Below are positions 1 to 64,000 of a stretch of DNA of 64,000 nt, piece after piece. Within the stretch, counting starts at the first letter, position 1. Each line of letters starts with the position of its first letter. The notes beneath the pieces are model-generated. The model searched no databases and was not told the origin of the DNA. It saw only the letters and a list, made by a program, of their open reading frames with translations. The stretch lies in contig CAVPPB010000002.1 of assembly GCA_963707215.1 (NCBI GenBank), positions 96,001 through 160,000 on the forward strand, given 5' to 3'. Both the position numbers and the translations under genes were made by a program. The DNA comes from an uncultured Chloroflexia bacterium. GTDB taxonomy: Bacteria > Chloroflexota > Limnocylindria > Limnocylindrales > CSP1-4.

Positions 1-412
1 GGTATGCCTCGCGCAGGGCGGCCGATCGATCGGGCACCAGCTGGTAGACGAACGAGGAAACGACGAGATCGAAGCTGCCCGCCGGGTACGGCAGTCGTTC
101 GGCCAGTGCCGCCCGCCACTCGATGCGCGCCAGCGACTCCGGGCGTAGTGCCCCGGTGCTGATGGTCCGGGCGGTCGCCAGCATCCCCGCCGACCCGTCG
201 ACGGCGGTCACCGTGGCGGCAGGCCATCGATCGACCGCCGCCCGGGTCATGGTCCCGGTCCCGACCCCGATGTCGAGGACCCGACGCGGACTCCGATCCC
301 CGAGCTCGGCGGCCAGGGCGTCGAGCATCGCCAGAGCGGTCGGCGCGAGCACCGGGGCCCAGTGCTGGTCGTAGGCGGCGGCATGGCGGTCGTAGCGGGC
401 CGTGATCGTCAT
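1..412 (-). CDS. Class I SAM-dependent methyltransferase (runs off the window start)
   Basis: Manual minus-strand translation MTITARYDRHAAAYDQHW...VLDIGVGTG...VDGSAGML...AERLPYPAGSFDLVVSSF shows motif I and post-II motifs. Alternative ATG at 424. Confidence 0.85.
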   Translation of the reverse strand, partial: MTITARYDRHAAAYDQHWAPVLAPTALAMLDALAAELGDRSPRRVLDIGVGTGTMTRAAVDRWPAATVTAVDGSAGMLATARTISTGALRPESLARIEWRAALAERLPYPAGSFDLVVSSFVYQLVPDRSAALREAY

Positions 413-556
413 CGCAGGGCCCATCCTGCCACCGACGGCCTTCGGTCCGTTCGGCCCGCGACTTCGGTTCCCCAGCCGCTTCGCAGCGGATGGGCCCGCG
501 CCGACCATGGCGGGAAGGTCAGCGGTGATGCGCCGCTCACCCCTGGAGGTCTTCAG

Positions 557-958
557 ATGCAACGGATCCTCGTGGCCTACGACGGCGGAGATCCGGCGAA
601 GCGGGCGCTCGAGACGGCCATCGAGCTCGCCCGTGCGTTCCACGCCACCGTCGACGTCGTCAGCGTCGTTCCCTACCATCCCGGTCGTTCGCCCATCGAC
701 CCCTGGGACGATCGGGAGCTCCACGCCGCCGAGTTGCTCGAAGCCAAGGAGCGCCTCGTCGCGGCCGGCCTGAACCCGCAGCTGTACGAGCCGGCCGGAG
801 ACCCGGCCAAGACGATCGAGCTCATCGCCAGCGAGCACGAGTACGACACCGTCGTCCTCGGCTCGCGCGGCCTCAGTGCCCTCGAGCGGGTGCTCCAGGG
901 CAGCGTCTCCGAGCACGTCGTCACGCACACCAACTCGACGGTCATCGTCACCCACTAG
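557..958 (+). CDS. Universal stress protein (UspA family)
   Basis: MQRILVAYDG...VVLGSRG...GSVSEHVV; GGAGG RBS upstream of ATG 557. Confidence 0.92.
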   Translation: MQRILVAYDGGDPAKRALETAIELARAFHATVDVVSVVPYHPGRSPIDPWDDRELHAAELLEAKERLVAAGLNPQLYEPAGDPAKTIELIASEHEYDTVVLGSRGLSALERVLQGSVSEHVVTHTNSTVIVTH

Positions 959-986
959 CGTCGGCTGCCCGGTCGGCGGCACGAGG

Positions 987-1012
987 GAGCCCGGAGCGAT
1001 CGCTCCGGGCTC
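987..1012. terminator. Inverted repeat, probable bidirectional terminator
   Basis: Perfect palindrome GAGCCCGGAGCGATCGCTCCGGGCTC between convergent genes. Confidence 0.65.
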
Positions 1013-1036
1013 GTCGGTGTGCGGCGGTCGGACCGG

Positions 1037-2035
1037 TCAGTCGGCCGGCGCCGCCGGCAGGGTCGTCGCCGGTGGTGCCGGCGGCGCGCTCGGCGCGCCC
1101 GGTCGCCGGAGGACGCCGCTGCGCCGCACGACGAAGGCGACGAGCACGACGATCACGCCGCCGACGAGCAGGAATGGCAGCCACGCGATGACGAACCAGA
1201 TGGCTGCGGTGGCGAGGCCCTGGAGCGCGCCCACGAGGCTGGCCGCAGCCTCGTCGACGATCGCCGCGGGATCCCAGCCCTTGGCCGTCTGGGCGACGGC
1301 GACGACCTCGACGACGTAGGTCGCGGTCACGGTCGCGAGGTCGGCCTGGTCCTCGACCAGCGCCTTCTGGGCCTCGAGCTGCTCGATCTGCTCCCGGGTC
1401 GCGGTCAGCTCGCGCTGGACCTCGAGCACGTCGGCGATCTTCGTAGCCTGCTCGAGGATGCCGACCAGGGCAGCCTCGCTGGCCCGCAGGTTCCGGATCC
1501 TGGCTTCGAGGTCGACGATCTGGGCAGTGACCTCGACCGACTCCGTCCGCTCGTCCACGACCTCGGAGGCCACGTCGCGGAGGGCCGCCAGCGCGTCCTC
1601 CCAGCGCTCGACGGGCACGCGGTAGGTCACGGTGGCCGAGGCCATCGCTTCGTCGTTGAGCTGGTTCGAGGCGCTGACGTAGCCGCCCAGGGCCGCGATG
1701 CGGGCCTCGGCGGAGCGGACGGCCGGGTCGATGTCGGTCACCCGCAGGGTCAGCCAGCCGGTCCGCACGACCCGGGCATCGTCCCGGGCGATGGTCGCCC
1801 CTCCGCCGCCGAAGTCCCGCGTCCCGTCCGACTCGCCGTTCGCCGGCTCGCCCGGGGCCGGTACCGCCGCGACGTCCGGGTCGATGTAGGAGCCGTCGCC
1901 GACCGCGTTGCCGACGTTCGAGAGGATCTGGCCCTCGCCGCTGCAGGCCGCCAGGAGGACGGCCAGCGTGGCAGCCGCGAGCACGATCCATGGCCTCCCC
2001 GTCCACTTGCCCCGGTGCCACTGCCGTTGGTCCAT
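1037..2035 (-). CDS. DUF4349-family lipoprotein
   Basis: Lipobox LLAAC, VVRTGWLTLRV, 'VTAQIVDLEARIRNL' coiled coil, C-terminal TM helix. Confidence 0.85.
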   Translation of the reverse strand: MDQRQWHRGKWTGRPWIVLAAATLAVLLAACSGEGQILSNVGNAVGDGSYIDPDVAAVPAPGEPANGESDGTRDFGGGGATIARDDARVVRTGWLTLRVTDIDPAVRSAEARIAALGGYVSASNQLNDEAMASATVTYRVPVERWEDALAALRDVASEVVDERTESVEVTAQIVDLEARIRNLRASEAALVGILEQATKIADVLEVQRELTATREQIEQLEAQKALVEDQADLATVTATYVVEVVAVAQTAKGWDPAAIVDEAAASLVGALQGLATAAIWFVIAWLPFLLVGGVIVVLVAFVVRRSGVLRRPGAPSAPPAPPATTLPAAPAD

Positions 2036-2160
2036 GGTGTGCCTCCGCTCGTCTCCCTCGTCGTCTCGGCAGACCGTGCTGTGCCGCCCTGACGTCCCGG
2101 CGCCGGCCTGTGTTCCCCTGGGCAGCCGGGACCGCGCTCATGGGGGGCTACACTCCGGCG

Positions 2161-3257
2161 ATGCGACTGCCGTTCCAGCCGCCGCTCGAGCCGATGCTGG
2201 CAAAGGCCGCCGCGGCGCTGCCCGAGGGCGAAGGCTGGCTGTACGAGCCGAAGTGGGACGGCTTCCGGGCGATCGTCTTCCGGGACGGCGACGAGATCCT
2301 GACCCAGAGCCGGGACCTGAAGCCCCTGGACCGCTACTTCCCGGAGCTGGCCGAGCCGCTGCGGGCCGCCCTGCCGGAGCGGTGCGTCGTGGACGGCGAG
2401 ATCGTGATCGCCCGGGACGGCGCACTGGACTTCGAGGCGCTGTTGCTGCGCATCCACCCCGCCGAGTCGCGCGTCCGGCTGCTGGCTGGCGGAGACGCCG
2501 GCGTCGTTCGTCGCCTGGGACCTGCTGGCGCTCGGCGACGAGGACCTGCGGGCCGTCCCGCAGGGCGAGCGCCGCGCGCGGCTGGAGACGGTCCTGGGCG
2601 CCGCCGCGCCACCGGTCCATCTCACCCCGGCGACGGTCGATCGAGCGCCTCGCCGCCGACTGGTTCGAGCGGTTCGAGGGCGCCGGGCTGGACGGGGTCG
2701 TGGCCAAGCGGCTGGACGCGGGCCTACCAGCCGGGCAAGCGGGCGATGCTCAAGGTCAAGCACGCCCGAACGGCCGACTGCGTCGTGGCCGGTTTCCGGT
2801 GGCACAAGAACGGACCGGGGACCCACGTCGGGTCGCTGCTGCTGGGCCTCTATCGACGACGACGGCCAGCTCCACCACGTCGGCGTCACCTCGTCGTTCA
2901 CCTGGGAGCGGCGGGCCGAGCTGGTCGGCGAGCTGGCGCCGCTGCGCGAGCGGCGCGATCGACGACCATCCGTGGGCGGAGTGGGCCGAGTGGGCCGGCT
3001 CCGGCACCGCCGACGCATCGGGGCAGCGCCTGCCGGGTGCGACGAGCCGCTGGAACCGGGGAAAGGACCTCTCCTGGGAGCCGCTCCGGATCGAGCGGGT
3101 CTGCGAGGTCGCCTACGATCACCTCCAGGGCGACCGCTTCCGCCACGCCACCACGTTCCGGCGCTGGCGGCCCGACAAGCCGCCGAGCGACTGCCGCTAC
3201 GACCAGCTGGAGGTGACGCCGGCCTTCGAGCTTGCCCGGATCTTCGGCGGCGGCTAG
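2161..3257 (+). CDS. ligC: ATP-dependent DNA ligase LigC (multiple frameshifts)
   Basis: EPMLAK, YEPKWDGFRA (motif I), DGVVAK, LKVKHARTADCVVAGFR and EVAYDHLQGDRFRH are spread over different frames. Confidence 0.88.
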
Positions 3258-3263
3258 CGCCGG

Positions 3264-4250
3264 CTACGGCGACCCGGCTCGATCGAGGCTGCTGGGCGTC
3301 CAGGAGACCGTGATCTCGACCGGTCGGTCCCAGGCCGCCCGCAGCTCGGCGGCCAGCTCGGCGGCTGCCGCCGGTTCGTCGGGTCCGACGATGTCGAGGC
3401 GGAGCGTCGTCCCCTCGAGGTCGTAGGTCGTCACCTCCAGGTCCCGCTCCCCGATCCACGCCCGGACGATCGGCACGGCCTCCTGGGCCAGGAGCGCCTC
3501 GACCACCTGCTCCGCCGACCGCCAGGCCAGCGGGATGGTGATGACCGCGAGCGCGATCATCGCCACGATGAAGCCGTTGCGGAGTCGGCGTCGTTCGCGC
3601 AGCTGGGTCGGCGTGGGGGTCGCCCGGAAGGCGATGAAGACGATCGAGGCGGCGACGACGATGGCCGCCAGGTTCGTCAGGAAGAGGACGGTCGCGCCGG
3701 CCGCGTCATCCCATCGCCCGAGCTCGATGCAGATCCCGATGGTCGCCAGTGGAGGGACAAGCGAGACGGCGATGGCGACACCGGGGAGGGCGTCGGTGCC
3801 CGTCCGCCGGACGGCGACGTAGGCGCCGGCGGCGCCGGCGGCCAGGGCCACGCCGAGGTCCAGGAGCCCGGGCGCCGTCCGGGCATCGATCGATGGCGTC
3901 AGGACCAGTGGGTCCGGCATGATCGCCGAGACGATGATGCCGATGGCGACGACCCAGATCGAGCCGAGCGCGACCTGGGCGATGGTGATCGGCTGCCAGC
4001 GGGTCCGCCCGGTCACCAGCGCCGCCGCGATCGCCATGATCGCCCCGCCCAGGGGTGCCACGACCATCGCGCCGATGATCGAGGCGACGGAATCCTGGTA
4101 GAGCCCGAAGGCGGCGATGAAGCCCGCCAGGGTGAGCAGGACGGCGAAGGTCTGGACAGAGCGCCGGAAGGCGGGCCCCTCCGGGAAGAGATCGTCGAGC
4201 ACGGCGGGCCCGAGCGACATCCGGGCGTCGGGCAGCTTCGGCTGGGTCAT
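3264..4250 (-). CDS. DUF389 membrane protein
   Basis: IIGAMVVAPL, LDLGVALAAGAAG and LPGVAIAVSLVPPL motifs. Confidence 0.88.
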   Translation of the reverse strand: MTQPKLPDARMSLGPAVLDDLFPEGPAFRRSVQTFAVLLTLAGFIAAFGLYQDSVASIIGAMVVAPLGGAIMAIAAALVTGRTRWQPITIAQVALGSIWVVAIGIIVSAIMPDPLVLTPSIDARTAPGLLDLGVALAAGAAGAYVAVRRTGTDALPGVAIAVSLVPPLATIGICIELGRWDDAAGATVLFLTNLAAIVVAASIVFIAFRATPTPTQLRERRRLRNGFIVAMIALAVITIPLAWRSAEQVVEALLAQEAVPIVRAWIGERDLEVTTYDLEGTTLRLDIVGPDEPAAAAELAAELRAAWDRPVEITVSWTPSSLDRAGSP

Positions 4251-4497
4251 CGGATCAGGTCCCCAAGGGCGCTGCTGCGGTCCCATCGATCCGTGCCCGT
4301 CGCCGGAGCGGACTCTAGCGCCCAGCGGGGCGCGCGGTGGGGACTTCGCGCAGGTTCGGCCCGGTCGCCGTCCTGCCCGCCGAGCGGTCGCCGGCGCCGA
4401 CGTCGTCCAGGGACGATACTGATCGGGTCCCCCGCGCCGGGATCCATCGTCCGGGCGTCCGGAGCCCCCGCCGGGGCCTCACCACAGGAGATCGATC

Positions 4498-4992
4498 GTG
4501 AGCATCGGACCCATCCAGACCGTCGTCATCGGCTTCCCGACGACTGACCGCTTCGAAGGCCGTATCGCGGAGGAGCTGGGGCTCCTGAGCGACATCGGGC
4601 TCATCCGGATCATCAACGCCGTCTTCGTCACCCGGCAGGATGACGAGGCTGTGCTCCTGCAGGTCTCCGACCTCGATGACGAGCAGCGCGAGATGCTCGG
4701 GGCGGCGGTCGGGGCCGTGGTCGGCCTGGTGGCCGGCGGCGAGGAGGGTGCCGAGGTCGGCGCGGTGGCCGGCGCCATGGCGACCGAGGGCACCGGGGTC
4801 GCCGGGGCCCTGGCCGAGGACATCCTCGACGAGCTGCCGGACGGGACCGCCGCCCTCGTGCTGGTGGTCGAGCATCGCTGGCTCATCCCGCTCCGGGATG
4901 CGGTCCGGGATGCGGGCGGCGTCGTCCTCGCCCGGCAGACGGTCGGCCTCGAGGAGCTCGCGGCCCTGGGTGTCGCCCTCTCCGAGGACTGA
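4498..4992 (+). CDS. DUF1269/DUF6325-like protein with internal glycine zipper
   Basis: GPIQTVVIGFP...GLIRII...GAAVGAVVGLVAGG...LPDGTAALVLVVEHRW. Confidence 0.75.
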   Translation: MSIGPIQTVVIGFPTTDRFEGRIAEELGLLSDIGLIRIINAVFVTRQDDEAVLLQVSDLDDEQREMLGAAVGAVVGLVAGGEEGAEVGAVAGAMATEGTGVAGALAEDILDELPDGTAALVLVVEHRWLIPLRDAVRDAGGVVLARQTVGLEELAALGVALSED

Positions 4993-5037
4993 CGCTCCGA
5001 TGGTCCCGTGGCCGGCTCTCGATCCGGGGCCGGCCGC

Positions 5038-5463
5038 CTAGCGCCGTCGGGGATCGGTGAACCCGGCGTCCCGTGCGTCGACCAGCTCGATCCGGTTGCC
5101 GAACGGATCGTCGACGTAGCACCGTCGGATCGCCAACCCGCTCTCGTCGTCGTGGACGGGATAGCCGGCTGCCTGGACGGCCCGGCAGGCTCGCTCGAGG
5201 TCGGCGACCAGCAGGGCCGGGTGCGCCCTGCGACCCGCCCGGAACGGCGTCTCGACCCCCAGGTGGATGGTCACCCCCGGGCCCAGGAACCAGCAGCCGC
5301 CCCGGATCTTGAGGGCACGCGGCTTGGCGACCGGCCGCAGGCCCAGTAGTTCGCCGTAGAAGAGGCGGGCGAGCGCCTCCTCGCCCTTCGGCATCGCGAG
5401 CTGGACATGATCCAGGCCGACGACCTCGATCGCCGGCGTCCGGCGTGGTGCGCCGCTACTCAT
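5038..5463 (-). CDS. VOC/glyoxalase family protein
   Basis: LDHVQLAMP...FYG...IHLGVE...AHPALLV...DPFGNRIEL. Confidence 0.88.
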   Translation of the reverse strand: MSSGAPRRTPAIEVVGLDHVQLAMPKGEEALARLFYGELLGLRPVAKPRALKIRGGCWFLGPGVTIHLGVETPFRAGRRAHPALLVADLERACRAVQAAGYPVHDDESGLAIRRCYVDDPFGNRIELVDARDAGFTDPRRR

Positions 5464-5588
5464 CGAGCCTCCCGCACGGTCGTCGCTCGCCCCTTTGCCA
5501 TCTCGCGTCACGGTTCACCCCTGCCCGACCGGCGATCCCGTCGGGGATGCGTGCTCGACGAGCATCGTAGTCCCTGGCGTGCCCGCGT

Positions 5589-7250
5589 TCACCCGTCTCG
5601 AGCGGCCCGGACCGCGTCGATCGTCCGCCGGTACGTGCCGGCGACCGCCGCGGCGGCACCGGTCCGCTCCAGGACCGCGGCCACCTCCGGGTGGACCCGG
5701 GCGAGGTAGAGCGCGACCCCTTGCTGGTCGAGTCGCCCGGCCAGCTGGGCGATCATGTCCGCGCCGGGAACGTCGAGGCTGACGGTCGCCTCGATGTCGA
5801 TGACCACGGCGTGCACGTCCGTGTCGCCCTGGGCCAGCGCCGCGAGCGACGCGAGCAGGGTGTCGGCGTTGGCGAAGAACAGCGGCTCCTCGAGACGCAG
5901 GATCACGATCCCGGAGGGGATCCCGGCATCGGGCTCCTCGGCTGCTTCGACGAGCGTGTCGCCGATCACGGCCAGCGGGGTCAGACGTGCCGAGCTGGCC
6001 CGCCAGATGACCAGCGCCAGCGACAGGGCGACCGCGAGGAGGAGGCCCGGCAGGACGTCGAGCACGAGGACCCCGACGAGGGCGACCATCGCCAGCCAGA
6101 AGTCGGCAGGGCCCACGTGCCAGAGCCGCCGGAGCGTGGCCAGCTTGAACATCGAGGCGACCGCCACGACGACGATCGCCCCCAGGACGGCCTCCGGCAG
6201 CGGCTCGAACAGCGGCGTCAGGAAGAGCGCGACGGCGATCGTGATGCCGGCGGCGACGACGCCGGCGAGCTGGGTCTGCATCCCGGCGTGCTGGGCGGCA
6301 GCGGTCTTCGACAGGCTGCCGCCGATCGGGAAGCCCTGGAAGACGCCCGCGCCGACGTTGGCCGTGCCCAGGCCGATCAGCTCTTGGTTCGCATCGACCT
6401 GCTCGTTGTGCTCCCGGGCCAGCTCGCGCGCCGGTCCGTAGGCCTCGGCGAAGGTGAGCAGGGTGAGCCCGACGGCACCCGAGAGGAGCAGGGCGAGGTC
6501 GTCGAGCCGGATCTCGGGCAGCCTGGGGCCCGCCAGCCCGGACGGCAGGTCCCCGACCACCTCGACCCCGCGGGCTTCGAGCCCGAGGATCACCGAGGCT
6601 GCGATCCCGAGCACGAGGGCGACCAGCGGTCCGGGGATCCGCTCGTCGAGCCGCTCGAGCCCGACCATCAGCCCGATGGCGAGCAGACCGACCAGGGTCG
6701 TCGGCAGGTGAGCCTCGGGCAGCTCCTGGACGATCGTCGCGATCTGGACGAAGAAGTCTCCGCCCGACCCCTCGATCCCCAGGATCTTCGGCACCTGGCG
6801 GACCGAGATGACGAGGGCGAGTCCCGACACGAAGCCGGCCAGGACCGAGGCCGAGAAGAACTGGGCCAGCCGACCGGCCCGGGCGAGGCCCGCGAGGATC
6901 GAGACGAGCCCGGCGAGGATCGCGAGCGCGGACGTGAGGGTGACGTACTCGAGGGTGCCCTGGGGGACGAGCGCGCCGATCGTCGCCGCGGAGAAGACCG
7001 CCTGGGTGGAGCTGACGACGACGACCAGCCGTCTCGACGAGCCGAAGATCGCGTACAGGAGCAGCGCGGGTGGCGCTGCGTAGAAGGCGGCCTCCGGGCT
7101 GACCCCGGCGAGCTGGGCGTAGGCCATCCCCTCGGGCACGAGGAGGGCCGTGATCGTGATCCCGGCGAGGGCGTCCCGAACGAGCCAGCCGCGTCGATAC
7201 CCGGGCAGCCAGCCGAGGATGGGGACGAGCGTCCGGAGCGTGGTCAGCAT
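5589..7250 (-). CDS. SulP (SLC26) anion transporter with STAS domain
   Basis: DALAGIT...VPEGMAYAQLAG, DANQELIGLG, GSLSKT, PLFFANA STAS. Confidence 0.93.
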   Translation of the reverse strand: MLTTLRTLVPILGWLPGYRRGWLVRDALAGITITALLVPEGMAYAQLAGVSPEAAFYAAPPALLLYAIFGSSRRLVVVVSSTQAVFSAATIGALVPQGTLEYVTLTSALAILAGLVSILAGLARAGRLAQFFSASVLAGFVSGLALVISVRQVPKILGIEGSGGDFFVQIATIVQELPEAHLPTTLVGLLAIGLMVGLERLDERIPGPLVALVLGIAASVILGLEARGVEVVGDLPSGLAGPRLPEIRLDDLALLLSGAVGLTLLTFAEAYGPARELAREHNEQVDANQELIGLGTANVGAGVFQGFPIGGSLSKTAAAQHAGMQTQLAGVVAAGITIAVALFLTPLFEPLPEAVLGAIVVVAVASMFKLATLRRLWHVGPADFWLAMVALVGVLVLDVLPGLLLAVALSLALVIWRASSARLTPLAVIGDTLVEAAEEPDAGIPSGIVILRLEEPLFFANADTLLASLAALAQGDTDVHAVVIDIEATVSLDVPGADMIAQLAGRLDQQGVALYLARVHPEVAAVLERTGAAAAVAGTYRRTIDAVRAARDG

Positions 7251-7388
7251 CGGCGGATCACCACGCATCCATCATGCCAGTCGCCAGCGACCCGGCTGGG
7301 CTCCTTGCACCGCATGGGTCTCGCAGAGCCCGGTCAGCGGCAGAGGCGGTCCAGGGTCAACGCGCGGTCGACTCCCGGTCGGCGGCGA

Positions 7389-7595
7389 CTAGAACCGGCG
7401 ACGTCCCGGCGTGACGGCCGCGCCCACGACGGCGGCCTTGGCGACCGGCGACGGGCCTGGCTTCACGGCCGCGCCCACGACGGCGGCCTTGGCGACCGGC
7501 GACGGGCCTGGCTTCACGGCCGCGCCCACGACGGCGGCCTTGGCGACCGGCGCACCGATCACCCCTACTCCTCGACGACCGGGTCCGAGCGGCAT
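7389..7595 (-). CDS. 68-aa basic Ala/Val-rich repeat peptide, (PVAKAAVVGAAV)x3
   Basis: ATG 1 nt after the stop of the upstream DUF6325 gene, with GGAG RBS (gcacaaggagcctgacATG on the minus strand); repeat unit is a multiple of 3. Confidence 0.7.
   Translation of the reverse strand: MPLGPGRRGVGVIGAPVAKAAVVGAAVKPGPSPVAKAAVVGAAVKPGPSPVAKAAVVGAAVTPGRRRF
7414..7552. repeat. 51-bp tandem repeat, ~2.7 copies
   Basis: Unit ACGGCCGCGCCCACGACGGCGGCCTTGGCGACCGGCGACGGGCCTGGCTTC. Confidence 0.95.
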
Positions 7596-7596
7596 G

Positions 7597-8055
7597 TCAG
7601 GCTCCTTGTGCTTCGAGCGCGGCGTCGGCCTCGACGGCGGCGATGAGGGCCTGGATCGGGATCCGGCCGTTGGCGATCAGCTGACCACCCGCTCGGCGCA
7701 TCGCCGATGCGAATGGCGCAGCCCACAGGTTCTCGTAGACGAGGACGCCGGCAACGCTGCCGGGATCCATCGCGGCCGCAAGGTGATCGACATCCTCTTC
7801 GGCCAGCGTCTGGACGAGCTCGGTCTCGATCCGCGCGAGCTCACCGAGCTCGTCGAGATCACCCAGCTCCTGGGCCATGACCGTCCCGTCCTCCCCCTTC
7901 TGGAGGATGAGCAGGTCCATGAGTCGGATGATCCCGGCATCGTGGAGACGGAGGAGCTGGGCGGCGCCTTCGCCGGTGAAGTTCTGCTGCCCTGCTGGGA
8001 ACTCGACGATCAGGTAGTCGACGGGCCCGAGCTCGTCGAGCGATCTGTCTGTCAT
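7597..8055 (-). CDS. DUF6325-family protein
   Basis: MTDRSLDELGPVDYLIVEFP...GIIRLMDL...VLVYENLWAAPFASAMRRAGGQLIANGRIP. Confidence 0.85.
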   Translation of the reverse strand: MTDRSLDELGPVDYLIVEFPAGQQNFTGEGAAQLLRLHDAGIIRLMDLLILQKGEDGTVMAQELGDLDELGELARIETELVQTLAEEDVDHLAAAMDPGSVAGVLVYENLWAAPFASAMRRAGGQLIANGRIPIQALIAAVEADAALEAQGA

Positions 8056-8165
8056 GACTCCTCCACTTCGGTGGTTCGAAGAACGAGCCTCGCCGACGTC
8101 GTGGTCGAGGCGGCACAGTTGGTCCCCGAGCCTCTCAGAGGGTGCTCCCATACGAGCCCACCCGC

Positions 8166-8182
8166 CTCCCCCCATCGGGAGG
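8166..8182. promoter_or_regulatory. Putative MalT/LuxR operator, copy 1
   Basis: cTCCcCCcatcgGGaGGA matches TCC-N-CC-N5-GG-N-GGA. Confidence 0.5.
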
Positions 8183-8261
8183 ACTCGGCCCGCGGACGCC
8201 ACCCCGCTCGCGGGTCCGGTGTGGCGTCTGCGGGTGCCGTGGCCGCCCGAGCCATCGCAGC

Positions 8262-8281
8262 GTCCACCCGCGCGGGGGATG
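8262..8281. promoter_or_regulatory. Putative MalT/LuxR operator, copy 2
   Basis: gTCCaCCcgcgcGGgGGAtg, upstream of the DszB-like gene. Confidence 0.55.
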
Positions 8282-8377
8282 ACCGTGGGCGTGCCGGGAT
8301 GGTGTGATTGGACTGACGACGTACCAGGCGGTGTCCTGGTCGCGAGAACCGGGCGCATCCGGGCAAGGAGCACGAAC

Positions 8378-9544
8378 ATGACCGAGGTCCAGAGAGTCTC
8401 CACCACGGTGCCGCTGAACTGGAACGAGGTCTGGTTCACCAATTGCCCCATGGTGTCCGCCAACAACGTTGACCAGGAGCTCGGCTGGTGCCGCGAGGAG
8501 TTCAAGAAGATCGGCGTCGAGTACGCCTACTTCCGCCACGCACCCGAGAACAACTGGTACCCGCACTACATCCACAACCTCGACAACCTCATCCGCTTCG
8601 GCGGCCTGTACCCGCCGATCCACGTGAACGCCGACCTCCGCCGCACCGTGCTGCTGGGAGCGACCTGGGTCTATGAAGGCGGCTGCATGGCGGTCCGCGC
8701 CCGTGACGACGTCTTCAAGATGGCGGACCTCAAGGGCAAGAAGATCGGCATCAGCAAGAGCCTGAACACCATCAAGAACGACTGGTGGCGGATCCAGGAG
8801 CACATGGGCATCCTGAACATGCTCAAACTCCACGACATGACGATGGACGACATCGAGCTCGTCGAGTTCCCGTACCCCGACGACTGGTACGACAAGCCCG
8901 AGATGCTCATCCCGCCGATGAACAACCCGTCCGAGCTGTGGATGCGGCGCGACCACAAGCACGACCTCGCCTTCCGCCCGCTCGAGAAGGCGCTGCTCGG
9001 CGGCGTCGTCGACGCCATCTACACCCAGAGCAAGCCCTTCCAGCATCTCCAGGAGGCCACGGGCCAGCTCAAGATGATCGAGGACCTGTCCCGGTACCCC
9101 GACTGGACCATCCAGGTCGCCAACACCCCCGCGGTGATCACATGCACCAGGGAGATGGCCGACGAGCATCCCGAGCTCGTCATCGCCTACATGAAGGCCA
9201 TGGTCAAGGTCGGGCGCTGGGCCAATGAGCACAAGCGCGCCGCCGGCGCGATCCTCAACCGCCAGACGTTCTATCTGGATGCCGAGGATACGTACCAGGG
9301 CATCAAGCACGTCGACATGGTGCCGAGCCTGAGTGCGATGAACATGCAGACGATCAAGATCGGCAAGGACTTCATGTTCAGCCACGGCTACATCAAGAAC
9401 GACTTCGACGTGGATGAGTGGGCCCGCCCGGAGTTCCTGGAAAGGGCGTTCGAGGAAGTCCTCAAGGAGGAGTGGGAGCGCCGGAGCTGGAGCAAGCTTC
9501 CCGAGGGCGGCGGGCTCGAGGCCGAAGGCGTGCGACTGGGCTGA
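8378..9544 (+). CDS. DszB-like (desulfinase-type, SsuA/THI5 fold) cytoplasmic protein
   Basis: TNCP (C23), H63, R73-FGGLYPP, DLKGKKIG; no signal peptide; AAGGAG RBS. Confidence 0.75.
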   Translation: MTEVQRVSTTVPLNWNEVWFTNCPMVSANNVDQELGWCREEFKKIGVEYAYFRHAPENNWYPHYIHNLDNLIRFGGLYPPIHVNADLRRTVLLGATWVYEGGCMAVRARDDVFKMADLKGKKIGISKSLNTIKNDWWRIQEHMGILNMLKLHDMTMDDIELVEFPYPDDWYDKPEMLIPPMNNPSELWMRRDHKHDLAFRPLEKALLGGVVDAIYTQSKPFQHLQEATGQLKMIEDLSRYPDWTIQVANTPAVITCTREMADEHPELVIAYMKAMVKVGRWANEHKRAAGAILNRQTFYLDAEDTYQGIKHVDMVPSLSAMNMQTIKIGKDFMFSHGYIKNDFDVDEWARPEFLERAFEEVLKEEWERRSWSKLPEGGGLEAEGVRLG

Positions 9545-9586
9545 GCCGGCAGGCATCGATCGTGTGCCCCCCCAGGGGCGTACGCG

Positions 9587-10024
9587 GTGAACCTCTGGTC
9601 GCTCGCGGCTCTCGGCTGGACGGCGCGTAGCTGTCTGGACGCGCAGCTCTACTACGCGAACGCCCTCACGGTGCGTGACGAGATCATGGGTCTGGTCGCG
9701 GATCCGGACACGCCGGTCAGGGCCATCCTCATCGACGCCGCGGCCCAGGCTGGCCTGGACATCACGGGCTCGGACATGCTGAAGGGCCTCGTCAGCCGGT
9801 TGCGCAAGCGAGGTATCGATGTGGACTTCGCCGATGTCCGCCAGCCGGTCCTGGGGTTTGCGGCTCGGACGAACCTGCTTGAGCTGATCGGGGAGGACCA
9901 CCTGTTCCCGACCATCCAAGCCGCCGTCGACCGGATCGAAGCACCGTCTCGGACCGGTCAAGCAACCACCACCCGATCCAGCACCGAGAGGCCCGCGCCG
10001 ACACAGGAAGGGAGTCATCGATGA
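9587..10024 (+). CDS. Stand-alone STAS domain protein (resembles a SulP C-terminus)
   Basis: LDAQLYYANA...ILIDAAAQAGLDITGSDML...LFPTIQAAV; start uncertain. Confidence 0.72.
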   Translation: MNLWSLAALGWTARSCLDAQLYYANALTVRDEIMGLVADPDTPVRAILIDAAAQAGLDITGSDMLKGLVSRLRKRGIDVDFADVRQPVLGFAARTNLLELIGEDHLFPTIQAAVDRIEAPSRTGQATTTRSSTERPAPTQEGSHR

Positions 10025-10575
10025 GCTCGAATCACCCGATCGAGACGATCGCCGAGGCCCGGCGGACCAGCCTTGGGCTGTACGTCACGAGCAAGGAGGC
10101 GTACGACATGTGGCAGGCGGACCCCAGCCTCAGGATCCTCGACGTCCGCACGCCGGAGGAGTACGTCTTCGTCGGCCACGCGCCCATGGCCACCAACGTC
10201 CCCTTCGCGCTCCAGACCTACGAATGGGACCCCGAGCAGAGTGCGCTGCGCTGGGAGCTCAACCCGGACTTCGTGACGGCGGTGAAGGCTTGGGCCAGGA
10301 CCGATGAGACCCTCCTCGTCTCATGCCGGTCGGGGGGCCGCAGCGCGAAGGCGATCGACATGCTCGCGGCGGCCGGCTACACGAACCTCTTCAACGTCCT
10401 CGATGGCATGGAGGGAAGCAAGATCGAGGACCGCGACAGCGTCTTCGACGGCGTGCGGATGAAGAACGGCTGGAAGAACTCCGGGCTGCCCTGGACGTAC
10501 GAGATCGATCCCAGCCGGATGAAGCTGCCACCTCGGCAGAGCCGGACGTTCGTGGCCGGGAGCGAGCACGACTGA
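10021..10575 (+). CDS. Rhodanese-like sulfurtransferase
   Basis: ILDVRTPEEY...GHAP...CRSGGRS...GWKNSGLPW; ATGA overlap with the STAS gene. Confidence 0.92.
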   Translation: MSSNHPIETIAEARRTSLGLYVTSKEAYDMWQADPSLRILDVRTPEEYVFVGHAPMATNVPFALQTYEWDPEQSALRWELNPDFVTAVKAWARTDETLLVSCRSGGRSAKAIDMLAAAGYTNLFNVLDGMEGSKIEDRDSVFDGVRMKNGWKNSGLPWTYEIDPSRMKLPPRQSRTFVAGSEHD

Positions 10576-10604
10576 GCGGTCGCCTTGCAGCGGCCAGCGT
10601 TCTC

Positions 10605-11261
10605 CTACGCGGCCCCCCGGGTCCGGCCGAGGCGAACGAGCGGGAGCGCCAGCAACAGTGCCGTCGCCGCCACGTAGAGGCCGACGGCGACGAACGGCGC
10701 GATCAATGCGAAGGCGATGGCGACGATCCAGATAACGTTCGAGATCCTGCGCTGGCGGGTCATCGCCGCGAGCGTCTCGTCGGCCACCTCGTCCAGCAGC
10801 AGCGTCTGATCTCCGACGAGATAGGCCATGAGGAAGGTCAGCATCAGCGATGCAGCCAGCACGTTGATCCCGTAGATGAGGACGGCGACCGCGACGTCGG
10901 GGCCGGTGAGGTTGCCCACCATCAGACTGGTCGTGAACGGGATGACGGCGACGAGGAGCAGGAACAGCAGGTTGATCCCGGCCACGAGTCCGTCACTCCG
11001 CTGCATGAGCTTGGTCGTCCGCGCATGGGAGACCCAGCTGCCGCCGATGAACGCGAAGCTCATGAGATAGCCCAGGAACTCCGGCCATTGCTCGACGAGG
11101 GTCGGGAGCAGTGCCTCGGGTCCCACCGGGACCGTCAGCTCGAGGACGAGCAGGGTGATCGCGATCGCGAAGACGCCATCGGAGAAGGCGTCGAGGCGGT
11201 CGAGCGGTAGGGCGTCGGCAGGACGACGCTTCCGGTCGCCCGCGACGTCTCGGTCAGTCAT
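10605..11261 (-). CDS. TMEM175-family potassium channel
   Basis: RLDAFSDGVFAIAITLL signature; multiple TM helices. Confidence 0.92.
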   Translation of the reverse strand: MTDRDVAGDRKRRPADALPLDRLDAFSDGVFAIAITLLVLELTVPVGPEALLPTLVEQWPEFLGYLMSFAFIGGSWVSHARTTKLMQRSDGLVAGINLLFLLLVAVIPFTTSLMVGNLTGPDVAVAVLIYGINVLAASLMLTFLMAYLVGDQTLLLDEVADETLAAMTRQRRISNVIWIVAIAFALIAPFVAVGLYVAATALLLALPLVRLGRTRGAA

Positions 11262-11562
11262 GGCACATCTCCTCGTCGCGGGTCGGGCCAACACGATCGC
11301 GGACCGAGTCTACGTGAGCCCGAGCGGCAGCCTCCCACCCTGGGTGCAGGCGCTCGAACGGGATCCGAGCGCCCGGGCATCAGGGCCCGAGCGCTCGGTC
11401 CGATGGGGCCGGACACGCCGGCTCAGCCGGGCGGTGGGCGCTCTCAGTCCGACTCGGCCTCGGCTTCCTCAGCCGCGAGGACGGTGGCGAGCGCCTCTTC
11501 GGCAGCTTCCGGGCATAGCGCCACAGGGTGGTCCGGGTCAGAGGGCCGCCCACTCCCGGCGG

Positions 11563-11868
11563 TCAGCCGCCCAGGAGCTTGGCCTTGGCAGCCGCGAACT
11601 CCTCGTCGGTGAGGACGCCGGCGGTGTGCAGGTCGCCGAGCTGCTTGAGCTGCTCCATGTCGATCCCGGCTGCCGGCGCGGCCGGGGCAGGAGCGGGAGC
11701 CGCGGCGGCGGCCTGCTGCTCGTAGGCGGCCTGCTGCTGGGCCTGCTGCTCGGCCGCCTGGTTGGCGTACTTCTGCTGCTGGTGGTGGCTGACGGCCCCG
11801 GCGGTGCCGGCGACCACCGCCGTCGTCGCTGCCGCCCGGACGAGAGGTCGTCCGCGTCGTCGCATCAT
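11563..11868 (-). CDS. SHOCT-domain protein
   Basis: N-terminal RAAATTAVVAGTAGAV, Gln/Ala/Pro linker, C-terminal QLKQLGDLHTAGVLTDEEFAAAKAKLL. Confidence 0.9.
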   Translation of the reverse strand: MMRRRGRPLVRAAATTAVVAGTAGAVSHHQQQKYANQAAEQQAQQQAAYEQQAAAAAPAPAPAAPAAGIDMEQLKQLGDLHTAGVLTDEEFAAAKAKLLGG

Positions 11869-11925
11869 GATGGTCTGGTCTCCTTGGCTTGCTCTGGGGG
11901 GTCTGGACGATCCGGTCCGGTCGGG

Positions 11926-12354
11926 TCAGCCGGCGGCCTCGAGCTCGGCGCTGACCTCCTCGAGGACCTCGGGCGGGATGACGACCCGGTCGACGAGGAA
12001 GCCGCCCTTGGCCGCGATCGCCTCCTTGAGGTCGACGGCCCAGCGATGCTCGAAGAGCATGGCCAGCCCCGCGGTGTCCGGCGGCAGCGAGAGGGCGATC
12101 GCCTCGAGGTCCTCCGGCGTGAAGAGGCCCATCCGGCCGTCGAGGAGCGGGGCGAACGAGGCGAAGCGCGGGTCGTCCTTGGCGTCGAGCTCGAGGATGA
12201 CCGCGCCGCCGTCGGCCGCTCGCCCGACGAAGACGACGTCGACGAGCCGGATGATGCCCTGGTCGACGACCTCACCGAGCTCCCGGGCGATGCTCCCGTC
12301 GAACTGGGTGCCCTCGAAGCCGATGACGATGTATTCCAGCGGGCCGAGTGTCAT
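11926..12354 (-). CDS. DUF6325-family protein
   Basis: MTLGPLEYIVIGF...GIIRLVDV...MLFEHRWA; AGGAGG RBS. Confidence 0.85.
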   Translation of the reverse strand: MTLGPLEYIVIGFEGTQFDGSIARELGEVVDQGIIRLVDVVFVGRAADGGAVILELDAKDDPRFASFAPLLDGRMGLFTPEDLEAIALSLPPDTAGLAMLFEHRWAVDLKEAIAAKGGFLVDRVVIPPEVLEEVSAELEAAG

Positions 12355-12529
12355 GGATGGCCTCCTGCCTGTGCAGCCCGTCCCTCGACCAGGGCCCTGC
12401 GGCTGCGAGCGTTCATGGTCGACACGACCCCTTCCGGGTGCCCCGAGTGGCGACCCCGCAAGTGCGAACCGGGCTTCCCGACCGGGGACGGTCGCGTGCG
12501 AGCACAGTCGCCCAACGTCCGTGCCGGCG

Positions 12530-12549
12530 CATCCCCCCGGAGGGAGGAG
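12530..12549. promoter_or_regulatory. Putative MalT/LuxR operator, copy 3
   Basis: Reverse complement cTCCtCCctccgGGgGGAtg, in the divergent DUF6325/luxR intergenic region. Confidence 0.55.
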
Positions 12550-12619
12550 CTGCCCATCCCCGTCCGAGTCGGCGGCTCTGGACCACCGCGCCTCGCTCGG
12601 CTAGCCTTCTCAGGGATGG

Positions 12620-14962
12620 ATGGAGTGTCCCGGTGCTGGACCCTGCGGAGGATCCGGCTTGCGCACGCTGCCTGACGCCTCCGTGCCTCAGCCGGAGATG
12701 CTCCGTCCCATAGCGCTCGACCCGGGTGAGCAGCCCCGCTCCGGCGCCCCCGGTCTCATGGAGGCCAAGCTCACGCCGCCTCGCCCCCGTGCAAGGACGG
12801 TGCGCCGGACGAGGCTCCTCCGCCGAGTCCGCGTCGCTCGAGATCTGCGGGTCCTCTCGATCGTCGCCCCGGCCGGCTACGGCAAGACGAGCCTCCTGGT
12901 CCAACTGGCGCGCCAGGCCCCTGACGCCACCGCCTGGCTGACGGCCGACGACGGTGACAACGATCCTGTCGTGTTCCTCACGAATCTGGCGTCAGCGATC
13001 GACCGGATCGTGCCCGTGGACGCAGGGGTCTTCGACGCGATCGTGTCTCCGCACCTGTCGGAGCGGGCTGCGGTCGGACGCCTTCTGGGCGCGATGTCCG
13101 GACGAGCCGAGCCCTCGATCGTCGCGATCGACGATGCGGACCGGATCATCGACCGCGCCTGCCTCGATGGCCTTGCCGAGTTCATCACCTACCTGCCTGA
13201 CGGGTGGCAGGTGATGATCGCCGGTCGGCGGCCAGCCGGCCTGCCCTTCCCTCGCTGGCAGATCGACGGATCGATGCTCGAGATCGGCCCTCGTGACCTC
13301 GCGATGGACGAGACGGAGGCGTCCAGCCTGGGCCGCCACCTCGGGCTCGCGCTCGAAGCCGAAACGGTGTCGCGGTTGACGCGGGATACGGAGGGTTGGC
13401 CAGCGCTGCTCGCGCTTGCCGCCCTGGAGGCCATCCGATCGCCGCGGCTCGATGGCGGCAGCGATGACCGCACCGAACCGACCCGAGGCCGGCACATGAC
13501 CGACTACCTTCGGTCCGAAGTGCTCGAGTCCCGCTCCGGAACGGAGGTCGAGTTCCTGACCCGCACCTCGATCCTCGAGCGCCTTTCCGGCCCGGTCTGC
13601 GCCACGGTCACCGGCCTGTCGGGATCTACGGACATCCTGGCCGGCCTCGCGCGATCGACCCTGCTCATCGACGAATACGGCGCGTCCTATCGCTACCACA
13701 GCCTTCTCCGCGACTTCCTGCGCGCCGAGCTGGCGGAGCGCGAGCCGGATCGGGTCGCCGAGCTGCACCGCCGGGCCGCGGCATGGTACAAGGCCGACGG
13801 CGCCCTTGATCTCGCGGTCGACCACGCGTTCGCGGCCGCCGATCCCGATCTCGCCGCGAACCTGGCGGGCCAGGGGATGGCTCGATACCACTGGTCGGGG
13901 CGGCGCGCAACCGTGAGATCGTGGTTCACGCGGTTCGACGACGAGGCCCTCGGGCGGCAGCCATGGCTCGCCGTCCTCGCCGCCTGGGAGGAGCTCGCGG
14001 CTGGCGACGTCGTTGCGACCGAGCGGCTGGCGGACATCGCCGACCGCGGGAAGTCCGAGGGACGGCCCCCCGACGGGACCGCTTCGTTCGAGTCAGGGCG
14101 CGCGATGCTGCGGGCCGTGATGGTGCGCAGGGGTGCGGCGGATGCGCTGGAGAATGCCACCCGGGCGGCGGAGCTGGAGACGGCCGGCAGTCCCTGGCGT
14201 GACTTCGCGCTCTGGACACTGGCCACGACCCGGCGGACCCTGGGTGACGAGGAGGGCGCGGACGCGGCGCTCGCGGATGCAGTCGCCGCCGCGCGATCGG
14301 CCGGCAACGATGGGCTCTGCTACTGCCTGCTCGGGCACCGCTCGCTGCTGGCCATCGAGCGGCACGACCTAACGGCTGGCGCTGCGTTCGCGGCCGAAGC
14401 TCGTTCGATCGGGGCGTCCCGGAGCGTGGATGGCTACCTTTCCTCAGTCCTCGCTCGCGCCGCCGCCATCAGGATCGCCGTCGACCGCGGCGACATCGCG
14501 GCCGCGCGCGCGCAGCTTGCCGGGGTCGTGGGACTGCGACCGCTGCTGACGGCCGCGGCGCCCGCGCTGGCCGTCATGTCGCTCATGAGCCTCGCCCGGG
14601 CCCATCTCGTTGTGGATGACCCGGGCGGCGCGCGCGCTTTGCTGGTACAGGCCGGCCACGTGATCCGCCAGCGTCCCGACCTCGGGGTCCTGCCCGACGA
14701 GGTAGCGGCGCTCCGCACGGAAGTCGCCGCGCGCCCGTTCGCCCTCGGTGGCGCCACGACCCTGACGACCGCCGAGCTCCGCGTGCTGGCGCTGCTGCCC
14801 TACTACCTGTCCTTCAAGGAGATCGGACAGCGGCTCGGCACCCGGTCGAGCACCGTGAAGACGCATGCGCTGTCGATCTACGGCAAGCTCGGCGCCTCCT
14901 CCCGGAGCGAGGCGGTCGATCTGGCTGTCCAGGCGGGCCTCCTTGAACGCTTCCCGCGGTAG
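12620..14962 (+). CDS. MalT-like LuxR-family ATP-dependent transcriptional regulator
   Basis: EAKLTPP, APAGYGKT Walker A, TEGWPA, YRYHSLLRDFL, C-terminal LuxR HTH (LTTAELRVL...SIYGKLGASSR); start may be 12698 or 12758. Confidence 0.92.
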   Translation: MECPGAGPCGGSGLRTLPDASVPQPEMLRPIALDPGEQPRSGAPGLMEAKLTPPRPRARTVRRTRLLRRVRVARDLRVLSIVAPAGYGKTSLLVQLARQAPDATAWLTADDGDNDPVVFLTNLASAIDRIVPVDAGVFDAIVSPHLSERAAVGRLLGAMSGRAEPSIVAIDDADRIIDRACLDGLAEFITYLPDGWQVMIAGRRPAGLPFPRWQIDGSMLEIGPRDLAMDETEASSLGRHLGLALEAETVSRLTRDTEGWPALLALAALEAIRSPRLDGGSDDRTEPTRGRHMTDYLRSEVLESRSGTEVEFLTRTSILERLSGPVCATVTGLSGSTDILAGLARSTLLIDEYGASYRYHSLLRDFLRAELAEREPDRVAELHRRAAAWYKADGALDLAVDHAFAAADPDLAANLAGQGMARYHWSGRRATVRSWFTRFDDEALGRQPWLAVLAAWEELAAGDVVATERLADIADRGKSEGRPPDGTASFESGRAMLRAVMVRRGAADALENATRAAELETAGSPWRDFALWTLATTRRTLGDEEGADAALADAVAAARSAGNDGLCYCLLGHRSLLAIERHDLTAGAAFAAEARSIGASRSVDGYLSSVLARAAAIRIAVDRGDIAAARAQLAGVVGLRPLLTAAAPALAVMSLMSLARAHLVVDDPGGARALLVQAGHVIRQRPDLGVLPDEVAALRTEVAARPFALGGATTLTTAELRVLALLPYYLSFKEIGQRLGTRSSTVKTHALSIYGKLGASSRSEAVDLAVQAGLLERFPR

Positions 14963-14971
14963 ACCAGCGGC

Positions 14972-14991
14972 CTCCGCCATCACGGAGGATG
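14972..14991. promoter_or_regulatory. Putative MalT/LuxR operator, copy 4
   Basis: cTCCgCCatcacGGaGGAtg, 9 nt after the luxR stop and upstream of the CMD gene. Confidence 0.55.
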
Positions 14992-15007
14992 CGACCGGAC
15001 CAGGTGC

Positions 15008-15424
15008 GTGATGGAGTGGCGAGGACCAGTCATCGCAGCCGGGTGCAGTGTGTCGCGGACGATCACCAGCGAGGAAATCCTCCGGAGGCTGACCGTCGGG
15101 GACCGAGCGTACTGCCGGACCGTCATGTCGAGCGGTGCGGACGACCCGCTTCCCCCGCTCGACGCGCGCAGCGTGGCGCTGCTTCGCCTCGGCTGGTCGA
15201 TCACCGGCGGTTCCGTGAGCCCGATGTGGCAGCGGCGTGTCGGCGAAGCCCTCGACGCGGGACTGACCTTCGACGAGATCGTCGGGTCGCTCCTTGCTCT
15301 CGCGCCGATCATCGGGCTCGATCGGGTCGTGGCGATCGCTCCGCACCTGGCGCGAGCGCTCGGCTATGACGTCGACGCAGCGCTCGAGGAGCTGGACCCG
15401 GCACCGCCTGGATCAGGGCCGTAG
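15008..15424 (+). CDS. Carboxymuconolactone decarboxylase (AhpD-like) family protein, no CxxC
   Basis: LDARSVALLRL...ALDAGLTFDEIVGSLLALAPIIGLDRVV. Confidence 0.75.
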   Translation: MMEWRGPVIAAGCSVSRTITSEEILRRLTVGDRAYCRTVMSSGADDPLPPLDARSVALLRLGWSITGGSVSPMWQRRVGEALDAGLTFDEIVGSLLALAPIIGLDRVVAIAPHLARALGYDVDAALEELDPAPPGSGP

Positions 15425-15560
15425 CCGAGGGGACGGCAAGCGCTCGGCGCCGGGGAGGCCGATGGAGGCCGGCCAGCGCAGCCGGCTCCCCGGCTCGTGC
15501 GAGATCCGGACCAGGACAGCACGCTCATGTGCGACAGCGGCGATCCGCCGGTCGCACCGG

Positions 15561-17056
15561 TCAGGGCGTGTCGTCGCCCGACCTCCGTCGTCCTCGCTCC
15601 GCCTGGCCCGAGTGATCGGGCCACTCGAAGCCGGCCCAGGGGTCGTAGTCGGGGTCGAGCTGCTCCTGCGTCGGGCGGAGCTCCTCGGGAACGTGGATCA
15701 GGTTCACCCGGATCCGGGTCCAGGTCGTCGAGCGACCGCGCATCGCGTCGACCAGGACGTCCGCGGGCTCGAGGGTACGGCACGACGTCGGGATGGCGGG
15801 TCTTCCAGCGGTCGAGGCCCTCGACGCCTCCTCCTTCCGGGCGGCGCGGGCGATCTCGACCACCGGGACCTGGCTCCGTCGACGCCCGGTCGGGGTCGGG
15901 CGGGTGCCCTTCCAGCTGGGTCGGGCCCACGGCGACGAGCCTTCGAGCCCGGCCCCCGCGTCCCCGGCCTCGACCGCCCGGCGTCGCGCCTCGGCGACCT
16001 CGGGAGGTGGCCCTCCATCGACGCCGCGGCCCTCGTACTCAGCCGGAGCGCGCCGCCGCTTCGACGGCTGCACGCGCGGCGGCTCGCCGGTCTGCTTCGC
16101 GTAGTGGGGCGGCCAGGGGGCATCGCCCAGGCCCTCCGCCTCGTGGCGGGCGGACAGCTCCAGCAGATGCCTCGAGCGAGCCGACCGCATCGTCGATCCC
16201 GGCGCCAGGATCGCCGCGCTCGGCGTACGATCCCCGGGCACCGTGGCCAGCGTGAAGGCTTCGGGCTCGACGTCGGCTACCTCGTCCCAGGTCAGCGGCA
16301 TCGAGACGCGGGCGTCGGGCGTCGGGCGGACCGAGTAGGCCGAGGCCACCGTCCGGTCCTTGGCGTTCTGGTTGTAGTCGAGGAAGACGCCGTGACGCTC
16401 CTCCTTCCACCACTTGCTGGTGGCGATGGACGGCGCGCGGCGCTCCACGTCGCGAGCGAGGGCGAGGGCGGCCCGCCGGACCTCGCGGTAGGTCCAGCGG
16501 CGCTCGATCCGGACGTTGACGTGGATGCCCCGCGACCCGGAGGTCTTGGGCCAGCCGACGAGGCCGACGGCATCAGAGCGCCTCACGGGCGACCAGGGCG
16601 ACCTCGCGGATCTGCGACCAGGGCACGCCGGGGACCGGGTCGAGGTCGACCCGCAGCTCGTCGGGGTGGTCCAGGTCGTCGGCGCGGACCGGATGCGGGT
16701 TCAGGTCGATGCAACCGAGGTTGGCGACCCAGGCCAGCCCGGCCGGCTCGTCGAAGACGACCTCGTCGGCGGTCCGGCCCGAAGGGAAGCGACAGGGTCG
16801 CCACCCGGATGAAGTCCGGCCGCTTCTCCGGTGCGCGCTTCTGGAAGAAGAAGTCGCCCTCGACGCCATCGACGAACCGCTTCAGGGCCATCGGGCGGTC
16901 GCGGACGCCCCGCAGCGCCCCGTCGCCGACGGCCAGGTAGTAGCCGACCAGGTCGAGCTTGGTGTAGCCGGCCCGCGGGAAGTAGACCTTGTCGGGGTTG
17001 GTGACGGTCACCTCGCGGTCGCCGACCTGCAGGATCTCCGACTTCCTGGTCGCCAT
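15561..17056 (-). CDS. Prim-PolC / LigD polymerase-domain protein (multiple frameshifts)
   Basis: VTVTNPDKVYFP...TKLDLVGYY, FFQKRAP, DELRVDLDP, KTSGSRGIH and FLDYNQNAKDRTVASAYSVR lie in different frames. Confidence 0.88.
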
Positions 17057-17173
17057 GACCGAACGATATCGGACCGGGGAAGCCGTTCCCGCGCTCAGGC
17101 AAGCGCGCGGGAGGGCCAGCACCGGTCTGGCCGCCCGACGCGTACCATCGGCGTGAGACCCGAGGTGACCGCC

Positions 17174-17518
17174 ATGCCAGATGCCACCGTCATCCCCGAC
17201 ATCCGGGCCGAGGTCGAGATCCCGACCGACGGGATCCTCTCCCGGACGGTCCACTCGTCCGAGCGAGCCCGGGTGGTGGTGTTCGGCTTCGATGCCGGCC
17301 AGGAGCTCAGCGAGCACACCGCATCGATGCCGGCGATCATCGAGATCCTCGACGGCGAGGCCGACGTCCTGCTGGGCGACACGCACCACCGGATGGGGCC
17401 CGGGGCCTGGGCCCACATGCCGGCCGGGCTGCGTCATGCCGTCCGGGCGACGTCCCGACTCCGGATGCTCCTCGTCCTGCTTCCCGGTCCCGCGGCTCCC
17501 GACGATCCCGGCACGTAG
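17174..17518 (+). CDS. Cupin-domain protein
   Basis: FGFDAGQELSEHT...ILDGE...MPAGLRHAV. Confidence 0.88.
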   Translation: MPDATVIPDIRAEVEIPTDGILSRTVHSSERARVVVFGFDAGQELSEHTASMPAIIEILDGEADVLLGDTHHRMGPGAWAHMPAGLRHAVRATSRLRMLLVLLPGPAAPDDPGT

Positions 17519-17558
17519 CCCCGAGGCCGCCCTGCCGCGCCGAGGTCCGGGTCGTGGG

Positions 17559-18095
17559 CTAGAGCGCGCCCCCGGCCGCGGCGGGTGCGTCGGCTTCCGT
17601 TTCGGCGGCGCCACCGGCGCCAGCGGTCCGGGCCAGATAGTCCTCGACGAGTAGGATGCTCGACTCCGAGGCGCGCTCGACCGTCCGCAGGAGGGCCGAC
17701 ATGCTGGCGACCTCCTCGACCTGCTCCTTGAGGAACCACTGAAGGAACTGCTCGCCGAGCATGTCTCCGTCTTCGCGGGCGATCCGGACGAGTCCCTGGA
17801 TCTGCTCGGTGACGGTGCGCTCCTGGGTCAGCGCCAGGGCCACCGGCTCGGCCGCGTCGCCGAACGAGGTCCTGGGTGCTTCGACACCGGGGATGACGAC
17901 CTCCTCGCCTGCGTCGAGGAGGTACTGGACAAGCATCATCGCGTGGTTCCGCTCCTCCACGGCCTGGCGGTAGAAGAAGCCGGCCAGCTGGGGGAGCGTC
18001 TCGGCGTCGTAGTAGACGGCGATAGCCACGTACTGCTGCGAGGCGCCGAACTCGTTGGCGACCTGCCCGTTGAGGGCGTCGGTGAAGCGGGACAT
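17559..18095 (-). CDS. Non-heme ferritin
   Basis: EFGASQQY...EERNHA...QERTVT...FLQWFLKEQVEEV ferroxidase centre. Confidence 0.93.
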   Translation of the reverse strand: MSRFTDALNGQVANEFGASQQYVAIAVYYDAETLPQLAGFFYRQAVEERNHAMMLVQYLLDAGEEVVIPGVEAPRTSFGDAAEPVALALTQERTVTEQIQGLVRIAREDGDMLGEQFLQWFLKEQVEEVASMSALLRTVERASESSILLVEDYLARTAGAGGAAETEADAPAAAGGAL

Positions 18096-18299
18096 CGGTC
18101 CTCCCGTGAGCATGAGGGTCCGGGTGGCGTCGGGCGACGCCGGCCGAACCTCAGGATAGCGAGCCCGACGGCGATCCCCATGGGCTGGCCGGACCGTCCC
18201 GTGACGACGCGGGACCGATGACGGGGGGCCATCCGGTGCGGTAGGGTCCGAGCCGAGGGAGTCGCCGCCCGAGCGGTGGGCCCGACCGAGGAGGGAGCC

Positions 18300-20186
18300 A
18301 TGAGCGACGGCGCCACGGCGCCCCGCGACCGATCCGGCGCCCTCGCCGCGGCTACGCGATACCTGCCCGGGATCGGCGTCCTGATCTCGTACCAGCGGTC
18401 CTGGCTTCCCCGCGACATCGGGGCCGGCCTCGTCCTCACGGCGATCCTGGTGCCGGCCGGCATGGGCTATGCGGAGGCATCCGGCCTGCCGGCGATCACC
18501 GGCCTCTATGCCACGATCGTCCCGCTGCTCGTCTACGCGCTCGTCGGACCGTCCCGCATCCTCGTCCTCGGCCCGGACTCGTCGCTCGTCGCCCTCATCG
18601 CGGCCGCCGTGCTGCCGCTCGCGGCCGGCGATCCGGAGCGAGCCGTCGCGGTCGCCGGGCTCCTGGCCCTCATGACCGGCGCCATCATCGCGGTCCTCGG
18701 GATCGCCCGGCTCGGGTTCATCACCGAGCTCCTCTCGGACCCCGTCCGGAACGGCTACCTGACCGGGATCGCGGTGACCGTCGTGGTGTCCCAGCTGCCG
18801 AAGCTGTTCGGCTTCTCCGTCGACGCGGTCGGCTTCATCGGTGACCTGCTGGCGTTCGTCGGCGGGATCGCCGACGGCCTCACCGAGCCGGTCGCCCTCG
18901 CCCTTGGCGTGGGATCGCTGGCGGTCATCTACGGTCTCCGGGCCATCCGCTTCCCGATCCCGGGGATCCTCGTGGCCGTCGTCGCCGCGACATTGGTGTC
19001 GGCCGTGCTCGGACTGGAGGCGGCGGCCGGGATCTCGGTCGTCGGCGTGCTGCCCAGCGGTCTGCCAGGCTTCTCGGTGCCGCCGCTCGAGCTGGGCCTG
19101 GTCATCGACCTGGCCCCGGCCGCCATCGGCATCGCCGTCGTCGCGGCCGCCGACACCAGCGTCCTGTCGCGCACCTTCGCGGCCCGCCACGGCGACGACG
19201 TCGACCCGGACCAGGAGCTCGTGGGCCTCGGGGCGGCCAACGCAGTGGCGGGATTCTTCAGCGGCTTCCCGATCTCGTCCAGCTCGTCGCGGACCCCGGT
19301 GGCCGAAGCAGCCGGCGCCCGGACCCAGCTGACCGGGGTCGTCGGGGCGCTCGCGGTCACCGGCCTCATCGTCTTCGCTCCCGGGCTGCTGGCCGCGCTG
19401 CCGAGCGCGACCCTGGCCGCCGTGGTCATCGTCGCCGCGACCTCGCTCGTGGACCTTCGCTCCCTGGTCCGGCTTTATCGGGTCCGTCGCTCGGAGTTCC
19501 TGCTGGCCCTCGTCTCGTTCGGCGGCGTCGTCTTCCTCGGCGTCATCCAGGGGATCTTCCTGGCCGTCGCGATGTCGCTCCTGGCGTTCGTCCGCCGGTC
19601 GTGGCAACCGCACGACGCCATCCTGGGCCGAGCCAAGGGCGTCAAGGGCTACCACGATCTCGCCTACTACCCCAGTGCCCGGCGGATCCCGGGGCTGCTC
19701 CTGTACCGGTTCGACGCCCCGCTGTTCTTCGCCAACGCGGACCTCTTCGCGGACCGGGTCCTCGCCCGGATCCGGAGCGCACCGGAGCCCGTCCGCTGGG
19801 TCGTCGTGGCAGCCGAGCCCGTCACGGACGTCGACACGACCGCGGCGGCCAGGCTGGACCTCCTGCTCGACGACCTGGAGCAGCGGGGGATCGTGCTGGC
19901 CTTCGCCGGCCTCAAGGACTTCGTCAAGGACCGCCTCCGGGCGACCGGGACGCTCGAGCGGATCGGGGAGGACCGCTGCTACCCGACGATGGGGACGGCC
20001 GTCGACGCCTACGTCGAGGCGACGGGGACCGACTGGATCGACTGGGAGGAGGCAGCCGAGGCCGGTCGGGCCGACGCCTGGGGCGGAGGCGCGCCGGGCG
20101 AGGACGTGGGCCCGCCGGCCCCCGATCAGGTCCCTCCCGACGACGGGACCCCGGGGACGGGGCCGACCGACCGTCCGACCGACTAG
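18300..20186 (+). CDS. SulP anion transporter with STAS domain
   Basis: DIGAGLVL...PAGMGYA, DPDQELVGLG, SSSSRT, RFDAPLFFANA. Confidence 0.93.
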   Translation: MSDGATAPRDRSGALAAATRYLPGIGVLISYQRSWLPRDIGAGLVLTAILVPAGMGYAEASGLPAITGLYATIVPLLVYALVGPSRILVLGPDSSLVALIAAAVLPLAAGDPERAVAVAGLLALMTGAIIAVLGIARLGFITELLSDPVRNGYLTGIAVTVVVSQLPKLFGFSVDAVGFIGDLLAFVGGIADGLTEPVALALGVGSLAVIYGLRAIRFPIPGILVAVVAATLVSAVLGLEAAAGISVVGVLPSGLPGFSVPPLELGLVIDLAPAAIGIAVVAAADTSVLSRTFAARHGDDVDPDQELVGLGAANAVAGFFSGFPISSSSSRTPVAEAAGARTQLTGVVGALAVTGLIVFAPGLLAALPSATLAAVVIVAATSLVDLRSLVRLYRVRRSEFLLALVSFGGVVFLGVIQGIFLAVAMSLLAFVRRSWQPHDAILGRAKGVKGYHDLAYYPSARRIPGLLLYRFDAPLFFANADLFADRVLARIRSAPEPVRWVVVAAEPVTDVDTTAAARLDLLLDDLEQRGIVLAFAGLKDFVKDRLRATGTLERIGEDRCYPTMGTAVDAYVEATGTDWIDWEEAAEAGRADAWGGGAPGEDVGPPAPDQVPPDDGTPGTGPTDRPTD

Positions 20187-21092
20187 GCCGGGGTGTCCTT
20201 CGAGCGCCGGTAGGCGACGTAGCCCAGGCCACCCACGACGACCGCGGCTGCGACGACCAGCAGCGCGAGCAGGCCCGTGGAGATGCCCTCGTCACCACCG
20301 GGTTCGGTCGGTCCCGGGGATGCTTCGGGGCTGGGGCTCGGACTCGGGCTGGGGCTCGGACTCGGGCTGGGGCTCGGCTCGGGCGACGGGCTGGGGCTGG
20401 GGCTCGGGCTCGGCTCCGGCGACGGGCTGGGCGCGGCTCGGGCGACGGGCTGGGGCTCGCCTCGGGCGACGGGCTGGGCTCGCCTCGGGCGACGGGCTCG
20501 CCTCCGGCGACGGGCTCGCCTCCGGCGACGGGCTGGGCTCCGGCGACGGGCTGGGCTCCGGCGACGGGCTGGGCTCCGGCGACGGCTCACGCGACGGGAG
20601 CAGGCCCGGGACCTCGACGTCGCAGGGCAGGTCTTCGATCCGCGAGATCACGAGCAGGGCGGCGCCGAGCAGCGTGGCCGCTCGGTCGATCGCATCGAGC
20701 GCCGCCTGGACGGCCTCGACGTCACCGGCCGCGATCGCCGTCCGGAGCTCGGACGATGCGGCCTCGATCGCATCGAGCGCCTGGTTCAGCTGATCCTTCA
20801 GGCCCGGTGCCTCCGGGATGTCCGGCAGGTCGGCGACGGCCTGGCGGGCCTGCTCGACCAGCGCGTCCAGGCGGTCGAGCGACGCAAGGGCCGCCTCGGA
20901 TTCGGGAGAGCCCGGGGTCGCGATGGCCTGCGCGTCGCCGTCCGCGATCTCGCTCAGCTCGGCGTGCAGGGACTCGAGCGACGGGACGGCGCGGCAGAGC
21001 GCGTCGGCGGCGTCACTGGGAAGAGCCGGCAGGGAGCAGGCGCCAAGAAGGAGGGCGCTGGCGAGCGCGAGCGCGGCGAGAAGACGGGTCAA
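20183..21092 (-). CDS. Lipoprotein with helical domain, (SPEPSP)n linker and C-terminal TM anchor; frameshifted within the repeat
   Basis: TTG start with AGGAG RBS, lipobox LLGAC; the C-terminal GISTGLLALLVVAAAVVVGGLGYVAYRRSK is in another frame. Confidence 0.7.
20327..20590. repeat. Degenerate 18-bp/6-bp tandem repeats encoding Ser-Pro-Glu
   Basis: Repeated ggcgacgggctgggctcc and gggctcggactc units. Confidence 0.9.
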
Positions 21093-21307
21093 CGGTGAGC
21101 TCCTGGTGGGATGTACGGCTGCGGTCCCCCCGGGGTCGCGAAGCGGCCGTCATGATACCGGGCCCGGGAGGATCCGGTGCTCGGCGACCCGGTCACCGAC
21201 CCGGCAGACGCGTTCGAGCGGCCATGCTGACCTTCGGCCCTGCCTGCTTCTCGGGTTCCGTCGGACGATCGGCCCGTTCAAGCGACATGTGTCCGAGGGA
21301 GGCATCA

Positions 21308-21571
21308 ATGGACATCCGTACCGAGGCCGGACGGCTGGCCAGCGTCGCCACGTTCTTCGTCGTGGTCGGCTGGCTCTTCGTGATCTACGCCCTGGTGGCC
21401 GGGGTCTTCTGGTGGATCGACCTGGCGGGCAAGGACGCCTTCAACTTCCTGGAGGCCCTGGCCCTGTCGGCGAGCGCGATCGCCGGCCCCATCTTCCTGG
21501 CCCTTCTCGTCGCGGGCCTGGGCCATTCGATGCGGCTCTTCGCCCTGTACGTGGCCAGCAAGAGCAGCTGA
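21308..21571 (+). CDS. Small two-TM membrane protein
   Basis: GGAGG RBS, 87 aa with two hydrophobic segments. Confidence 0.75.
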   Translation: MDIRTEAGRLASVATFFVVVGWLFVIYALVAGVFWWIDLAGKDAFNFLEALALSASAIAGPIFLALLVAGLGHSMRLFALYVASKSS

Positions 21572-21707
21572 CCCATCGCCGCGAGGACGGCCGCTCGACG
21601 ATGTCCGTCGGGCGGCCGATACTCGTCCAGGCGAACCGCCAGACCGCTCTGTTCACGGGTGCGGGGCCAGACGGCCCGGTCGCCCGCACCCACTGGGAGA
21701 TGAACGA

Positions 21708-22223
21708 ATGTTGCGACGACGAGGCGGTGACGCACCGACCAACGCCTACAAGATGCGCGAGCGCATGTTCTCGATCGGCGACGATTTCTGGGTCGAGGAC
21801 GGCGCCGGCCAGCGGGCCTTCCTCGTCGACGGCAAGGCGCTCCGGGTCCGCGAGACGCTCGAGCTCAAGGATCCCGGCGGCGCGGTCCTCTTCACGATCA
21901 AGGAGAAGCTCGTCTCGATCCGCGACGTCATGACGATCGAGAAGAACGGCCAACCGGCCGCGACGGTCAAGAAGGCCCTGATCTCGCCCCTCCGGGAGCG
22001 CTACAACGTCGAGTTCGCCGACGGCAAGGAGTGGAAGGTCCAGGGCAACATCGTCGACCACGAGTACGAGATCGACGGGCCCGCCGGCCGGATCGCCAAG
22101 GTCTCCAAGGCCTGGTTCCGGATCCGTGACACGTACGGGATCGAGGTCGCCCCGGACCAGGACGACGCGATGGTCGTCGCGGTCGCCATCGTGGTCGATC
22201 AGATGAGCCACGACATCGGCTGA
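21708..22223 (+). CDS. LURP-one/scramblase (Tubby C-like) protein
   Basis: YKMRERMFSIGDDFWVED...VDGKALR...VQGNIVDHEY...DTYGIEV. Confidence 0.88.
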   Translation: MLRRRGGDAPTNAYKMRERMFSIGDDFWVEDGAGQRAFLVDGKALRVRETLELKDPGGAVLFTIKEKLVSIRDVMTIEKNGQPAATVKKALISPLRERYNVEFADGKEWKVQGNIVDHEYEIDGPAGRIAKVSKAWFRIRDTYGIEVAPDQDDAMVVAVAIVVDQMSHDIG

Positions 22224-22466
22224 CGGGCCGGCTTCCGACCGACAAGATCGGCCGAACCCTTCGCGACCGGCGGCCGCTCGGCAGGGTCGGGCCGACCTCG
22301 TGGACCCGTCGCGTAGGGCCGCCGGCCCCCCGGCTTCGGTCCGGCCGGACCGGGTGCGGCGAGGCGGGGCGGGTCATCCTTGGAGCCGTCCCGAGCCCCC
22401 TTGCGCTCGCCCACGCCCCGCGGTCGTCGGAGGGAAGCGGCCGCCGTCCACCACGGAGTCATCGCC

Positions 22467-23462
22467 ATGAAGCGCCTGCTCGGCCCGCTCGTCGCGGGCC
22501 TCCTGCTCCTGGGTCTCGCCCCGGCCGCCCTTGCCCAGGACGGGATGGAGGACCTTGGCCACGTCCTCGTCTCCATCAACGGATCGGTCGAGGTGGCCGA
22601 GGGCGAGCGGACCGAGGTCCTGGTCGCCGTGAACGCCTCTGCCGGGGTCGCAGGGACGTCGGAGACCGCGGTAGTCATCAACGGTGACGCCGAGGTCAGC
22701 GGCGCGACGGAGACCGTGGTCGTGATCAACGGCGACGTGGTCCTCGAAGGGGCCGACGTCTCGAGCGTCGTCGTCGTCGGCGGTACGGCCACGATCGGAG
22801 CGGGCAGCGTGGTGTCGGGCGACGTCATGACCGTCAACGGGACCGCCACCGTCGACCCCGGCGCGACGGTCGCCGGCGAGGTCCGCGACATCGGTCCCGA
22901 GCTGGCCGCGCTGGGGATCATCCTGGTCCCCGCCCTGCTGCTGTTGGCGATCGGCGCTGCGCTGGTGACGATCGTCGTCGCCCTGTTCATCGCCGCGCTG
23001 GCGTCGCGCCAGGTCCGGGCGGCCGAGTGGCTCATCAGCAACGAGCCCGGGCCCAGCCTCCTGTTCGGCTTCCTCGGCGTCTTCATCCTGCCGCTGCTGG
23101 GGGTCCTGGCGCTGATCACCGTGATCGGCGCCCCGATCGGGCTCGTCTTCCTCTTCTCGGTCCTGCCGACGCTCGCCTACTTCGGCTGGATCGTGGCGGC
23201 GATCTGGCTCGGCGACTGGGTGCTCGGCCGGACCACCTCGGGGCGCCAGGCCGAGCGGCCGTACCTGGCGGCGGTCCTGGGGGTGATCCTCCTCGGGGCG
23301 ATCGGGCTCATCCCCGTCGCCGGCTCGATCGCCGGGCTGGTCGCCAGCCTCTTCGGCCTGGGGTCGCTGCTGCTCCTCGGCTGGCGGACCTACCGGCGCG
23401 AGCCGGTCCCGGGCCCGAGCGCACCCGCCGTGGGTCCGCCCGCGGCCCAGCCGGTCGCCTGA
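22467..23462 (+). CDS. Membrane protein with extracellular beta-helix (bactofilin-like) repeats
   Basis: Signal peptide, VVINGD repeats, multi-TM C-terminal domain. Confidence 0.7.
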
Positions 23463-23546
23463 CCCGAGCCGGCGGCGCCGGCGCCCTGACAGCCGCCCGC
23501 GGCCCCGCTATGGTCGCCGCACGTCGTTCCTACCCGTCGGACGGAG

Positions 23547-24302
23547 GTGCCCGTGGACTGGCTGCCGACCATCGCTGCGGTCGTCATCGGCTACCTCGTG
23601 GGCTCGATCTCGTTCGCCCGGATCGTCCTGCGGTCGGTCCGGCCCGAGGCTCGGCTCGAGCCGATCGAGGTCGAGCTGCCGGGCGGCGAGACCTTCGTCA
23701 GCGACAGCGTCAGCGCGACCGCGGTCCGGATGCAGGCCGGCCCGCGCTTCGGATGCCTCACGGCGATCCTCGACATGGCCAAGGTCGCCGTCCCGACCCT
23801 GGCCTTCCGTCTCTGGGCGCCGGACCAGCCCTACTACCTGATCGTCGCGGCCGCGGCCATCGTCGGCCACGACTGGCCGTTCCTGGGGCGGATCCGGGGT
23901 GGCCGCGGCGAGTCCGCTCTCTACGGCGGTGTCGTCGTCATCGACCCGCTGGCCATCGTCGGAACGACCCTGATCGGCGCGCTCCTCGGCTTCGTCGTCG
24001 GCAACATCCTGGTCCTCCGCTGGGCCGGGATGATCCTGCTCATCCCCTGGATGGGGCTCTCCAGCGGCGACCCGTGGACGCTGGCCTACATCGTCTTCGC
24101 CGTCGGGACCTACTTCGTGGCGATGATCCCGGAGCTCCGCCAGTACGCCGCGATGCTCGGTCACTCGACCGACCCGACGAACGAGGAGATCGCCGTCGAG
24201 TTCGCGATGGGCGCCGGCCTGGGGCGGGCCATGGACCGCTACGGCCTGATCCCCCGGTTGCGTCGACGGGCACGCGGCGACCAGGATCGGCCGGAGGTCT
24301 GA
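23547..24302 (+). CDS. Glycerol-3-phosphate acyltransferase PlsY family (divergent)
   Basis: [21 protein letters not shown]...GGRG. Confidence 0.75.
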
Positions 24303-24311
24303 CCCCGTCCT

Positions 24312-24347
24312 GGTCACGGGCGCATCGCCCCGGTCACGGGCGCATCG
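24312..24347. repeat. Short intergenic tandem duplication (16-bp core, 20-bp period)
   Basis: GGTCACGGGCGCATCG occurs twice. Confidence 0.8.
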
Positions 24348-24457
24348 GCCCGCCCCGGCAGGCCGGTCGGCCGCTCCGGGTCCAAGCCCCGGCCCCGCTA
24401 CACTCGGCCGGGGCTCCCGAGCGCCCCGCTGCCCGAACGGAGCTCCGACCCGATCCG

Positions 24458-25231
24458 ATGACCGCTACCCCAGCCGACGGGGTCGACGCCGCCGCGACCG
24501 CGCCTGCCGAGCCCGCCATCCCCGACCGGCCCGCCACGCCGGGACCCGTCGTCGAGCTGCGCGACGTCGTCAAGGACTACCGGACCGACGCCGGGCCCTT
24601 CCGCGCGCTCGACGGGGTCGACCTCGAGATCGACCCGGGCGAGTTCGTGGCCATCGTCGGTCGCTCCGGTTGCGGCAAGTCGACGCTCCTCAACATGATC
24701 ACCGGGATCGACCGGGCGACGTCCGGGCAGGTCCGGGTCGCCGGCTCCGAGCTGGCCGCCTTCTCCGAGGATGCCCTGGCCCGCTGGCGGGGCCGGACCG
24801 TCGGGGTCGTCTTCCAGTTCTTCCAGCTCCTGCCGACGCTCTCGGTGCTCGAGAACGTCATGCTGCCGATGGATTTCCTGGGGGCCTACGGCAGCCGCGA
24901 GCGGCGGGAGCGGGCCATGGACCTGCTGGAGCAGGTCGATATGGTCGACCAGGCCGAGAAGCTCCCGCTCTCGACCTCCGGCGGTCAGCAGCAGCGGGTG
25001 GCCATCGCCCGAGCCCTGGCCAACGACCCCGCCCTCCTCGTCGCCGACGAGCCGACCGGCAACCTCGACTCGGCGACGGCCGAGAGCGTCTTCGAGCTCT
25101 TCCATGATCTCGCCGATCGCGGCACCACGGTCGTCATGGTGACCCACGACGTGGACCTGGCGGCCCGGACCCGGCGCATCGTCCACATGGCCGACGGCCG
25201 GATCACGGGTTCGGAGGCGACCGGTGGATAG
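24458..25231 (+). CDS. ABC transporter ATP-binding protein (LolD/MacB type)
   Basis: [30 protein letters not shown]. Confidence 0.95.
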
Positions 25232-27617
25232 CGTCCGCTGGCGCAAGGTCGTCGGCGACCTGCTCGCCTACCGGGCCCGGACCGCGCTGGTGGTGGCCTC
25301 GATCGCCACCGGCGTCTTCGCCGTGGGCGCGATCGTCGGCAGCGACGCCATCCTCGGCGAGAGCCTCGACGCCGCGGCCGAGGCGAGCCGCCCGGCCAAC
25401 GCGACCTTCTACACCGCCATCGGCTTCGACCGGGAGCTGGTCGACGCCGTCGAGACGATGCCCGGGGTGGCCGAGGCCGAGGGACGACGGAGCGTCATCG
25501 TCAGGCTCGTCGCCGTCGACGGCGCGGAGGCCGGCTCCCGCGAGCTCCAGCTGACCGCGATCCCTGACTTCGCCGACCAGCGGATCGACCTCGTCGAGGC
25601 CGAGTCAGGTGCCTTCCCTCCGCGCCGAGGAGAGATCGCCCTGGAGCGATCGGCCCAGCGGGTCGTCGACATCGCGCCCGGCCAGGCGGTCACGATCCGG
25701 ACCCCGGGAGGCGACGAGCACGGGCTCGACGTCGCCGGGCTGGCCCACGAGCCCGGAGCGTCGCCGGCCTTCTACTTCGGCCGCCTCAATGGCTACGTGA
25801 CCTTCGAGACGCTCGAGGACCTCGGCTGGACGAACGACTTCGACGAGCTCCGGATCCGGGCCGACGATCCGACGGCGGCCGAGGCCGACATCCGCGCCCT
25901 GGCCGACGACGTCCGCCAGCGGATCGAGCGGGCCGGGACCCCGGTGACCTTCGCCCTCATCCCCGAGCCCGGCAAGCACCCGTCGCAGGAGCTGATCGGC
26001 GCGGTCTTCCTGGTCCTCGGCTTCCTCGGCTTCCTCTCGCTCCTCGTCGGGGGGTTCCTGGTCGTCAACACCATCGCCGTCATCATGGCCCAGCAGACCC
26101 GCCAGATCGGGATCATGAAGGCCGTCGGGGGGACCCGTCGCCAGATCGCCGGGATGTACCTCGCCCTGGTGCTGGCGTACGCCCTCGTCGCCCTGGCGAT
26201 CGCCATCCCCCTCGCCGCGATCGGCTCGTACCTGCTGGCCGTGCTGGCCGCCGGCCTGCTCAACTTCGACGTGACCCGGGCCCTCGTGCCGCTCCACGTC
26301 ATCGTCCTGGAAGTGGCCATCGGCGTCCTCGTGCCGGTCGTCGCGGCGCTCGTCCCGGTCCTCCGCGGCGCCCGGGTCACCGTCCACGACGCCCTGGCCG
26401 ATCCGGGGGTCGCCGAGCACTTCGGCCACGGCGCCCTCGACCGGCTCCTCGGACGGCTGCGGGGGCTCTCGCGGCCCGTCCTGCTCTCGATCCGGAACAC
26501 GTTCCGGCGGAAGGGTCGCCTGGTGCTCACCCTGGCCGCCCTCGCCATCGGCGGCGCCGTCTTCATGACGATCTTCACCGTCCGCTCGTCGCTCAGCTCG
26601 ACCCTCGACGACACCGTCCGCTACTTCGACTACGACGTCCAGGTCGAGCTGGCCGAGCCGACCCGATCCGAACGGGTCGTCGAGGAGACGCTCCGGGTCC
26701 CCGGCGTCGTGGCGGCGGAGCCCTGGCGGTTCGCCAGCTCGATCCGGGTCCGGCCCGACGGGAGCGAGAGCGGCTCGCTGGTGACCTTCGGGCTGCCGGA
26801 GGACACCCAGACCGTCGACCCGATCATCGTCGCCGGCCGCTGGCTGCTGCCCGGCGAGGGCAATGCCGTCGTGGCCACCGCCAACATCGTCCGTGACGAG
26901 CCCGACCTCGAGCTCGGCGACCCGGTCGTCCTGCGGGTCAACGGTCGCGAGGCGACCTGGACGCTCGTCGGCATCGTCCAGTCGCCGACGATGGCGCCGT
27001 TCCTCTACGTGGGCTCGGCTCCGCTCGACCGCGTCACCGGGCGGATCGGCGAGGCCGGGATCGTCATGGTCAAGACCGACGACCATGGGCCGGAGGCGCA
27101 GGCGACGGCCGCCCGGGCCGTCCGCGAGCAGCTCGAGGCCGCAGGGATCGGGGTCGCGGCGACCACCACGACGTCCGACGTGATGGGCACGATCGACACC
27201 CTCTTCACCACCCTCGTCCTGTTCGTCTCGGTCATGGCCGTGCTGCTCGGCGTCGTCGGCGGCCTGGGTCTCGCCGGGACGATGACGATGAACGTCGTCG
27301 AGCGGGCCCGCGAGATCGGCATCATCCGGGCCATCGGGGCGACCCGCCGGGCCGTCCTCCTGATCTTCGTCGCCGAGGGCGTCATGATCGGACTCCTCGC
27401 CTGGGGGATCGGCGCGGGTCTCTCGCTGCCGCTGAGCAAGCTCATCTCGGACCAGCTGGGCGACGTCTTCGTCCAGCGGCCGCTGGCCTTCTCGCCCTCC
27501 CTCGAGGGGTTCGCGATGTGGCTGGCCGTCGTGCTGGTCCTGTCCGTCCTGGGGAGCATCGCCCCCGCCTGGCGGGCTGCCCGGATGGCGGTCCGCGAGG
27601 TGCTGGCCTATGAGTGA
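25224..27617 (+). CDS. ABC permease with duplicated MacB/FtsX domains
   Basis: [13 protein letters not shown] and [14 protein letters not shown] FtsX motifs. Confidence 0.92.
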
Positions 27618-28602
27618 GGAACGTCGCATGGATCGCCGCCCGGTCGTCATCGCCGCCATCGCCATCGTGGCCGTGGTCGCGATCGCCCTCGTCGTGCTCG
27701 CGTCCGGGATCGTCGGCGGGCCGGGTGTCGGGGCGACCCCGACGCCGCTGCCGCCGGTCGCCGTGCCCGACGAGGTGACCGTCGAGGGTCGCGCCGTGCC
27801 GACGCGAGCCGCGGAGCTCGCGGCGACCGTCGCCGGCACGGTCGCCGAGGTCGCGGTGGAGGTGGGTGACGAGGTGGCCGCTGGAGCGACCATCGTGCGG
27901 CTCGATGCGGAGGCGGCGACGGCCGAGCTCGACGCCGCCCAGGCGGGTCTCGAGTCGGCGACGGCCCGGGCCGAACAGGCGGCGGCTGCGGTCCGCCAGG
28001 CCGAGGCCGGGGTGGACCAGGCCGAGGCCTCGCTACGGAGCGCCGAGGCCGCCGAGGACCAGGTACCGTCCGGCGCCTCGGCCGCGGCCAAGCGCCAGGC
28101 GGCGGCCCAGGTCGACGTGGCCGAGGCCGCCGTCGCCGGGGCCCGGGCCCAGCTGGAGGTCGCCCAGGCCGCGGCCCGAGCCGCCCAGGCCGATCAGGCC
28201 CGTGCCGAGGCGGCGCTCGATGGCGCCCGGGTCGGGGTCGAGCGCCACGCCTTCGTGGCTCCGTTCGCCGGCATCGTGGCTTCGGTCCACGTCGAGACGG
28301 GGCAGCTGGTCAGCCCGGGCTTCGTCGTCGTGCGGATCGCCGACACCGGCGACTGGACCTTCGAGACGACCGAGGTCGACGAGGCCGTCGTCGGCGAGAT
28401 CGTCGTCGGGGCGTCGGCCACCGTCCGCCTCGACGGGCTCCCGGACGTCGACATCCCGGCCACCGTGACCCGGGTCGGTCAGTACGGCGCCGAGCTCCAG
28501 GGCGACGTCCGCTTCACGGTCGTCGTCGAGCCCGACGGCGAGGTCCCCGAGGGCGTCCGCTGGAACATGACGGCGACGATCCGGATCTCGACCCCGGACT
28601 GA
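27610..28602 (+). CDS. HlyD/MacA-type periplasmic adaptor
   Basis: N-terminal TM, lipoyl half-motifs (GTVAEVAVEVGDEV, APFAGIV), coiled coil. Confidence 0.88.
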   Translation: MSEERRMDRRPVVIAAIAIVAVVAIALVVLASGIVGGPGVGATPTPLPPVAVPDEVTVEGRAVPTRAAELAATVAGTVAEVAVEVGDEVAAGATIVRLDAEAATAELDAAQAGLESATARAEQAAAAVRQAEAGVDQAEASLRSAEAAEDQVPSGASAAAKRQAAAQVDVAEAAVAGARAQLEVAQAAARAAQADQARAEAALDGARVGVERHAFVAPFAGIVASVHVETGQLVSPGFVVVRIADTGDWTFETTEVDEAVVGEIVVGASATVRLDGLPDVDIPATVTRVGQYGAELQGDVRFTVVVEPDGEVPEGVRWNMTATIRISTPD

Positions 28603-28606
28603 TCCG

Positions 28607-30028
28607 CTAGAGGGCCTTGACCGCCTGCGTCAGGCTGGCGAGGCCGTCCTTGGCGTCGGCGAAGAGCATCCCGGTCTTCGGGTTCGAGTACAGCTCGTTG
28701 TCGATGCCGGCATAGCCGCGGCCCATCGAGCGCTTGATGACGATGATCGACTTGGCCTGGTCGACGTCGAGGATCGGCATCCCCGAGACCGGGGTCCCGG
28801 GCCGCCGGGCGGCCGGGTTGGTCACGTCGTTGGCGCCGACCACGAGGGCGACGTCGCAGCGCGTGGAACTCGGGGTTGATGTCCTCCATCTCCTTGAGCT
28901 GGGGATAGGGGACGTTGGCCTCGGCGAGCAGGACGTTCATGTGGCCCGGGCATCCGGCCGGCCACCGGGTGGATGGCGTACTTGACGTCGACGCCGCGGT
29001 CCTCCAGCAGCTCGGCCAGCTCGCGGACGGCGTGCTGGGCCTGGGCGACGGCGAGGCCGTAGCCGGGGACGACGATGACCGAGTCGGCGTAGGCCAGCTG
29101 GATCGCCGCGTCGTCGGCCGAGACCTCGCGGACCGATGCCGCCGGGGCCGGCGGCCGCGCCGACCGCGCCGTCGTCCGCCGCCGAAGCCGCCGATCATGA
29201 TGTTCGATGACCGAACGGTTCATCGCGTCGGCCATGAGCTTCGTCAGGATCGCGCCCGAGGCGCCGACCAGGGCGCCGGCGATGATCAGGACGTCGTTGC
29301 CGAGGACGAAGCCGGCCATCGCCACGGCCGTGCCGGTGAACGAGTTCAGGAGGCTGATGACGACCGGCATGTCGGCCCCGCCGATCGGCAGGACCATCGT
29401 GACGCCGAAGATGAGGGCCGCCGCGATGATGATCAGCAGGACCGGTGCGCTGACGTTGCCGGCGAACAGGTAGATCGCCGCGACGACCGTGGCGATCGCC
29501 AGGGCGAGCGGTCACGATCCGGCCGCCCGGGATGATGATCGGCTTGCCGTCGATGATGCCCTGGAGCTTGCCGGAGGCGATGAGCGAGCCGGTGAAGGTG
29601 ATGCTGCCGATGATCACGTCGAGGACGACGAAGATGGTCGTCTCCAGGGCGACCGCCTCGCCGGCATTGGCGAAGCGGAGGTAGTCGTCGATGGCGATGA
29701 GGGCCGCCGCGCCGCCGCCGACCGCGTTGAAGAGCGACACCAGCTGCGGCATCGCCGTCATCTTCACGGTCCGGGCGGTGTAGAGACCGGCGCCCCCGCC
29801 GATGGCGATGCCGACGGCGATGATGATCCAGGCCTGGAGGGGCGCCTCGCCCCCGGCCAGCAGCAGGACGGCCGTGGCGGCGACCGCGATGGCCATCCCG
29901 GCCGCGCTCAGGAGGTTGCCGTTGCGGGCCGTCGCGGGCGAGTTCATCCGCATCAGGCCGATGACGAAGAACGAGGCGGCCAGCAGCCAGGCCAGCCGGA
30001 CCAGGACCTCGACGGTCTCGAAGTCCAT
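28607..30028 (-). CDS. pntB: NAD(P) transhydrogenase beta subunit (multiple frameshifts)
   Basis: KMTAMPQLVSLFN, IGGADMPVVISLLNS, VPGYGLAVAQAQ, HPVAGRMPG, GANDVTNP and KRSM...GIDN across frames. Confidence 0.92.
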
Positions 30029-30031
30029 CGC

Positions 30032-30346
30032 CTAGCCCTCCGCCTTCTCGGCCTTGGGGGCGACCGGCTTCTTCTTGAACATCTGGAGCATCCGGTCGGT
30101 GACGACGTAGCCGCCGACGACGTTCATCGTCGAGAACGCTACGGCGACCAGGCTGAGCGCGATGCTCAGCGGGTCGTCGGCCGTCGCGGCGATGATCATC
30201 GAGCCGACCAGGACGATGCCGTGGATCGAGTTGGCGCCGGACATCAGGGGCGTGTGGAGCGTCGCCGGGACCTTCGAGATGACGGCGAAGCCGACGAGGA
30301 TCGCCAGGACGAAGACCGTCACGGCGTCGAGCAGTTCGGGGTTCAC
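30032..30346 (-). CDS. pntA: NAD(P) transhydrogenase alpha subunit, part 2
   Basis: VPATLHTPLMSGANSIHG...NVVGGYVVTDRMLQMF. Confidence 0.95.
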   Translation of the reverse strand: MNPELLDAVTVFVLAILVGFAVISKVPATLHTPLMSGANSIHGIVLVGSMIIAATADDPLSIALSLVAVAFSTMNVVGGYVVTDRMLQMFKKKPVAPKAEKAEG

Positions 30347-31506
30347 GAGGCGCCTCCGGTGGCGGGCTCGAGGAGCTGCTTCACGGGCGCGGCGACGACC
30401 GCCCCGTCGTGGGTGATGACGGTCGCCGCGGTGACCTCCTCCTCGAAGTCGAGGTGGAGCGCCCCGTCCTTGACCAGCTGGAGCAGCAGCGCCGAGATGT
30501 TGCGGGCATAGAACTGGGATGCCCCGGCGGGCATCGAGGCGGGCAGGTTCTCGGGGGCGATGATCGTCACCTGGTTCGGGGTGACGACCTCCTCGCCGGC
30601 CTTCGAGAGCTCGCAGTTGCCGCCGAGCGGGCCGGCCGCCATGTCGACGACGACCGAGCCCGGCTTCATCCCCTGGACGGCCTCGGCGGTGACGAGGACC
30701 GGCGGCTTGCGGCCGGGGACCTGGGCCGTCGTGATGACGACGTCCATGCCGGCGATGACCGCGTTGAGCTCGGCCTGCTGGGCGGCCCGCTCCTCGGCGG
30801 TCAACTCGCGGGCGTACCCGCCGGCGCCGGTGGCGTCGATGGCCGTCTTGAGGGTCACGAACTGGGCGCCCAGCGACTCGGCCTGCTCCTTGGTCTCCGG
30901 CCGGACGTCGTAGGCCTTGACGACCGCGCCGAGGCGCCGGGCCGTGCCGATGGCCTGGAGCCCGGCGACGCCGATGCCCAGGATCAGGACGTTGGCCGGC
31001 TTGGCCGTGCCGGCCGCCGTCGTGAGGAGCGGGAAGTAGCGGCCGTAGGCGTTGGCGGCCAGGATGACCGCCTTGTAGCCGCCGACGTTGGCCTGCGACG
31101 AGAGGGCGTCCATCGTCTGGGCTCGCGACAGGGTCCGGGGGATCGCGTCGAGGCTGACCGCCGTCACGCCCTTGCCGGCCAGCTCGGCCATGAGCTGCGG
31201 GTCGAGGAGCGGCTGGAGCAGGCCGACGAGGGCCTGGCCGCTTCGGAGGCGGGCGATCTCGTCGGCGGAGGGCTTCTGGACGCGGAGCACGACGTCGGCC
31301 TGGGCGTACAGGTCGTCCGCCGGGAGGACCGTCGCGCCGGCGTCGGCGTAGGCACTGTCGGGGATCAGGCTGCCGTCACCGGCCCCGCGCTCGACGAGGA
31401 CGTCGAGCCCGGCCGCCTGGAGCTTGCCGAGCGCCTCGGGTACCAGGGCCACGCGGCGTTCGCCGTGCGCGGTCTCCCTGGCCACACCGACCTTCATGGG
31501 CATCAC
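30343..31506 (-). CDS. pntA: NAD(P) transhydrogenase alpha subunit, part 1
   Basis: GERRVALVP, RAQTMDALSSQ, GIGVAGL, TTAQVPGRKPP. Confidence 0.95.
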   Translation of the reverse strand: MMPMKVGVARETAHGERRVALVPEALGKLQAAGLDVLVERGAGDGSLIPDSAYADAGATVLPADDLYAQADVVLRVQKPSADEIARLRSGQALVGLLQPLLDPQLMAELAGKGVTAVSLDAIPRTLSRAQTMDALSSQANVGGYKAVILAANAYGRYFPLLTTAAGTAKPANVLILGIGVAGLQAIGTARRLGAVVKAYDVRPETKEQAESLGAQFVTLKTAIDATGAGGYARELTAEERAAQQAELNAVIAGMDVVITTAQVPGRKPPVLVTAEAVQGMKPGSVVVDMAAGPLGGNCELSKAGEEVVTPNQVTIIAPENLPASMPAGASQFYARNISALLLQLVKDGALHLDFEEEVTAATVITHDGAVVAAPVKQLLEPATGGAS

Positions 31507-31597
31507 CTTGTCGGGTCATCGGGCCTGGGCAGGCCCGGGAGTTGGGGTACCGGCGAAGGATACAGGGTCGGCGGAGGGGAGCGGTGGTCATGGCTGT

Positions 31598-31762
31598 CCG
31601 CGGCTCGTCGCCCCAGAGTTCGTCGAGGATCCGCTCGGTCGAGACGAGCCGGCCGGCGTTGACGAGGAGCAGGCCGAGGAGCGCCCGCTGATGCGGGGAC
31701 GAGATCGGCGTGACCCGATCGCGGTCGGCGACCTCGACCGGGCCCAGGACCCGGAACTCCAC
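31598..31762 (-). pseudogene. Truncated SARP (AfsR/BTAD) regulator, N-terminal fragment
   Basis: MEFRVLGPVEV...QRALLGLLLVNAGRLVSTERILDELWGDEP, after which similarity is lost. Confidence 0.7.
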
Positions 31763-31888
31763 GGCGAGGGCGACCTCCGTGCCGCCCGATGCTATGGGCA
31801 GCGTCGCGGGGCCCCCAAGGGCCGTCGGGCCCCTTGTCGCCTGGGCCGGCGCGACCGGCCGACGCGGGGATCGCCGGACGACGCCCGG

Positions 31889-32563
31889 TCAGCTCCGGGC
31901 GACTGGCTCCGGCGCCTTCAGCTCCAGGACCTCGGTCGCACCGGCCTGGATCGCCAGCAGCCGATCGAGCAGTCCGGCCGAGTCCGCCGGTCCCGGGGCG
32001 CGCGCCAGTCGAACGTAGAAGGGTCGTCCGCCATCGAGGGAGATGGTCGGCACGCCGAAGATCGCGTACTCGCTGCGGGCGTCGGTCCAGTCATCGGCCA
32101 GCCGACGTCGTGCCCGGGCGACCGCGTCCGGATCGGCGAGGGCGGACTCGAGGGCGAGCCGACCCAGCCCGGCGCCGGCGGCGATGGCGAGGAGGGATTC
32201 CATGTCGGCGATGTCGCGCCGCTCGTCGTGGCGGGCGGCGTAGATCGCCAGGCGGAGGCGGCGGATCGCGTCGGCGTCGGCGAGCTCCGCGGCGACCAGC
32301 GTGAGGAGGTAGGCGGCCAGCGGACGCCGATCCTGTCGCCCGCGATCGTGCTGGTAGTCGAGCGGCTGCTCCCAGAGCCGCCACGTGTCCGCGTCTGCGT
32401 CGCGGTTGACCTGCTCCAGCGGGAAGCAGCGGTAGGCGACGTCGACAACGCCGCCGAGACCGTCGAGCCAGGCGGTCGCCCGGTAGCTGTACGGGCACTG
32501 GTAGTCGTACCAGAGGGTCGCCTCGATCGGGAGAGGGGCGAGCGCTCCAGCGGCGTCGGTCAT
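31889..32563 (-). CDS. DsbA-like thioredoxin-fold protein (CPYS)
   Basis: WYDYQCPYSY...IFGVPTI. Confidence 0.82.
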   Translation of the reverse strand: MTDAAGALAPLPIEATLWYDYQCPYSYRATAWLDGLGGVVDVAYRCFPLEQVNRDADADTWRLWEQPLDYQHDRGRQDRRPLAAYLLTLVAAELADADAIRRLRLAIYAARHDERRDIADMESLLAIAAGAGLGRLALESALADPDAVARARRRLADDWTDARSEYAIFGVPTISLDGGRPFYVRLARAPGPADSAGLLDRLLAIQAGATEVLELKAPEPVARS

Positions 32564-32614
32564 GGTCGTGGGTCTTGCCTCAACGATCGGGGCGACGGTC
32601 AGTGTCCGCCATCG

Positions 32615-33196
32615 TCACGAGGGCGTGCCGTCGCCGCCGTCGCCGCCGGCTCGGCCCGCCGCCTCGACCTCGGCCTCGACCTCGGCCTCCACCTCCGCGC
32701 GGGCGAACGCCGCGTCCTCGACGACGCTCTCGATCGCGTCCTCCAGGTCGCCCCGGGTCGTGATCTCGATGCCCCCGAACACGGCCGTCGCATCGACGAC
32801 CAGACGGGGGCCGGGGCCGTCGCCCAGCGTCCGGTCCGTGTCGTCGGTCACCCCGCCCAGGATCGGCCGCCCGTGGACCTCGACCGCCCAGTCCTCCGGC
32901 ACGACGATCCGTGCGCCCCCGAAGATCGCCATCGCCCGGAGGTAGGCACCGCCGGGGTCGAGCTCCGCCTCGCGCAGATCGAGGTCCAGGCCGCCGTACC
33001 AGGCGATCGCATCGCCACCCCGGAAGGCGGTCGCCCGGCTGGCCCCCTGCACGCCGTCGAAGATGGCATACAGCTTCAGCTCGTCCGACGACTCGTCGCT
33101 CTCGCCGACGAGGTTGCGTCGGGCCACTGCGGCCACAACGGGCGGGATGACCAGCGCCGCGAGCGCTGCCAGCCCGATCACCCTCCGGATCCCCAT
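32615..33196 (-). CDS. LiaF/DUF2154-like envelope protein
   Basis: AIFDG...GGLDLDLREA...AIFGGARIVVPEDW...AVFGGIEI. Confidence 0.75.
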   Translation of the reverse strand: MGIRRVIGLAALAALVIPPVVAAVARRNLVGESDESSDELKLYAIFDGVQGASRATAFRGGDAIAWYGGLDLDLREAELDPGGAYLRAMAIFGGARIVVPEDWAVEVHGRPILGGVTDDTDRTLGDGPGPRLVVDATAVFGGIEITTRGDLEDAIESVVEDAAFARAEVEAEVEAEVEAAGRAGGDGGDGTPS

Positions 33197-33326
33197 GGTC
33201 GTCACCTCCGCGGCAGGCTGCCGCCGTCGTCCGTGTCCGCGAACCGTAGCCCGGAACGGCCTCCTTGGTCGAGAGCCGCTCGGCCATGCTGCACGCGCGC
33301 CCCATCCACCGTGAGAAGGAGCCAGG

Positions 33327-34766
33327 ATGCCACCGCTCGCCGCCGGACAACGCTGGACCCGCCTGACCCCGGCCGACTGCGAGCGGATCGATGCCGCCGC
33401 CCTCGCCATCCTGGAACGGACCGGCATCCGCTTCCTCGACGAGGAAGCGGTCGGGATGCTTCGGAAGGCCGGCGCGTCGGTCGCCGACGACGGGACGACC
33501 GTGCGGATCCCGGCCCGGCTCGTCGAGTGGGCGCGATCCGTCGCCCCGTCCTCGTTCGGCATGTACGACCGGCTGGGCCGACCGGCCTGGACCTGGGGCG
33601 GCGACGAGGTCGTCTTCGGGCCCGGCTCCGATTGCCTGAACGTGATCGACCACCGGACCGGCGAGCGTCGGCGGCCGGTGCTCGCCGACGTGGCGGAGGG
33701 CATCTCGCTCGTCGACGCGCTCGACGGGATGGGCTTCGCCATGTCGATGTTCCTGCCGTCGGACGTCGACCAGCGGATCGCCGACCGCTACCAGATGGCC
33801 GTCATGCTGGAGCGGACCACCAAGCCGATCGTCCTCGTCACCTACGAGGTCGACGGGCTGCTCGACGCCCTCGACATGGCCGAGGTGGTCGCCGGGGGCG
33901 CCGACGCCCTTCGCGAGCGTCCCTTCCTGGCCTGCTACATCAACGTGACCCGGGGGCTCCTGGCGGGCGGCGACTCGGTCCGGAAGCTGTTCACCCTGGT
34001 CGACCGGGGCGTCCCAGCGCTGTGGATCCCGGTGACCTCGGGCGGCACCACCGGCCCGGTGACCTCGGCCGGGAACGTGGCCGTCAACACGGCCGGCGTC
34101 CTGGCCGGCGTCGTCCTCGCCCAGCTCCGTCGCGAGGGAGCCCCGATCGTCATCCCGGGGTTCGGCGGCGACGCTCTGGATCTCCGGACCATGGTCGACC
34201 CCTACGCCGAACCCGACCATCGCGGGATGGCCGAGGCGATGGCTCACCACTACGGGTTGCCGATGTTCAGCCTCGCCGCCGGTGGTGAGGCCAAGGTCCC
34301 GGACCAGCAGGCGGCGATGGAGGCATCGCTGACCCTCCTGGTCGACGCGCTCGCCCGCGGCAACGTCATCCACGACTGCGGGTACCTGGAATCCGGCCTG
34401 ACCGGCTCGCTCGCCCAGCTGGTCATCTGCGACGAGATCGTGGCCTGGATCCGCCGGGCCATCGCGCCGATCCGGATCGACGACGAGACCCTGGCCCTGG
34501 ACCTCGTCGACGAGCGCGGCATCGACGGCTCCTTCCTGGAGGCCGACCACACCCTGGCCCACTACCGCGAGCGCTGGTACCCCGACCTCGTCGAGCGGTT
34601 CAACTACGAGGCCTGGCAGTCGCGGGGCGGGCTGACGATGGCCGAGCGGGCGAGTGCCCGGGCCGACGCGCTCCTGGCCGCCCAGCGACCGGTCCCCCTC
34701 GAGCCCGCTGCCCAGGAGACGATCGACGCGGTCATCGCCCGGGCAATGGCCCGCCTGGGAGCCTGA
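33327..34766 (+). CDS. MttB-superfamily (non-pyrrolysine) corrinoid methyltransferase
   Basis: ILERTGIRF, TGPVTSAG, AKVPDQQAAME, HDCGYLESGL...QLVICDE; no in-frame TAG. Confidence 0.9.
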   Translation: MPPLAAGQRWTRLTPADCERIDAAALAILERTGIRFLDEEAVGMLRKAGASVADDGTTVRIPARLVEWARSVAPSSFGMYDRLGRPAWTWGGDEVVFGPGSDCLNVIDHRTGERRRPVLADVAEGISLVDALDGMGFAMSMFLPSDVDQRIADRYQMAVMLERTTKPIVLVTYEVDGLLDALDMAEVVAGGADALRERPFLACYINVTRGLLAGGDSVRKLFTLVDRGVPALWIPVTSGGTTGPVTSAGNVAVNTAGVLAGVVLAQLRREGAPIVIPGFGGDALDLRTMVDPYAEPDHRGMAEAMAHHYGLPMFSLAAGGEAKVPDQQAAMEASLTLLVDALARGNVIHDCGYLESGLTGSLAQLVICDEIVAWIRRAIAPIRIDDETLALDLVDERGIDGSFLEADHTLAHYRERWYPDLVERFNYEAWQSRGGLTMAERASARADALLAAQRPVPLEPAAQETIDAVIARAMARLGA

Positions 34767-34805
34767 CGCTCGCCTGGGAGCCTGACGCTCGCTGGGTGCC
34801 TGACG
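34752..34805. repeat. 19-bp tandem repeat x3 spanning the stop codon
   Basis: CGCCTGGGAGCCTGACGCT twice plus a degenerate third copy. Confidence 0.85.
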
Positions 34806-34893
34806 GGGATCTGGACTACACTCGCAGCGCACCGCACCCCAAGTGGCCGTACCTGGCCCCAGGCGCGTGCTCGTCCCGCCGGAGGACTCTTCC

Positions 34894-35319
34894 ATGCGAG
34901 CCACCCCCTTGATCGCGCTCCTTGCGCTCCTTGCGCTGGGGGTCGCCGCCTGCAGCGCGGCGGCGACGCCGACGCCCTCCCCGGTCTGTGCCGCTCTCGA
35001 CGACCTGCAGGCCTCGGTCGACGCCGTCGAGGAAGTGGATCCGCTCGACGAAGGGCTGCAGGGCTACCTCGATGCCGTCGTGGTCATCCGCGGCGAGGTC
35101 TCGGACCTGCGGTGCGCCGCGGGAGATCAGCTCAGCGGGCAGATCGATGCGTTGACGGGGGCGATCGACGACCTCCAGGGCACCCTCGACTCGCTCGGCT
35201 CGGGCAGCCTGGGCGGTGCCCTCCAGGAGATCGGCGGCCGCCTCTCGACTCTTGGTACGGCCCTGACCGACCTGCGGACCGAGGCCCGGACCGCGTTCGG
35301 GGAGTGCGCGGCCGAGTAG
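34894..35319 (+). CDS. Helical lipoprotein, unknown function
   Basis: GGAGG RBS, lipobox VAAC, amphipathic helices. Confidence 0.75.
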   Translation: MRATPLIALLALLALGVAACSAAATPTPSPVCAALDDLQASVDAVEEVDPLDEGLQGYLDAVVVIRGEVSDLRCAAGDQLSGQIDALTGAIDDLQGTLDSLGSGSLGGALQEIGGRLSTLGTALTDLRTEARTAFGECAAE

Positions 35320-35356
35320 GACGAGGGCGGGCTCGGCGACCGCGACGCGCTCTCGG

Positions 35357-36811
35357 CTAGTCAGGCAGGCCCGGGAGCTCGGTCAGCCCGTACGGCGCCG
35401 CCTCGAGACGGACCCGGTCGATCAGCTGTCGCTCCACGTCGGCGCTCGGACCGGGCCGCTCGTAGGCTGCCAGGAGCCCGTCGACCCGCAGCCGGGCCCG
35501 GCCGAACGCGTCGACTGCCCCGGCCCCAAGCCATGCGGCCAGCGACGCCCGGTCGATGACGTCCGATGGGAGGTGCTGCTCGCTCCGGAACAGCTTGCGC
35601 GTCTCGACGATCTCCAGGAACCGCCCATCCGGCCCGGCCGCCGCGAAGGACCCGGTGGCGAGCGTCTCGGTCGGCGTCCCGATCCCGCGGACCAGCCGCT
35701 GGGCGGCGGCGATGGCCTCGGCGTCGAGGACCAGCTTCTCCGGACTCTGGCAGCGCAGGAAGTCGAGCATCCCGGCGCCGCTGATGAGGTCGATCCCGGC
35801 CAGGGCGCCGACCATCACGGCCGCCCCGACTTCCATGCCCGCCTGGGCATCGACGACCTTGGCGTCACTCCCGCCGAGGTAGCCATGGGTCGGCAGGCCG
35901 AGCGACCGGCCGACCTGGACGTAGGCGGCGTCGATCATGGCCGTCTCGATCGCCCCGAGGGGCGTGGCCCCGCTGCGCATGTCGACGATCGCCGGAGCCC
36001 CGCCCCAGACGACCGGCGAGCCGGGTCGGGCGAGCTGGTGGATGGCGATGCCGCTGAGGCACTCCGCCGCATGCTGGACGACCGAGCCGATGAGGGTCAC
36101 CGGCGCCGCCGCTCCCGCCAGGGGCATCGAGACGAGCTCGGCCGGGACCCGCGCCCGGGCCAGCTCGATCAGGCTGCGGGCGCCCAGGTCGGACCAGGTC
36201 AGCGGCGGGGTGGGACAGACGTCGAAGACGGCCCGCGGTCGCTCGGCGAGGGCCTCGTGGCCGCCGGTGTCCATGGCCAGGAGGTCGATCATGACCCCGA
36301 GCGTGGGCGCTGCGAACGACCCGGTCACGACCGGCTTCGCGGAGTAGAGAAGGACGAGGAGGAGTCGGTACAGGTCGCCGATCTCGGGCGGCACGTCGTT
36401 GCAGACGATCGAGGTCGACTGGGCCTCGTACTGGGGGAGCCCTTCGGCGACCTTGACCACCCGGACCAGGTCCGCGGCCATCGAGTCGCGGTGCTCCAGC
36501 GTCTCGGGATCCAGGATGTGGATGCCCGACGACCCGGGGTCGAACTGGACGACGCCCTGTCCGTAGCGGACCGCCGGGCGGCCGGAGCGGTCGTACAGGT
36601 CGAACGACCGCGGGGCGGACGCCAGGGCGTCGCGCACGACGCTCGCCGGGATCCGGACGGTCGCCCCGTCGACCCGCGCCCCGGCGCCGGCCAGCAGCTC
36701 GACCGCCTCGGCGTCGTGGACCCGGACGCCGGGCTCCTCCAGCAGCTCGTATGCCTCGCCGAGCACGCGCTCGACGAGGGTCGGGTCCAGCAGCTCGAGG
36801 GTGGGTCGCAT
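35357..36811 (-). CDS. MttB-superfamily (non-pyrrolysine) corrinoid methyltransferase
   Basis: AAPVTLIG, DMRSG...GAIE, SDAKVVDAQAGME, GAGML...EKLVLDAE. Confidence 0.9.
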   Translation of the reverse strand: MRPTLELLDPTLVERVLGEAYELLEEPGVRVHDAEAVELLAGAGARVDGATVRIPASVVRDALASAPRSFDLYDRSGRPAVRYGQGVVQFDPGSSGIHILDPETLEHRDSMAADLVRVVKVAEGLPQYEAQSTSIVCNDVPPEIGDLYRLLLVLLYSAKPVVTGSFAAPTLGVMIDLLAMDTGGHEALAERPRAVFDVCPTPPLTWSDLGARSLIELARARVPAELVSMPLAGAAAPVTLIGSVVQHAAECLSGIAIHQLARPGSPVVWGGAPAIVDMRSGATPLGAIETAMIDAAYVQVGRSLGLPTHGYLGGSDAKVVDAQAGMEVGAAVMVGALAGIDLISGAGMLDFLRCQSPEKLVLDAEAIAAAQRLVRGIGTPTETLATGSFAAAGPDGRFLEIVETRKLFRSEQHLPSDVIDRASLAAWLGAGAVDAFGRARLRVDGLLAAYERPGPSADVERQLIDRVRLEAAPYGLTELPGLPD

Positions 36812-36876
36812 CGGTGTCTCCTCGGGGTGGGCGGTGGCAGTGGGACAGCGGATGGCGGCGTCGGGCCTCGGGCGGG

Positions 36877-38403
36877 TCAGCGGGCGCGCCCGGTCGCCTC
36901 GGCCGTCCGGTCGGCGGCGTCCAGCAGCCGACCCAGCTCGGCCTTGAGCCCGTCGTCGAGCGGATCGGGATGGTGCGTCTCCAGCAGCCCGATCGCCCGC
37001 TCGCGGGCGGTCCGGCGGGCCAGGTCCGGATCGGCCTCCCACTGGCTGATCGGACGCCGGTCGAGCAGGCGCGGCTGCCAGAGGCTCCGCATGTGCCGGC
37101 GGGTGTGCGGGTCGGTCAGGTAGTCGCCGCCCGGCCCGACCCGGCGGATCGCCTCGACGGCGAGGCTCTCGTCGTCGGTCGCGATGCCCCGGCGCATCGC
37201 CCGGACGATCCCGACGATCTCGGCGTCGAACATGAGCTGCTCGAAGCTGAACCGCCGGCTGCCGTCGAGCAGGCCGGCGCCCAGGAGCATGTCGGCCCGG
37301 CTGGCCGTGGCCGCCAGGGCCGAGATCGCGTTCTCGAGCCCGGCCTGCCAGTCGGTCGTCTTGGCCCCGGTCGCGAACGCCCCCATGGACAGGGGCACGC
37401 GGTAGCGGTCGGCCAGGGCGTTCGTCGCCGCCCCGAAGAGGAAGTCCTCGGGCCCGCCGCCGGTGTAGGCGCCGCTCCGCAGGTCCATCGCGGTCTGGGC
37501 GGCGGCGTAGTAGACGGGCGCGCCCGGATGGGCCAGCTGCACGAGCACCAGGGCGCTCAGGACCTCGGCGTTGCCGACGACCAGGGTGCCGGCGGGCGTC
37601 GCCGGGCCGCTGAACGCGCACGAGGCCATCGTCATGAAGCCGACCGGGATCCCCGCGGCGGCGCCGACGAGGGCCGCGTCCAGGGCGTGGCCGTCGTGGG
37701 CCAGCGGGCTGATCGTGCAGTGCATCAGCGAGAGGACCGGGCGGGCCCGCAGCGCGTCACGGCCGCCGGCGATCGCTGCCGCCAGCTCGACGGCCACCTC
37801 CGCCTCGGCCGCCGTCACGACGCTCTCGGTCTGGACGTGCTTCGTGGAGGCGCTCCAGATGGCGACCAGCTCGTGGAGGCTCCGGGTCGCGGCCGGGCGG
37901 TCCTGGGCGGAGACGGGCACCCAGTGGAAGGCGAGCTCATCGAGGGCATCGACGAGCCGGGCGATGGCGGCCACGTCCGCCAGCGACGAGCGGTGTGCCT
38001 CACCGGTCAGCGGGTCGAGGACCTCGATCCCGCAGCCGTCGGTCGCGACGTGGACGTGGCGACCGTCGAGCGGCAGGTCCAGCTCGGGATCGCGGGCCCC
38101 CAGGACGTACTCGGAGGGCGCCGTCGCGAGGGCGAGCTCGACGAGCGAAGCCGGGATCCGGACGACCTCGGTGGCCTCGTCGACCGTGGCCCCGTGATCG
38201 GCCAGGATCGCCCGCGCCCTGGCCGACGGGAAGCGGACGCCGACCGTCTCCAGGACCTCGAGTGTCGCGGCGTGGATCCGCTCGACGTCCTCGGCAGTGA
38301 GGACCTCGATGCGGACGCCGTCGCCGACGATCGGGTCGAGGCGTCCGCCCCCGGTCGGCTCGGCGCTGCTGGAACCTCGGTCGGCCACTGCGGTCGTGCT
38401 CAT
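36877..38403 (-). CDS. MttB-superfamily (non-pyrrolysine) corrinoid methyltransferase
   Basis: IHAATLEVLETVG, GPATPAG, MDLRSG, AKTTDWQAGLE, EQLMFDAE, VGPGGDYL. Confidence 0.92.
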   Translation of the reverse strand: MSTTAVADRGSSSAEPTGGGRLDPIVGDGVRIEVLTAEDVERIHAATLEVLETVGVRFPSARARAILADHGATVDEATEVVRIPASLVELALATAPSEYVLGARDPELDLPLDGRHVHVATDGCGIEVLDPLTGEAHRSSLADVAAIARLVDALDELAFHWVPVSAQDRPAATRSLHELVAIWSASTKHVQTESVVTAAEAEVAVELAAAIAGGRDALRARPVLSLMHCTISPLAHDGHALDAALVGAAAGIPVGFMTMASCAFSGPATPAGTLVVGNAEVLSALVLVQLAHPGAPVYYAAAQTAMDLRSGAYTGGGPEDFLFGAATNALADRYRVPLSMGAFATGAKTTDWQAGLENAISALAATASRADMLLGAGLLDGSRRFSFEQLMFDAEIVGIVRAMRRGIATDDESLAVEAIRRVGPGGDYLTDPHTRRHMRSLWQPRLLDRRPISQWEADPDLARRTARERAIGLLETHHPDPLDDGLKAELGRLLDAADRTAEATGRAR

Positions 38404-38572
38404 CCACCTGCCTCGCAACGAAGTCTCGAAGGACCCGGCACCACCAGGCGGGGCCGGGGAGCCCAGCCTGCCCCCGAGGTCCGCGAGGTCGGTAGGGCCG
38501 TCCGGCCATGCCGTCCGGCCCGAGGTCCGGGACGATGCCGCCATCCGGGCCCCGGAGCCGGGCGAAGGGGGA

Positions 38573-38606
38573 TACGATGGATGAACCGACCGACCGGTCG
38601 GTCGGT
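38573..38606 (+). promoter_or_regulatory. -10 box plus perfect 22-bp palindromic TetR-type operator
   Basis: TACGAT at 38573-78; ACCGACCGACCGGTCGGTCGGT at 38585-38606. Confidence 0.75.
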
Positions 38607-38627
38607 CCGGATGCCGAGCGAGGATCG

Positions 38628-39299
38628 ATGGCCAGAGGCGAGCGCAGCGACCCGAGCGAGCAGAGCCGCGGCCGGCGGGAGCGCATCCTCGATGCCGCCT
38701 TCACGACCTTCGCCGGGCGCGGCTATCGGGACGCCTCGATGGACGACATCGCGGCCGCCGCCGAGACCTCGAAGGGCGGGGTCTACTTCCACTTTCCGAC
38801 CAAGGACTCGATCTTCCGCGAGCTCATGCGGACGACGGCGGACAAGCTGGTCGGCAAGGTCGAGCGTGCCGTCGCGATCGAGTCCGACCCGATCAGCCGG
38901 GCCGAGATCGCGCTCCAGACGGTCCTGGGGACCTTCGCCGGGCACCGGACGATGGCGCGCCTCCTCTTCCTCGACGTCGTCGGGGCCGGGCGGGTGTTCC
39001 AGGCCGAGGCCAACGGGCTCCACGAGCGCTTCGCCCGGCTGATCCAGGGCTACCTCGACGAGGCCGTCGAGGGCGGCGTCATCCCGCCGACCGACACGCG
39101 GGTGACGAGCATCGCCTGGTTCGGCGCCCTCAACGAGGTCGTCGGGCGCTGGCTCCTCGCCGACCACCCGGAGCGCCTCGAGGACGCCTACCCCGCGCTG
39201 CGGGCTGCCCTTCTCCGAAGCGTCGGGGTGCCCGAGGCGCGGATCGCCGAGCGGCCGGCGCCGACCGAGCCGAGCACCTTCCCGGAGCCCCCGGCATGA
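38628..39299 (+). CDS. TetR/AcrR regulator, first gene of the men operon
   Basis: RERILDAA...SMDDIAAAAETSKGGVYFHFPTK; ATGA overlap with menF; alternative ATG at 38577. Confidence 0.92.
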   Translation: MARGERSDPSEQSRGRRERILDAAFTTFAGRGYRDASMDDIAAAAETSKGGVYFHFPTKDSIFRELMRTTADKLVGKVERAVAIESDPISRAEIALQTVLGTFAGHRTMARLLFLDVVGAGRVFQAEANGLHERFARLIQGYLDEAVEGGVIPPTDTRVTSIAWFGALNEVVGRWLLADHPERLEDAYPALRAALLRSVGVPEARIAERPAPTEPSTFPEPPA

Positions 39300-40744
39300 C
39301 CGTCGTCGAGCGGGCTGACACGGCGGCCCTCCCAGGCGAGCTGGCGGCAGCGCTGCGGGCGCGGCTCGCATCGGCGTCATCACCCGCCGTCCGGGCGGCG
39401 ACGATCCCGATCGACGCGGTCGATCCGATCGGTCTCTACGCCGCCGCCGTCGAACTGGGCCTCGAGGCCGCCCTCTGGTTCCGCCCGGCCGACGACCTCG
39501 CGCTCGTCGGCATCGGTCGGGCATGGTCGGTCGACGCCGATGGCCCGGGCCGGTTCGCGGCGGCCGACGCGGCCTGGCGGGACCTCGTCGCATCCTCGGG
39601 TCTGCTCGATACTGGGGACGAAGCCTGGGAGCTTCCGAGCGGTGTCGGTCCGGTCCTGCTCGGCGGACTCGGCTTCACGGGCCGTCCCCCTGCCGAGGCC
39701 GACGCGTGGGCACCGTTCGGGGCCGCCTCCCTGGTCCTGCCAGAGCTCGTCGCTTCCCGCGTCGCCGACGGTCACTGGCTGACCGGGGCGGCGAGCGATC
39801 CGTCGACCGCCGCGGAGCTCGTCCGCCGCTGGGAGCGCCTCGCCGCCCGGGCCCGTGAGCTGACGCCGGCCCCAGGCGGGCTGGTGGCCCGGCCGGTCGT
39901 GGCGCCCCTGTCGATCGTCGGCGAGCAGCCCGGTGCCGACGCCTGGACCCGATCGGTCGGCCTCTTCGCCGGGGCGGTCGGCCGGGGTCGGCTGGACAAG
40001 GTCGTCCTGGCTCGACGAGTGGACCTGGTCGCCCCGATCGAGCTCGACGTGGTGAACGCGCTGCGGCGGCTGGCGGCCAGCGCTCCCGAGAGCACGGTCT
40101 TCGCCTTCCGACGCGGCGACCGGACCTTCCTGGGCGCCACCCCGGAGCGGCTGGTCCGGACCGCGGGACGAGCCTTCCGGACCGTCGCCATCGCCGGTTC
40201 GACGGGGCGCGGGTCCGATGCCGCAGAGGATGCCGCTCTTGCTGCCGAGCTGCTGGCCTCGGACAAGGAGCGCGAGGAGCACGAGGTGGTCGTCGCCTCG
40301 ATCCGCGAGCGCCTCGGCCCCGTGGCCGAGCGACTCGACATCCAGCCCGAGCCCGGCGTCCTGGTCCTCCGGCACGTCCAGCACCTTGTTACCGAGATCG
40401 AAGGCGTCCTGCGCGAGCGCGAGAGCCTCCTGGCCCTGGCCGAGCGGCTCCACCCCACCCCGGCCGTCGGCGGTGAGCCGCGCGACCTGGCGCTCGCCCT
40501 CATCGACGAGCACGAGGGCTTCGACCGTGGCTGGTACGCCGGCCCCATCGGCTGGCTCGGTGCCGACGGCGACGGCGAGCTCATGGTCGCGCTCCGGAGC
40601 GGACTCGTGGAACGGACCCGGGCCATCCTCTTCGCCGGCTGTGGGATCGTGGCCGACTCCGATGCCGGTCGCGAGTGGGAGGAGTCGCGGATGAAGCTCC
40701 GGGCCGTCGCCTCGGCCCTGGGCCGACCGGGAGATGAGCCGTGA
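39296..40744 (+). CDS. menF: Isochorismate synthase
   Basis: KVVLAR, GATPERL, KEREEH, LHPTPAVGG, RGWYAG, AGCGIV. Confidence 0.93.
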   Translation: MTVVERADTAALPGELAAALRARLASASSPAVRAATIPIDAVDPIGLYAAAVELGLEAALWFRPADDLALVGIGRAWSVDADGPGRFAAADAAWRDLVASSGLLDTGDEAWELPSGVGPVLLGGLGFTGRPPAEADAWAPFGAASLVLPELVASRVADGHWLTGAASDPSTAAELVRRWERLAARARELTPAPGGLVARPVVAPLSIVGEQPGADAWTRSVGLFAGAVGRGRLDKVVLARRVDLVAPIELDVVNALRRLAASAPESTVFAFRRGDRTFLGATPERLVRTAGRAFRTVAIAGSTGRGSDAAEDAALAAELLASDKEREEHEVVVASIRERLGPVAERLDIQPEPGVLVLRHVQHLVTEIEGVLRERESLLALAERLHPTPAVGGEPRDLALALIDEHEGFDRGWYAGPIGWLGADGDGELMVALRSGLVERTRAILFAGCGIVADSDAGREWEESRMKLRAVASALGRPGDEP

Positions 40745-42531
40745 CGCCATCCGCCCCCATCCGGGCCTTCGTCGAGGAACTGGTCCGGGCCGGCGTCCGC
40801 GAGGCGGTCATCTGCCCGGGCTCCCGGTCCGCCCCGATGGCCCTTGCCCTCGCCGCTCACGAGGGACTCCGGGCCACGGTCCTGCTGGACGAGCGGTCGG
40901 CCGGCTACTTCGCCCTCGGCATGGCCCGAACCGCCGGTCGCCCCGTCCTGCTCCTGTCCACCTCCGGCACGGCCGCCGTGAACTTCGCCCCCGCCGTGGT
41001 CGAGGCGTCATCGGTGCGGGCCCCGCTCATCGTCGTGACGGCCGACCGGCCGGTCGAGCTGCGTGACCGCGGCGCCCCCCAGGCCATCGACCAGCGCGAC
41101 CTCTTCGGCCGGCACGCCAAGTGGTGGACCGAGCTGCCCGTCCCCGCGGATGACCCGGTGACGCTCGCACACCTGCGGTACGTCGCCGGGCGGGCGGTGG
41201 CGACCGCGTCCGCCGCCCCCGCCGGACCGGTCCATCTCGATGTGCCGTACCGTGAGCCGCTCGTTCCCGATGGTCCGCTGGGAGCGTGGCCGGAGCTGCC
41301 AGGGCGGTTCGTCGAGGTTGCCGCCGCGGGCCCTCGCCTCGACCCGGCCGTCGCGGCGGCGGTCGGCGCGCGGCTCGCTGCCCGGCCGCGGGGCCTCATC
41401 GTCGCCGGCCCGATCGATGCCGCCGGTCTCGCCGACGCGCTCGTCGAGCTCGCGGCGGCGACCGGCTACCCGATCCTGGCCGATCCGCTGTCGGGGCTCC
41501 GGGCGGGAGCCCACGACCGCTCCCTGGTCCTGGCCAGGGGCGACCAGCTGGTCCGGCCGGGGCCCTGGATCGACGCCCATCGGCCGGACCTGGTCGTCCG
41601 GTTCGGGGCCATGCCGACCTCGAAGCCGCTCGTCGAGCTGCTCGCCGGGGCAGCGCCGGAGCTGTACGTCGTGGATGGCGACGGCGGTTGGCGTGAGGCG
41701 GCGATGGTCCCGGCGACGTTCCTCCATGCCCACGAGATCGTGACGGCCCGTGATCTGGCGGCTGCCGTCGGCGCCGCTCGGGCCTCCGACGACGTTGCGG
41801 CCGAGCCGACCGACGATGGCTGGGGACGGGATTGGCTGGCCGCCGACACGGTGGCCGACCGCGTCATGACCTCCTGGCTGGCGAGCCTGGACGAGCCGTT
41901 CGAGGGCCTGCCGTTCGCGGTTCTCGCCGACGCTCTCCCCGACGGCTCTGTCGTCTGGGCCGGCAACTCCATGCCCGTCCGTGATCTCGACGGCTGGCTG
42001 CCATCCGTCCCGCGGGTCCTGCGACTGCTCTCGAACCGCGGGGCGAACGGCATCGACGGGGTCGTCTCGACGGCGCTCGGGTCGGCCGCGGTGGCCGACG
42101 GACCGGTCGTTCTCGTCGTCGGCGACGTCTCGCTCCTCCACGACCTGGGCGGGTTGGTCACCGCTCGCCTCACCGGGGTGGGCCTCACCATCGTCCTCGT
42201 GGCCAACGACGGCGGCGGGATCTTCTCGTTCCTGCCCCAGGCACGTACCGACGACCAGGCCGTCGGCCTGCCGGAGCGCTACGAGCTGCTGTTCGGCACC
42301 CCGCACGGCATCGAGATCGGCCCGCTCGTCGAGGCCCTGGGCCTCGAGCACCGCCGCGTCGACCGGGCCTCGCTGGCCGATGCGATCCGCGACTCCCTCG
42401 ATCGCCCCGGCCCATCCGTGCTCGAGCTGCGGACCGACCGGGCGCGCAATCTCGAGCTGCACCGGGCGGCGTCGGCCGCCGTCAGCGCCGCGCTCACCGA
42501 GCTGGTCGCGGCGACAGGAGGTACTCCATGA
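40741..42531 (+). CDS. menD: SEPHCHC synthase
   Basis: CPGSRSAP, DERSAG, TSGTA, GNSMPVRD, NRGANGIDG, GDVSLLHD. Confidence 0.96.
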   Translation: MTPSAPIRAFVEELVRAGVREAVICPGSRSAPMALALAAHEGLRATVLLDERSAGYFALGMARTAGRPVLLLSTSGTAAVNFAPAVVEASSVRAPLIVVTADRPVELRDRGAPQAIDQRDLFGRHAKWWTELPVPADDPVTLAHLRYVAGRAVATASAAPAGPVHLDVPYREPLVPDGPLGAWPELPGRFVEVAAAGPRLDPAVAAAVGARLAARPRGLIVAGPIDAAGLADALVELAAATGYPILADPLSGLRAGAHDRSLVLARGDQLVRPGPWIDAHRPDLVVRFGAMPTSKPLVELLAGAAPELYVVDGDGGWREAAMVPATFLHAHEIVTARDLAAAVGAARASDDVAAEPTDDGWGRDWLAADTVADRVMTSWLASLDEPFEGLPFAVLADALPDGSVVWAGNSMPVRDLDGWLPSVPRVLRLLSNRGANGIDGVVSTALGSAAVADGPVVLVVGDVSLLHDLGGLVTARLTGVGLTIVLVANDGGGIFSFLPQARTDDQAVGLPERYELLFGTPHGIEIGPLVEALGLEHRRVDRASLADAIRDSLDRPGPSVLELRTDRARNLELHRAASAAVSAALTELVAATGGTP

Positions 42532-43349
42532 CGAGGATGCTGGTCGACGGCGCTCGCTACGAGGTGCGGGAGGGTGGCCAGGGGCCGGCCGTGCTGTTCA
42601 TCCACGGCTTCACCGGTCGCGGCTCGAACTGGGCGCCCTTCCTCCGGGGCATCCGGCGGACGAACCGGGCGATCGTGGTCGACCTCCTGGGCCACGGCGA
42701 CTCCGATGCGCCCGCCGACCCGGCCCGCCACGCCCTGGAGCGCCAGGCGGCCGACCTGGCCGAGATCCTGCGGCGGCTCGACGCCGTCCCGGCCGCGATC
42801 GTCGGCTACTCCTTCGGGGCTCGCGTCGCTCTGCAGCTCGCGGTCGACCATCCCGACGCCGTCCGGATGCTCTTCCTCGCGAGCCCCTCGGCCGGGATCG
42901 CCGAGGCCCGGGAACGCGCCAGGCGCCGGACCGCCGAGCGGGAGCTGGTCCGCCACATCGAGGCCGACGGCCTGCCGGCGTTCATCGAGACGTGGGAGTC
43001 GGCCCCGCTCTTCGCTCCCGAGGGTCGCCTGCCGCCCGAGGTCCGGGATCGGATCCATGCCGGTCGCCTGCGGAACCGGCCGGAGGGCCTCATCGCCAGC
43101 CTGCTGGGCGCCGGCCAGGGCGTCATGACCCCGCTCCACGACCGGCTGGGCGAGATCAAGGTGCCGACCGTCATCCTCGCCGGGTCTGCCGACGAGACCG
43201 GGCTTGCCCGGGCCCGGGTCGTCAACGATGCGATCCCGCAGGCCCGCCTGATCGTGCTGCACGGCCACGGTCATGCCCCGCACCGTGAGGCCCCGGTCCT
43301 CTTCCGTGACCTCCTCATCGACCAGATCGCCACCTGGAGCGACGCATGA
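42528..43349 (+). CDS. menH: SHCHC synthase (alpha/beta hydrolase)
   Basis: HGFTG, DLLGHG, GYSFGAR, 'RERARRR'; lies between menD and menB. Confidence 0.85.
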
Positions 43350-44173
43350 CCGACGTCACCTGGACCCCGGTCGTCGAGTACGACGACATCCGCTACGAGC
43401 ACTCGGGCTCCGGCATCGCCAAGATCACCATCGACCGCCCGGAGGTCCGCAACGCCTTCCGCCCGGAGACGGTCCGGGAGCTGATCGACGCCTTCGCCCG
43501 GGTCCGCGACGACGCCACGGTCGGCTGCGTCCTGCTGACCGGCGCCGGCGACATGGCCTTCTGCTCCGGCGGCGACCAGCGCCACAAGAGCGACGCTGGC
43601 GGCTACGTCGGCGACGACGGGATCGCCCGGCTCAACGTCCTCGACCTCCAGCGCCAGATCCGCTCGTTGCCGGTGCCGGTCATCGCCCTTGTCAACGGCT
43701 TCGCGATCGGCGGCGGCCATGTCCTGCACGTCGTCTGCGACCTGTCGATCGCCTCGGAGAACGCGATCTTCGGCCAGGTCGGCCCGCGGGTCGGCAGCTT
43801 CGACGCCGGCTTCGGGATCGGCCTGCTGGCCCGCCTGGTCGGCGACAAGAAGGCCAAGGAGATCTGGTTCCTCTGCCGCCGCTATACGGCCCAGGAGGCG
43901 CTGGACATGGGCCTCGTGAACAAGGTCGTGCCCTTGGCCGAGCTCGAGGCCGAGGGCGTCGCCTGGGCCGACGAGATCCTGGCCATGAGTCCGACGGCCA
44001 TCCGCTTCCTCAAGTCCGCCTTCCTCGTCGCGACCGACGGCCTGGCCGGCCTCCAGGAGTTCGCCGGCAACGCGACCGGGCTCTACTACACGACCGAGGA
44101 AGCCCACGAGGGCTCGCGAGCGTTCCTGGAGAAGCGCCAGCCCGACTACCGACGCTACCCGCGTCGGCCCTGA
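43346..44173 (+). CDS. menB: 1,4-dihydroxy-2-naphthoyl-CoA synthase
   Basis: [27 protein letters not shown]. Confidence 0.97.
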
Positions 44174-44190
44174 CCCGCCTGCTCCAGCCC

Positions 44191-45177
44191 ATGTCGCAGC
44201 AGGGACCGGTACCCCAGGCCCCCGACCTGCCCACGCCCGACCGGCCTTCCGGGAGCGGGTCGGCCCCGCGGCGGCCCTCGGTGCTCGGCACCTGGTGGCT
44301 GGCCATCCGCCCGGCGACCCTGCCGGCCGCGGTCGCGCCGGTGGTCGTCGGCCTCGGCGCCGCCATCGGCCTGGACTACCCCTTCCGGCTGGACACCGCG
44401 CTGGGCTGCCTCGCGGTCGCCCTGCTCCTCCAGGTCGCTGCCAACCTCGCCAACGACCTCTCGGACTTCCGTCGAGGAGCCGACACCCCCGACCGGGTGG
44501 GCCCGACCCGCGTGGCGGCGTCCGGGCTCGTGACGACGCGGCGGCTCGAGATCGCCATCGCCGCGGTCATCGCCCTTGCCGGGCTGGTCGGTCTCTACCT
44601 GGTCTCGATCGGTGGGCTCGTGCTGCTGGCCCTCGGGATCCTCGCGGTGGTCTCAGCGCTCGCCTACACGGGCGGTCCCTGGCCCTACGGCTACCGCGGA
44701 CTCGGGGAGGTCTTCGTCTTCGTCTTCTTCGGCCTGGTCGCCGTCGTGGGGACGGCCTACCTCCAGGCGCTCGACCTCCGGCCGCTGTTCTGGCTCGCGG
44801 CCGTGCCCGTGGGAGCGCTGGTGACCGCGATCCTCGTCGTGAACAACCTCCGCGACGTACCGACCGACCGGGCCGCCGGCAAGCGGACCCTGGCTGTCAT
44901 CCTCGGTGACCGCTTTGCGAAGGCTGAGTACCTGGCGCTCCTCGCGGCGGGCCTGGTGGCCCCGGTCGTGATGATCCTGGCGGACCTGGCCGGATCGAGC
45001 GCTCTCCTGCCCCTCCTCGCCCTGCCGCTCGCCGTTCCGCCGACCCGGGAGGTCCTGGGTGTCACCGACGGCAGCGACCGACGGCGGCTCAACCCGGCGC
45101 TCCGGGCGACGGCCCGCCTGTCGCTGGCCTACGCCGGCCTGCTGGCGATCGGGCTGGCGGCTTCGGGGCTGACGTGA
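44191..45177 (+). CDS. menA: DHNA polyprenyltransferase
   Basis: RPATL, NLANDLSD...GAD, GLGE, NNLRD...D...GKRTL. Confidence 0.95.
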   Translation: MSQQGPVPQAPDLPTPDRPSGSGSAPRRPSVLGTWWLAIRPATLPAAVAPVVVGLGAAIGLDYPFRLDTALGCLAVALLLQVAANLANDLSDFRRGADTPDRVGPTRVAASGLVTTRRLEIAIAAVIALAGLVGLYLVSIGGLVLLALGILAVVSALAYTGGPWPYGYRGLGEVFVFVFFGLVAVVGTAYLQALDLRPLFWLAAVPVGALVTAILVVNNLRDVPTDRAAGKRTLAVILGDRFAKAEYLALLAAGLVAPVVMILADLAGSSALLPLLALPLAVPPTREVLGVTDGSDRRRLNPALRATARLSLAYAGLLAIGLAASGLT

Positions 45178-46349
45178 CCGGCCGTCCCAGGCCGTCCACC
45201 GCCGCGGCGGGGGGCCTTCCCATCGAGATCGTGGCTGCGACGGCCGACCGGCTGGCGATCCCCTTCCGTCGCCCCTTCTCGACCGCTGCCGGGACGTGGC
45301 GAAGGCGCGACACCTGGCTGCTGCGCCTCCGCGACTCGACCGGTCGCGAGGGGCTCGGCGAGGCCTGCCTGGACCCGTCCGCCGGTCCCGACGATCTGGA
45401 GCCGCTGGCCGAGCTCGTCCGGGCCGCGACCGCCGATCTGCTCTCGCCGGGAGGCCCGGACCGCTGGGCGGCCGGCGGAGACGACGGTGCCCCGCGTGCG
45501 GCCGTGGCCGCCGCGGTCGCATCGGCGCTCGTCGACCTGGGGTCGCCGCGAGCCGGCTCGTGGGGCGCGGGCGTCCAGGCGATCGAGTCCGTGCCCGTCA
45601 ACGCGACGATCGCCACCGAGGACCCGGAGGAGACCGTGAGGGCGGCGGTGGAGGCCGTGGCGGCGGGATTCGGCAGCATCAAGCTCAAGGGCGGCACCGA
45701 GCGTTCCACCTCCGACCTCGTCGAGCGCCTGCGGGCTATCCGGGGGGCGGTCGGGCCGGACATCGAGCTTCGCCTCGACGTCAACGGGGCCTGGGACGCG
45801 GGCGTCGCCCGGGAGCGGCTCGCCGCCCTCGGCGATGTCGCCCTCGCTTACGTCGAGCAGCCGATCGCCCCGGGCGACCCGGCCGATCTCGCCGCGCTAC
45901 GCGCCGATTCGTCCGTGGCGATCGCGGCCGATGAATTGGTCACCTCGATCCAGGCCGCCCGGGACCTCATCCGGACCTGTGCAGCGGACGTCCTGGTGGT
46001 CAAGCCGACGCGGGTAGGCGGGATCGACCGCGCCGTGGAGATCGCCCAGGACGCCGCAGCCGCCGGCGTCCCGGTCGTCGTCTCGACCCTGCTCGAGACC
46101 GGCGTCGGGCTGGCCGCCGCGCTCCGGGCGGCGGTCATCGCGACCGTTGCCTCCGGGTCCACAGGTGCCCCCCGTCCGCCGGCCCACGGGCTGGCCACCG
46201 CGGAGGTCCTCGTCGACGACCTGCTCCTGGTGCCGCTCGCGGTCGCCGGCGGGCGGATGACCGTGCCGGCCGGGCCGGGGCTGGGCGTGAAGGTGGATCG
46301 CAACGCGCTCGACCGCTGGTCGATCGAGCGGGTGGAGGCGATCCGATGA
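45174..46349 (+). CDS. menC: o-succinylbenzoate synthase
   Basis: VPVNA, KLK, RLDVNG, EQP, AADE, VVKPT enolase-superfamily motifs; operon context. Confidence 0.85.
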   Translation: MTGRPRPSTAAAGGLPIEIVAATADRLAIPFRRPFSTAAGTWRRRDTWLLRLRDSTGREGLGEACLDPSAGPDDLEPLAELVRAATADLLSPGGPDRWAAGGDDGAPRAAVAAAVASALVDLGSPRAGSWGAGVQAIESVPVNATIATEDPEETVRAAVEAVAAGFGSIKLKGGTERSTSDLVERLRAIRGAVGPDIELRLDVNGAWDAGVARERLAALGDVALAYVEQPIAPGDPADLAALRADSSVAIAADELVTSIQAARDLIRTCAADVLVVKPTRVGGIDRAVEIAQDAAAAGVPVVVSTLLETGVGLAAALRAAVIATVASGSTGAPRPPAHGLATAEVLVDDLLLVPLAVAGGRMTVPAGPGLGVKVDRNALDRWSIERVEAIR

Positions 46350-48718
46350 GCGGCGTGGCGGCCCCGCCGCCCTCCACCGATCCAGTGCACCGGAACGCCT
46401 CCCGGCGACCCCATGCGCCGGCCGTCCTCGCCGACCGCGAGATCTGGACGTGGTCCCAGCTCGACGCCCGCGCGGACACCGTCGCTGCGGCCGTCGCCGG
46501 GTACGGCGGTGCTCCAGGCGACCGGGTCGGCCTCATGGTCACCGCGTCGCCGCTCGGTGTGGCCGCTGTCCACGGCCTTCCCCGGGCCGCCGTCGTACCC
46601 GTCGTCGTCCATCCCCGGCTCGCCGGACCGGAGATCGCCGCGCTCCTGCGTATGGCCGGCTGTCGCCTGCTGGTGACCGACGACCCGACCGCCGAGCGGG
46701 TCCCGACGGGGGTGGCCCACGTGCCGCTCACCGAAGTCTCGGTCCAGGGAGGGCCAGCCTCGGTCGGGGTCGACGGTGCGTCATCGGCCGGCGAGCTCAT
46801 CGTCCCAACCTCCGGCACGACGGCACGTCCGAAGCTGGCCCGCCTGCCGCTCCGGGCGATCCGGGCCAGCGCGGAGGCCTGGAACGCGTTCCTCCCTCCG
46901 GCGACGGCCTGGCTCCTCTCGCTGGGTCTCGGTCACGTCGCCGGGATCGGCGTCGTCGCCCGGGCGGCGGCCGGCGCCGTGCCGGTCGTCGTGCCCCGGG
47001 ACGCGGCCAGCCGAGCGCTCCTCGAGGCGATCCAAGGCGCTCGGGCCCGGGGTGTCATCGTGAGCCATCTGTCGCTCGTCGCGACCCAGCTCGAGCGGCT
47101 CATCGGCCACGCCGGCTCCGCCGGCCTGCCGGAGGGGCTGCGGGCCGTCCTGGTCGGCGGCGGCCCGATCCCGGAGGAACTGGTCGTCCGGGCGCTCGAT
47201 GCCGGCTGGCCGATCGTGCCCACGTACGGGATGACCGAGACCGCGTCCGGGGTCGCCGCGCTGTTGCCGGAGGAGGCCCGCCGGTCTCCCTGGTCCGCGG
47301 GTCGGGCGCTGCCGGGGACGGAGCTCCGGGTCGACTGCGACGAGCCGTCTGGCGGACCCGCCCGGCCGGACGAGCCGGCGGAGATCATGGTCCGTGGTCC
47401 CTCCGTCTTCGCGGGGTACCTCGACGACCCCGAGGCGACGGCGGCGTCCCTGGGTCCCGACGGCTGGCTCCGGACCGGCGATCTCGGCGATCTCGATCCC
47501 GCTGGCCGTCTCCGGGTCGTGGACCGCCGCGACGACCTCATCGTGTCCGGCGGGGAGAACGTCGCCCCGGCCGAGGTGGAAGCGGCCCTGGCGTCCCATC
47601 CCGGGGTGCTCGAGGTCGGGGTCGTCGGTGCTCCGGACCCCGAGTGGGACCGGATCCCGGTCGCCTACGTCGTGCCCCGCCCCGGTGCGGCGCCGACGGA
47701 CGAGGAGCTGACGGCCCACGTCCGGCTGCGGCTGGCCCCGTACAAGGTGCCCGCCCGCTTCGTCCGGGTCGCCGAGCTGCCGCGCTCACCGTCCGGCAAG
47801 CTGCTCCGCCGCCGCCTGGCGAGCATGGTCGAGGCCCGATCGCCCGGTTCGACGCGGTCGCACGCCGTGACCGTCGACGACGGCCAGCGCATCGCGGTGA
47901 GGCTCGTACCGGGTCCCTCGGGGCCTGTCGACGGGCCGGCCGGCCGCCCCGTCGACTCCGGGCTTCCGGTCGTCCTCCTCCACGCGACGCTTTCGTCCAC
48001 GGCCCAGCTCCTGCCCCTCGCTCGGCGACTCAGCGAGACCACGGGGGTGGTCCTCGTGGACCGTCGTGGCAGCGGGGCGAGCCGGATGCCCGATCCGCGG
48101 CCGGTCCCGCTCGACCGCCATGTCGCCGACGTCGTGGGAGTCCTCGACGATCTCGGGCTTCGTCGCGTGGCGCTCGTCGGCCACAGCTTCGGTGGGGTCG
48201 TCGCCCTGGAGGTCGCGGCCCGCCACCCCGACCGGGTCGCTGCCGTCTTCGCCTGGGAGCCGCCCTACCTGCCCCTCGCGGACGGGGTGGCCCGGGCGGC
48301 GCTGGACGCCGTCGCCGACCGGGTCGCCGAGGCCTACGCGGAGGGTGGCTCGGAGGCTGCGGCCCGGACCTTCCTCGGCATCGTCGCCGGGCCCGCCGCC
48401 TGGGATCGTCTCCACCCGCGACAGCGGGCGGCCATCGCCGAGGGGGGCGCGGGCGCCCTGGCCGACGTTTCGATGGAGGGCCTGGATCCGGGTGGCCTCG
48501 CACGGATCGTGGCCCCGACGATCCTGGCGACGGGGTCCGCGAGCGAGCCGTTCTATGCTCCGATCGCCGACGCGCTGGCCGATCGCATCGGTCCGGCCAC
48601 CCGGATCGACCTCGACGGCCTCCGCCATCCCGCGCCCATCACCGACCCCGCCCGCGTCGCCGATCTCGTCATCGACCTCCTCGTGCGAGCGGCCGCCGCC
48701 AGGGAGTCCGACCAGTGA
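46346..48718 (+). CDS. menE: OSB-CoA ligase fused to a C-terminal alpha/beta hydrolase
   Basis: TSGTTARPK, YGMTET, GWLRTGDLG, SGKLLR; then LLHATLSS, DRRGSG, GHSFGG, LRHPAP. Confidence 0.88.
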   Translation: MSGVAAPPPSTDPVHRNASRRPHAPAVLADREIWTWSQLDARADTVAAAVAGYGGAPGDRVGLMVTASPLGVAAVHGLPRAAVVPVVVHPRLAGPEIAALLRMAGCRLLVTDDPTAERVPTGVAHVPLTEVSVQGGPASVGVDGASSAGELIVPTSGTTARPKLARLPLRAIRASAEAWNAFLPPATAWLLSLGLGHVAGIGVVARAAAGAVPVVVPRDAASRALLEAIQGARARGVIVSHLSLVATQLERLIGHAGSAGLPEGLRAVLVGGGPIPEELVVRALDAGWPIVPTYGMTETASGVAALLPEEARRSPWSAGRALPGTELRVDCDEPSGGPARPDEPAEIMVRGPSVFAGYLDDPEATAASLGPDGWLRTGDLGDLDPAGRLRVVDRRDDLIVSGGENVAPAEVEAALASHPGVLEVGVVGAPDPEWDRIPVAYVVPRPGAAPTDEELTAHVRLRLAPYKVPARFVRVAELPRSPSGKLLRRRLASMVEARSPGSTRSHAVTVDDGQRIAVRLVPGPSGPVDGPAGRPVDSGLPVVLLHATLSSTAQLLPLARRLSETTGVVLVDRRGSGASRMPDPRPVPLDRHVADVVGVLDDLGLRRVALVGHSFGGVVALEVAARHPDRVAAVFAWEPPYLPLADGVARAALDAVADRVAEAYAEGGSEAAARTFLGIVAGPAAWDRLHPRQRAAIAEGGAGALADVSMEGLDPGGLARIVAPTILATGSASEPFYAPIADALADRIGPATRIDLDGLRHPAPITDPARVADLVIDLLVRAAAARESDQ

Positions 48719-49488
48719 CCGAGCCCCAGCGCCCGCCATCCGAGCCGCACGACGTCGCCACCCCGTCGGGTCTCGCCTCCGAGCAGGGCAATGCCGCCTC
48801 GCAGCGCGAGGTCGGGGCGATGTTCGACCGGATATCCGGCGTCTACGACGTCATGAACGCCGTCATCAGCGGCTTCCAGGAACCCCGCTGGCGACATCGG
48901 GCGGTCGCCCTGACCGGTCTCGAGCCGGGTGGTACGGCCATCGACGTCGCGACCGGCACGGGCAAGGTGGCGCGCTCGCTCAAGGATCGTGTCGGCCCCG
49001 GGGGCCGCGTGCTCGGCGTCGACCTCGCGCCCCGGATGATCGACCGGGCCCGGGCGGCCTACGGGCGCCGCCCCGGGGTCGAGTTCCTGGTCGGCGACGC
49101 GATGCAGCTGCCCGCCCAGGATGCGACCTTCGACGCGGCCACCATCGCCTTCGGGATGCGCAACCTGCCCGACTACGGGCACGGATTCGCCGAGATGCGG
49201 CGCGTCGTCCGGCCGGGCGGGCGGGTCGTTTGCCTCGAGATCGCTCGGCCCGACCACCTGGTCGCCCGGCTCAGCCGGGTCTGGTTCGAGGGCGCCGTCC
49301 CGTTCCTGGGGCGACTGGCCGGCCAGGGCGACGCGTACGCCTACCTGGTCGAGAGCGTCCGCAACTACCCGCCGCCGGAGCGGATCGCCGCGATCATGGC
49401 GTCGGCCGGTCTCGTGGACGTGCGTTGGGTCCCGATGACCCTCGGGATGGTGACGATCCACGTCGGGACGCGTCCGCACGAGGGCTGA
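48715..49488 (+). CDS. menG: Demethylmenaquinone methyltransferase
   Basis: MFDRISGVYDVMN, DVATGTG, AFGMRN, YAYLVES; GTGA overlap with menE. Confidence 0.93.
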   Translation: MTEPQRPPSEPHDVATPSGLASEQGNAASQREVGAMFDRISGVYDVMNAVISGFQEPRWRHRAVALTGLEPGGTAIDVATGTGKVARSLKDRVGPGGRVLGVDLAPRMIDRARAAYGRRPGVEFLVGDAMQLPAQDATFDAATIAFGMRNLPDYGHGFAEMRRVVRPGGRVVCLEIARPDHLVARLSRVWFEGAVPFLGRLAGQGDAYAYLVESVRNYPPPERIAAIMASAGLVDVRWVPMTLGMVTIHVGTRPHEG

Positions 49489-49569
49489 AGCCCGGGAGGC
49501 GCCGGGACCGGCGAGCCCGGATGCCCGACGGGCCGCTCGTGTCGTTCGACCGTCTGGCACGATGGCGCC

Positions 49570-50862
49570 ATGAGCGATCCGTCGAGCGGTGCCCGCCCCC
49601 CGTATCCCATCCGGTCGGCGGAGCCCGACGAGCTCCGACACTTCCTCTCCCCGATGGGGCCGGCATTCGGCGAGGACTTCAGCGATGCCGAGTTCGAGGC
49701 CGAGCGGCCCATCCTGGAGCCGGAGCGGATCATCGCGGCCTTCGACGGTGACGAGCCGGTCGGCTGCGCCGGCGCGCTGTCACGGTGCCTCACGATCCCC
49801 GGCGGAACGGTCGCGGCGGCGGCCGTGACCCTCGTCGGCGTGAAGCCGAGCCACCGTCGCCAGGGGATCCTGCGCTCGCTGATGCTCCACCAGCTGGCCG
49901 ATGTCGCCGATCGCGGCGAGCCGGTGGCCATCCTGTGGGCCTCGGAGGGCTCCATCTACCAGCGCTTCGGCTACGGCCCCGGGACCGTCCAGGGGCGGAT
50001 CGAGGTGGAGCGGGCCCACGCCGGCCTGCTGCGACCGGTCCGCTGGTCCGGGCGGATCCGCCTCGTCGAGGCCGACGAGGCGCTGCGGACGTTCCCGGCC
50101 ATCCACGACGCCGTCAAGGCGGTGACCCCGGGCATGATCGATCGCTCGGCGACCTGGTGGGAGCATCTCGGCGTCAGCGACCTGCCGGCCTGGCGGGACG
50201 GCGCTGGCCCCAGGGCGTTCGCTCTCCACGAGACCGACGGCGTGCCGGACGGCTACGCGATGTACCGGGTGAAGTCCGACTGGGAGCCCCGCGGGGCCAG
50301 GAACCGGCTGATCGTCGGAGAGGTCCTCGCTGCCGACCCGGCCGTCGAGCGGACCTTGTGGGCATGGCTCCTTGACCTCGACCTGATCGGCACGATCCAG
50401 GCCGGCCGGCAGCCGCTCCCGCACCCGCTGCAACTGATGGTGGCCGACCCGCGTCGCCTCGGCCTGCTGGTCGGCGACGGGCTCTGGCTGCGGCTCGTGG
50501 ACGTGCCCGCCGCCCTGGCCGCCCGCTCGTACGCCGATACCGGGTCGCTGGTCATCGAGCTGACCGACGCGACGCTGCCGGACAACGCCGGCCGCTGGCG
50601 GATCTCCGCGTCTGCGGACGCTGCCGGGGCCGCCGGTCCGGACGGCCACCCTGCCGACATCCGGGCCGCCGTCGCCCGGAGCGACGACGAGCCCGATCTC
50701 CGTCTCGACGTGGCGGATCTGGCGGCCGTCTACCTGGGGGCCTTCCGGTTCGCCGACCTGGCCCGGGCCGGCCGGGTCGTGGAGGTTCGGCCGGGCACGC
50801 TCGCACGGGCTGACCGGCTCTTCGTGACGACCGTGCCGGCCTGCTGCTCGACGATGTTCTGA
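49570..50862 (+). CDS. Eis-family GNAT acetyltransferase
   Basis: VGVKPSHRRQG, LWASEGSIYQRFGYG, LWLRLVDV, SCP2-like C-terminus ending in Phe. Confidence 0.9.
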   Translation: MSDPSSGARPPYPIRSAEPDELRHFLSPMGPAFGEDFSDAEFEAERPILEPERIIAAFDGDEPVGCAGALSRCLTIPGGTVAAAAVTLVGVKPSHRRQGILRSLMLHQLADVADRGEPVAILWASEGSIYQRFGYGPGTVQGRIEVERAHAGLLRPVRWSGRIRLVEADEALRTFPAIHDAVKAVTPGMIDRSATWWEHLGVSDLPAWRDGAGPRAFALHETDGVPDGYAMYRVKSDWEPRGARNRLIVGEVLAADPAVERTLWAWLLDLDLIGTIQAGRQPLPHPLQLMVADPRRLGLLVGDGLWLRLVDVPAALAARSYADTGSLVIELTDATLPDNAGRWRISASADAAGAAGPDGHPADIRAAVARSDDEPDLRLDVADLAAVYLGAFRFADLARAGRVVEVRPGTLARADRLFVTTVPACCSTMF

Positions 50863-50974
50863 TCGCCGCGGCGTGGTCCAGTCCCGCCGCCGGTCCGGAT
50901 GCCCCGCTAGACTCGCTGCGAGATCGGCCGCCGCTGGCAATGTCCGGGCGGAGACCTGAGGAGGAGGATGAGCG

Positions 50975-51739
50975 GTGCAGGACGAGCCGCGCCCGAGCGA
51001 CGCCGGGCCGGAGGAGCTTGGCGGCGCGGAAGCTGACGACGAGCCCGGGTTCGCCGGCCGCCAGCGTGACCGCTTCGTCGGTATGGCCGGCTCGGCGCGC
51101 GACGAGATCGCCGATCGGATGGAGAAGACCGACCGCCTGGAGATCCTGGCGGCGGTCCTGCTCGCCCTGGCGACCATCAGCTCGGCCTGGTCGGCCTACC
51201 AGGCGACCCGCTGGACGGGCGTCCAGGCGACCGAGTTCGGGCGGGCTGGATCGCTGCGGCAGGAGTCGGTCCGCCAGTCGAACCTCGGCAACACCCAGGC
51301 CCAGATCGACATCGGCCTCTACACATCGTTCCTGGACGCCTACGTGACGGGGGAGGCCCGCCTGGCCGACTTCTACCGGAACCAGTTCAGGGCCGAGTTC
51401 AAGCCGGCCTTCGAGGCCTGGTTCGGCACCGTGACGATCGGGACACCCCCGACGGACACGCCGTTCCAGCGTCCGGAGTGGAGGATCGCGGCCTGGGAAG
51501 AGGCCGACCGCCTATCCGAGGAAGCCACTGCCGCCTTCGACGCGGCCAAGGATGCCAACCAGACCAGCGACAACTTCGTCTTGACCGCCGTCCTCTTCGC
51601 ATCGGTCCTCTTCTTCGCCGGCGTCGGGACACGGTTCAGGACGGCCGGGATCCGGCGGGCGATGGTCGGCCTGGCCGGAGTCATGTTCGCTAGCGCCCTG
51701 GTCGTCGTGTTCAGCCTGCCCCAGAACGTCGGGTTCTGA
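50975..51739 (+). CDS. Hypothetical membrane protein (DUF4337-like)
   Basis: EILAAVLLALATISSAWSAYQ; three TM segments. Confidence 0.65.
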   Translation: MQDEPRPSDAGPEELGGAEADDEPGFAGRQRDRFVGMAGSARDEIADRMEKTDRLEILAAVLLALATISSAWSAYQATRWTGVQATEFGRAGSLRQESVRQSNLGNTQAQIDIGLYTSFLDAYVTGEARLADFYRNQFRAEFKPAFEAWFGTVTIGTPPTDTPFQRPEWRIAAWEEADRLSEEATAAFDAAKDANQTSDNFVLTAVLFASVLFFAGVGTRFRTAGIRRAMVGLAGVMFASALVVVFSLPQNVGF

Positions 51740-51748
51740 CGGCGGCGA

Positions 51749-52792
51749 TCAGGCGGCGGGCGCCTCGATCGCTTCGAGCAGGAGGGCCCCAGCGCGGCCG
51801 CACTCCGCTGCCGAGACGTCGAGGTGCGTGACGGCCCGGACGAGACGAGGGCCGAAGGCGAAGACGAGGACCCCTCGATCCCTGGCCCGGGCGACGACGG
51901 TGGGGGCGTCGGGTCCGTCGTCAGCCAGCTGGAAGACCAGGATGTTCGTCCGCACCGAGGCCGGGTCGAGGACGACGTGGCGGCACTCGGCGACCCGGTC
52001 GGCGATCCGTCGGGCGTTGGCGTGGTCATCGGCCAGGCGATCCACGTTGTGGTCGAGGGCGTAGAGCCCGGCCGCGGCGAAGATGCCGACCTGGCGCATG
52101 GCACCGCCGCTCATCCGGCGATACCGGACGGCTTCCGCGATGTGGTCGCGGGTCCCTGCCAGCAGCGAGCCGCCCGGTGCGCCGAGCCCCTTCGACAGGG
52201 CGATCGTGACGAGGTCGAAGGGCGCCGCGACCTCGGCGGGGGTCCGCCCGCCGGCGATCGAGGTGTTGAAGAGCCGGGCGCCGTCGAGGTACGAGGCGAC
52301 CCCCACCTCGCGGGCGGCAGCGCCGATGGCCGCAGCGTCCGCGGACGGGAAGACCACCCCTCCGGCCCGGTTGTGGGTGTCCTCGACCTGGACCAGCGTC
52401 GTCGGCGGGTACAGCAGGTGGCCGTGGGGCTTGCGAGCCGCCAGGAAGTCGGCGGCCGTGAACGTCCCGCCCGAGCCGACCTCGGTGAACTGGATGCCCG
52501 CGTTCGCTGCCGCCGCCCCGGTCTCGTGCCACATGGCATGACTCTCGCGCGAGACGATGACGTCGTCGCCTGGTCGAGTGAAGACCCGCAAGGCGACCTG
52601 GTTGGCCATCGTGCCGGTCGGCAGCCAGAGGGCGGCCTCCTTGCCGAGCAGGTCGGCGACCCGCTCCTGGAGGCGGTTGACGGTGGGGTCCTCGCCGTAC
52701 TGGTCGTCGCCGACCTCGGCCGCAGCCATCGCCGCGCGCATCTGGGCCGAGGGACGGGTGACGGTATCCGAGCGCAGGTCGATCAGGGCCAT
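51749..52792 (-). CDS. ltaE: Low-specificity L-threonine aldolase
   Basis: [37 protein letters not shown]. Confidence 0.93.
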
Positions 52793-52888
52793 ACGCCGAT
52801 CGTAGCGCGAGGACCGCGGCCCCGACCGGGAGGATCGCTTCGATCGCACGGCCGGACGACCGTACGGGCGACCCGGCAGGGCCGCCGA

Positions 52889-53776
52889 CTAGGGGTTCGA
52901 CCCGCGGTAGGAGACCGTGGCCTCCGACCCGTCGGCGAGGGCCAGCCAGCAGACCATGCCCCGATCGCCCTCGGCCCAGCCGGCCTCCACCGGCATGAAC
53001 CAGCCGATGTCCAGGAGGTCCTGATCGGCCCAGGCCGATCCGGTGTAGTCGTCGAAGGCGGGATCGCAGTTGACCTCGACCCAGCGCTCGAACAGCGCGT
53101 CGGTCGGGAAGCCGCCCGGGTCGCCGTCGAAGTCGCGGACGAGGAAGACCTCGCCGCCGTGGGGTTCCCCGCAGTCGAGGACCCGGATCTCCTCGAACTC
53201 GCCCAGCGGCGGCACCTCGAAGCAGTCGCCGACGGCCAGGGTGTCGGGATCGACGAGGGAGCCGACGCCGCCTCCCGCGTCTCCCGTGCTGCCGTCCTCG
53301 CTCGAAGCCCCAAGGACCCCAAGGAGGAACAGGCCGATCCCGAAGACCGCGGCGATGACCCCGATGAGGGTCCGAACGGTCCGACCGTGGCCGCTGGCCG
53401 GTTCCTCCCAGCCGGTCGGGACGGTCGACCCGTCGGCGGGCGAGCCGTGGGACAACCCCGGGAGCCCGGACTCGTAGGTCTGACCGGGCTCCCCGCCGGG
53501 GGCGGCCCAGCCGGCGACGGCCGGTGCCGGCCGGTCGGCGGAGGTCGATGCCACGGGCCAGCCGCCCTCGTCGAGCGGCTCGGAGGCCGCGTGCCCGGCA
53601 CCGCGGAGGTAGAGGAAGCCCTGGCGCTCGATCACCTCGTCGCCGAGCAGCTTCACCTCGTCCTCGAGCTGCTGCTCGGTCATGGCCGGGTCGATCCGCA
53701 GCCGGCACCAGGCGAGCAGACCAGGGCGCGAGATGCCGCTGGGGTTGTCGGCGAGGAGGTCCCTGACGGTCGTCAT
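52889..53776 (-). CDS. Membrane protein with C-terminal Septum_form-like Cys-containing domain
   Basis: LAVGDCF...VLDCGEPHGGEVF...C...W..GDR...C; central TM helix. Confidence 0.72.
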   Translation of the reverse strand: MTTVRDLLADNPSGISRPGLLAWCRLRIDPAMTEQQLEDEVKLLGDEVIERQGFLYLRGAGHAASEPLDEGGWPVASTSADRPAPAVAGWAAPGGEPGQTYESGLPGLSHGSPADGSTVPTGWEEPASGHGRTVRTLIGVIAAVFGIGLFLLGVLGASSEDGSTGDAGGGVGSLVDPDTLAVGDCFEVPPLGEFEEIRVLDCGEPHGGEVFLVRDFDGDPGGFPTDALFERWVEVNCDPAFDDYTGSAWADQDLLDIGWFMPVEAGWAEGDRGMVCWLALADGSEATVSYRGSNP

Positions 53777-53951
53777 CGTTCCCTCGGGGCGGGCACCGGC
53801 CCGAGTGTAGGCCCTCCGATCCAGGCAGACACCTGCCGAACGGGACCGACCGGACCCGAGGTGCCCGATGGGTCATGCTGACGGGACTCCCGGCCCGGTC
53901 CGCGGTCGACCGTGGCCGGTACCGTTTGGGGACGCGCGAGGGAGGTATCCG

Positions 53952-55142
53952 ATGGTCACGGAGTCGGGTCGGCTCACGGTCGGCTTCCCCCGGATGCACA
54001 AGGAGCCGGGGGAGCACCGGGACTTCCTGCCGCCGCTCATCGGGCTCCTGGCCGGGATCGGGGCGGAGATCTACGTCGAGGAAGGCATCGGCTCCGGTAT
54101 GGGCTACACCGACCTCGACTACACGTCGCTGTCGCCGCACGTCCACGTCACCGACGAGGACACCGCCTACGCCCAGGACATGGTCGTCGTCCTCCGGGCT
54201 CCCGAGGGCCACTACGAGAAGCTCCGCAAGGGGGCCATCCTCGTCTCGATGCTCCACTTCCCGACCCGCCCCGCGCGGGTCGCGATGCTCGCCGAGGGTG
54301 GCATCGAGGCGGTCAGCCTGGACACCATCGTCAACGACGAGGGTCGGCGCCTCATCGAGAACCTCCGCAGCGTCGCCTGGAACGGCGTCGGATCGGCCTT
54401 CCAGGCCCTCGAGCGGCGCTGGCCGGCCCTGACGGTGCGCGGTCGACCGCCGGTCCGGGTGACGATCATGGGCGCCGGGACGATCGGCAAGCACGCCGTC
54501 GAGTTCGCCACCAAGTACGGCGACGACGCACGCAACGAGTCCTTCATGCGGCTCGGCCTGGCCGGCGTGGAGGTCATCACGACCGGGCGCAACCTGACCC
54601 GCGACCCGGAGTACCTGCGTGCCCGACTGACGGCCACCGACATCCTGGTCGACGCCACGCAGCGCCACGATCCATCGGTCCCGCTCGTGCCGAACGACTG
54701 GATCGGGCTGATGCCGGAGCACGCGGTCATCTGCGACCTCGTCGTCGACCCCTACCTCCTCGACGCCGACCCGAAGGTCGTCCGCGGCATCGAGGGCATC
54801 CCCCAGGGTGACCTGGACCAGTGGGAGTTCGGGCCCGACGACCCGGCCTGGGGGGCGGTGCCGCCGGAGATCCCGACGGGGGAGCGACGGACCGTCGTCT
54901 CCTGCTACTCCTGGCCGGGCGTTCGGCCGGAGCCGTGCATGCACGTCTACGGCTCCCAGCTGGCACCGATCCTCGAGGCGATCGTCCATGCCGGCGGTCT
55001 CGACGGCGTCCGTCCCAACGGCTCCTACCACGAGCGGGCGGTCTGGCGAGCGAGCCTGCGGGCCTGGCTGGCCGGCGAGGGTGCCTCGATCGGCACGCCA
55101 CCGGTGGCCACCGGCGTGGCGCCGCCGGTCGTCGGCGCCTGA
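53952..55142 (+). CDS. AlaDH/PNT-superfamily NAD-dependent oxidoreductase
   Basis: VGFPRMHKEPGEHRDFLP, YVEEGIG, MLHF, IMGAGTIG; GGAGG RBS. Confidence 0.78.
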   Translation: MVTESGRLTVGFPRMHKEPGEHRDFLPPLIGLLAGIGAEIYVEEGIGSGMGYTDLDYTSLSPHVHVTDEDTAYAQDMVVVLRAPEGHYEKLRKGAILVSMLHFPTRPARVAMLAEGGIEAVSLDTIVNDEGRRLIENLRSVAWNGVGSAFQALERRWPALTVRGRPPVRVTIMGAGTIGKHAVEFATKYGDDARNESFMRLGLAGVEVITTGRNLTRDPEYLRARLTATDILVDATQRHDPSVPLVPNDWIGLMPEHAVICDLVVDPYLLDADPKVVRGIEGIPQGDLDQWEFGPDDPAWGAVPPEIPTGERRTVVSCYSWPGVRPEPCMHVYGSQLAPILEAIVHAGGLDGVRPNGSYHERAVWRASLRAWLAGEGASIGTPPVATGVAPPVVGA

Positions 55143-55160
55143 CCGATACAGCCCTTCGCC

Positions 55161-55883
55161 CTAGGCCCCTGCGTTGCCGTCCAGAGGTCGGCGGACGTCG
55201 CGGCGGGCTCGGCGGACGACCCGGACGAAGCCCCGGAGATGCTGGATCGGGCGGATGTGACTGCCCTCACCGGCGTAGATCGTCTGGATCGGCACCCAGT
55301 CGAGCCGATAGCCGGCGCGGATGCAGACCGTGATCATCTCGACGTCGAACTCGAAGCCGGTCTCCTCGGCGTCGACGAGGTGCTGCATCAGGCGCCTCGA
55401 GAGGAGGCGGTAGCCCGATTGGTTGTCGGGTATGGAACGACCGACCGCCCAGGAGAAGACCCAGCCGCCGACGGTGTTGGACAGCCGTCGGATCGCCGGC
55501 ATCCCGGCGAAGTCCCGCCGGCCGATGATCAGGTCGCCGCGCCGCTCCGCGTAGGCCCGCAGGAAGGCGGCCAGCTCGGCCGGATCGTGCTGGCCGTCGG
55601 CATCCAGGATGACGATCGCATCGAGGCCATGGTCCAGGGCCCACCGGAAGCCTGCCCGGACCGCCGCACCCTTGCCCTGGTTCGGGCGCTGGCGGATGAC
55701 CGTCGCACCGGCCGCCTGGGCTCGCTCCGCCGTATCGTCGGATGACCCGTCGTCCACGACGAGGACGGGCAGGTGCTCGATCGCCCCGGCCACGACGGCC
55801 GCGACGCGCTCGCCTTCCTGGTAGGCGGGGATGAGCGCCTGGATGGGCGGTCTCGTAGTCGGGGCGGGGGTGCTGGAGTCGAT
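55161..55883 (-). CDS. Glycosyltransferase family 2 (apparent ATC start)
   Basis: LIPAYQE, VVDDGS, NQGKG, LDADGQH, DNQSGYR. Confidence 0.88.
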   Translation of the reverse strand: MDSSTPAPTTRPPIQALIPAYQEGERVAAVVAGAIEHLPVLVVDDGSSDDTAERAQAAGATVIRQRPNQGKGAAVRAGFRWALDHGLDAIVILDADGQHDPAELAAFLRAYAERRGDLIIGRRDFAGMPAIRRLSNTVGGWVFSWAVGRSIPDNQSGYRLLSRRLMQHLVDAEETGFEFDVEMITVCIRAGYRLDWVPIQTIYAGEGSHIRPIQHLRGFVRVVRRARRDVRRPLDGNAGA

Positions 55884-55992
55884 CGCGGGCCTCCGGGGAA
55901 CGGTGGGAGTGGGAGTGTACCCGGCTTCCCTCGGCGGTTCGACGGCCCGTTAGGATGGGTCTCCATTCGCGGGGACGCCGAGGAGGGCGACG

Positions 55993-56304
55993 ATGACGGA
56001 GCGGATCAGGTCGAGCTTGCGACGGCTGGGAGGCCTCGCGGGAGGACCCGACCCGGGCTGCTCCCATCTCGACCAGGCCCGGAACGTCGATCCCCGGACG
56101 GACGGCTGCGGCGAGTGCCTGGCGATCGGTGGCGAGTGGGTCCACCTGCGCCTCTGTCTGGCCTGCGGCAGCGTGGGCTGCTGCGATGCCTCGCCGAACC
56201 GGCACGCGCGGGCCCACTTCGAGGCGAGCGGCCATCCGATCATCCGCTCCCACGAGCCCGGCGAGACCTGGGCCTGGTGCTGGATCGACGAGGTGGTGCT
56301 CTAG
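55993..56304 (+). CDS. UBP-type zinc finger protein
   Basis: CSH...CGEC...HLRLCLACGSVGCCDAS...HARAH...HPII. Confidence 0.9.
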   Translation: MTERIRSSLRRLGGLAGGPDPGCSHLDQARNVDPRTDGCGECLAIGGEWVHLRLCLACGSVGCCDASPNRHARAHFEASGHPIIRSHEPGETWAWCWIDEVVL

Positions 56305-56393
56305 GCCGCGAGCCCGCCGGGCCCGACGACCGCCGGCAGAGCGCGGCCGCGGCCCGGTCACTGCGACACCCATCGGGATGCCGAAACATCGGC

Positions 56394-56422
56394 TTGACAG
56401 ACTAGTTAGTAGTCACTATCTT
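56394..56422 (+). promoter_or_regulatory. Sigma70-type promoter overlapped by a TetR operator
   Basis: TTGACA-N17-TATCTT; operator CTAGTTAGTAGTCACTATCT at 56402-56421. Confidence 0.82.
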
Positions 56423-56428
56423 CTGAGC

Positions 56429-57019
56429 ATGCCAGCCATCGGATCAGCCTCGACCCCCACCGTCGTCCGCCGGACGCGCATGAGCGCCGACGATCGCCGC
56501 GCCGAGGTGATCGAGGCGGCCGTGCGCGCCTTCGGCTCGGGTGGCTATGCGGGCACCTCGACCGAGGAGATCGCCCGGCTCGCCGGCGTCTCGCAGCCGT
56601 ACCTCTTCCGGCTCTTCGGCACCAAGCGGGAGCTGTTCATCGCGGCGGTTGGTCGCGCCTTCGAGCGGATCCGGCTCGCCTTCGAGGAGGGTGCCCGTCA
56701 CCCGGTCGCCGGCCTGCCCGCGGATGTCGATCCGGTCCTGGCCGGGATCGGTCGAGCCTACGGGGACCTCCTCGCCGATACGTCGCTGCTCCGACTCCAG
56801 CTCCACGCGTTCGCGGCCTGCGACGATCCGGCGATCCGGTCGTTCGTCCGCCGCGAGTTCGCGGAGCTGGTGCATCGGGTGAGTGGGCTCTCGGGTGTCG
56901 CCGCCGCGGACCTGCGGGCGTTCTTCGCCGAGGGCATGCTCCTGAACGTCGCGGCCGCCATGGAGCTCACCGAGGCCGACGTGGCCTGGGACCGGATCTG
57001 CGAGGAGGAGCCCGGCTGA
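56429..57019 (+). CDS. TetR/AcrR regulator
   Basis: TSTEEIARLAGVSQPYLFRLFGTK. Confidence 0.93.
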   Translation: MPAIGSASTPTVVRRTRMSADDRRAEVIEAAVRAFGSGGYAGTSTEEIARLAGVSQPYLFRLFGTKRELFIAAVGRAFERIRLAFEEGARHPVAGLPADVDPVLAGIGRAYGDLLADTSLLRLQLHAFAACDDPAIRSFVRREFAELVHRVSGLSGVAAADLRAFFAEGMLLNVAAAMELTEADVAWDRICEEEPG

Positions 57020-57050
57020 CCAGGAGCGAGTCCCCCCTTTTCCGGACTGT

Positions 57051-57070
57051 AGATAGTGACTGATAACTAG
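57051..57070. promoter_or_regulatory. Second TetR operator upstream of the MFS gene
   Basis: AGATAGTGACTGATAACTAG; its reverse complement matches 56402-56421 at 18/20 positions. Confidence 0.8.
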
Positions 57071-57140
57071 CAAGACCATGGCCGGCCCGGACCGAGCATC
57101 GAAAGGATCCCGGGACCGGGATCGGAAGGGAGAAGGAGCA

Positions 57141-58595
57141 ATGACCGAACGACGCACCGCCATCTGGACCTTTGCGATCACCTCGATCGCCCTCTTCATG
57201 GTCGCTCTCGACAACCTCGTCGTCACGACCGCCCTGCCGGTCATCAGGGCCGACCTCGGGGCCACCCTGGCCCAGCTCGAGTGGACGGTCAACGCCTACA
57301 CGCTGACCTTCGCCGTGCTCCTGCTGACCGGCGCCGCGCTCGGCGACCGGTTCGGTCGGCGGCGGGTGTTCATCGTCGGCCTGGCCGTCTTCACGGCCGC
57401 CTCGGCCTTCGCGGCGATGGCCCCGACCGGGGACGCCCTGGTGCTCGCCCGAGCCATCCAGGGGGCGGGCGCGGCGATCGTGATGCCGCTCACCCTGACG
57501 ATCCTCTCGGCGGCCGTCCCGCCCGAGCGCCGCGGCGTCGCCCTTGGCGCCTGGGGTGCCATCTCAGGGCTCGCGATCGCTCTCGGCCCACTGGTCGGTG
57601 GCGCCATCGTCGAGGGCCTCAGCTGGCAGTGGATCTTCTGGCTCAACGTGCCGATCGGGATCGTCGCCGTCCCGCTCGCCGCGCGCTGGCTCCGCGAGTC
57701 TCGCGGCCCCGACGGCCGTCTCGATCTGGCGGGCCTGGGGCTTGTATCGGTCGGCCTGTTCGCCCTCGTCTGGGCGCTCATCAACGGCAACGAGGACGGC
57801 TGGACCAGCGCCCCGATCCTGCTCGCGCTCGCCGTCGCCGGCGTCGCCCTGGCCGCCTTCGTCGCCTGGGAGGCGCGGACGAGCTCCCCGATGCTCCCGC
57901 TGCGCTTCTTCCGCAGCCGCCAGTTCAGCTCGGCCAACGTCGTCAGCCTGCTGATGTCGTTCGGCGTGTTCGGGGCCATCTTCCTCCTGGCCCAGTTCTT
58001 CCAGGTCGTCCAGGGCTACTCGCCGTTCGAGGCGGGAGTGCGGACGCTCCCGTGGACCGCCATGCCGATCTTCGTCGCCCCGATCGCCGGGGTGCTCTCG
58101 GACCGGATCGGCGGGCGCCCGCTCCTTGTCGCCGGGATGGGCCTGATGGCGGCTGGCCTGGCCTGGGTCGCCGCCCTCGCCACGCCGACGGTCGAGTACC
58201 TCGTCCTGGTGCCGGGCTTCCTCATGGCAGGGATCGGCATGTCGCTCTTCTTCGCCCCGACGGCGAACCTCGTGCTCTCGGCCGTCCGCCGCGACGAGGA
58301 GGGCCGGGCATCCGGCGCCAACAACACGATCCGCGAGGTCGGCGGCGTCTTCGGGGTGGCGGTGCTGGCCTCGGTCTTCTCGGCCAGCGGCAGCTACGCG
58401 TCGCCGCAGGCGTTCGTCGACGGCATGGTCCCGGCGATCTGGGTCGGGGCAGCGGTCGTCGCGGTCGGTGCGCTGGTGGCGCTGGCGATCCCGGCCCACC
58501 GTCGGGTCGCCGCGATCGAGCTCCCCGGCTCCGGACGGCTCGTCCCCGGTGGCGAGGCGGCGCTGGTCCCCGAGCCGGTCCTCGTACGCGACTGA
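57141..58595 (+). CDS. DHA2 (14-TMS) MFS efflux pump
   Basis: LDNLVV..ALP, LGDRFGRRR, GPLVGG, WQWIFWLNVPIG. Confidence 0.94.
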   Translation: MTERRTAIWTFAITSIALFMVALDNLVVTTALPVIRADLGATLAQLEWTVNAYTLTFAVLLLTGAALGDRFGRRRVFIVGLAVFTAASAFAAMAPTGDALVLARAIQGAGAAIVMPLTLTILSAAVPPERRGVALGAWGAISGLAIALGPLVGGAIVEGLSWQWIFWLNVPIGIVAVPLAARWLRESRGPDGRLDLAGLGLVSVGLFALVWALINGNEDGWTSAPILLALAVAGVALAAFVAWEARTSSPMLPLRFFRSRQFSSANVVSLLMSFGVFGAIFLLAQFFQVVQGYSPFEAGVRTLPWTAMPIFVAPIAGVLSDRIGGRPLLVAGMGLMAAGLAWVAALATPTVEYLVLVPGFLMAGIGMSLFFAPTANLVLSAVRRDEEGRASGANNTIREVGGVFGVAVLASVFSASGSYASPQAFVDGMVPAIWVGAAVVAVGALVALAIPAHRRVAAIELPGSGRLVPGGEAALVPEPVLVRD

Positions 58596-58608
58596 GCCCC
58601 GCTCACTC

Positions 58609-58642
58609 GAGCCCGGGTGGCGCGTCTGCGTCGCCCGGGCTC
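58609..58642. terminator. GC-rich hairpin between convergent genes
   Basis: GAGCCCGGGTGGCGC-GTCT-GCGTCGCCCGGGCTC. Confidence 0.6.
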
Positions 58643-58728
58643 ACTCGCGCACGGGGCCGGGACGCCGTCCGGTGGGCGATCGGACTCGGCGAGCGATCGG
58701 ACGTCGCGATGATCGACCCCGACCAGGG

Positions 58729-59970
58729 TCAGGCCCGGCCGTCGGCCAGCGCCTCCGCCACCGCGATCGCCCCGGCTCGCTGGAGGTCGGCGAGTCCGAC
58801 GTCCCAGGCCGTCGGCCACGTGGAGAGCTTGGCGACGACGGTCCCCGACGGCCCGTGGACCAGCAGCTGCTGGCCGTTGATGCCGGCACCGGCGTAGATC
58901 CCGCGCCCCGGATCCAGGACCCACCACTGGAGGTGGTAGCGGGCGTCGGGGAAGCCCGGGAACTCGCTGGCGTCGGCGGCGGCCACGAAGGCGGCCCGCA
59001 GGTCCGGGTCGGGATCGACGATGGACCGCACCCAGGTTCGCGCGACGACCTGGCGCCCGCCCGCCCGACCCCCGCGCAGGTGGAGCAGGCCGACCCGGGC
59101 AAGGTCGCGCAGCGTCGCGCAGATGCCGCCGTCCGGGAGCGGACAGCCGTGCGGGTCGACGGTGATCTCGGCGTCGTGCTCGGCTCCCATCGGAGCCCAG
59201 ACGTAGCGCGAGAAGAGATCCGCGAACCGCTCGCCGCCGGCTCGCTCCAGGACCCAGCCAAGCACGTCGGTCAGGATCGAGCGGTACTCGAACGGGCCGC
59301 CGTGGGTGCGTCCGTTGACGAGGCCGAGCATGTACGCGTACCCATCGACGGCCAGGTCGGCCCGGGATCGCGGGCGCCAACCCCAGACCTGCTCGTAGAC
59401 CCGGACGTCGGCGTCGAGGTCCTCGTAGTCCTCATCGAATCGGGTGCCGGCCCGCATGTCGAGGAGGTCGCGGACGGTGCAGCCTCCGAAGGGGCCGGCG
59501 AGCTCCGGGACGACGGTCGGCACCTCCGCATCGATGTCCAGGTGGCCCGCGCCGACCAGCGCCCCTGCCAGGGTCGCGGTCAGCGACTTCGAGACCGACA
59601 TCAGGAGGTGCGTCGTGCTCGGCGTCAGGCCGTTGCGGTATTCCTCGGCCACGACCCGACCCCGATGGACGACGATCCAGCCGTCGGTCCACGTCTCCGC
59701 GAGCATCTGGTCGACGGAGAGCGACCGGCCGGCCGACCGGAAGCGGATCCCGCCGACGGCCCGCGGCGCCGAAGGCAGCCGCATCGGCGGCCCGTCGCCC
59801 CGGGCGATCCGCGCCGTCGGGATGAGGTCGCGGACGTGCTGGAAGGCCCAGCGGTTGCCCGGCGGCTCCTGCCAGTCGGCCAGGCTGACCCGTCGATCCG
59901 CCGGCACCGGCGCGCCGGTCATCAGGCCCAGCTCCTCGGCCGTGGGTCGGTCGGTGGTCCCTCGTGGCAT
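58729..59970 (-). CDS. Serine hydrolase (beta-lactamase fold, NylB-like)
   Basis: MSVSKS (SxxK), FEYRS, LRDLARVG, GINGQ. Confidence 0.88.
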   Translation of the reverse strand: MPRGTTDRPTAEELGLMTGAPVPADRRVSLADWQEPPGNRWAFQHVRDLIPTARIARGDGPPMRLPSAPRAVGGIRFRSAGRSLSVDQMLAETWTDGWIVVHRGRVVAEEYRNGLTPSTTHLLMSVSKSLTATLAGALVGAGHLDIDAEVPTVVPELAGPFGGCTVRDLLDMRAGTRFDEDYEDLDADVRVYEQVWGWRPRSRADLAVDGYAYMLGLVNGRTHGGPFEYRSILTDVLGWVLERAGGERFADLFSRYVWAPMGAEHDAEITVDPHGCPLPDGGICATLRDLARVGLLHLRGGRAGGRQVVARTWVRSIVDPDPDLRAAFVAAADASEFPGFPDARYHLQWWVLDPGRGIYAGAGINGQQLLVHGPSGTVVAKLSTWPTAWDVGLADLQRAGAIAVAEALADGRA

Positions 59971-60051
59971 GCCGACAGCCTATCCGGATGGTAGGGTCGG
60001 AGGGCGGGCACCGAGCGGCGGGTCCGCCTACGACCGGGAGGATCGAGCGCG

Positions 60052-60357
60052 ATGGCCGAGCCGGGCGAGCAGCTGATCGTCGTCGACGTGCCGGCCACGC
60101 GCCGCTACGAGGCCCGACTGGGCGGGCAGGTCGCCGGATTCGCCGAGTACCGCCGGAGCCCGGGCCGGATCACCTTCATCCACACGGTCGTCGGCCCGGA
60201 GTTCGAGGGCCGGGGGGTCGGTGGGCGGCTGGCCCGGGCCGCCCTCGACGCCGCCCGGGGGGAGGGGCTGAGGGTGACACCCCGGTGCCCGTTCTTCGCC
60301 GCCTACATCCAGCGCCACCCCGAGTACGCTGACCTGGTCGGGTCCGCCGCGAGCTGA
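60052..60357 (+). CDS. Small GNAT acetyltransferase (YjdJ-like)
   Basis: HTVV...GRGVG...PRCPF. Confidence 0.88.
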   Translation: MAEPGEQLIVVDVPATRRYEARLGGQVAGFAEYRRSPGRITFIHTVVGPEFEGRGVGGRLARAALDAARGEGLRVTPRCPFFAAYIQRHPEYADLVGSAAS

Positions 60358-60369
60358 CCGCGACCAGGC

Positions 60370-62016
60370 TCAGGGTCGCGCCGCTCGGAGGTCCGGCGCC
60401 GTACCCGTCCGTCGCGTGCGGGGCGCCCGCCGCCCGACGAGGTACCAGGTCGGCATCGGGCCCTTGCCCTTGACCTCGATCAGCCCCCGGGGCTCCAGGA
60501 CGAAGCGGTCGCGGAGCCGGGCCTCGACGGCGCCGGTCACCTGGATCCGGCCGGGCACGCCGAGGGACTCCATCCGGCTGGCCAGGTTGACCGTGTCGCC
60601 CCAGACGTCGTAGATGAACTTCTTCGTCCCGATCACCCCGGCCACGACCGGCCCGCTGTGGAGGCCGATCCGGAAGCGGACGCCGAGCCTCGACGCGGTC
60701 TCGATGCCGGCGACCTGCTCGGCGAGGTCGAGGGCCATCTCGGCCATCCGCTGGGTGTGGTCGTCGGACCGCTCCGGGAGCCCGCCGACGACCATGTATG
60801 CGTCGCCGATGGTCTTCACCTTCTCCAGCCCGTACGTGTCGACGAGCTGGTCGAAGACGGTGAAGACCTCGTTCAGCACGGTGACGAGCTCGTCCGGCGT
60901 CATCTCGCTCGACATCCGGGTGAACTCGACGATGTCGGCGAAGAGCAGGGTGACGTCGTCGTAGCGATCGGCGATCAGGCCCTCGCCCTGCCGGAGCCGC
61001 TCGGCGATCGGCCCGGGCAGGATGTTGAGGAGGAGGCGCTCGTTCTCGCGGTGGAGCCGTTCGAGCTCACGGGCGGCCGTGATGTCGGTGCCGTAGACGT
61101 TGATGAAGCCGAACTCCGGGACGTCGATCGCCAGGAGCGAGTAGAGCCGGCCTCCGCTGGTGATCTCGACGGTCTCGGCTTCCTCCGTAGCGGCGGCGGC
61201 CAGGAGCGGCTCCAGCAGCTCCGGTACGAGCGTCCGCCCGAGGCTGCAGCCCAGGCCGTCGATGAGCAGGGCGCTGGCCGCGTTGGCGTAGACCAGGGCC
61301 CCCTGCCAGTCGATCCGGAAGACGGGGTGGGGATTCTGGTCCGGGAACTTGACGATCGCCTTCTGGGCCGTCACGTCGGTCGCGTAGACGTTGATCTGCT
61401 CGAGCTCGACCGACCGGACCGGGGTCAGGACGAAGGTCCGGCCGTCGCACAGGATCTCGATCGGCGCGTCCGCAGCGCCGGTCAGCCGGTCGAAGATGGC
61501 GGTGCGGATGGCATCGGGCAGCGGGTCGCCGACGCTCCGGCCCAGGTCGTCGAGCAGGCGCCGGCTGGCGGGGTTCCCGTAGAGGATCCGGCCATCTTCG
61601 GCTACCCGCAGGACCGGGTTCGGGTTCAGGTCCGGCAGCTTGTCGACGATCCTGGCCACGGTGACGTCGGTGCCGTAAACGTTGAAGAAGCCGAGCTCCG
61701 GGACGCCCACGGCGAGCAGAGCGTAGGTCCGGTCGCCGTACCGGTCCTCGTGGGGCCGGCCGGTGTCGACCTGCGACCGGAGCTCCTCGAGGGCTCCATG
61801 GGGGACCGCGCCGCCCACGGCGATGCCCCAGGTCTCGACGATCCGTCCGGCGGCCGGATTGGCGTACAGCAACCGCCCGTCCTCGGTGATCCGGAGCACC
61901 GGGTTCGGGTTCTGGTCCGGGAAGCGGTTGATGGCCTGGATCTGCTCGCCCGTTAGCGGCGGCGGCGTGGCGGCTGCCGGGGACGCTGGGGGGCGGCTTC
62001 CGCCGCGGGATCCCAT
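60370..62016 (-). CDS. Class III adenylate cyclase with three PAS-like repeats
   Basis: LFADIVEFT, EKVKTIGDAYM, YDVWGDTVNLASRMES; three PD(Q/L)NP(N/H)PV(L/F)R...NVY(G/A)TD(V/I)T units. Confidence 0.92.
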   Translation of the reverse strand: MGSRGGSRPPASPAAATPPPLTGEQIQAINRFPDQNPNPVLRITEDGRLLYANPAAGRIVETWGIAVGGAVPHGALEELRSQVDTGRPHEDRYGDRTYALLAVGVPELGFFNVYGTDVTVARIVDKLPDLNPNPVLRVAEDGRILYGNPASRRLLDDLGRSVGDPLPDAIRTAIFDRLTGAADAPIEILCDGRTFVLTPVRSVELEQINVYATDVTAQKAIVKFPDQNPHPVFRIDWQGALVYANAASALLIDGLGCSLGRTLVPELLEPLLAAAATEEAETVEITSGGRLYSLLAIDVPEFGFINVYGTDITAARELERLHRENERLLLNILPGPIAERLRQGEGLIADRYDDVTLLFADIVEFTRMSSEMTPDELVTVLNEVFTVFDQLVDTYGLEKVKTIGDAYMVVGGLPERSDDHTQRMAEMALDLAEQVAGIETASRLGVRFRIGLHSGPVVAGVIGTKKFIYDVWGDTVNLASRMESLGVPGRIQVTGAVEARLRDRFVLEPRGLIEVKGKGPMPTWYLVGRRAPRTRRTGTAPDLRAARP

Positions 62017-62072
62017 CGACCCATCCTAGGCGAACCGCTGCCGGAGGGGAACCCCGGAGCGCCCGCCGATGA

Positions 62073-62540
62073 TCAGGCGCCGGCGAGTCGGTCGACGGCT
62101 TCCATCGCCTCGTCGAGTCCCCAGGCGAGCTTGCCGCTGGCGGCGACCGCTCCGGCCACGAAGAGATTCAGGCCCTCGCCGGGCGTGCCCCGTCGACGGA
62201 CGGCCCGCCAGTCGGTGACCAGGCCGACGATCCCCACGTAGCGACGGTCGCCCGACGAGACGAGCTCGGCGAAGAGACCCACCTCGCAGGCGGTGCCGTC
62301 ATCGATCGTCGGTCCGTCGAGCCATGCGAAGAGCAGCTCGGCGCTGCGCACACCGTCCGCGTCCACACGGAACACCTCGATCGGATCGAGGTCGATCGGA
62401 TCGTCCGAGAACTGCTCGTGGGGGACGAACACGTCGTGCCCGCGGGCTCGCAGGCGGGACGCGAGGTCATCGAGGAAGGTCCGGTCGGCCTCCGAGAAGA
62501 GCGGACCGGCGAGGTAGATCCGAAGCGACCGGCCGCTCAT
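62073..62540 (-). CDS. Nucleoside 2-deoxyribosyltransferase / nucleotide N-hydrolase family
   Basis: IYLAGPLFS...D...DDGTACEVG. Confidence 0.85.
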   Translation of the reverse strand: MSGRSLRIYLAGPLFSEADRTFLDDLASRLRARGHDVFVPHEQFSDDPIDLDPIEVFRVDADGVRSAELLFAWLDGPTIDDGTACEVGLFAELVSSGDRRYVGIVGLVTDWRAVRRRGTPGEGLNLFVAGAVAASGKLAWGLDEAMEAVDRLAGA

Positions 62541-63109
62541 CCGGTCGGCCCCGCGACGATCCGGGCCAGCTGGGCGAGATGGTTGTCGTCGTGCCAGGCA
62601 AGGACGGCGGTCCAGTCATCGAAGGTGAGCCGCCCGTAGAGGGGATGGATGCTGCCGCGGGCCCACTGCCCGGCGCCCAGCCGATCGAGGAAGGCCAGTG
62701 TCCGGACCCGGTTGCGGGTGAATGCTGTGATGGACTCCGCGGGATCGTCACGGCCGTACTGACGATCCTGGGCCCAGCGCTCCGGATCGAACAGCCAGGC
62801 CCCGTCCTCGATCAGCCCCCAGGCGACCGGGTCGACCGGCATGCCGGCAGCCGGAACGGACGGATCGGCCATCCGGAGCATCATCCGGAAGCGGACGAGG
62901 GAGAACTCCTCGATGTCGCGGACGTGGCCGATGACGTGGACGGCCGCCCAGCCTTCGGCCGGCGATGGCGTCGTGAGATCGGCCTCGGACCGTCCCTCGA
63001 CCTGCGCCGCGAGGTCGGCGGGTGTCGAGGCCATCCGGGCCAGACGGTCGCGGCGCGGCCGGCGCGCCCAGGCGGCGATCGCATCAGGCAGTCGGTTCGT
63101 ATCGTCCAT
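62537..63109 (-). CDS. DinB-superfamily protein
   Basis: WAAVHVIGHVRDIE...HP..G...HDDNHLAQL His triad. Confidence 0.85.
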   Translation of the reverse strand: MDDTNRLPDAIAAWARRPRRDRLARMASTPADLAAQVEGRSEADLTTPSPAEGWAAVHVIGHVRDIEEFSLVRFRMMLRMADPSVPAAGMPVDPVAWGLIEDGAWLFDPERWAQDRQYGRDDPAESITAFTRNRVRTLAFLDRLGAGQWARGSIHPLYGRLTFDDWTAVLAWHDDNHLAQLARIVAGPTG

Positions 63110-63323
63110 CGGGACAGCCTACCTATCCGACGGTCGACCGCGCTGGCTTGGCTGGGTCGGTTCGGATCGCGGTTGACAGTACGGGCGCATCGTGCCGAAC
63201 ATGGCCGTCCGGACGGGAGACCTGACGCGCGCGTCCCAGCGTCGGCCACCCAGACCGAGCGGACCGAACGACGAAACCGCCCGTCGGCAGGCCGTCGAGC
63301 GTCGACGGCGAAGGAGGCGCGTC

Positions 63324-63572
63324 GTGCCGAAGTCCATGGACGTCCACACCGGCATGAAGGGGGTCACCCCGGATCAGTTGCGCGAGGCGCACGAGGCGGA
63401 TCTCGCGATCCAGGGCGAGGAGGGCGTGGACTTCCAGCATGCCTGGGCCGATCCCGTGTCTGGCCTGGTCTGGTGCGTCTCCGAAGCCCCCGACGCCGAT
63501 GCCGTGCGGCGTATCCACGAGCGGGCCGGCCATCCGGCAGCCGAGGTCTACCCGGTCCCGGTCGAGGCCTGA
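63324..63572 (+). CDS. DUF4242 / SCO4226-like small metal-binding protein
   Basis: MDVH...AHEADL...WCVSEAPDADAVRRIHERAGH; AAGGAGG RBS, GTG start. Confidence 0.82.
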   Translation: MPKSMDVHTGMKGVTPDQLREAHEADLAIQGEEGVDFQHAWADPVSGLVWCVSEAPDADAVRRIHERAGHPAAEVYPVPVEA

Positions 63573-63673
63573 CCTCGAGCACCGTCGGGCGGGGCCGGCG
63601 AACCCCCGATCCATCGGCAGCGCGCGAGCGCAGGATCCGACCCGGCCGTCGGGTCTGACCGCAGGTATGGGCC

Positions 63674-64000
63674 TCAGCCGCCCGCGGCAGCCGCCGCGGC
63701 CGTGCGGACAGCCTCGCTCACGACCGCGGTCCCGCCGAGAACGACCACCTTCGATGGCTTGAGGCGGGCGAGTTCGGTCGCCGTCGCGGACGGGAGGGTC
63801 GTCCGACCGACCAGCAGCACCGGACCACCGGCCCGTGCCGCAGCGACGGTCCCGGCCAGGGCATCGGGGAAGTCGAGCCCGGTGGCGAGGTAGGCGACCG
63901 GAGCTCCGGATGGGAAGGCGGCCCGGCTGATGGCCGCCGCGGTCGCGTAGCGATCGCCGCCGGCGAGACGGGACGAGGCGACGCCGCCCGCGGCAGCCGC
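63674..64000 (-). CDS. Cell wall binding repeat 2 (CWB2) protein, C-terminal part
   Basis: Manual translation RLAGGDRYATAAAIS...LATGLDFPDALAG...GGPVLLV...VVLGGTAVVSE, then stop. Confidence 0.85.
   Translation of the reverse strand, partial: AAAAGGVASSRLAGGDRYATAAAISRAAFPSGAPVAYLATGLDFPDALAGTVAAARAGGPVLLVGRTTLPSATATELARLKPSKVVVLGGTAVVSEAVRTAAAAAAGG

Follow-up and report, generated by a model that had tools for sequence, protein, structure and literature searches.

The window, by which we mean the whole 64-kb stretch of DNA that was analyzed, encodes a protein that looks like a soluble cytoplasmic member of the DszB superfamily and not like a transporter subunit, the role for which its relatives are named. 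DszB itself (with TdsB/BdsB) is the 2'-hydroxybiphenyl-2-sulfinate desulfinase of the 4S dibenzothiophene pathway (EC 3.13.1.3 family; PDB 2DE2 and 2DE3). We propose that the DszB-like protein of the window is a cofactor-free, Cys-dependent, sulfite-releasing cytoplasmic enzyme, a proposal that we regard as evenly poised between being right and wrong. Below we set out the evidence from its residues, predicted fold, neighboring genes and conservation, and weigh four other roles against it.

Results

The gene and its catalytic residues

The features of the locus are collected in Table 1. A longer open reading frame begins at position 8054 and would add about 108 residues that are unlike the N-terminus of any homologue. 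The GC content dips to 65% at 8–10 kb compared with 72–73% elsewhere in the window, and the GC3 of the gene in the 388-residue frame is 0.94. Recent horizontal transfer was rejected as the cause of the dip because the GC3 of the gene tracks that of its hosts (slope 1.05, r 0.84). Total GC is nearly flat against host GC (slope 0.41) and, since GC3 follows the host while total GC hardly shifts, the dip reflects a fixed amino acid sequence. A scan of positions 7900–10800 for promoters and terminators gave no signal above shuffled background.

Table 1. Features of the DszB-like locus (positions are those of the window)
Feature	Position	Strand	Detail	Basis
DszB-like gene	8378..9544	+	388 aa; ATG at 8378, stop ends 9544	translation
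AAGGAG, Shine-Dalgarno-like	8365..8370	+	7 nt 5' of the ATG	read from the letters
Cys23 codon	8444..8446	+	motif T-N-C-P; aligned to DszB Cys27	alignment with DszB
His63 codon	8564..8566	+	aligned to DszB His60	alignment with DszB
Arg73-Phe-Gly75-Gly76 codons	8594..8605	+	RXGG motif; DszB Arg70 to Gly73	alignment with DszB
C-terminal tail	9449..9541	+	clade-specific, residues ~358–388; helix, then low-confidence end in ...RLG	alignment A1, AF2 model
STAS-only ORF	9587..10024	+	remnant of SulP permease, membrane domain lost	Pfam STAS E 2.7e-10
Rhodanese	10021..10575	+	single domain; intact C102-R-S-G-G-R-S active-site loop	Pfam, translation
DUF6325 gene	7597..8055	-	divergent	Pfam E 3e-7, translation
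SulP anion permease	5589..7268	-	full length with STAS; downstream of DUF6325	Pfam Sulfate_transp E 7.9e-84, STAS E 5.3e-17
LuxR-family regulator	12620..14962	+	large; N-terminal AAA/STAND NTPase region	Pfam GerE, AAA_22, nSTAND

A sequence-only reading of this DNA had named the residues T21-N22-C23-P24, H63 and R73-F74-G75-G76-L-Y-P-P as those of the DszB desulfinase, and all of them are present in the translation. The spacing of His and Arg (H-x9-R) is the same as in DszB, again as that reading had it, while Cys and His are 40 residues apart compared with 33 in DszB. In a phmmer search of the PDB, DszB was the sole sequence match (2de2, E 7.3e-10; 2de3, E 2e-9). The alignment runs from residues 20–357 of the query to residues 24–360 of DszB and places ftNCP over ysNCP and RFGG over RFGG, with T21-N-C23-P on S25-N-C27-P such that the hydroxyl residue next to the Cys is present; the alignment with 2de3 begins at H63 of the query and H60 of DszB. 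The active site of DszB is given as C27, H60, R70 (of RXGG), S25 and G73 in the excerpted text of PMC6100217. Alignment A1 (33 homologues, 25–89% identity) is invariant at C23, H63, R73, G75, G76, L149 and P251, and that the first five make up most of just seven such columns places the pattern beyond chance. Cys23 (75 ungapped copies), His63 and the RXGG residues are also invariant in the clade alignment. A four-Cys metal site (C23, C38, C102 and C256) was considered and rejected, as C38 and C102 are substituted in close relatives, for example P0123, P0071 and P0103.

Cellular location and the transporter annotation

The sequence-only reading had the protein in the cytoplasm with neither signal peptide nor lipobox, and this agrees with what inspection of the N-terminus revealed: the Kyte-Doolittle mean (11-residue window) reaches a maximum of 0.9 in the first 60 residues, there is no hydrophobic stretch, and Cys23 is preceded by F-T-N, which is no lipobox. 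The relatives are nevertheless annotated as ‘ABC-type nitrate/sulfonate/bicarbonate transport system substrate-binding protein’, the kind of transporter label that had been foreseen for them. The protein atlas returned binding-protein-fold families only. If these names were right, the protein would bind substrate for an ABC importer, and a weak match to Pfam NMT1 (E 4e-5) and a partial match to TIGR01728 SsuA_fam are in keeping with this. However, the SsuA_fam match scores 55.2 bits where the cut-off is 163.5, with profile positions 145–289 alone matched, and the features of an exported protein are missing. The lack of an ABC partner noted earlier also holds: the nearest ABC ATPase match in the window lies at about 24.5 kb, some 15 kb away, and in the relatives an ABC match occurs within 8 kb in nine of 80 loci and within about 3 kb in two. 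The importer-subunit reading is already contradicted, and we give it almost no chance of being correct.

The gene also lies outside any dsz operon, as had been claimed. When the LLM (flavin oxidoreductase) and acyl-CoA dehydrogenase-family (ACAD) proteins of a dsz-like Rhizobium operon were used in tblastn searches for dszA/dszC-type genes across the 80 loci and the 64-kb window, LLM matched in none of the loci and ACAD in one, at the far end of locus L080, and neither matched in the window.

Predicted fold

The AlphaFold (AF2) model of the DszB-like protein has a pLDDT of 89.7. Its superposition on DszB, which the sequence-only reading had proposed as a check, places DszB closest: the top VIA-align match is the substrate-bound form, 2de3_A (Z 31.5, rmsd 2.7 Å over 317 residues), followed by DszB 2de2 (Z 30.0), while the best SsuA, 3uif, scores Z 25.2. 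Foldseek against DszB gave E 6.6e-19 and a TM-score of 0.76. The model is thus 5–6 Z units nearer DszB than any binding protein by VIA-align, and the protein is nearer DszB than binding proteins both in sequence and in fold as predicted. Lower in the VIA-align results are the CmpC/NrtC regulatory domains (Z 18–20, identity 11–12%) and a 4,5-dihydroxyphthalate decarboxylase of binding-protein fold, 9jp7 (Z 14.7).

The segments that align in sequence with the lid of DszB differ in character. In DszB the lid loops 50–60, 135–150 and 180–200 close through hydrophobic contacts and hold the hydrophobic product, whereas in the DszB-like protein the corresponding segments are charged and rich in aromatic residues, for example RHAPENNWYPH and PYPDDWYDKPEML...NPSELWMRRDHKHD, and are near-invariant in the clade, so that a substrate like that of DszB appears unlikely. 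The C-terminal tail is missing from homologues under about 45% identity in alignment A1. Residues 378–388 have a pLDDT below 50 in the AF2 model, and the C-terminus reads R-[L/I]-G in 78 of 80 relatives. A role of this tail in encapsulin cargo loading gained no support, as a PF04454 search of the window's own genome (84.8% complete) found no shell gene.

Genes next to the DszB-like gene

The gene had been described as an orphan, and this is not borne out. It forms an apparent operon with the SulP remnant and the rhodanese, whose start overlaps the stop of the STAS ORF by 4 nt, and rhodanese, the CoA-disulfide-reductase-rhodanese fusion (CoADR-rhodanese), SulP and BASS genes recur near its relatives. 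In the closest relative, L001, a SulP gene sits between the DszB-like gene and the rhodanese; the STAS remnant of the window is 77% identical to residues 468–570 of that SulP, and about 1.5 kb is missing from the window relative to L001 at this site. Cys102 of the rhodanese is invariant in 33 partner rhodaneses. Prediction of a complex between the DszB-like protein and the adjacent rhodanese (alignments A1 and A2) scored 0.00 twice in runs that had no controls, and speaks neither for nor against binding. The LuxR-family regulator of the window is a possible regulator of the module; 31 of the 80 loci have a relative of it no more than 5 kb from the DszB-like gene, frequently at a distance of some 330 bp, and 18 have a relative of DUF6325 in the same range.

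Rhodanese is the most frequent partner and lies within 5 kb in 42 of the 80 related loci, in 33 of which it is a same-strand neighbor of the DszB-like gene. A rhodanese or CoADR-rhodanese is found within that distance in 46, and several phyla, as well as Rhizobium, have CoADR-rhodanese right next to the DszB-like gene. These associations would also suit a protein that is no C–S lyase at all and serves as an acceptor or carrier of sulfane sulfur, in which Cys23 would attack the S–S bond of bound thiosulfate, thiosulfonate or S-sulfonate to give a persulfide (or S-sulfocysteine), with the sulfur passed to rhodanese, CoA or CoADR-rhodanese. The invariance of the oxyanion-binding residues and the Cys, and the lack of a nearby oxygenase that could generate a carbon sulfinate, are in accord with such a role. 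On the other hand, it would duplicate the reaction of rhodanese itself, we know of no member of the DszB superfamily that acts as a sulfane-sulfur carrier, and distant members lie in dszABC-like operons where C–S cleavage is expected. We consider a carrier function unlikely. Those distant members, 26–28% identical and encoded on Rhizobium and Sinorhizobium plasmids, look like true desulfinases, since their gene order of LLM oxidoreductase, DszB-like protein and acyl-CoA dehydrogenase is that of dszABC.

Anion carriers and channels (SulP, BASS, CLC and bestrophin-like) also recur near the relatives, with SulP within 5 kb in 20 of the 80 loci and BASS in 14. One could therefore envision a non-catalytic cytoplasmic sensor that binds a small anion (sulfite, thiosulfate, sulfonate or bicarbonate) and regulates SulP, BASS or other anion channels, for instance by way of STAS, much like the NrtA-like regulatory domain found at the C-terminus of the cyanobacterial ATPases NrtC and CmpC. 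Such a sensor would be in line with a fold common to SsuA, NrtA, CmpA and the cytoplasmic CmpC/NrtC regulatory domains and with the position of SulP and its STAS domain in L001. However, SulP is missing from the surrounding 5 kb in 60 of the 80 loci, and in the window the DszB-like gene is intact although the SulP next to it no longer has a membrane domain. The invariant residues are precisely those of the DszB active site, among them a Cys for which a binding protein would have no use, and the model is clearly nearer to DszB than to any such protein. A purely sensory role is, in our estimation, distinctly improbable.

Within 5 kb, 26 of the 80 loci are devoid of all four partner types (rhodanese, CoADR-rhodanese, SulP and BASS), and most of these 26 have a LuxR-type regulator and/or PPK2 only. 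These loci would suit a cofactor-free lyase for a sulfinate-like group that contains no sulfur, such as an aromatic carboxylate (a decarboxylase), with the sulfur-related neighbors being incidental parts of a general stress or anion island. A match to the decarboxylase 9jp7 is in keeping with this, and aromatic or hydrophobic chemistry is also indicated by a FadL/TodX-type outer-membrane channel that adjoins the DszB-like gene in Nitrospira and by BCR/HgdAB-type enzymes that flank it on a Rhizobium plasmid (a match in one of the 80 loci). The structural match is nonetheless far weaker than that to DszB, and a same-strand neighbor such as rhodanese, seen in 33 loci from several phyla, is hard to dismiss as incidental. 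We see very little likelihood in a decarboxylase of this kind.

Fused forms were considered as Rosetta-stone evidence and rejected, as the out-of-frame junk between the parts identifies them as read-through artefacts that attest to adjacency only. A search for longer proteins yielded two, P0276 in which SulP is joined to the DszB-like protein and P0277 in which the latter is joined to a ferredoxin-nitroreductase; P0016 and P0054 (493 and 505 residues) look like the same artefacts.

Distribution, conservation and expression

A search of proteins clustered at 90% identity gave 3052 proteins at E ≤ 0.001, and 480 loci bearing many phylum labels were verified in a set of 185,579 species, each represented by a single genome. 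Two of the bins with members are labeled as archaeal and may be mis-binned. The distribution is patchy, with no clade member in any of 300 genomes sampled from the same phylum. Cultured carriers include Rhizobium leguminosarum (on plasmids), Chelatococcus asaccharovorans, Aliisedimentitalea scapharcae and Nitrospira sp. NS4, and the module as such is found in cultured Rhizobium with relatives that are 64–67% identical. In Rhizobium leguminosarum ATCC 14479 a plasmid operon combines the DszB-like gene with HgdAB-like genes, activases, BASS, two rhodaneses and SulP. Relatives also form a clade at 64–69% identity.

Members of the clade are 86–97% identical across phylum labels. Recent spread as the sole cause of this conservation was not supported, because the synonymous divergence of the DszB-like gene is about that of the adjacent rhodanese in most of the compared locus pairs, being lower only in the closest (L001 and L018). 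Non-synonymous divergence is about 2–6 times lower in the DszB-like gene than in the adjacent rhodanese, and the gene is by these comparisons under strong purifying selection.

Metatranscriptome contigs cover the gene at no less than 85% likeness in four libraries from four studies, in which DNA carry-over is possible, and the RNA libraries with relatives include sediment and wetland. RNA contigs cover the STAS remnant and the greater part of the rhodanese region sparsely or not at all, which is uninformative as to their expression. In the literature covered, which excludes subscription journals, we found no study of the clade. A ‘DszB’ peptide from Chelatococcus proteomics was rejected as a record of it, since the excerpted text of PMC4839641 reports homology to DszB of R. 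erythropolis and gives no tie to the clade.

Discussion

A proposed sulfite-releasing reaction

We infer the mechanism by homology to DszB, and with it catalysis, the release of sulfite and the link to the rhodanese reaction. In the proposed enzyme, His63, Arg73 and the backbone of Gly75-Gly76 would hold a sulfur oxyanion (–SO2– or –SO3–) in the interlobe cleft, Cys23, placed by Thr21 and His63, would break the bond between the oxyanion group and the atom that carries it, and SO2 or sulfite would be freed without a cofactor. The C–S bond of a sulfinate, put forward in the sequence-only reading, would be one candidate for the bond that is cleaved. The substrate is probably smaller and more polar than the biphenyl sulfinate of DszB. 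Given that rhodanese is the most frequent partner, with the CoA-disulfide-reductase-rhodanese fusion present elsewhere, the pathway probably handles a compound with both sulfane and oxidized sulfur. Candidates would be a compound of the thiosulfonate or thiosulfate type, or the sulfinate that remains after removal of the sulfane sulfur, and the SulP or BASS permeases may import the anion or export sulfite.

It should be noted that rhodanese alone already cleaves thiosulfate, and the need for a second enzyme is thus unexplained. The chemistry of DszB has been modeled as an electrophilic aromatic substitution that requires an sp2 carbon (excerpted text of PMC6100217). The LLM and ACAD searches of the window and the 80 loci gave no nearby oxygenase that might make a sulfinate with such a carbon, and this counts against the proposed enzyme, as do the 26 loci that are devoid of sulfur-handling or anion-transport genes within 5 kb and the replacement of the hydrophobic-product contacts of the DszB lid.

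In a wider and more doubtful extension, for which we would claim a modest chance at best, the clade would be the signature enzyme of an undescribed, oxygen-independent, sulfite-releasing route for a sulfur compound that is common in soils and sediments. Rhodanese or CoADR-rhodanese would remove sulfane sulfur from a compound that is of the thiosulfonate type or related to it, which would leave an X–SO2– bond for the DszB-like enzyme to break without the aid of an oxygenase, and SulP or BASS carriers would shuttle the anions. In some genomes an ATP-driven reductase of the BCR/HgdAB type may reduce a more oxidized or aromatic precursor and so feed the route, and the conserved, disordered ...RLG tail may be a docking peptide for a partner protein. 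The rhodanese, carrier, reductase and tail roles all fall under this same tentative grade.

Relation to known systems

The DszB-like protein and DszB have in common a cytoplasmic location, a type II binding-protein fold, the Cys of (S/T)-N-C-P, H-x9-R and RXGG; the ability to work without a cofactor is that of DszB and is ascribed to the DszB-like protein by homology. The two proteins are only about 22–23% identical. They differ in that the DszB-like gene has no dszA/dszC-type oxygenase neighbors and is partnered instead by rhodanese, CoADR-rhodanese, SulP and BASS, in that its product has an additional conserved C-terminal tail of about 30 residues, and in that its clade shows much stronger conservation and has members with many different phylum labels. 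The dsz-like members from Rhizobium and Sinorhizobium plasmids are of the same superfamily (the 26–28% identity extends over 86–92% of the query) and carry the equally misleading annotation ‘ABC transporter substrate-binding protein’. Unlike the gene of the window, they are flanked by an LLM flavin oxidoreductase gene on one side and a gene of the acyl-CoA dehydrogenase family on the other, and they lack the C-terminal tail, as judged from members of similar identity in alignment A1.

SsuA and TauA (TIGR01728; 3uif and 2x26) have the overall fold of the DszB-like protein (Z 23–25) and a cleft that binds sulfur oxyanions. These proteins are, however, exported, non-catalytic and encoded with an ABC permease and ATPase, whereas the DszB-like protein has no signal peptide and no ABC neighbors. 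The C-terminal regulatory domain of CmpC/NrtC (9uak, 9uai and 8wm7) is cytoplasmic, belongs to the same fold class and binds its anion without being exported, but it shares one chain with an ABC ATPase and does no catalysis, and the Cys/His/RXGG set is not present among the match rows listed.

DszB is, to our knowledge, the only studied enzyme of its kind and is known solely from aerobic fuel-desulfurizing operons, of which it is the slow step. The analysis points to a much larger uncharacterized branch that shares the catalytic residues of DszB and whose members are uniformly mislabeled as transporter subunits. At a minimum, thousands of genes should be annotated anew. If the proposed release of sulfite without oxygenases is correct, it would fill a gap in the cycling of organosulfur and sulfane-sulfur compounds under low oxygen and would provide new desulfinase scaffolds, and the existence of cultured carriers makes the question directly testable.

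The protein and its likeness to DszB

The DszB-like gene is preceded by AAGGAG 7 nt 5' of its ATG, and the earlier start at 8054 that a mechanical ORF list gives to this frame adds an extension with no likeness to any homologue N-terminus. The translation contains the residues that the sequence-only reading had matched to Cys27, His60 and Arg70 of the sulfite-releasing desulfinase DszB (T21-N-C23-P, H63 and R73-F-G75-G76-L-Y-P-P), and its N-terminus has neither a hydrophobic stretch (maximum hydropathy 0.9) nor a lipobox, as had been claimed for a cytoplasmic enzyme. The Pfam NMT1 match is marginal (24.1 bits, cut-off 20.5) and the NCBIfam SsuA_fam score of 55.2 bits lies below its cut-off of 163.5; on both curated sequence models, this is not a normal binding protein.

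From all PDB chains, phmmer retrieved only DszB, as two distinct sequences, 2de2 (E 7.3e-10) and 2de3 (the C27S mutant, E 2e-9); the NCP and RFGG motifs align with those of DszB, the 2de3 alignment beginning at query H63 and DszB H60. The AlphaFold2 model, built from an input alignment of 33 rows, is confident (mean pLDDT 89.7, pTM 0.88), with pLDDT below 50 limited to residues 1-8 and 378-388, and its top Foldseek match is DszB (E 6.6e-19, TM 0.76), followed by SsuA, THI5 and TauA. With VIA-align, the comparison proposed at the outset places the predicted structure closest to substrate-bound DszB (2de3_A, Z 31.5, rmsd 2.7 Å over 317 residues), then to apo DszB (2de2, Z 30.0), the best SsuA (3uif, Z 25.2), cytoplasmic CmpC/NrtC regulatory domains (Z 18-20) and 4,5-dihydroxyphthalate decarboxylase, which has the binding-protein fold (9jp7, Z 14.7). 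The last of these bears on a rival explanation in which the DszB-like protein is a non-sulfur lyase.

Only seven columns are invariant in a family alignment of 33 full-length sequences (25-89% identity), namely C23, H63, R73, G75, G76, L149 and P251, and five of the seven are DszB active-site residues named in PMC6100217. In that paper, C27 of DszB is essential, the H60Q substitution cuts activity about 17-fold, R70 lies with G73 in a conserved RXGG motif, and S25, whose counterpart here is T21, hydrogen-bonds H60.

A word-indexed search with a limit of E <= 0.001 retrieved 3052 proteins. Every one of the top 120 has 78-91% identity to the query, and where these carry a name it is mostly 'ABC-type nitrate/sulfonate/bicarbonate transport system substrate-binding protein', the transporter label that had been foreseen. 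That annotated role in ABC transport is effectively excluded. An exhaustive search of 50%-identity representatives gave 981 at E <= 0.001, with 578 retained at <= 1e-10 and 144 at <= 1e-30; beyond the query's own cluster, the closest full-length representative is 64% identical and the next ones about 43%. Within the tight clade, 75 of 81 copies are ungapped at 388 residues, and 194 of those 388 positions do not vary among the 75. The clade carries a C-terminal extension of ~30 residues that distant members lack in the 33-sequence alignment; it ends in R-[L/I]-G in 78 of 80 relatives, its end is predicted to be disordered, and it looks like a docking peptide.

Some clade members (database proteins P0005, P0013, P0093 and P0117) also have an N-terminal extension of 75-95 residues, absent from the window protein, in which a short conserved helix (..KLDEHGVTLEQA..) precedes a Lys/Ala/Pro-rich linker. 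Database 'fusions' with rhodanese, SulP or ferredoxin-nitroreductase (P0016, P0054, P0276 and P0277) have out-of-frame stretches at their junctions and are apparently products of frameshifts or read-through in gene calling.

Gene neighbourhood

The stop of the STAS-only ORF and the rhodanese start overlap by 4 nt. The closest relative, L001, whose DszB-like protein is 97% identical, has a complete SulP permease between its DszB-like gene and its rhodanese gene; the window STAS ORF is 77% identical to residues 468-570 of that permease, and ~1.5 kb, the membrane domain, is gone from region 9545-10024 of the window versus L001. Judged by sequence, the ORF is what remains of a SulP permease at its C-terminal end.

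Features of the window around the DszB-like gene
Feature	Position	Strand	Remarks
DszB-like ORF	8378-9544	+	intact, 388 codons
Clade-specific C-terminal tail	9449-9541		EEW.RRSWSKLP.GGGLE..G.RLG, shared by L001-L080 (loci of the 80 closest relatives)
STAS-only ORF	9587-10024	+	begins 42 nt past the DszB-like stop
Rhodanese, 184 aa	10021-10575	+	active-site loop C-R-S-G-G-R-S intact
DUF6325 gene	upstream of DszB-like gene	divergent	Pfam
SulP-STAS permease, full	upstream of DszB-like gene	divergent	Pfam
TMEM175-like gene	downstream of rhodanese	convergent	Pfam
LuxR-STAND regulator	12620-14962		downstream side
Second SulP-STAS permease	18276-20186	+	Pfam
ATP-dependent DNA ligase domain, LigD primase-polymerase fragment, ferritin-like domain	1990-3216; 16583-17614; 17559-19655	+; -; -	also in first 22 kb

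Partners were counted by tblastn with window and locus proteins (E <= 1e-8, coverage >= 40%, within 5 kb) in 80 loci, the best 80 of 480 and mostly soil MAGs of two phyla. Rhodanese linkage is frequent but not near-universal in this sample, with a rhodanese at 42 loci (33 of them <=300 bp away on the same strand) and a rhodanese or CoADR-rhodanese fusion at 46. The other partners are a LuxR-STAND regulator (31/80), SulP (20/80), DUF6325 (18/80), BASS (14/80), PPK2 (13/80), CoADR-rhodanese (8/80) and a BCR/HgdAB-type gene (1/80, L064, within 1.1 kb); a looser earlier pass gave similar counts. The genes that recur among eleven phylogenetically diverse loci are CoADR-rhodanese, BASS, SulP, the DszB-like gene and rhodanese, to which Nitrospira adds a FadL/TodX-type outer-membrane channel. 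The SulP and BASS genes are the partners named in a rival explanation in which the DszB-like protein is a non-catalytic anion sensor for these transporters; rhodanese, CoADR-rhodanese, SulP and BASS are all missing from 26 of the 80 loci. When the relatives' neighbourhoods were clustered de novo and assigned with Pfam, Na+/H+ exchangers, CLC, MFS and enoyl-CoA hydratase joined the list, and there was no ABC cluster. The gene had been described as unlinked to ABC genes and outside any dsz operon, and both descriptions hold across the sample: direct ABC queries matched within 8 kb at 9/80 loci and within ~3 kb at 2/80, and dszA-like LLM genes were found at 0/80 and a dszC-like gene at 1/80, at the far end of the locus.

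In many Actinomycetota loci (L003-L009, L025, L032, L036, L039, L080 and others) sulfur genes are lacking next to the DszB-like gene; its neighbour on the same strand, ~330 bp off, is a LuxR-STAND regulator gene, and a PPK2 polyphosphate kinase gene is often ~540 bp away.

Plasmid tblastn gave 87 records, and identity is 60-80% in 4 of these. On a plasmid of R. leguminosarum ATCC 14479 (L082, 6484-16811) a 67% identical relative has two HgdAB-type D-components on one side and two BcrAD-type activase ATPases on the other, followed by BASS, two rhodaneses, SulP-STAS and a bestrophin-like gene, and the relative of strain 22B (64% identity) adjoins CoADR-rhodanese and homocysteine S-methyltransferase. 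The 26-28% identical homologues on Rhizobium plasmids (L084 and L085, both 6983-8020) are annotated 'ABC transporter substrate-binding protein' and lie between an LLM oxidoreductase and an acyl-CoA dehydrogenase. This is the dszABC order, which supports the view that the wider superfamily acts as desulfinases and marks off the tight clade.

Spread, probable transfer and selection

In a scan of one genome per species (185,579 species), 511 stretches matched and 480 of them were confirmed to be relatives. The top 80 of the 480, with 86-97% identity to the window protein, bear MAG phylum labels, themselves fallible, of Actinomycetota (49), Chloroflexota (19), Pseudomonadota, Nitrospirota, Ignavibacteriota, Acidobacteriota, Planctomycetota and two archaeal bins. 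The window's own genome has one copy of the gene, which was absent at E <= 1e-20 from all 300 other sampled genomes of the phylum, 15 of the same family among them, and the gene's distribution is patchy. Transfer between phyla is likely, because phylum labels require 15 changes on the maximum-likelihood tree against a minimum of 7 (Actinomycetota alone 11).

The bins of L024 and L059 are labelled methanogenic archaea, which may be a binning error; these records were given no weight because the 'Methanoregulaceae' contig of L024 also holds a squalene-hopene-cyclase-like gene and a PEGA-domain gene.

The GC content is 65% at 8001-10000 and 72-73% around. Fresh arrival is rejected as the source of this dip, since GC3 of the gene follows host GC (slope 1.05, r 0.84). 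Total gene GC has a slope of 0.41 and stays near 57-65% in the family, and the dip therefore stems from a fixed protein sequence in which residues with AT-rich codons abound.

Median proportions of difference from the window copy are 0.38 (synonymous) and 0.074 (non-synonymous) in 74 pairs. The synonymous proportion is about that of the adjacent rhodanese in most compared locus pairs (e.g. 0.32 vs 0.30; 0.42 vs 0.41), falling below it in the closest pairs (L001 and L018), while non-synonymous differences are about 2-6 times rarer than in the rhodanese. We therefore explain the extreme similarity of the copies mainly by strong purifying selection acting on a gene that is also passed between lineages.

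Contigs at >=85% likeness number 162 to 1456 in four metatranscriptome libraries (three sediment studies, one wetland) and lie almost entirely on 8377-9531; they stem from many relatives, DNA carry-over is possible, and they hint only weakly at transcription of the family in these habitats.

Proposed function

We propose, by homology with DszB, that the H63/R73/G75-G76 site would hold a sulfur oxyanion and that Cys23 would cleave the bond to it without a cofactor, freeing sulfite; in the DszB mechanism favoured in PMC6100217, the Cys proton protonates an aromatic carbon. The lid segments of DszB grip a hydrophobic product, whereas their counterparts here appear charged, Trp/Tyr-rich and nearly invariant. 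No nearby oxygenase gene was found with the dszA-like LLM and dszC-like queries, and the commonest neighbours handle sulfane sulfur, which is also where a rival explanation, with Cys23 as a sulfane carrier, would fit. For the proposed cleavage, these lid segments, partners and missing oxygenases lead us to prefer a substrate that is small and polar and coupled to what the rhodanese does. Rhodanese is able to use thiosulfonates, leaving sulfinates. No paper on the tight clade was found in full-text searches of open-access articles. The clade is the DszB superfamily in a new context.
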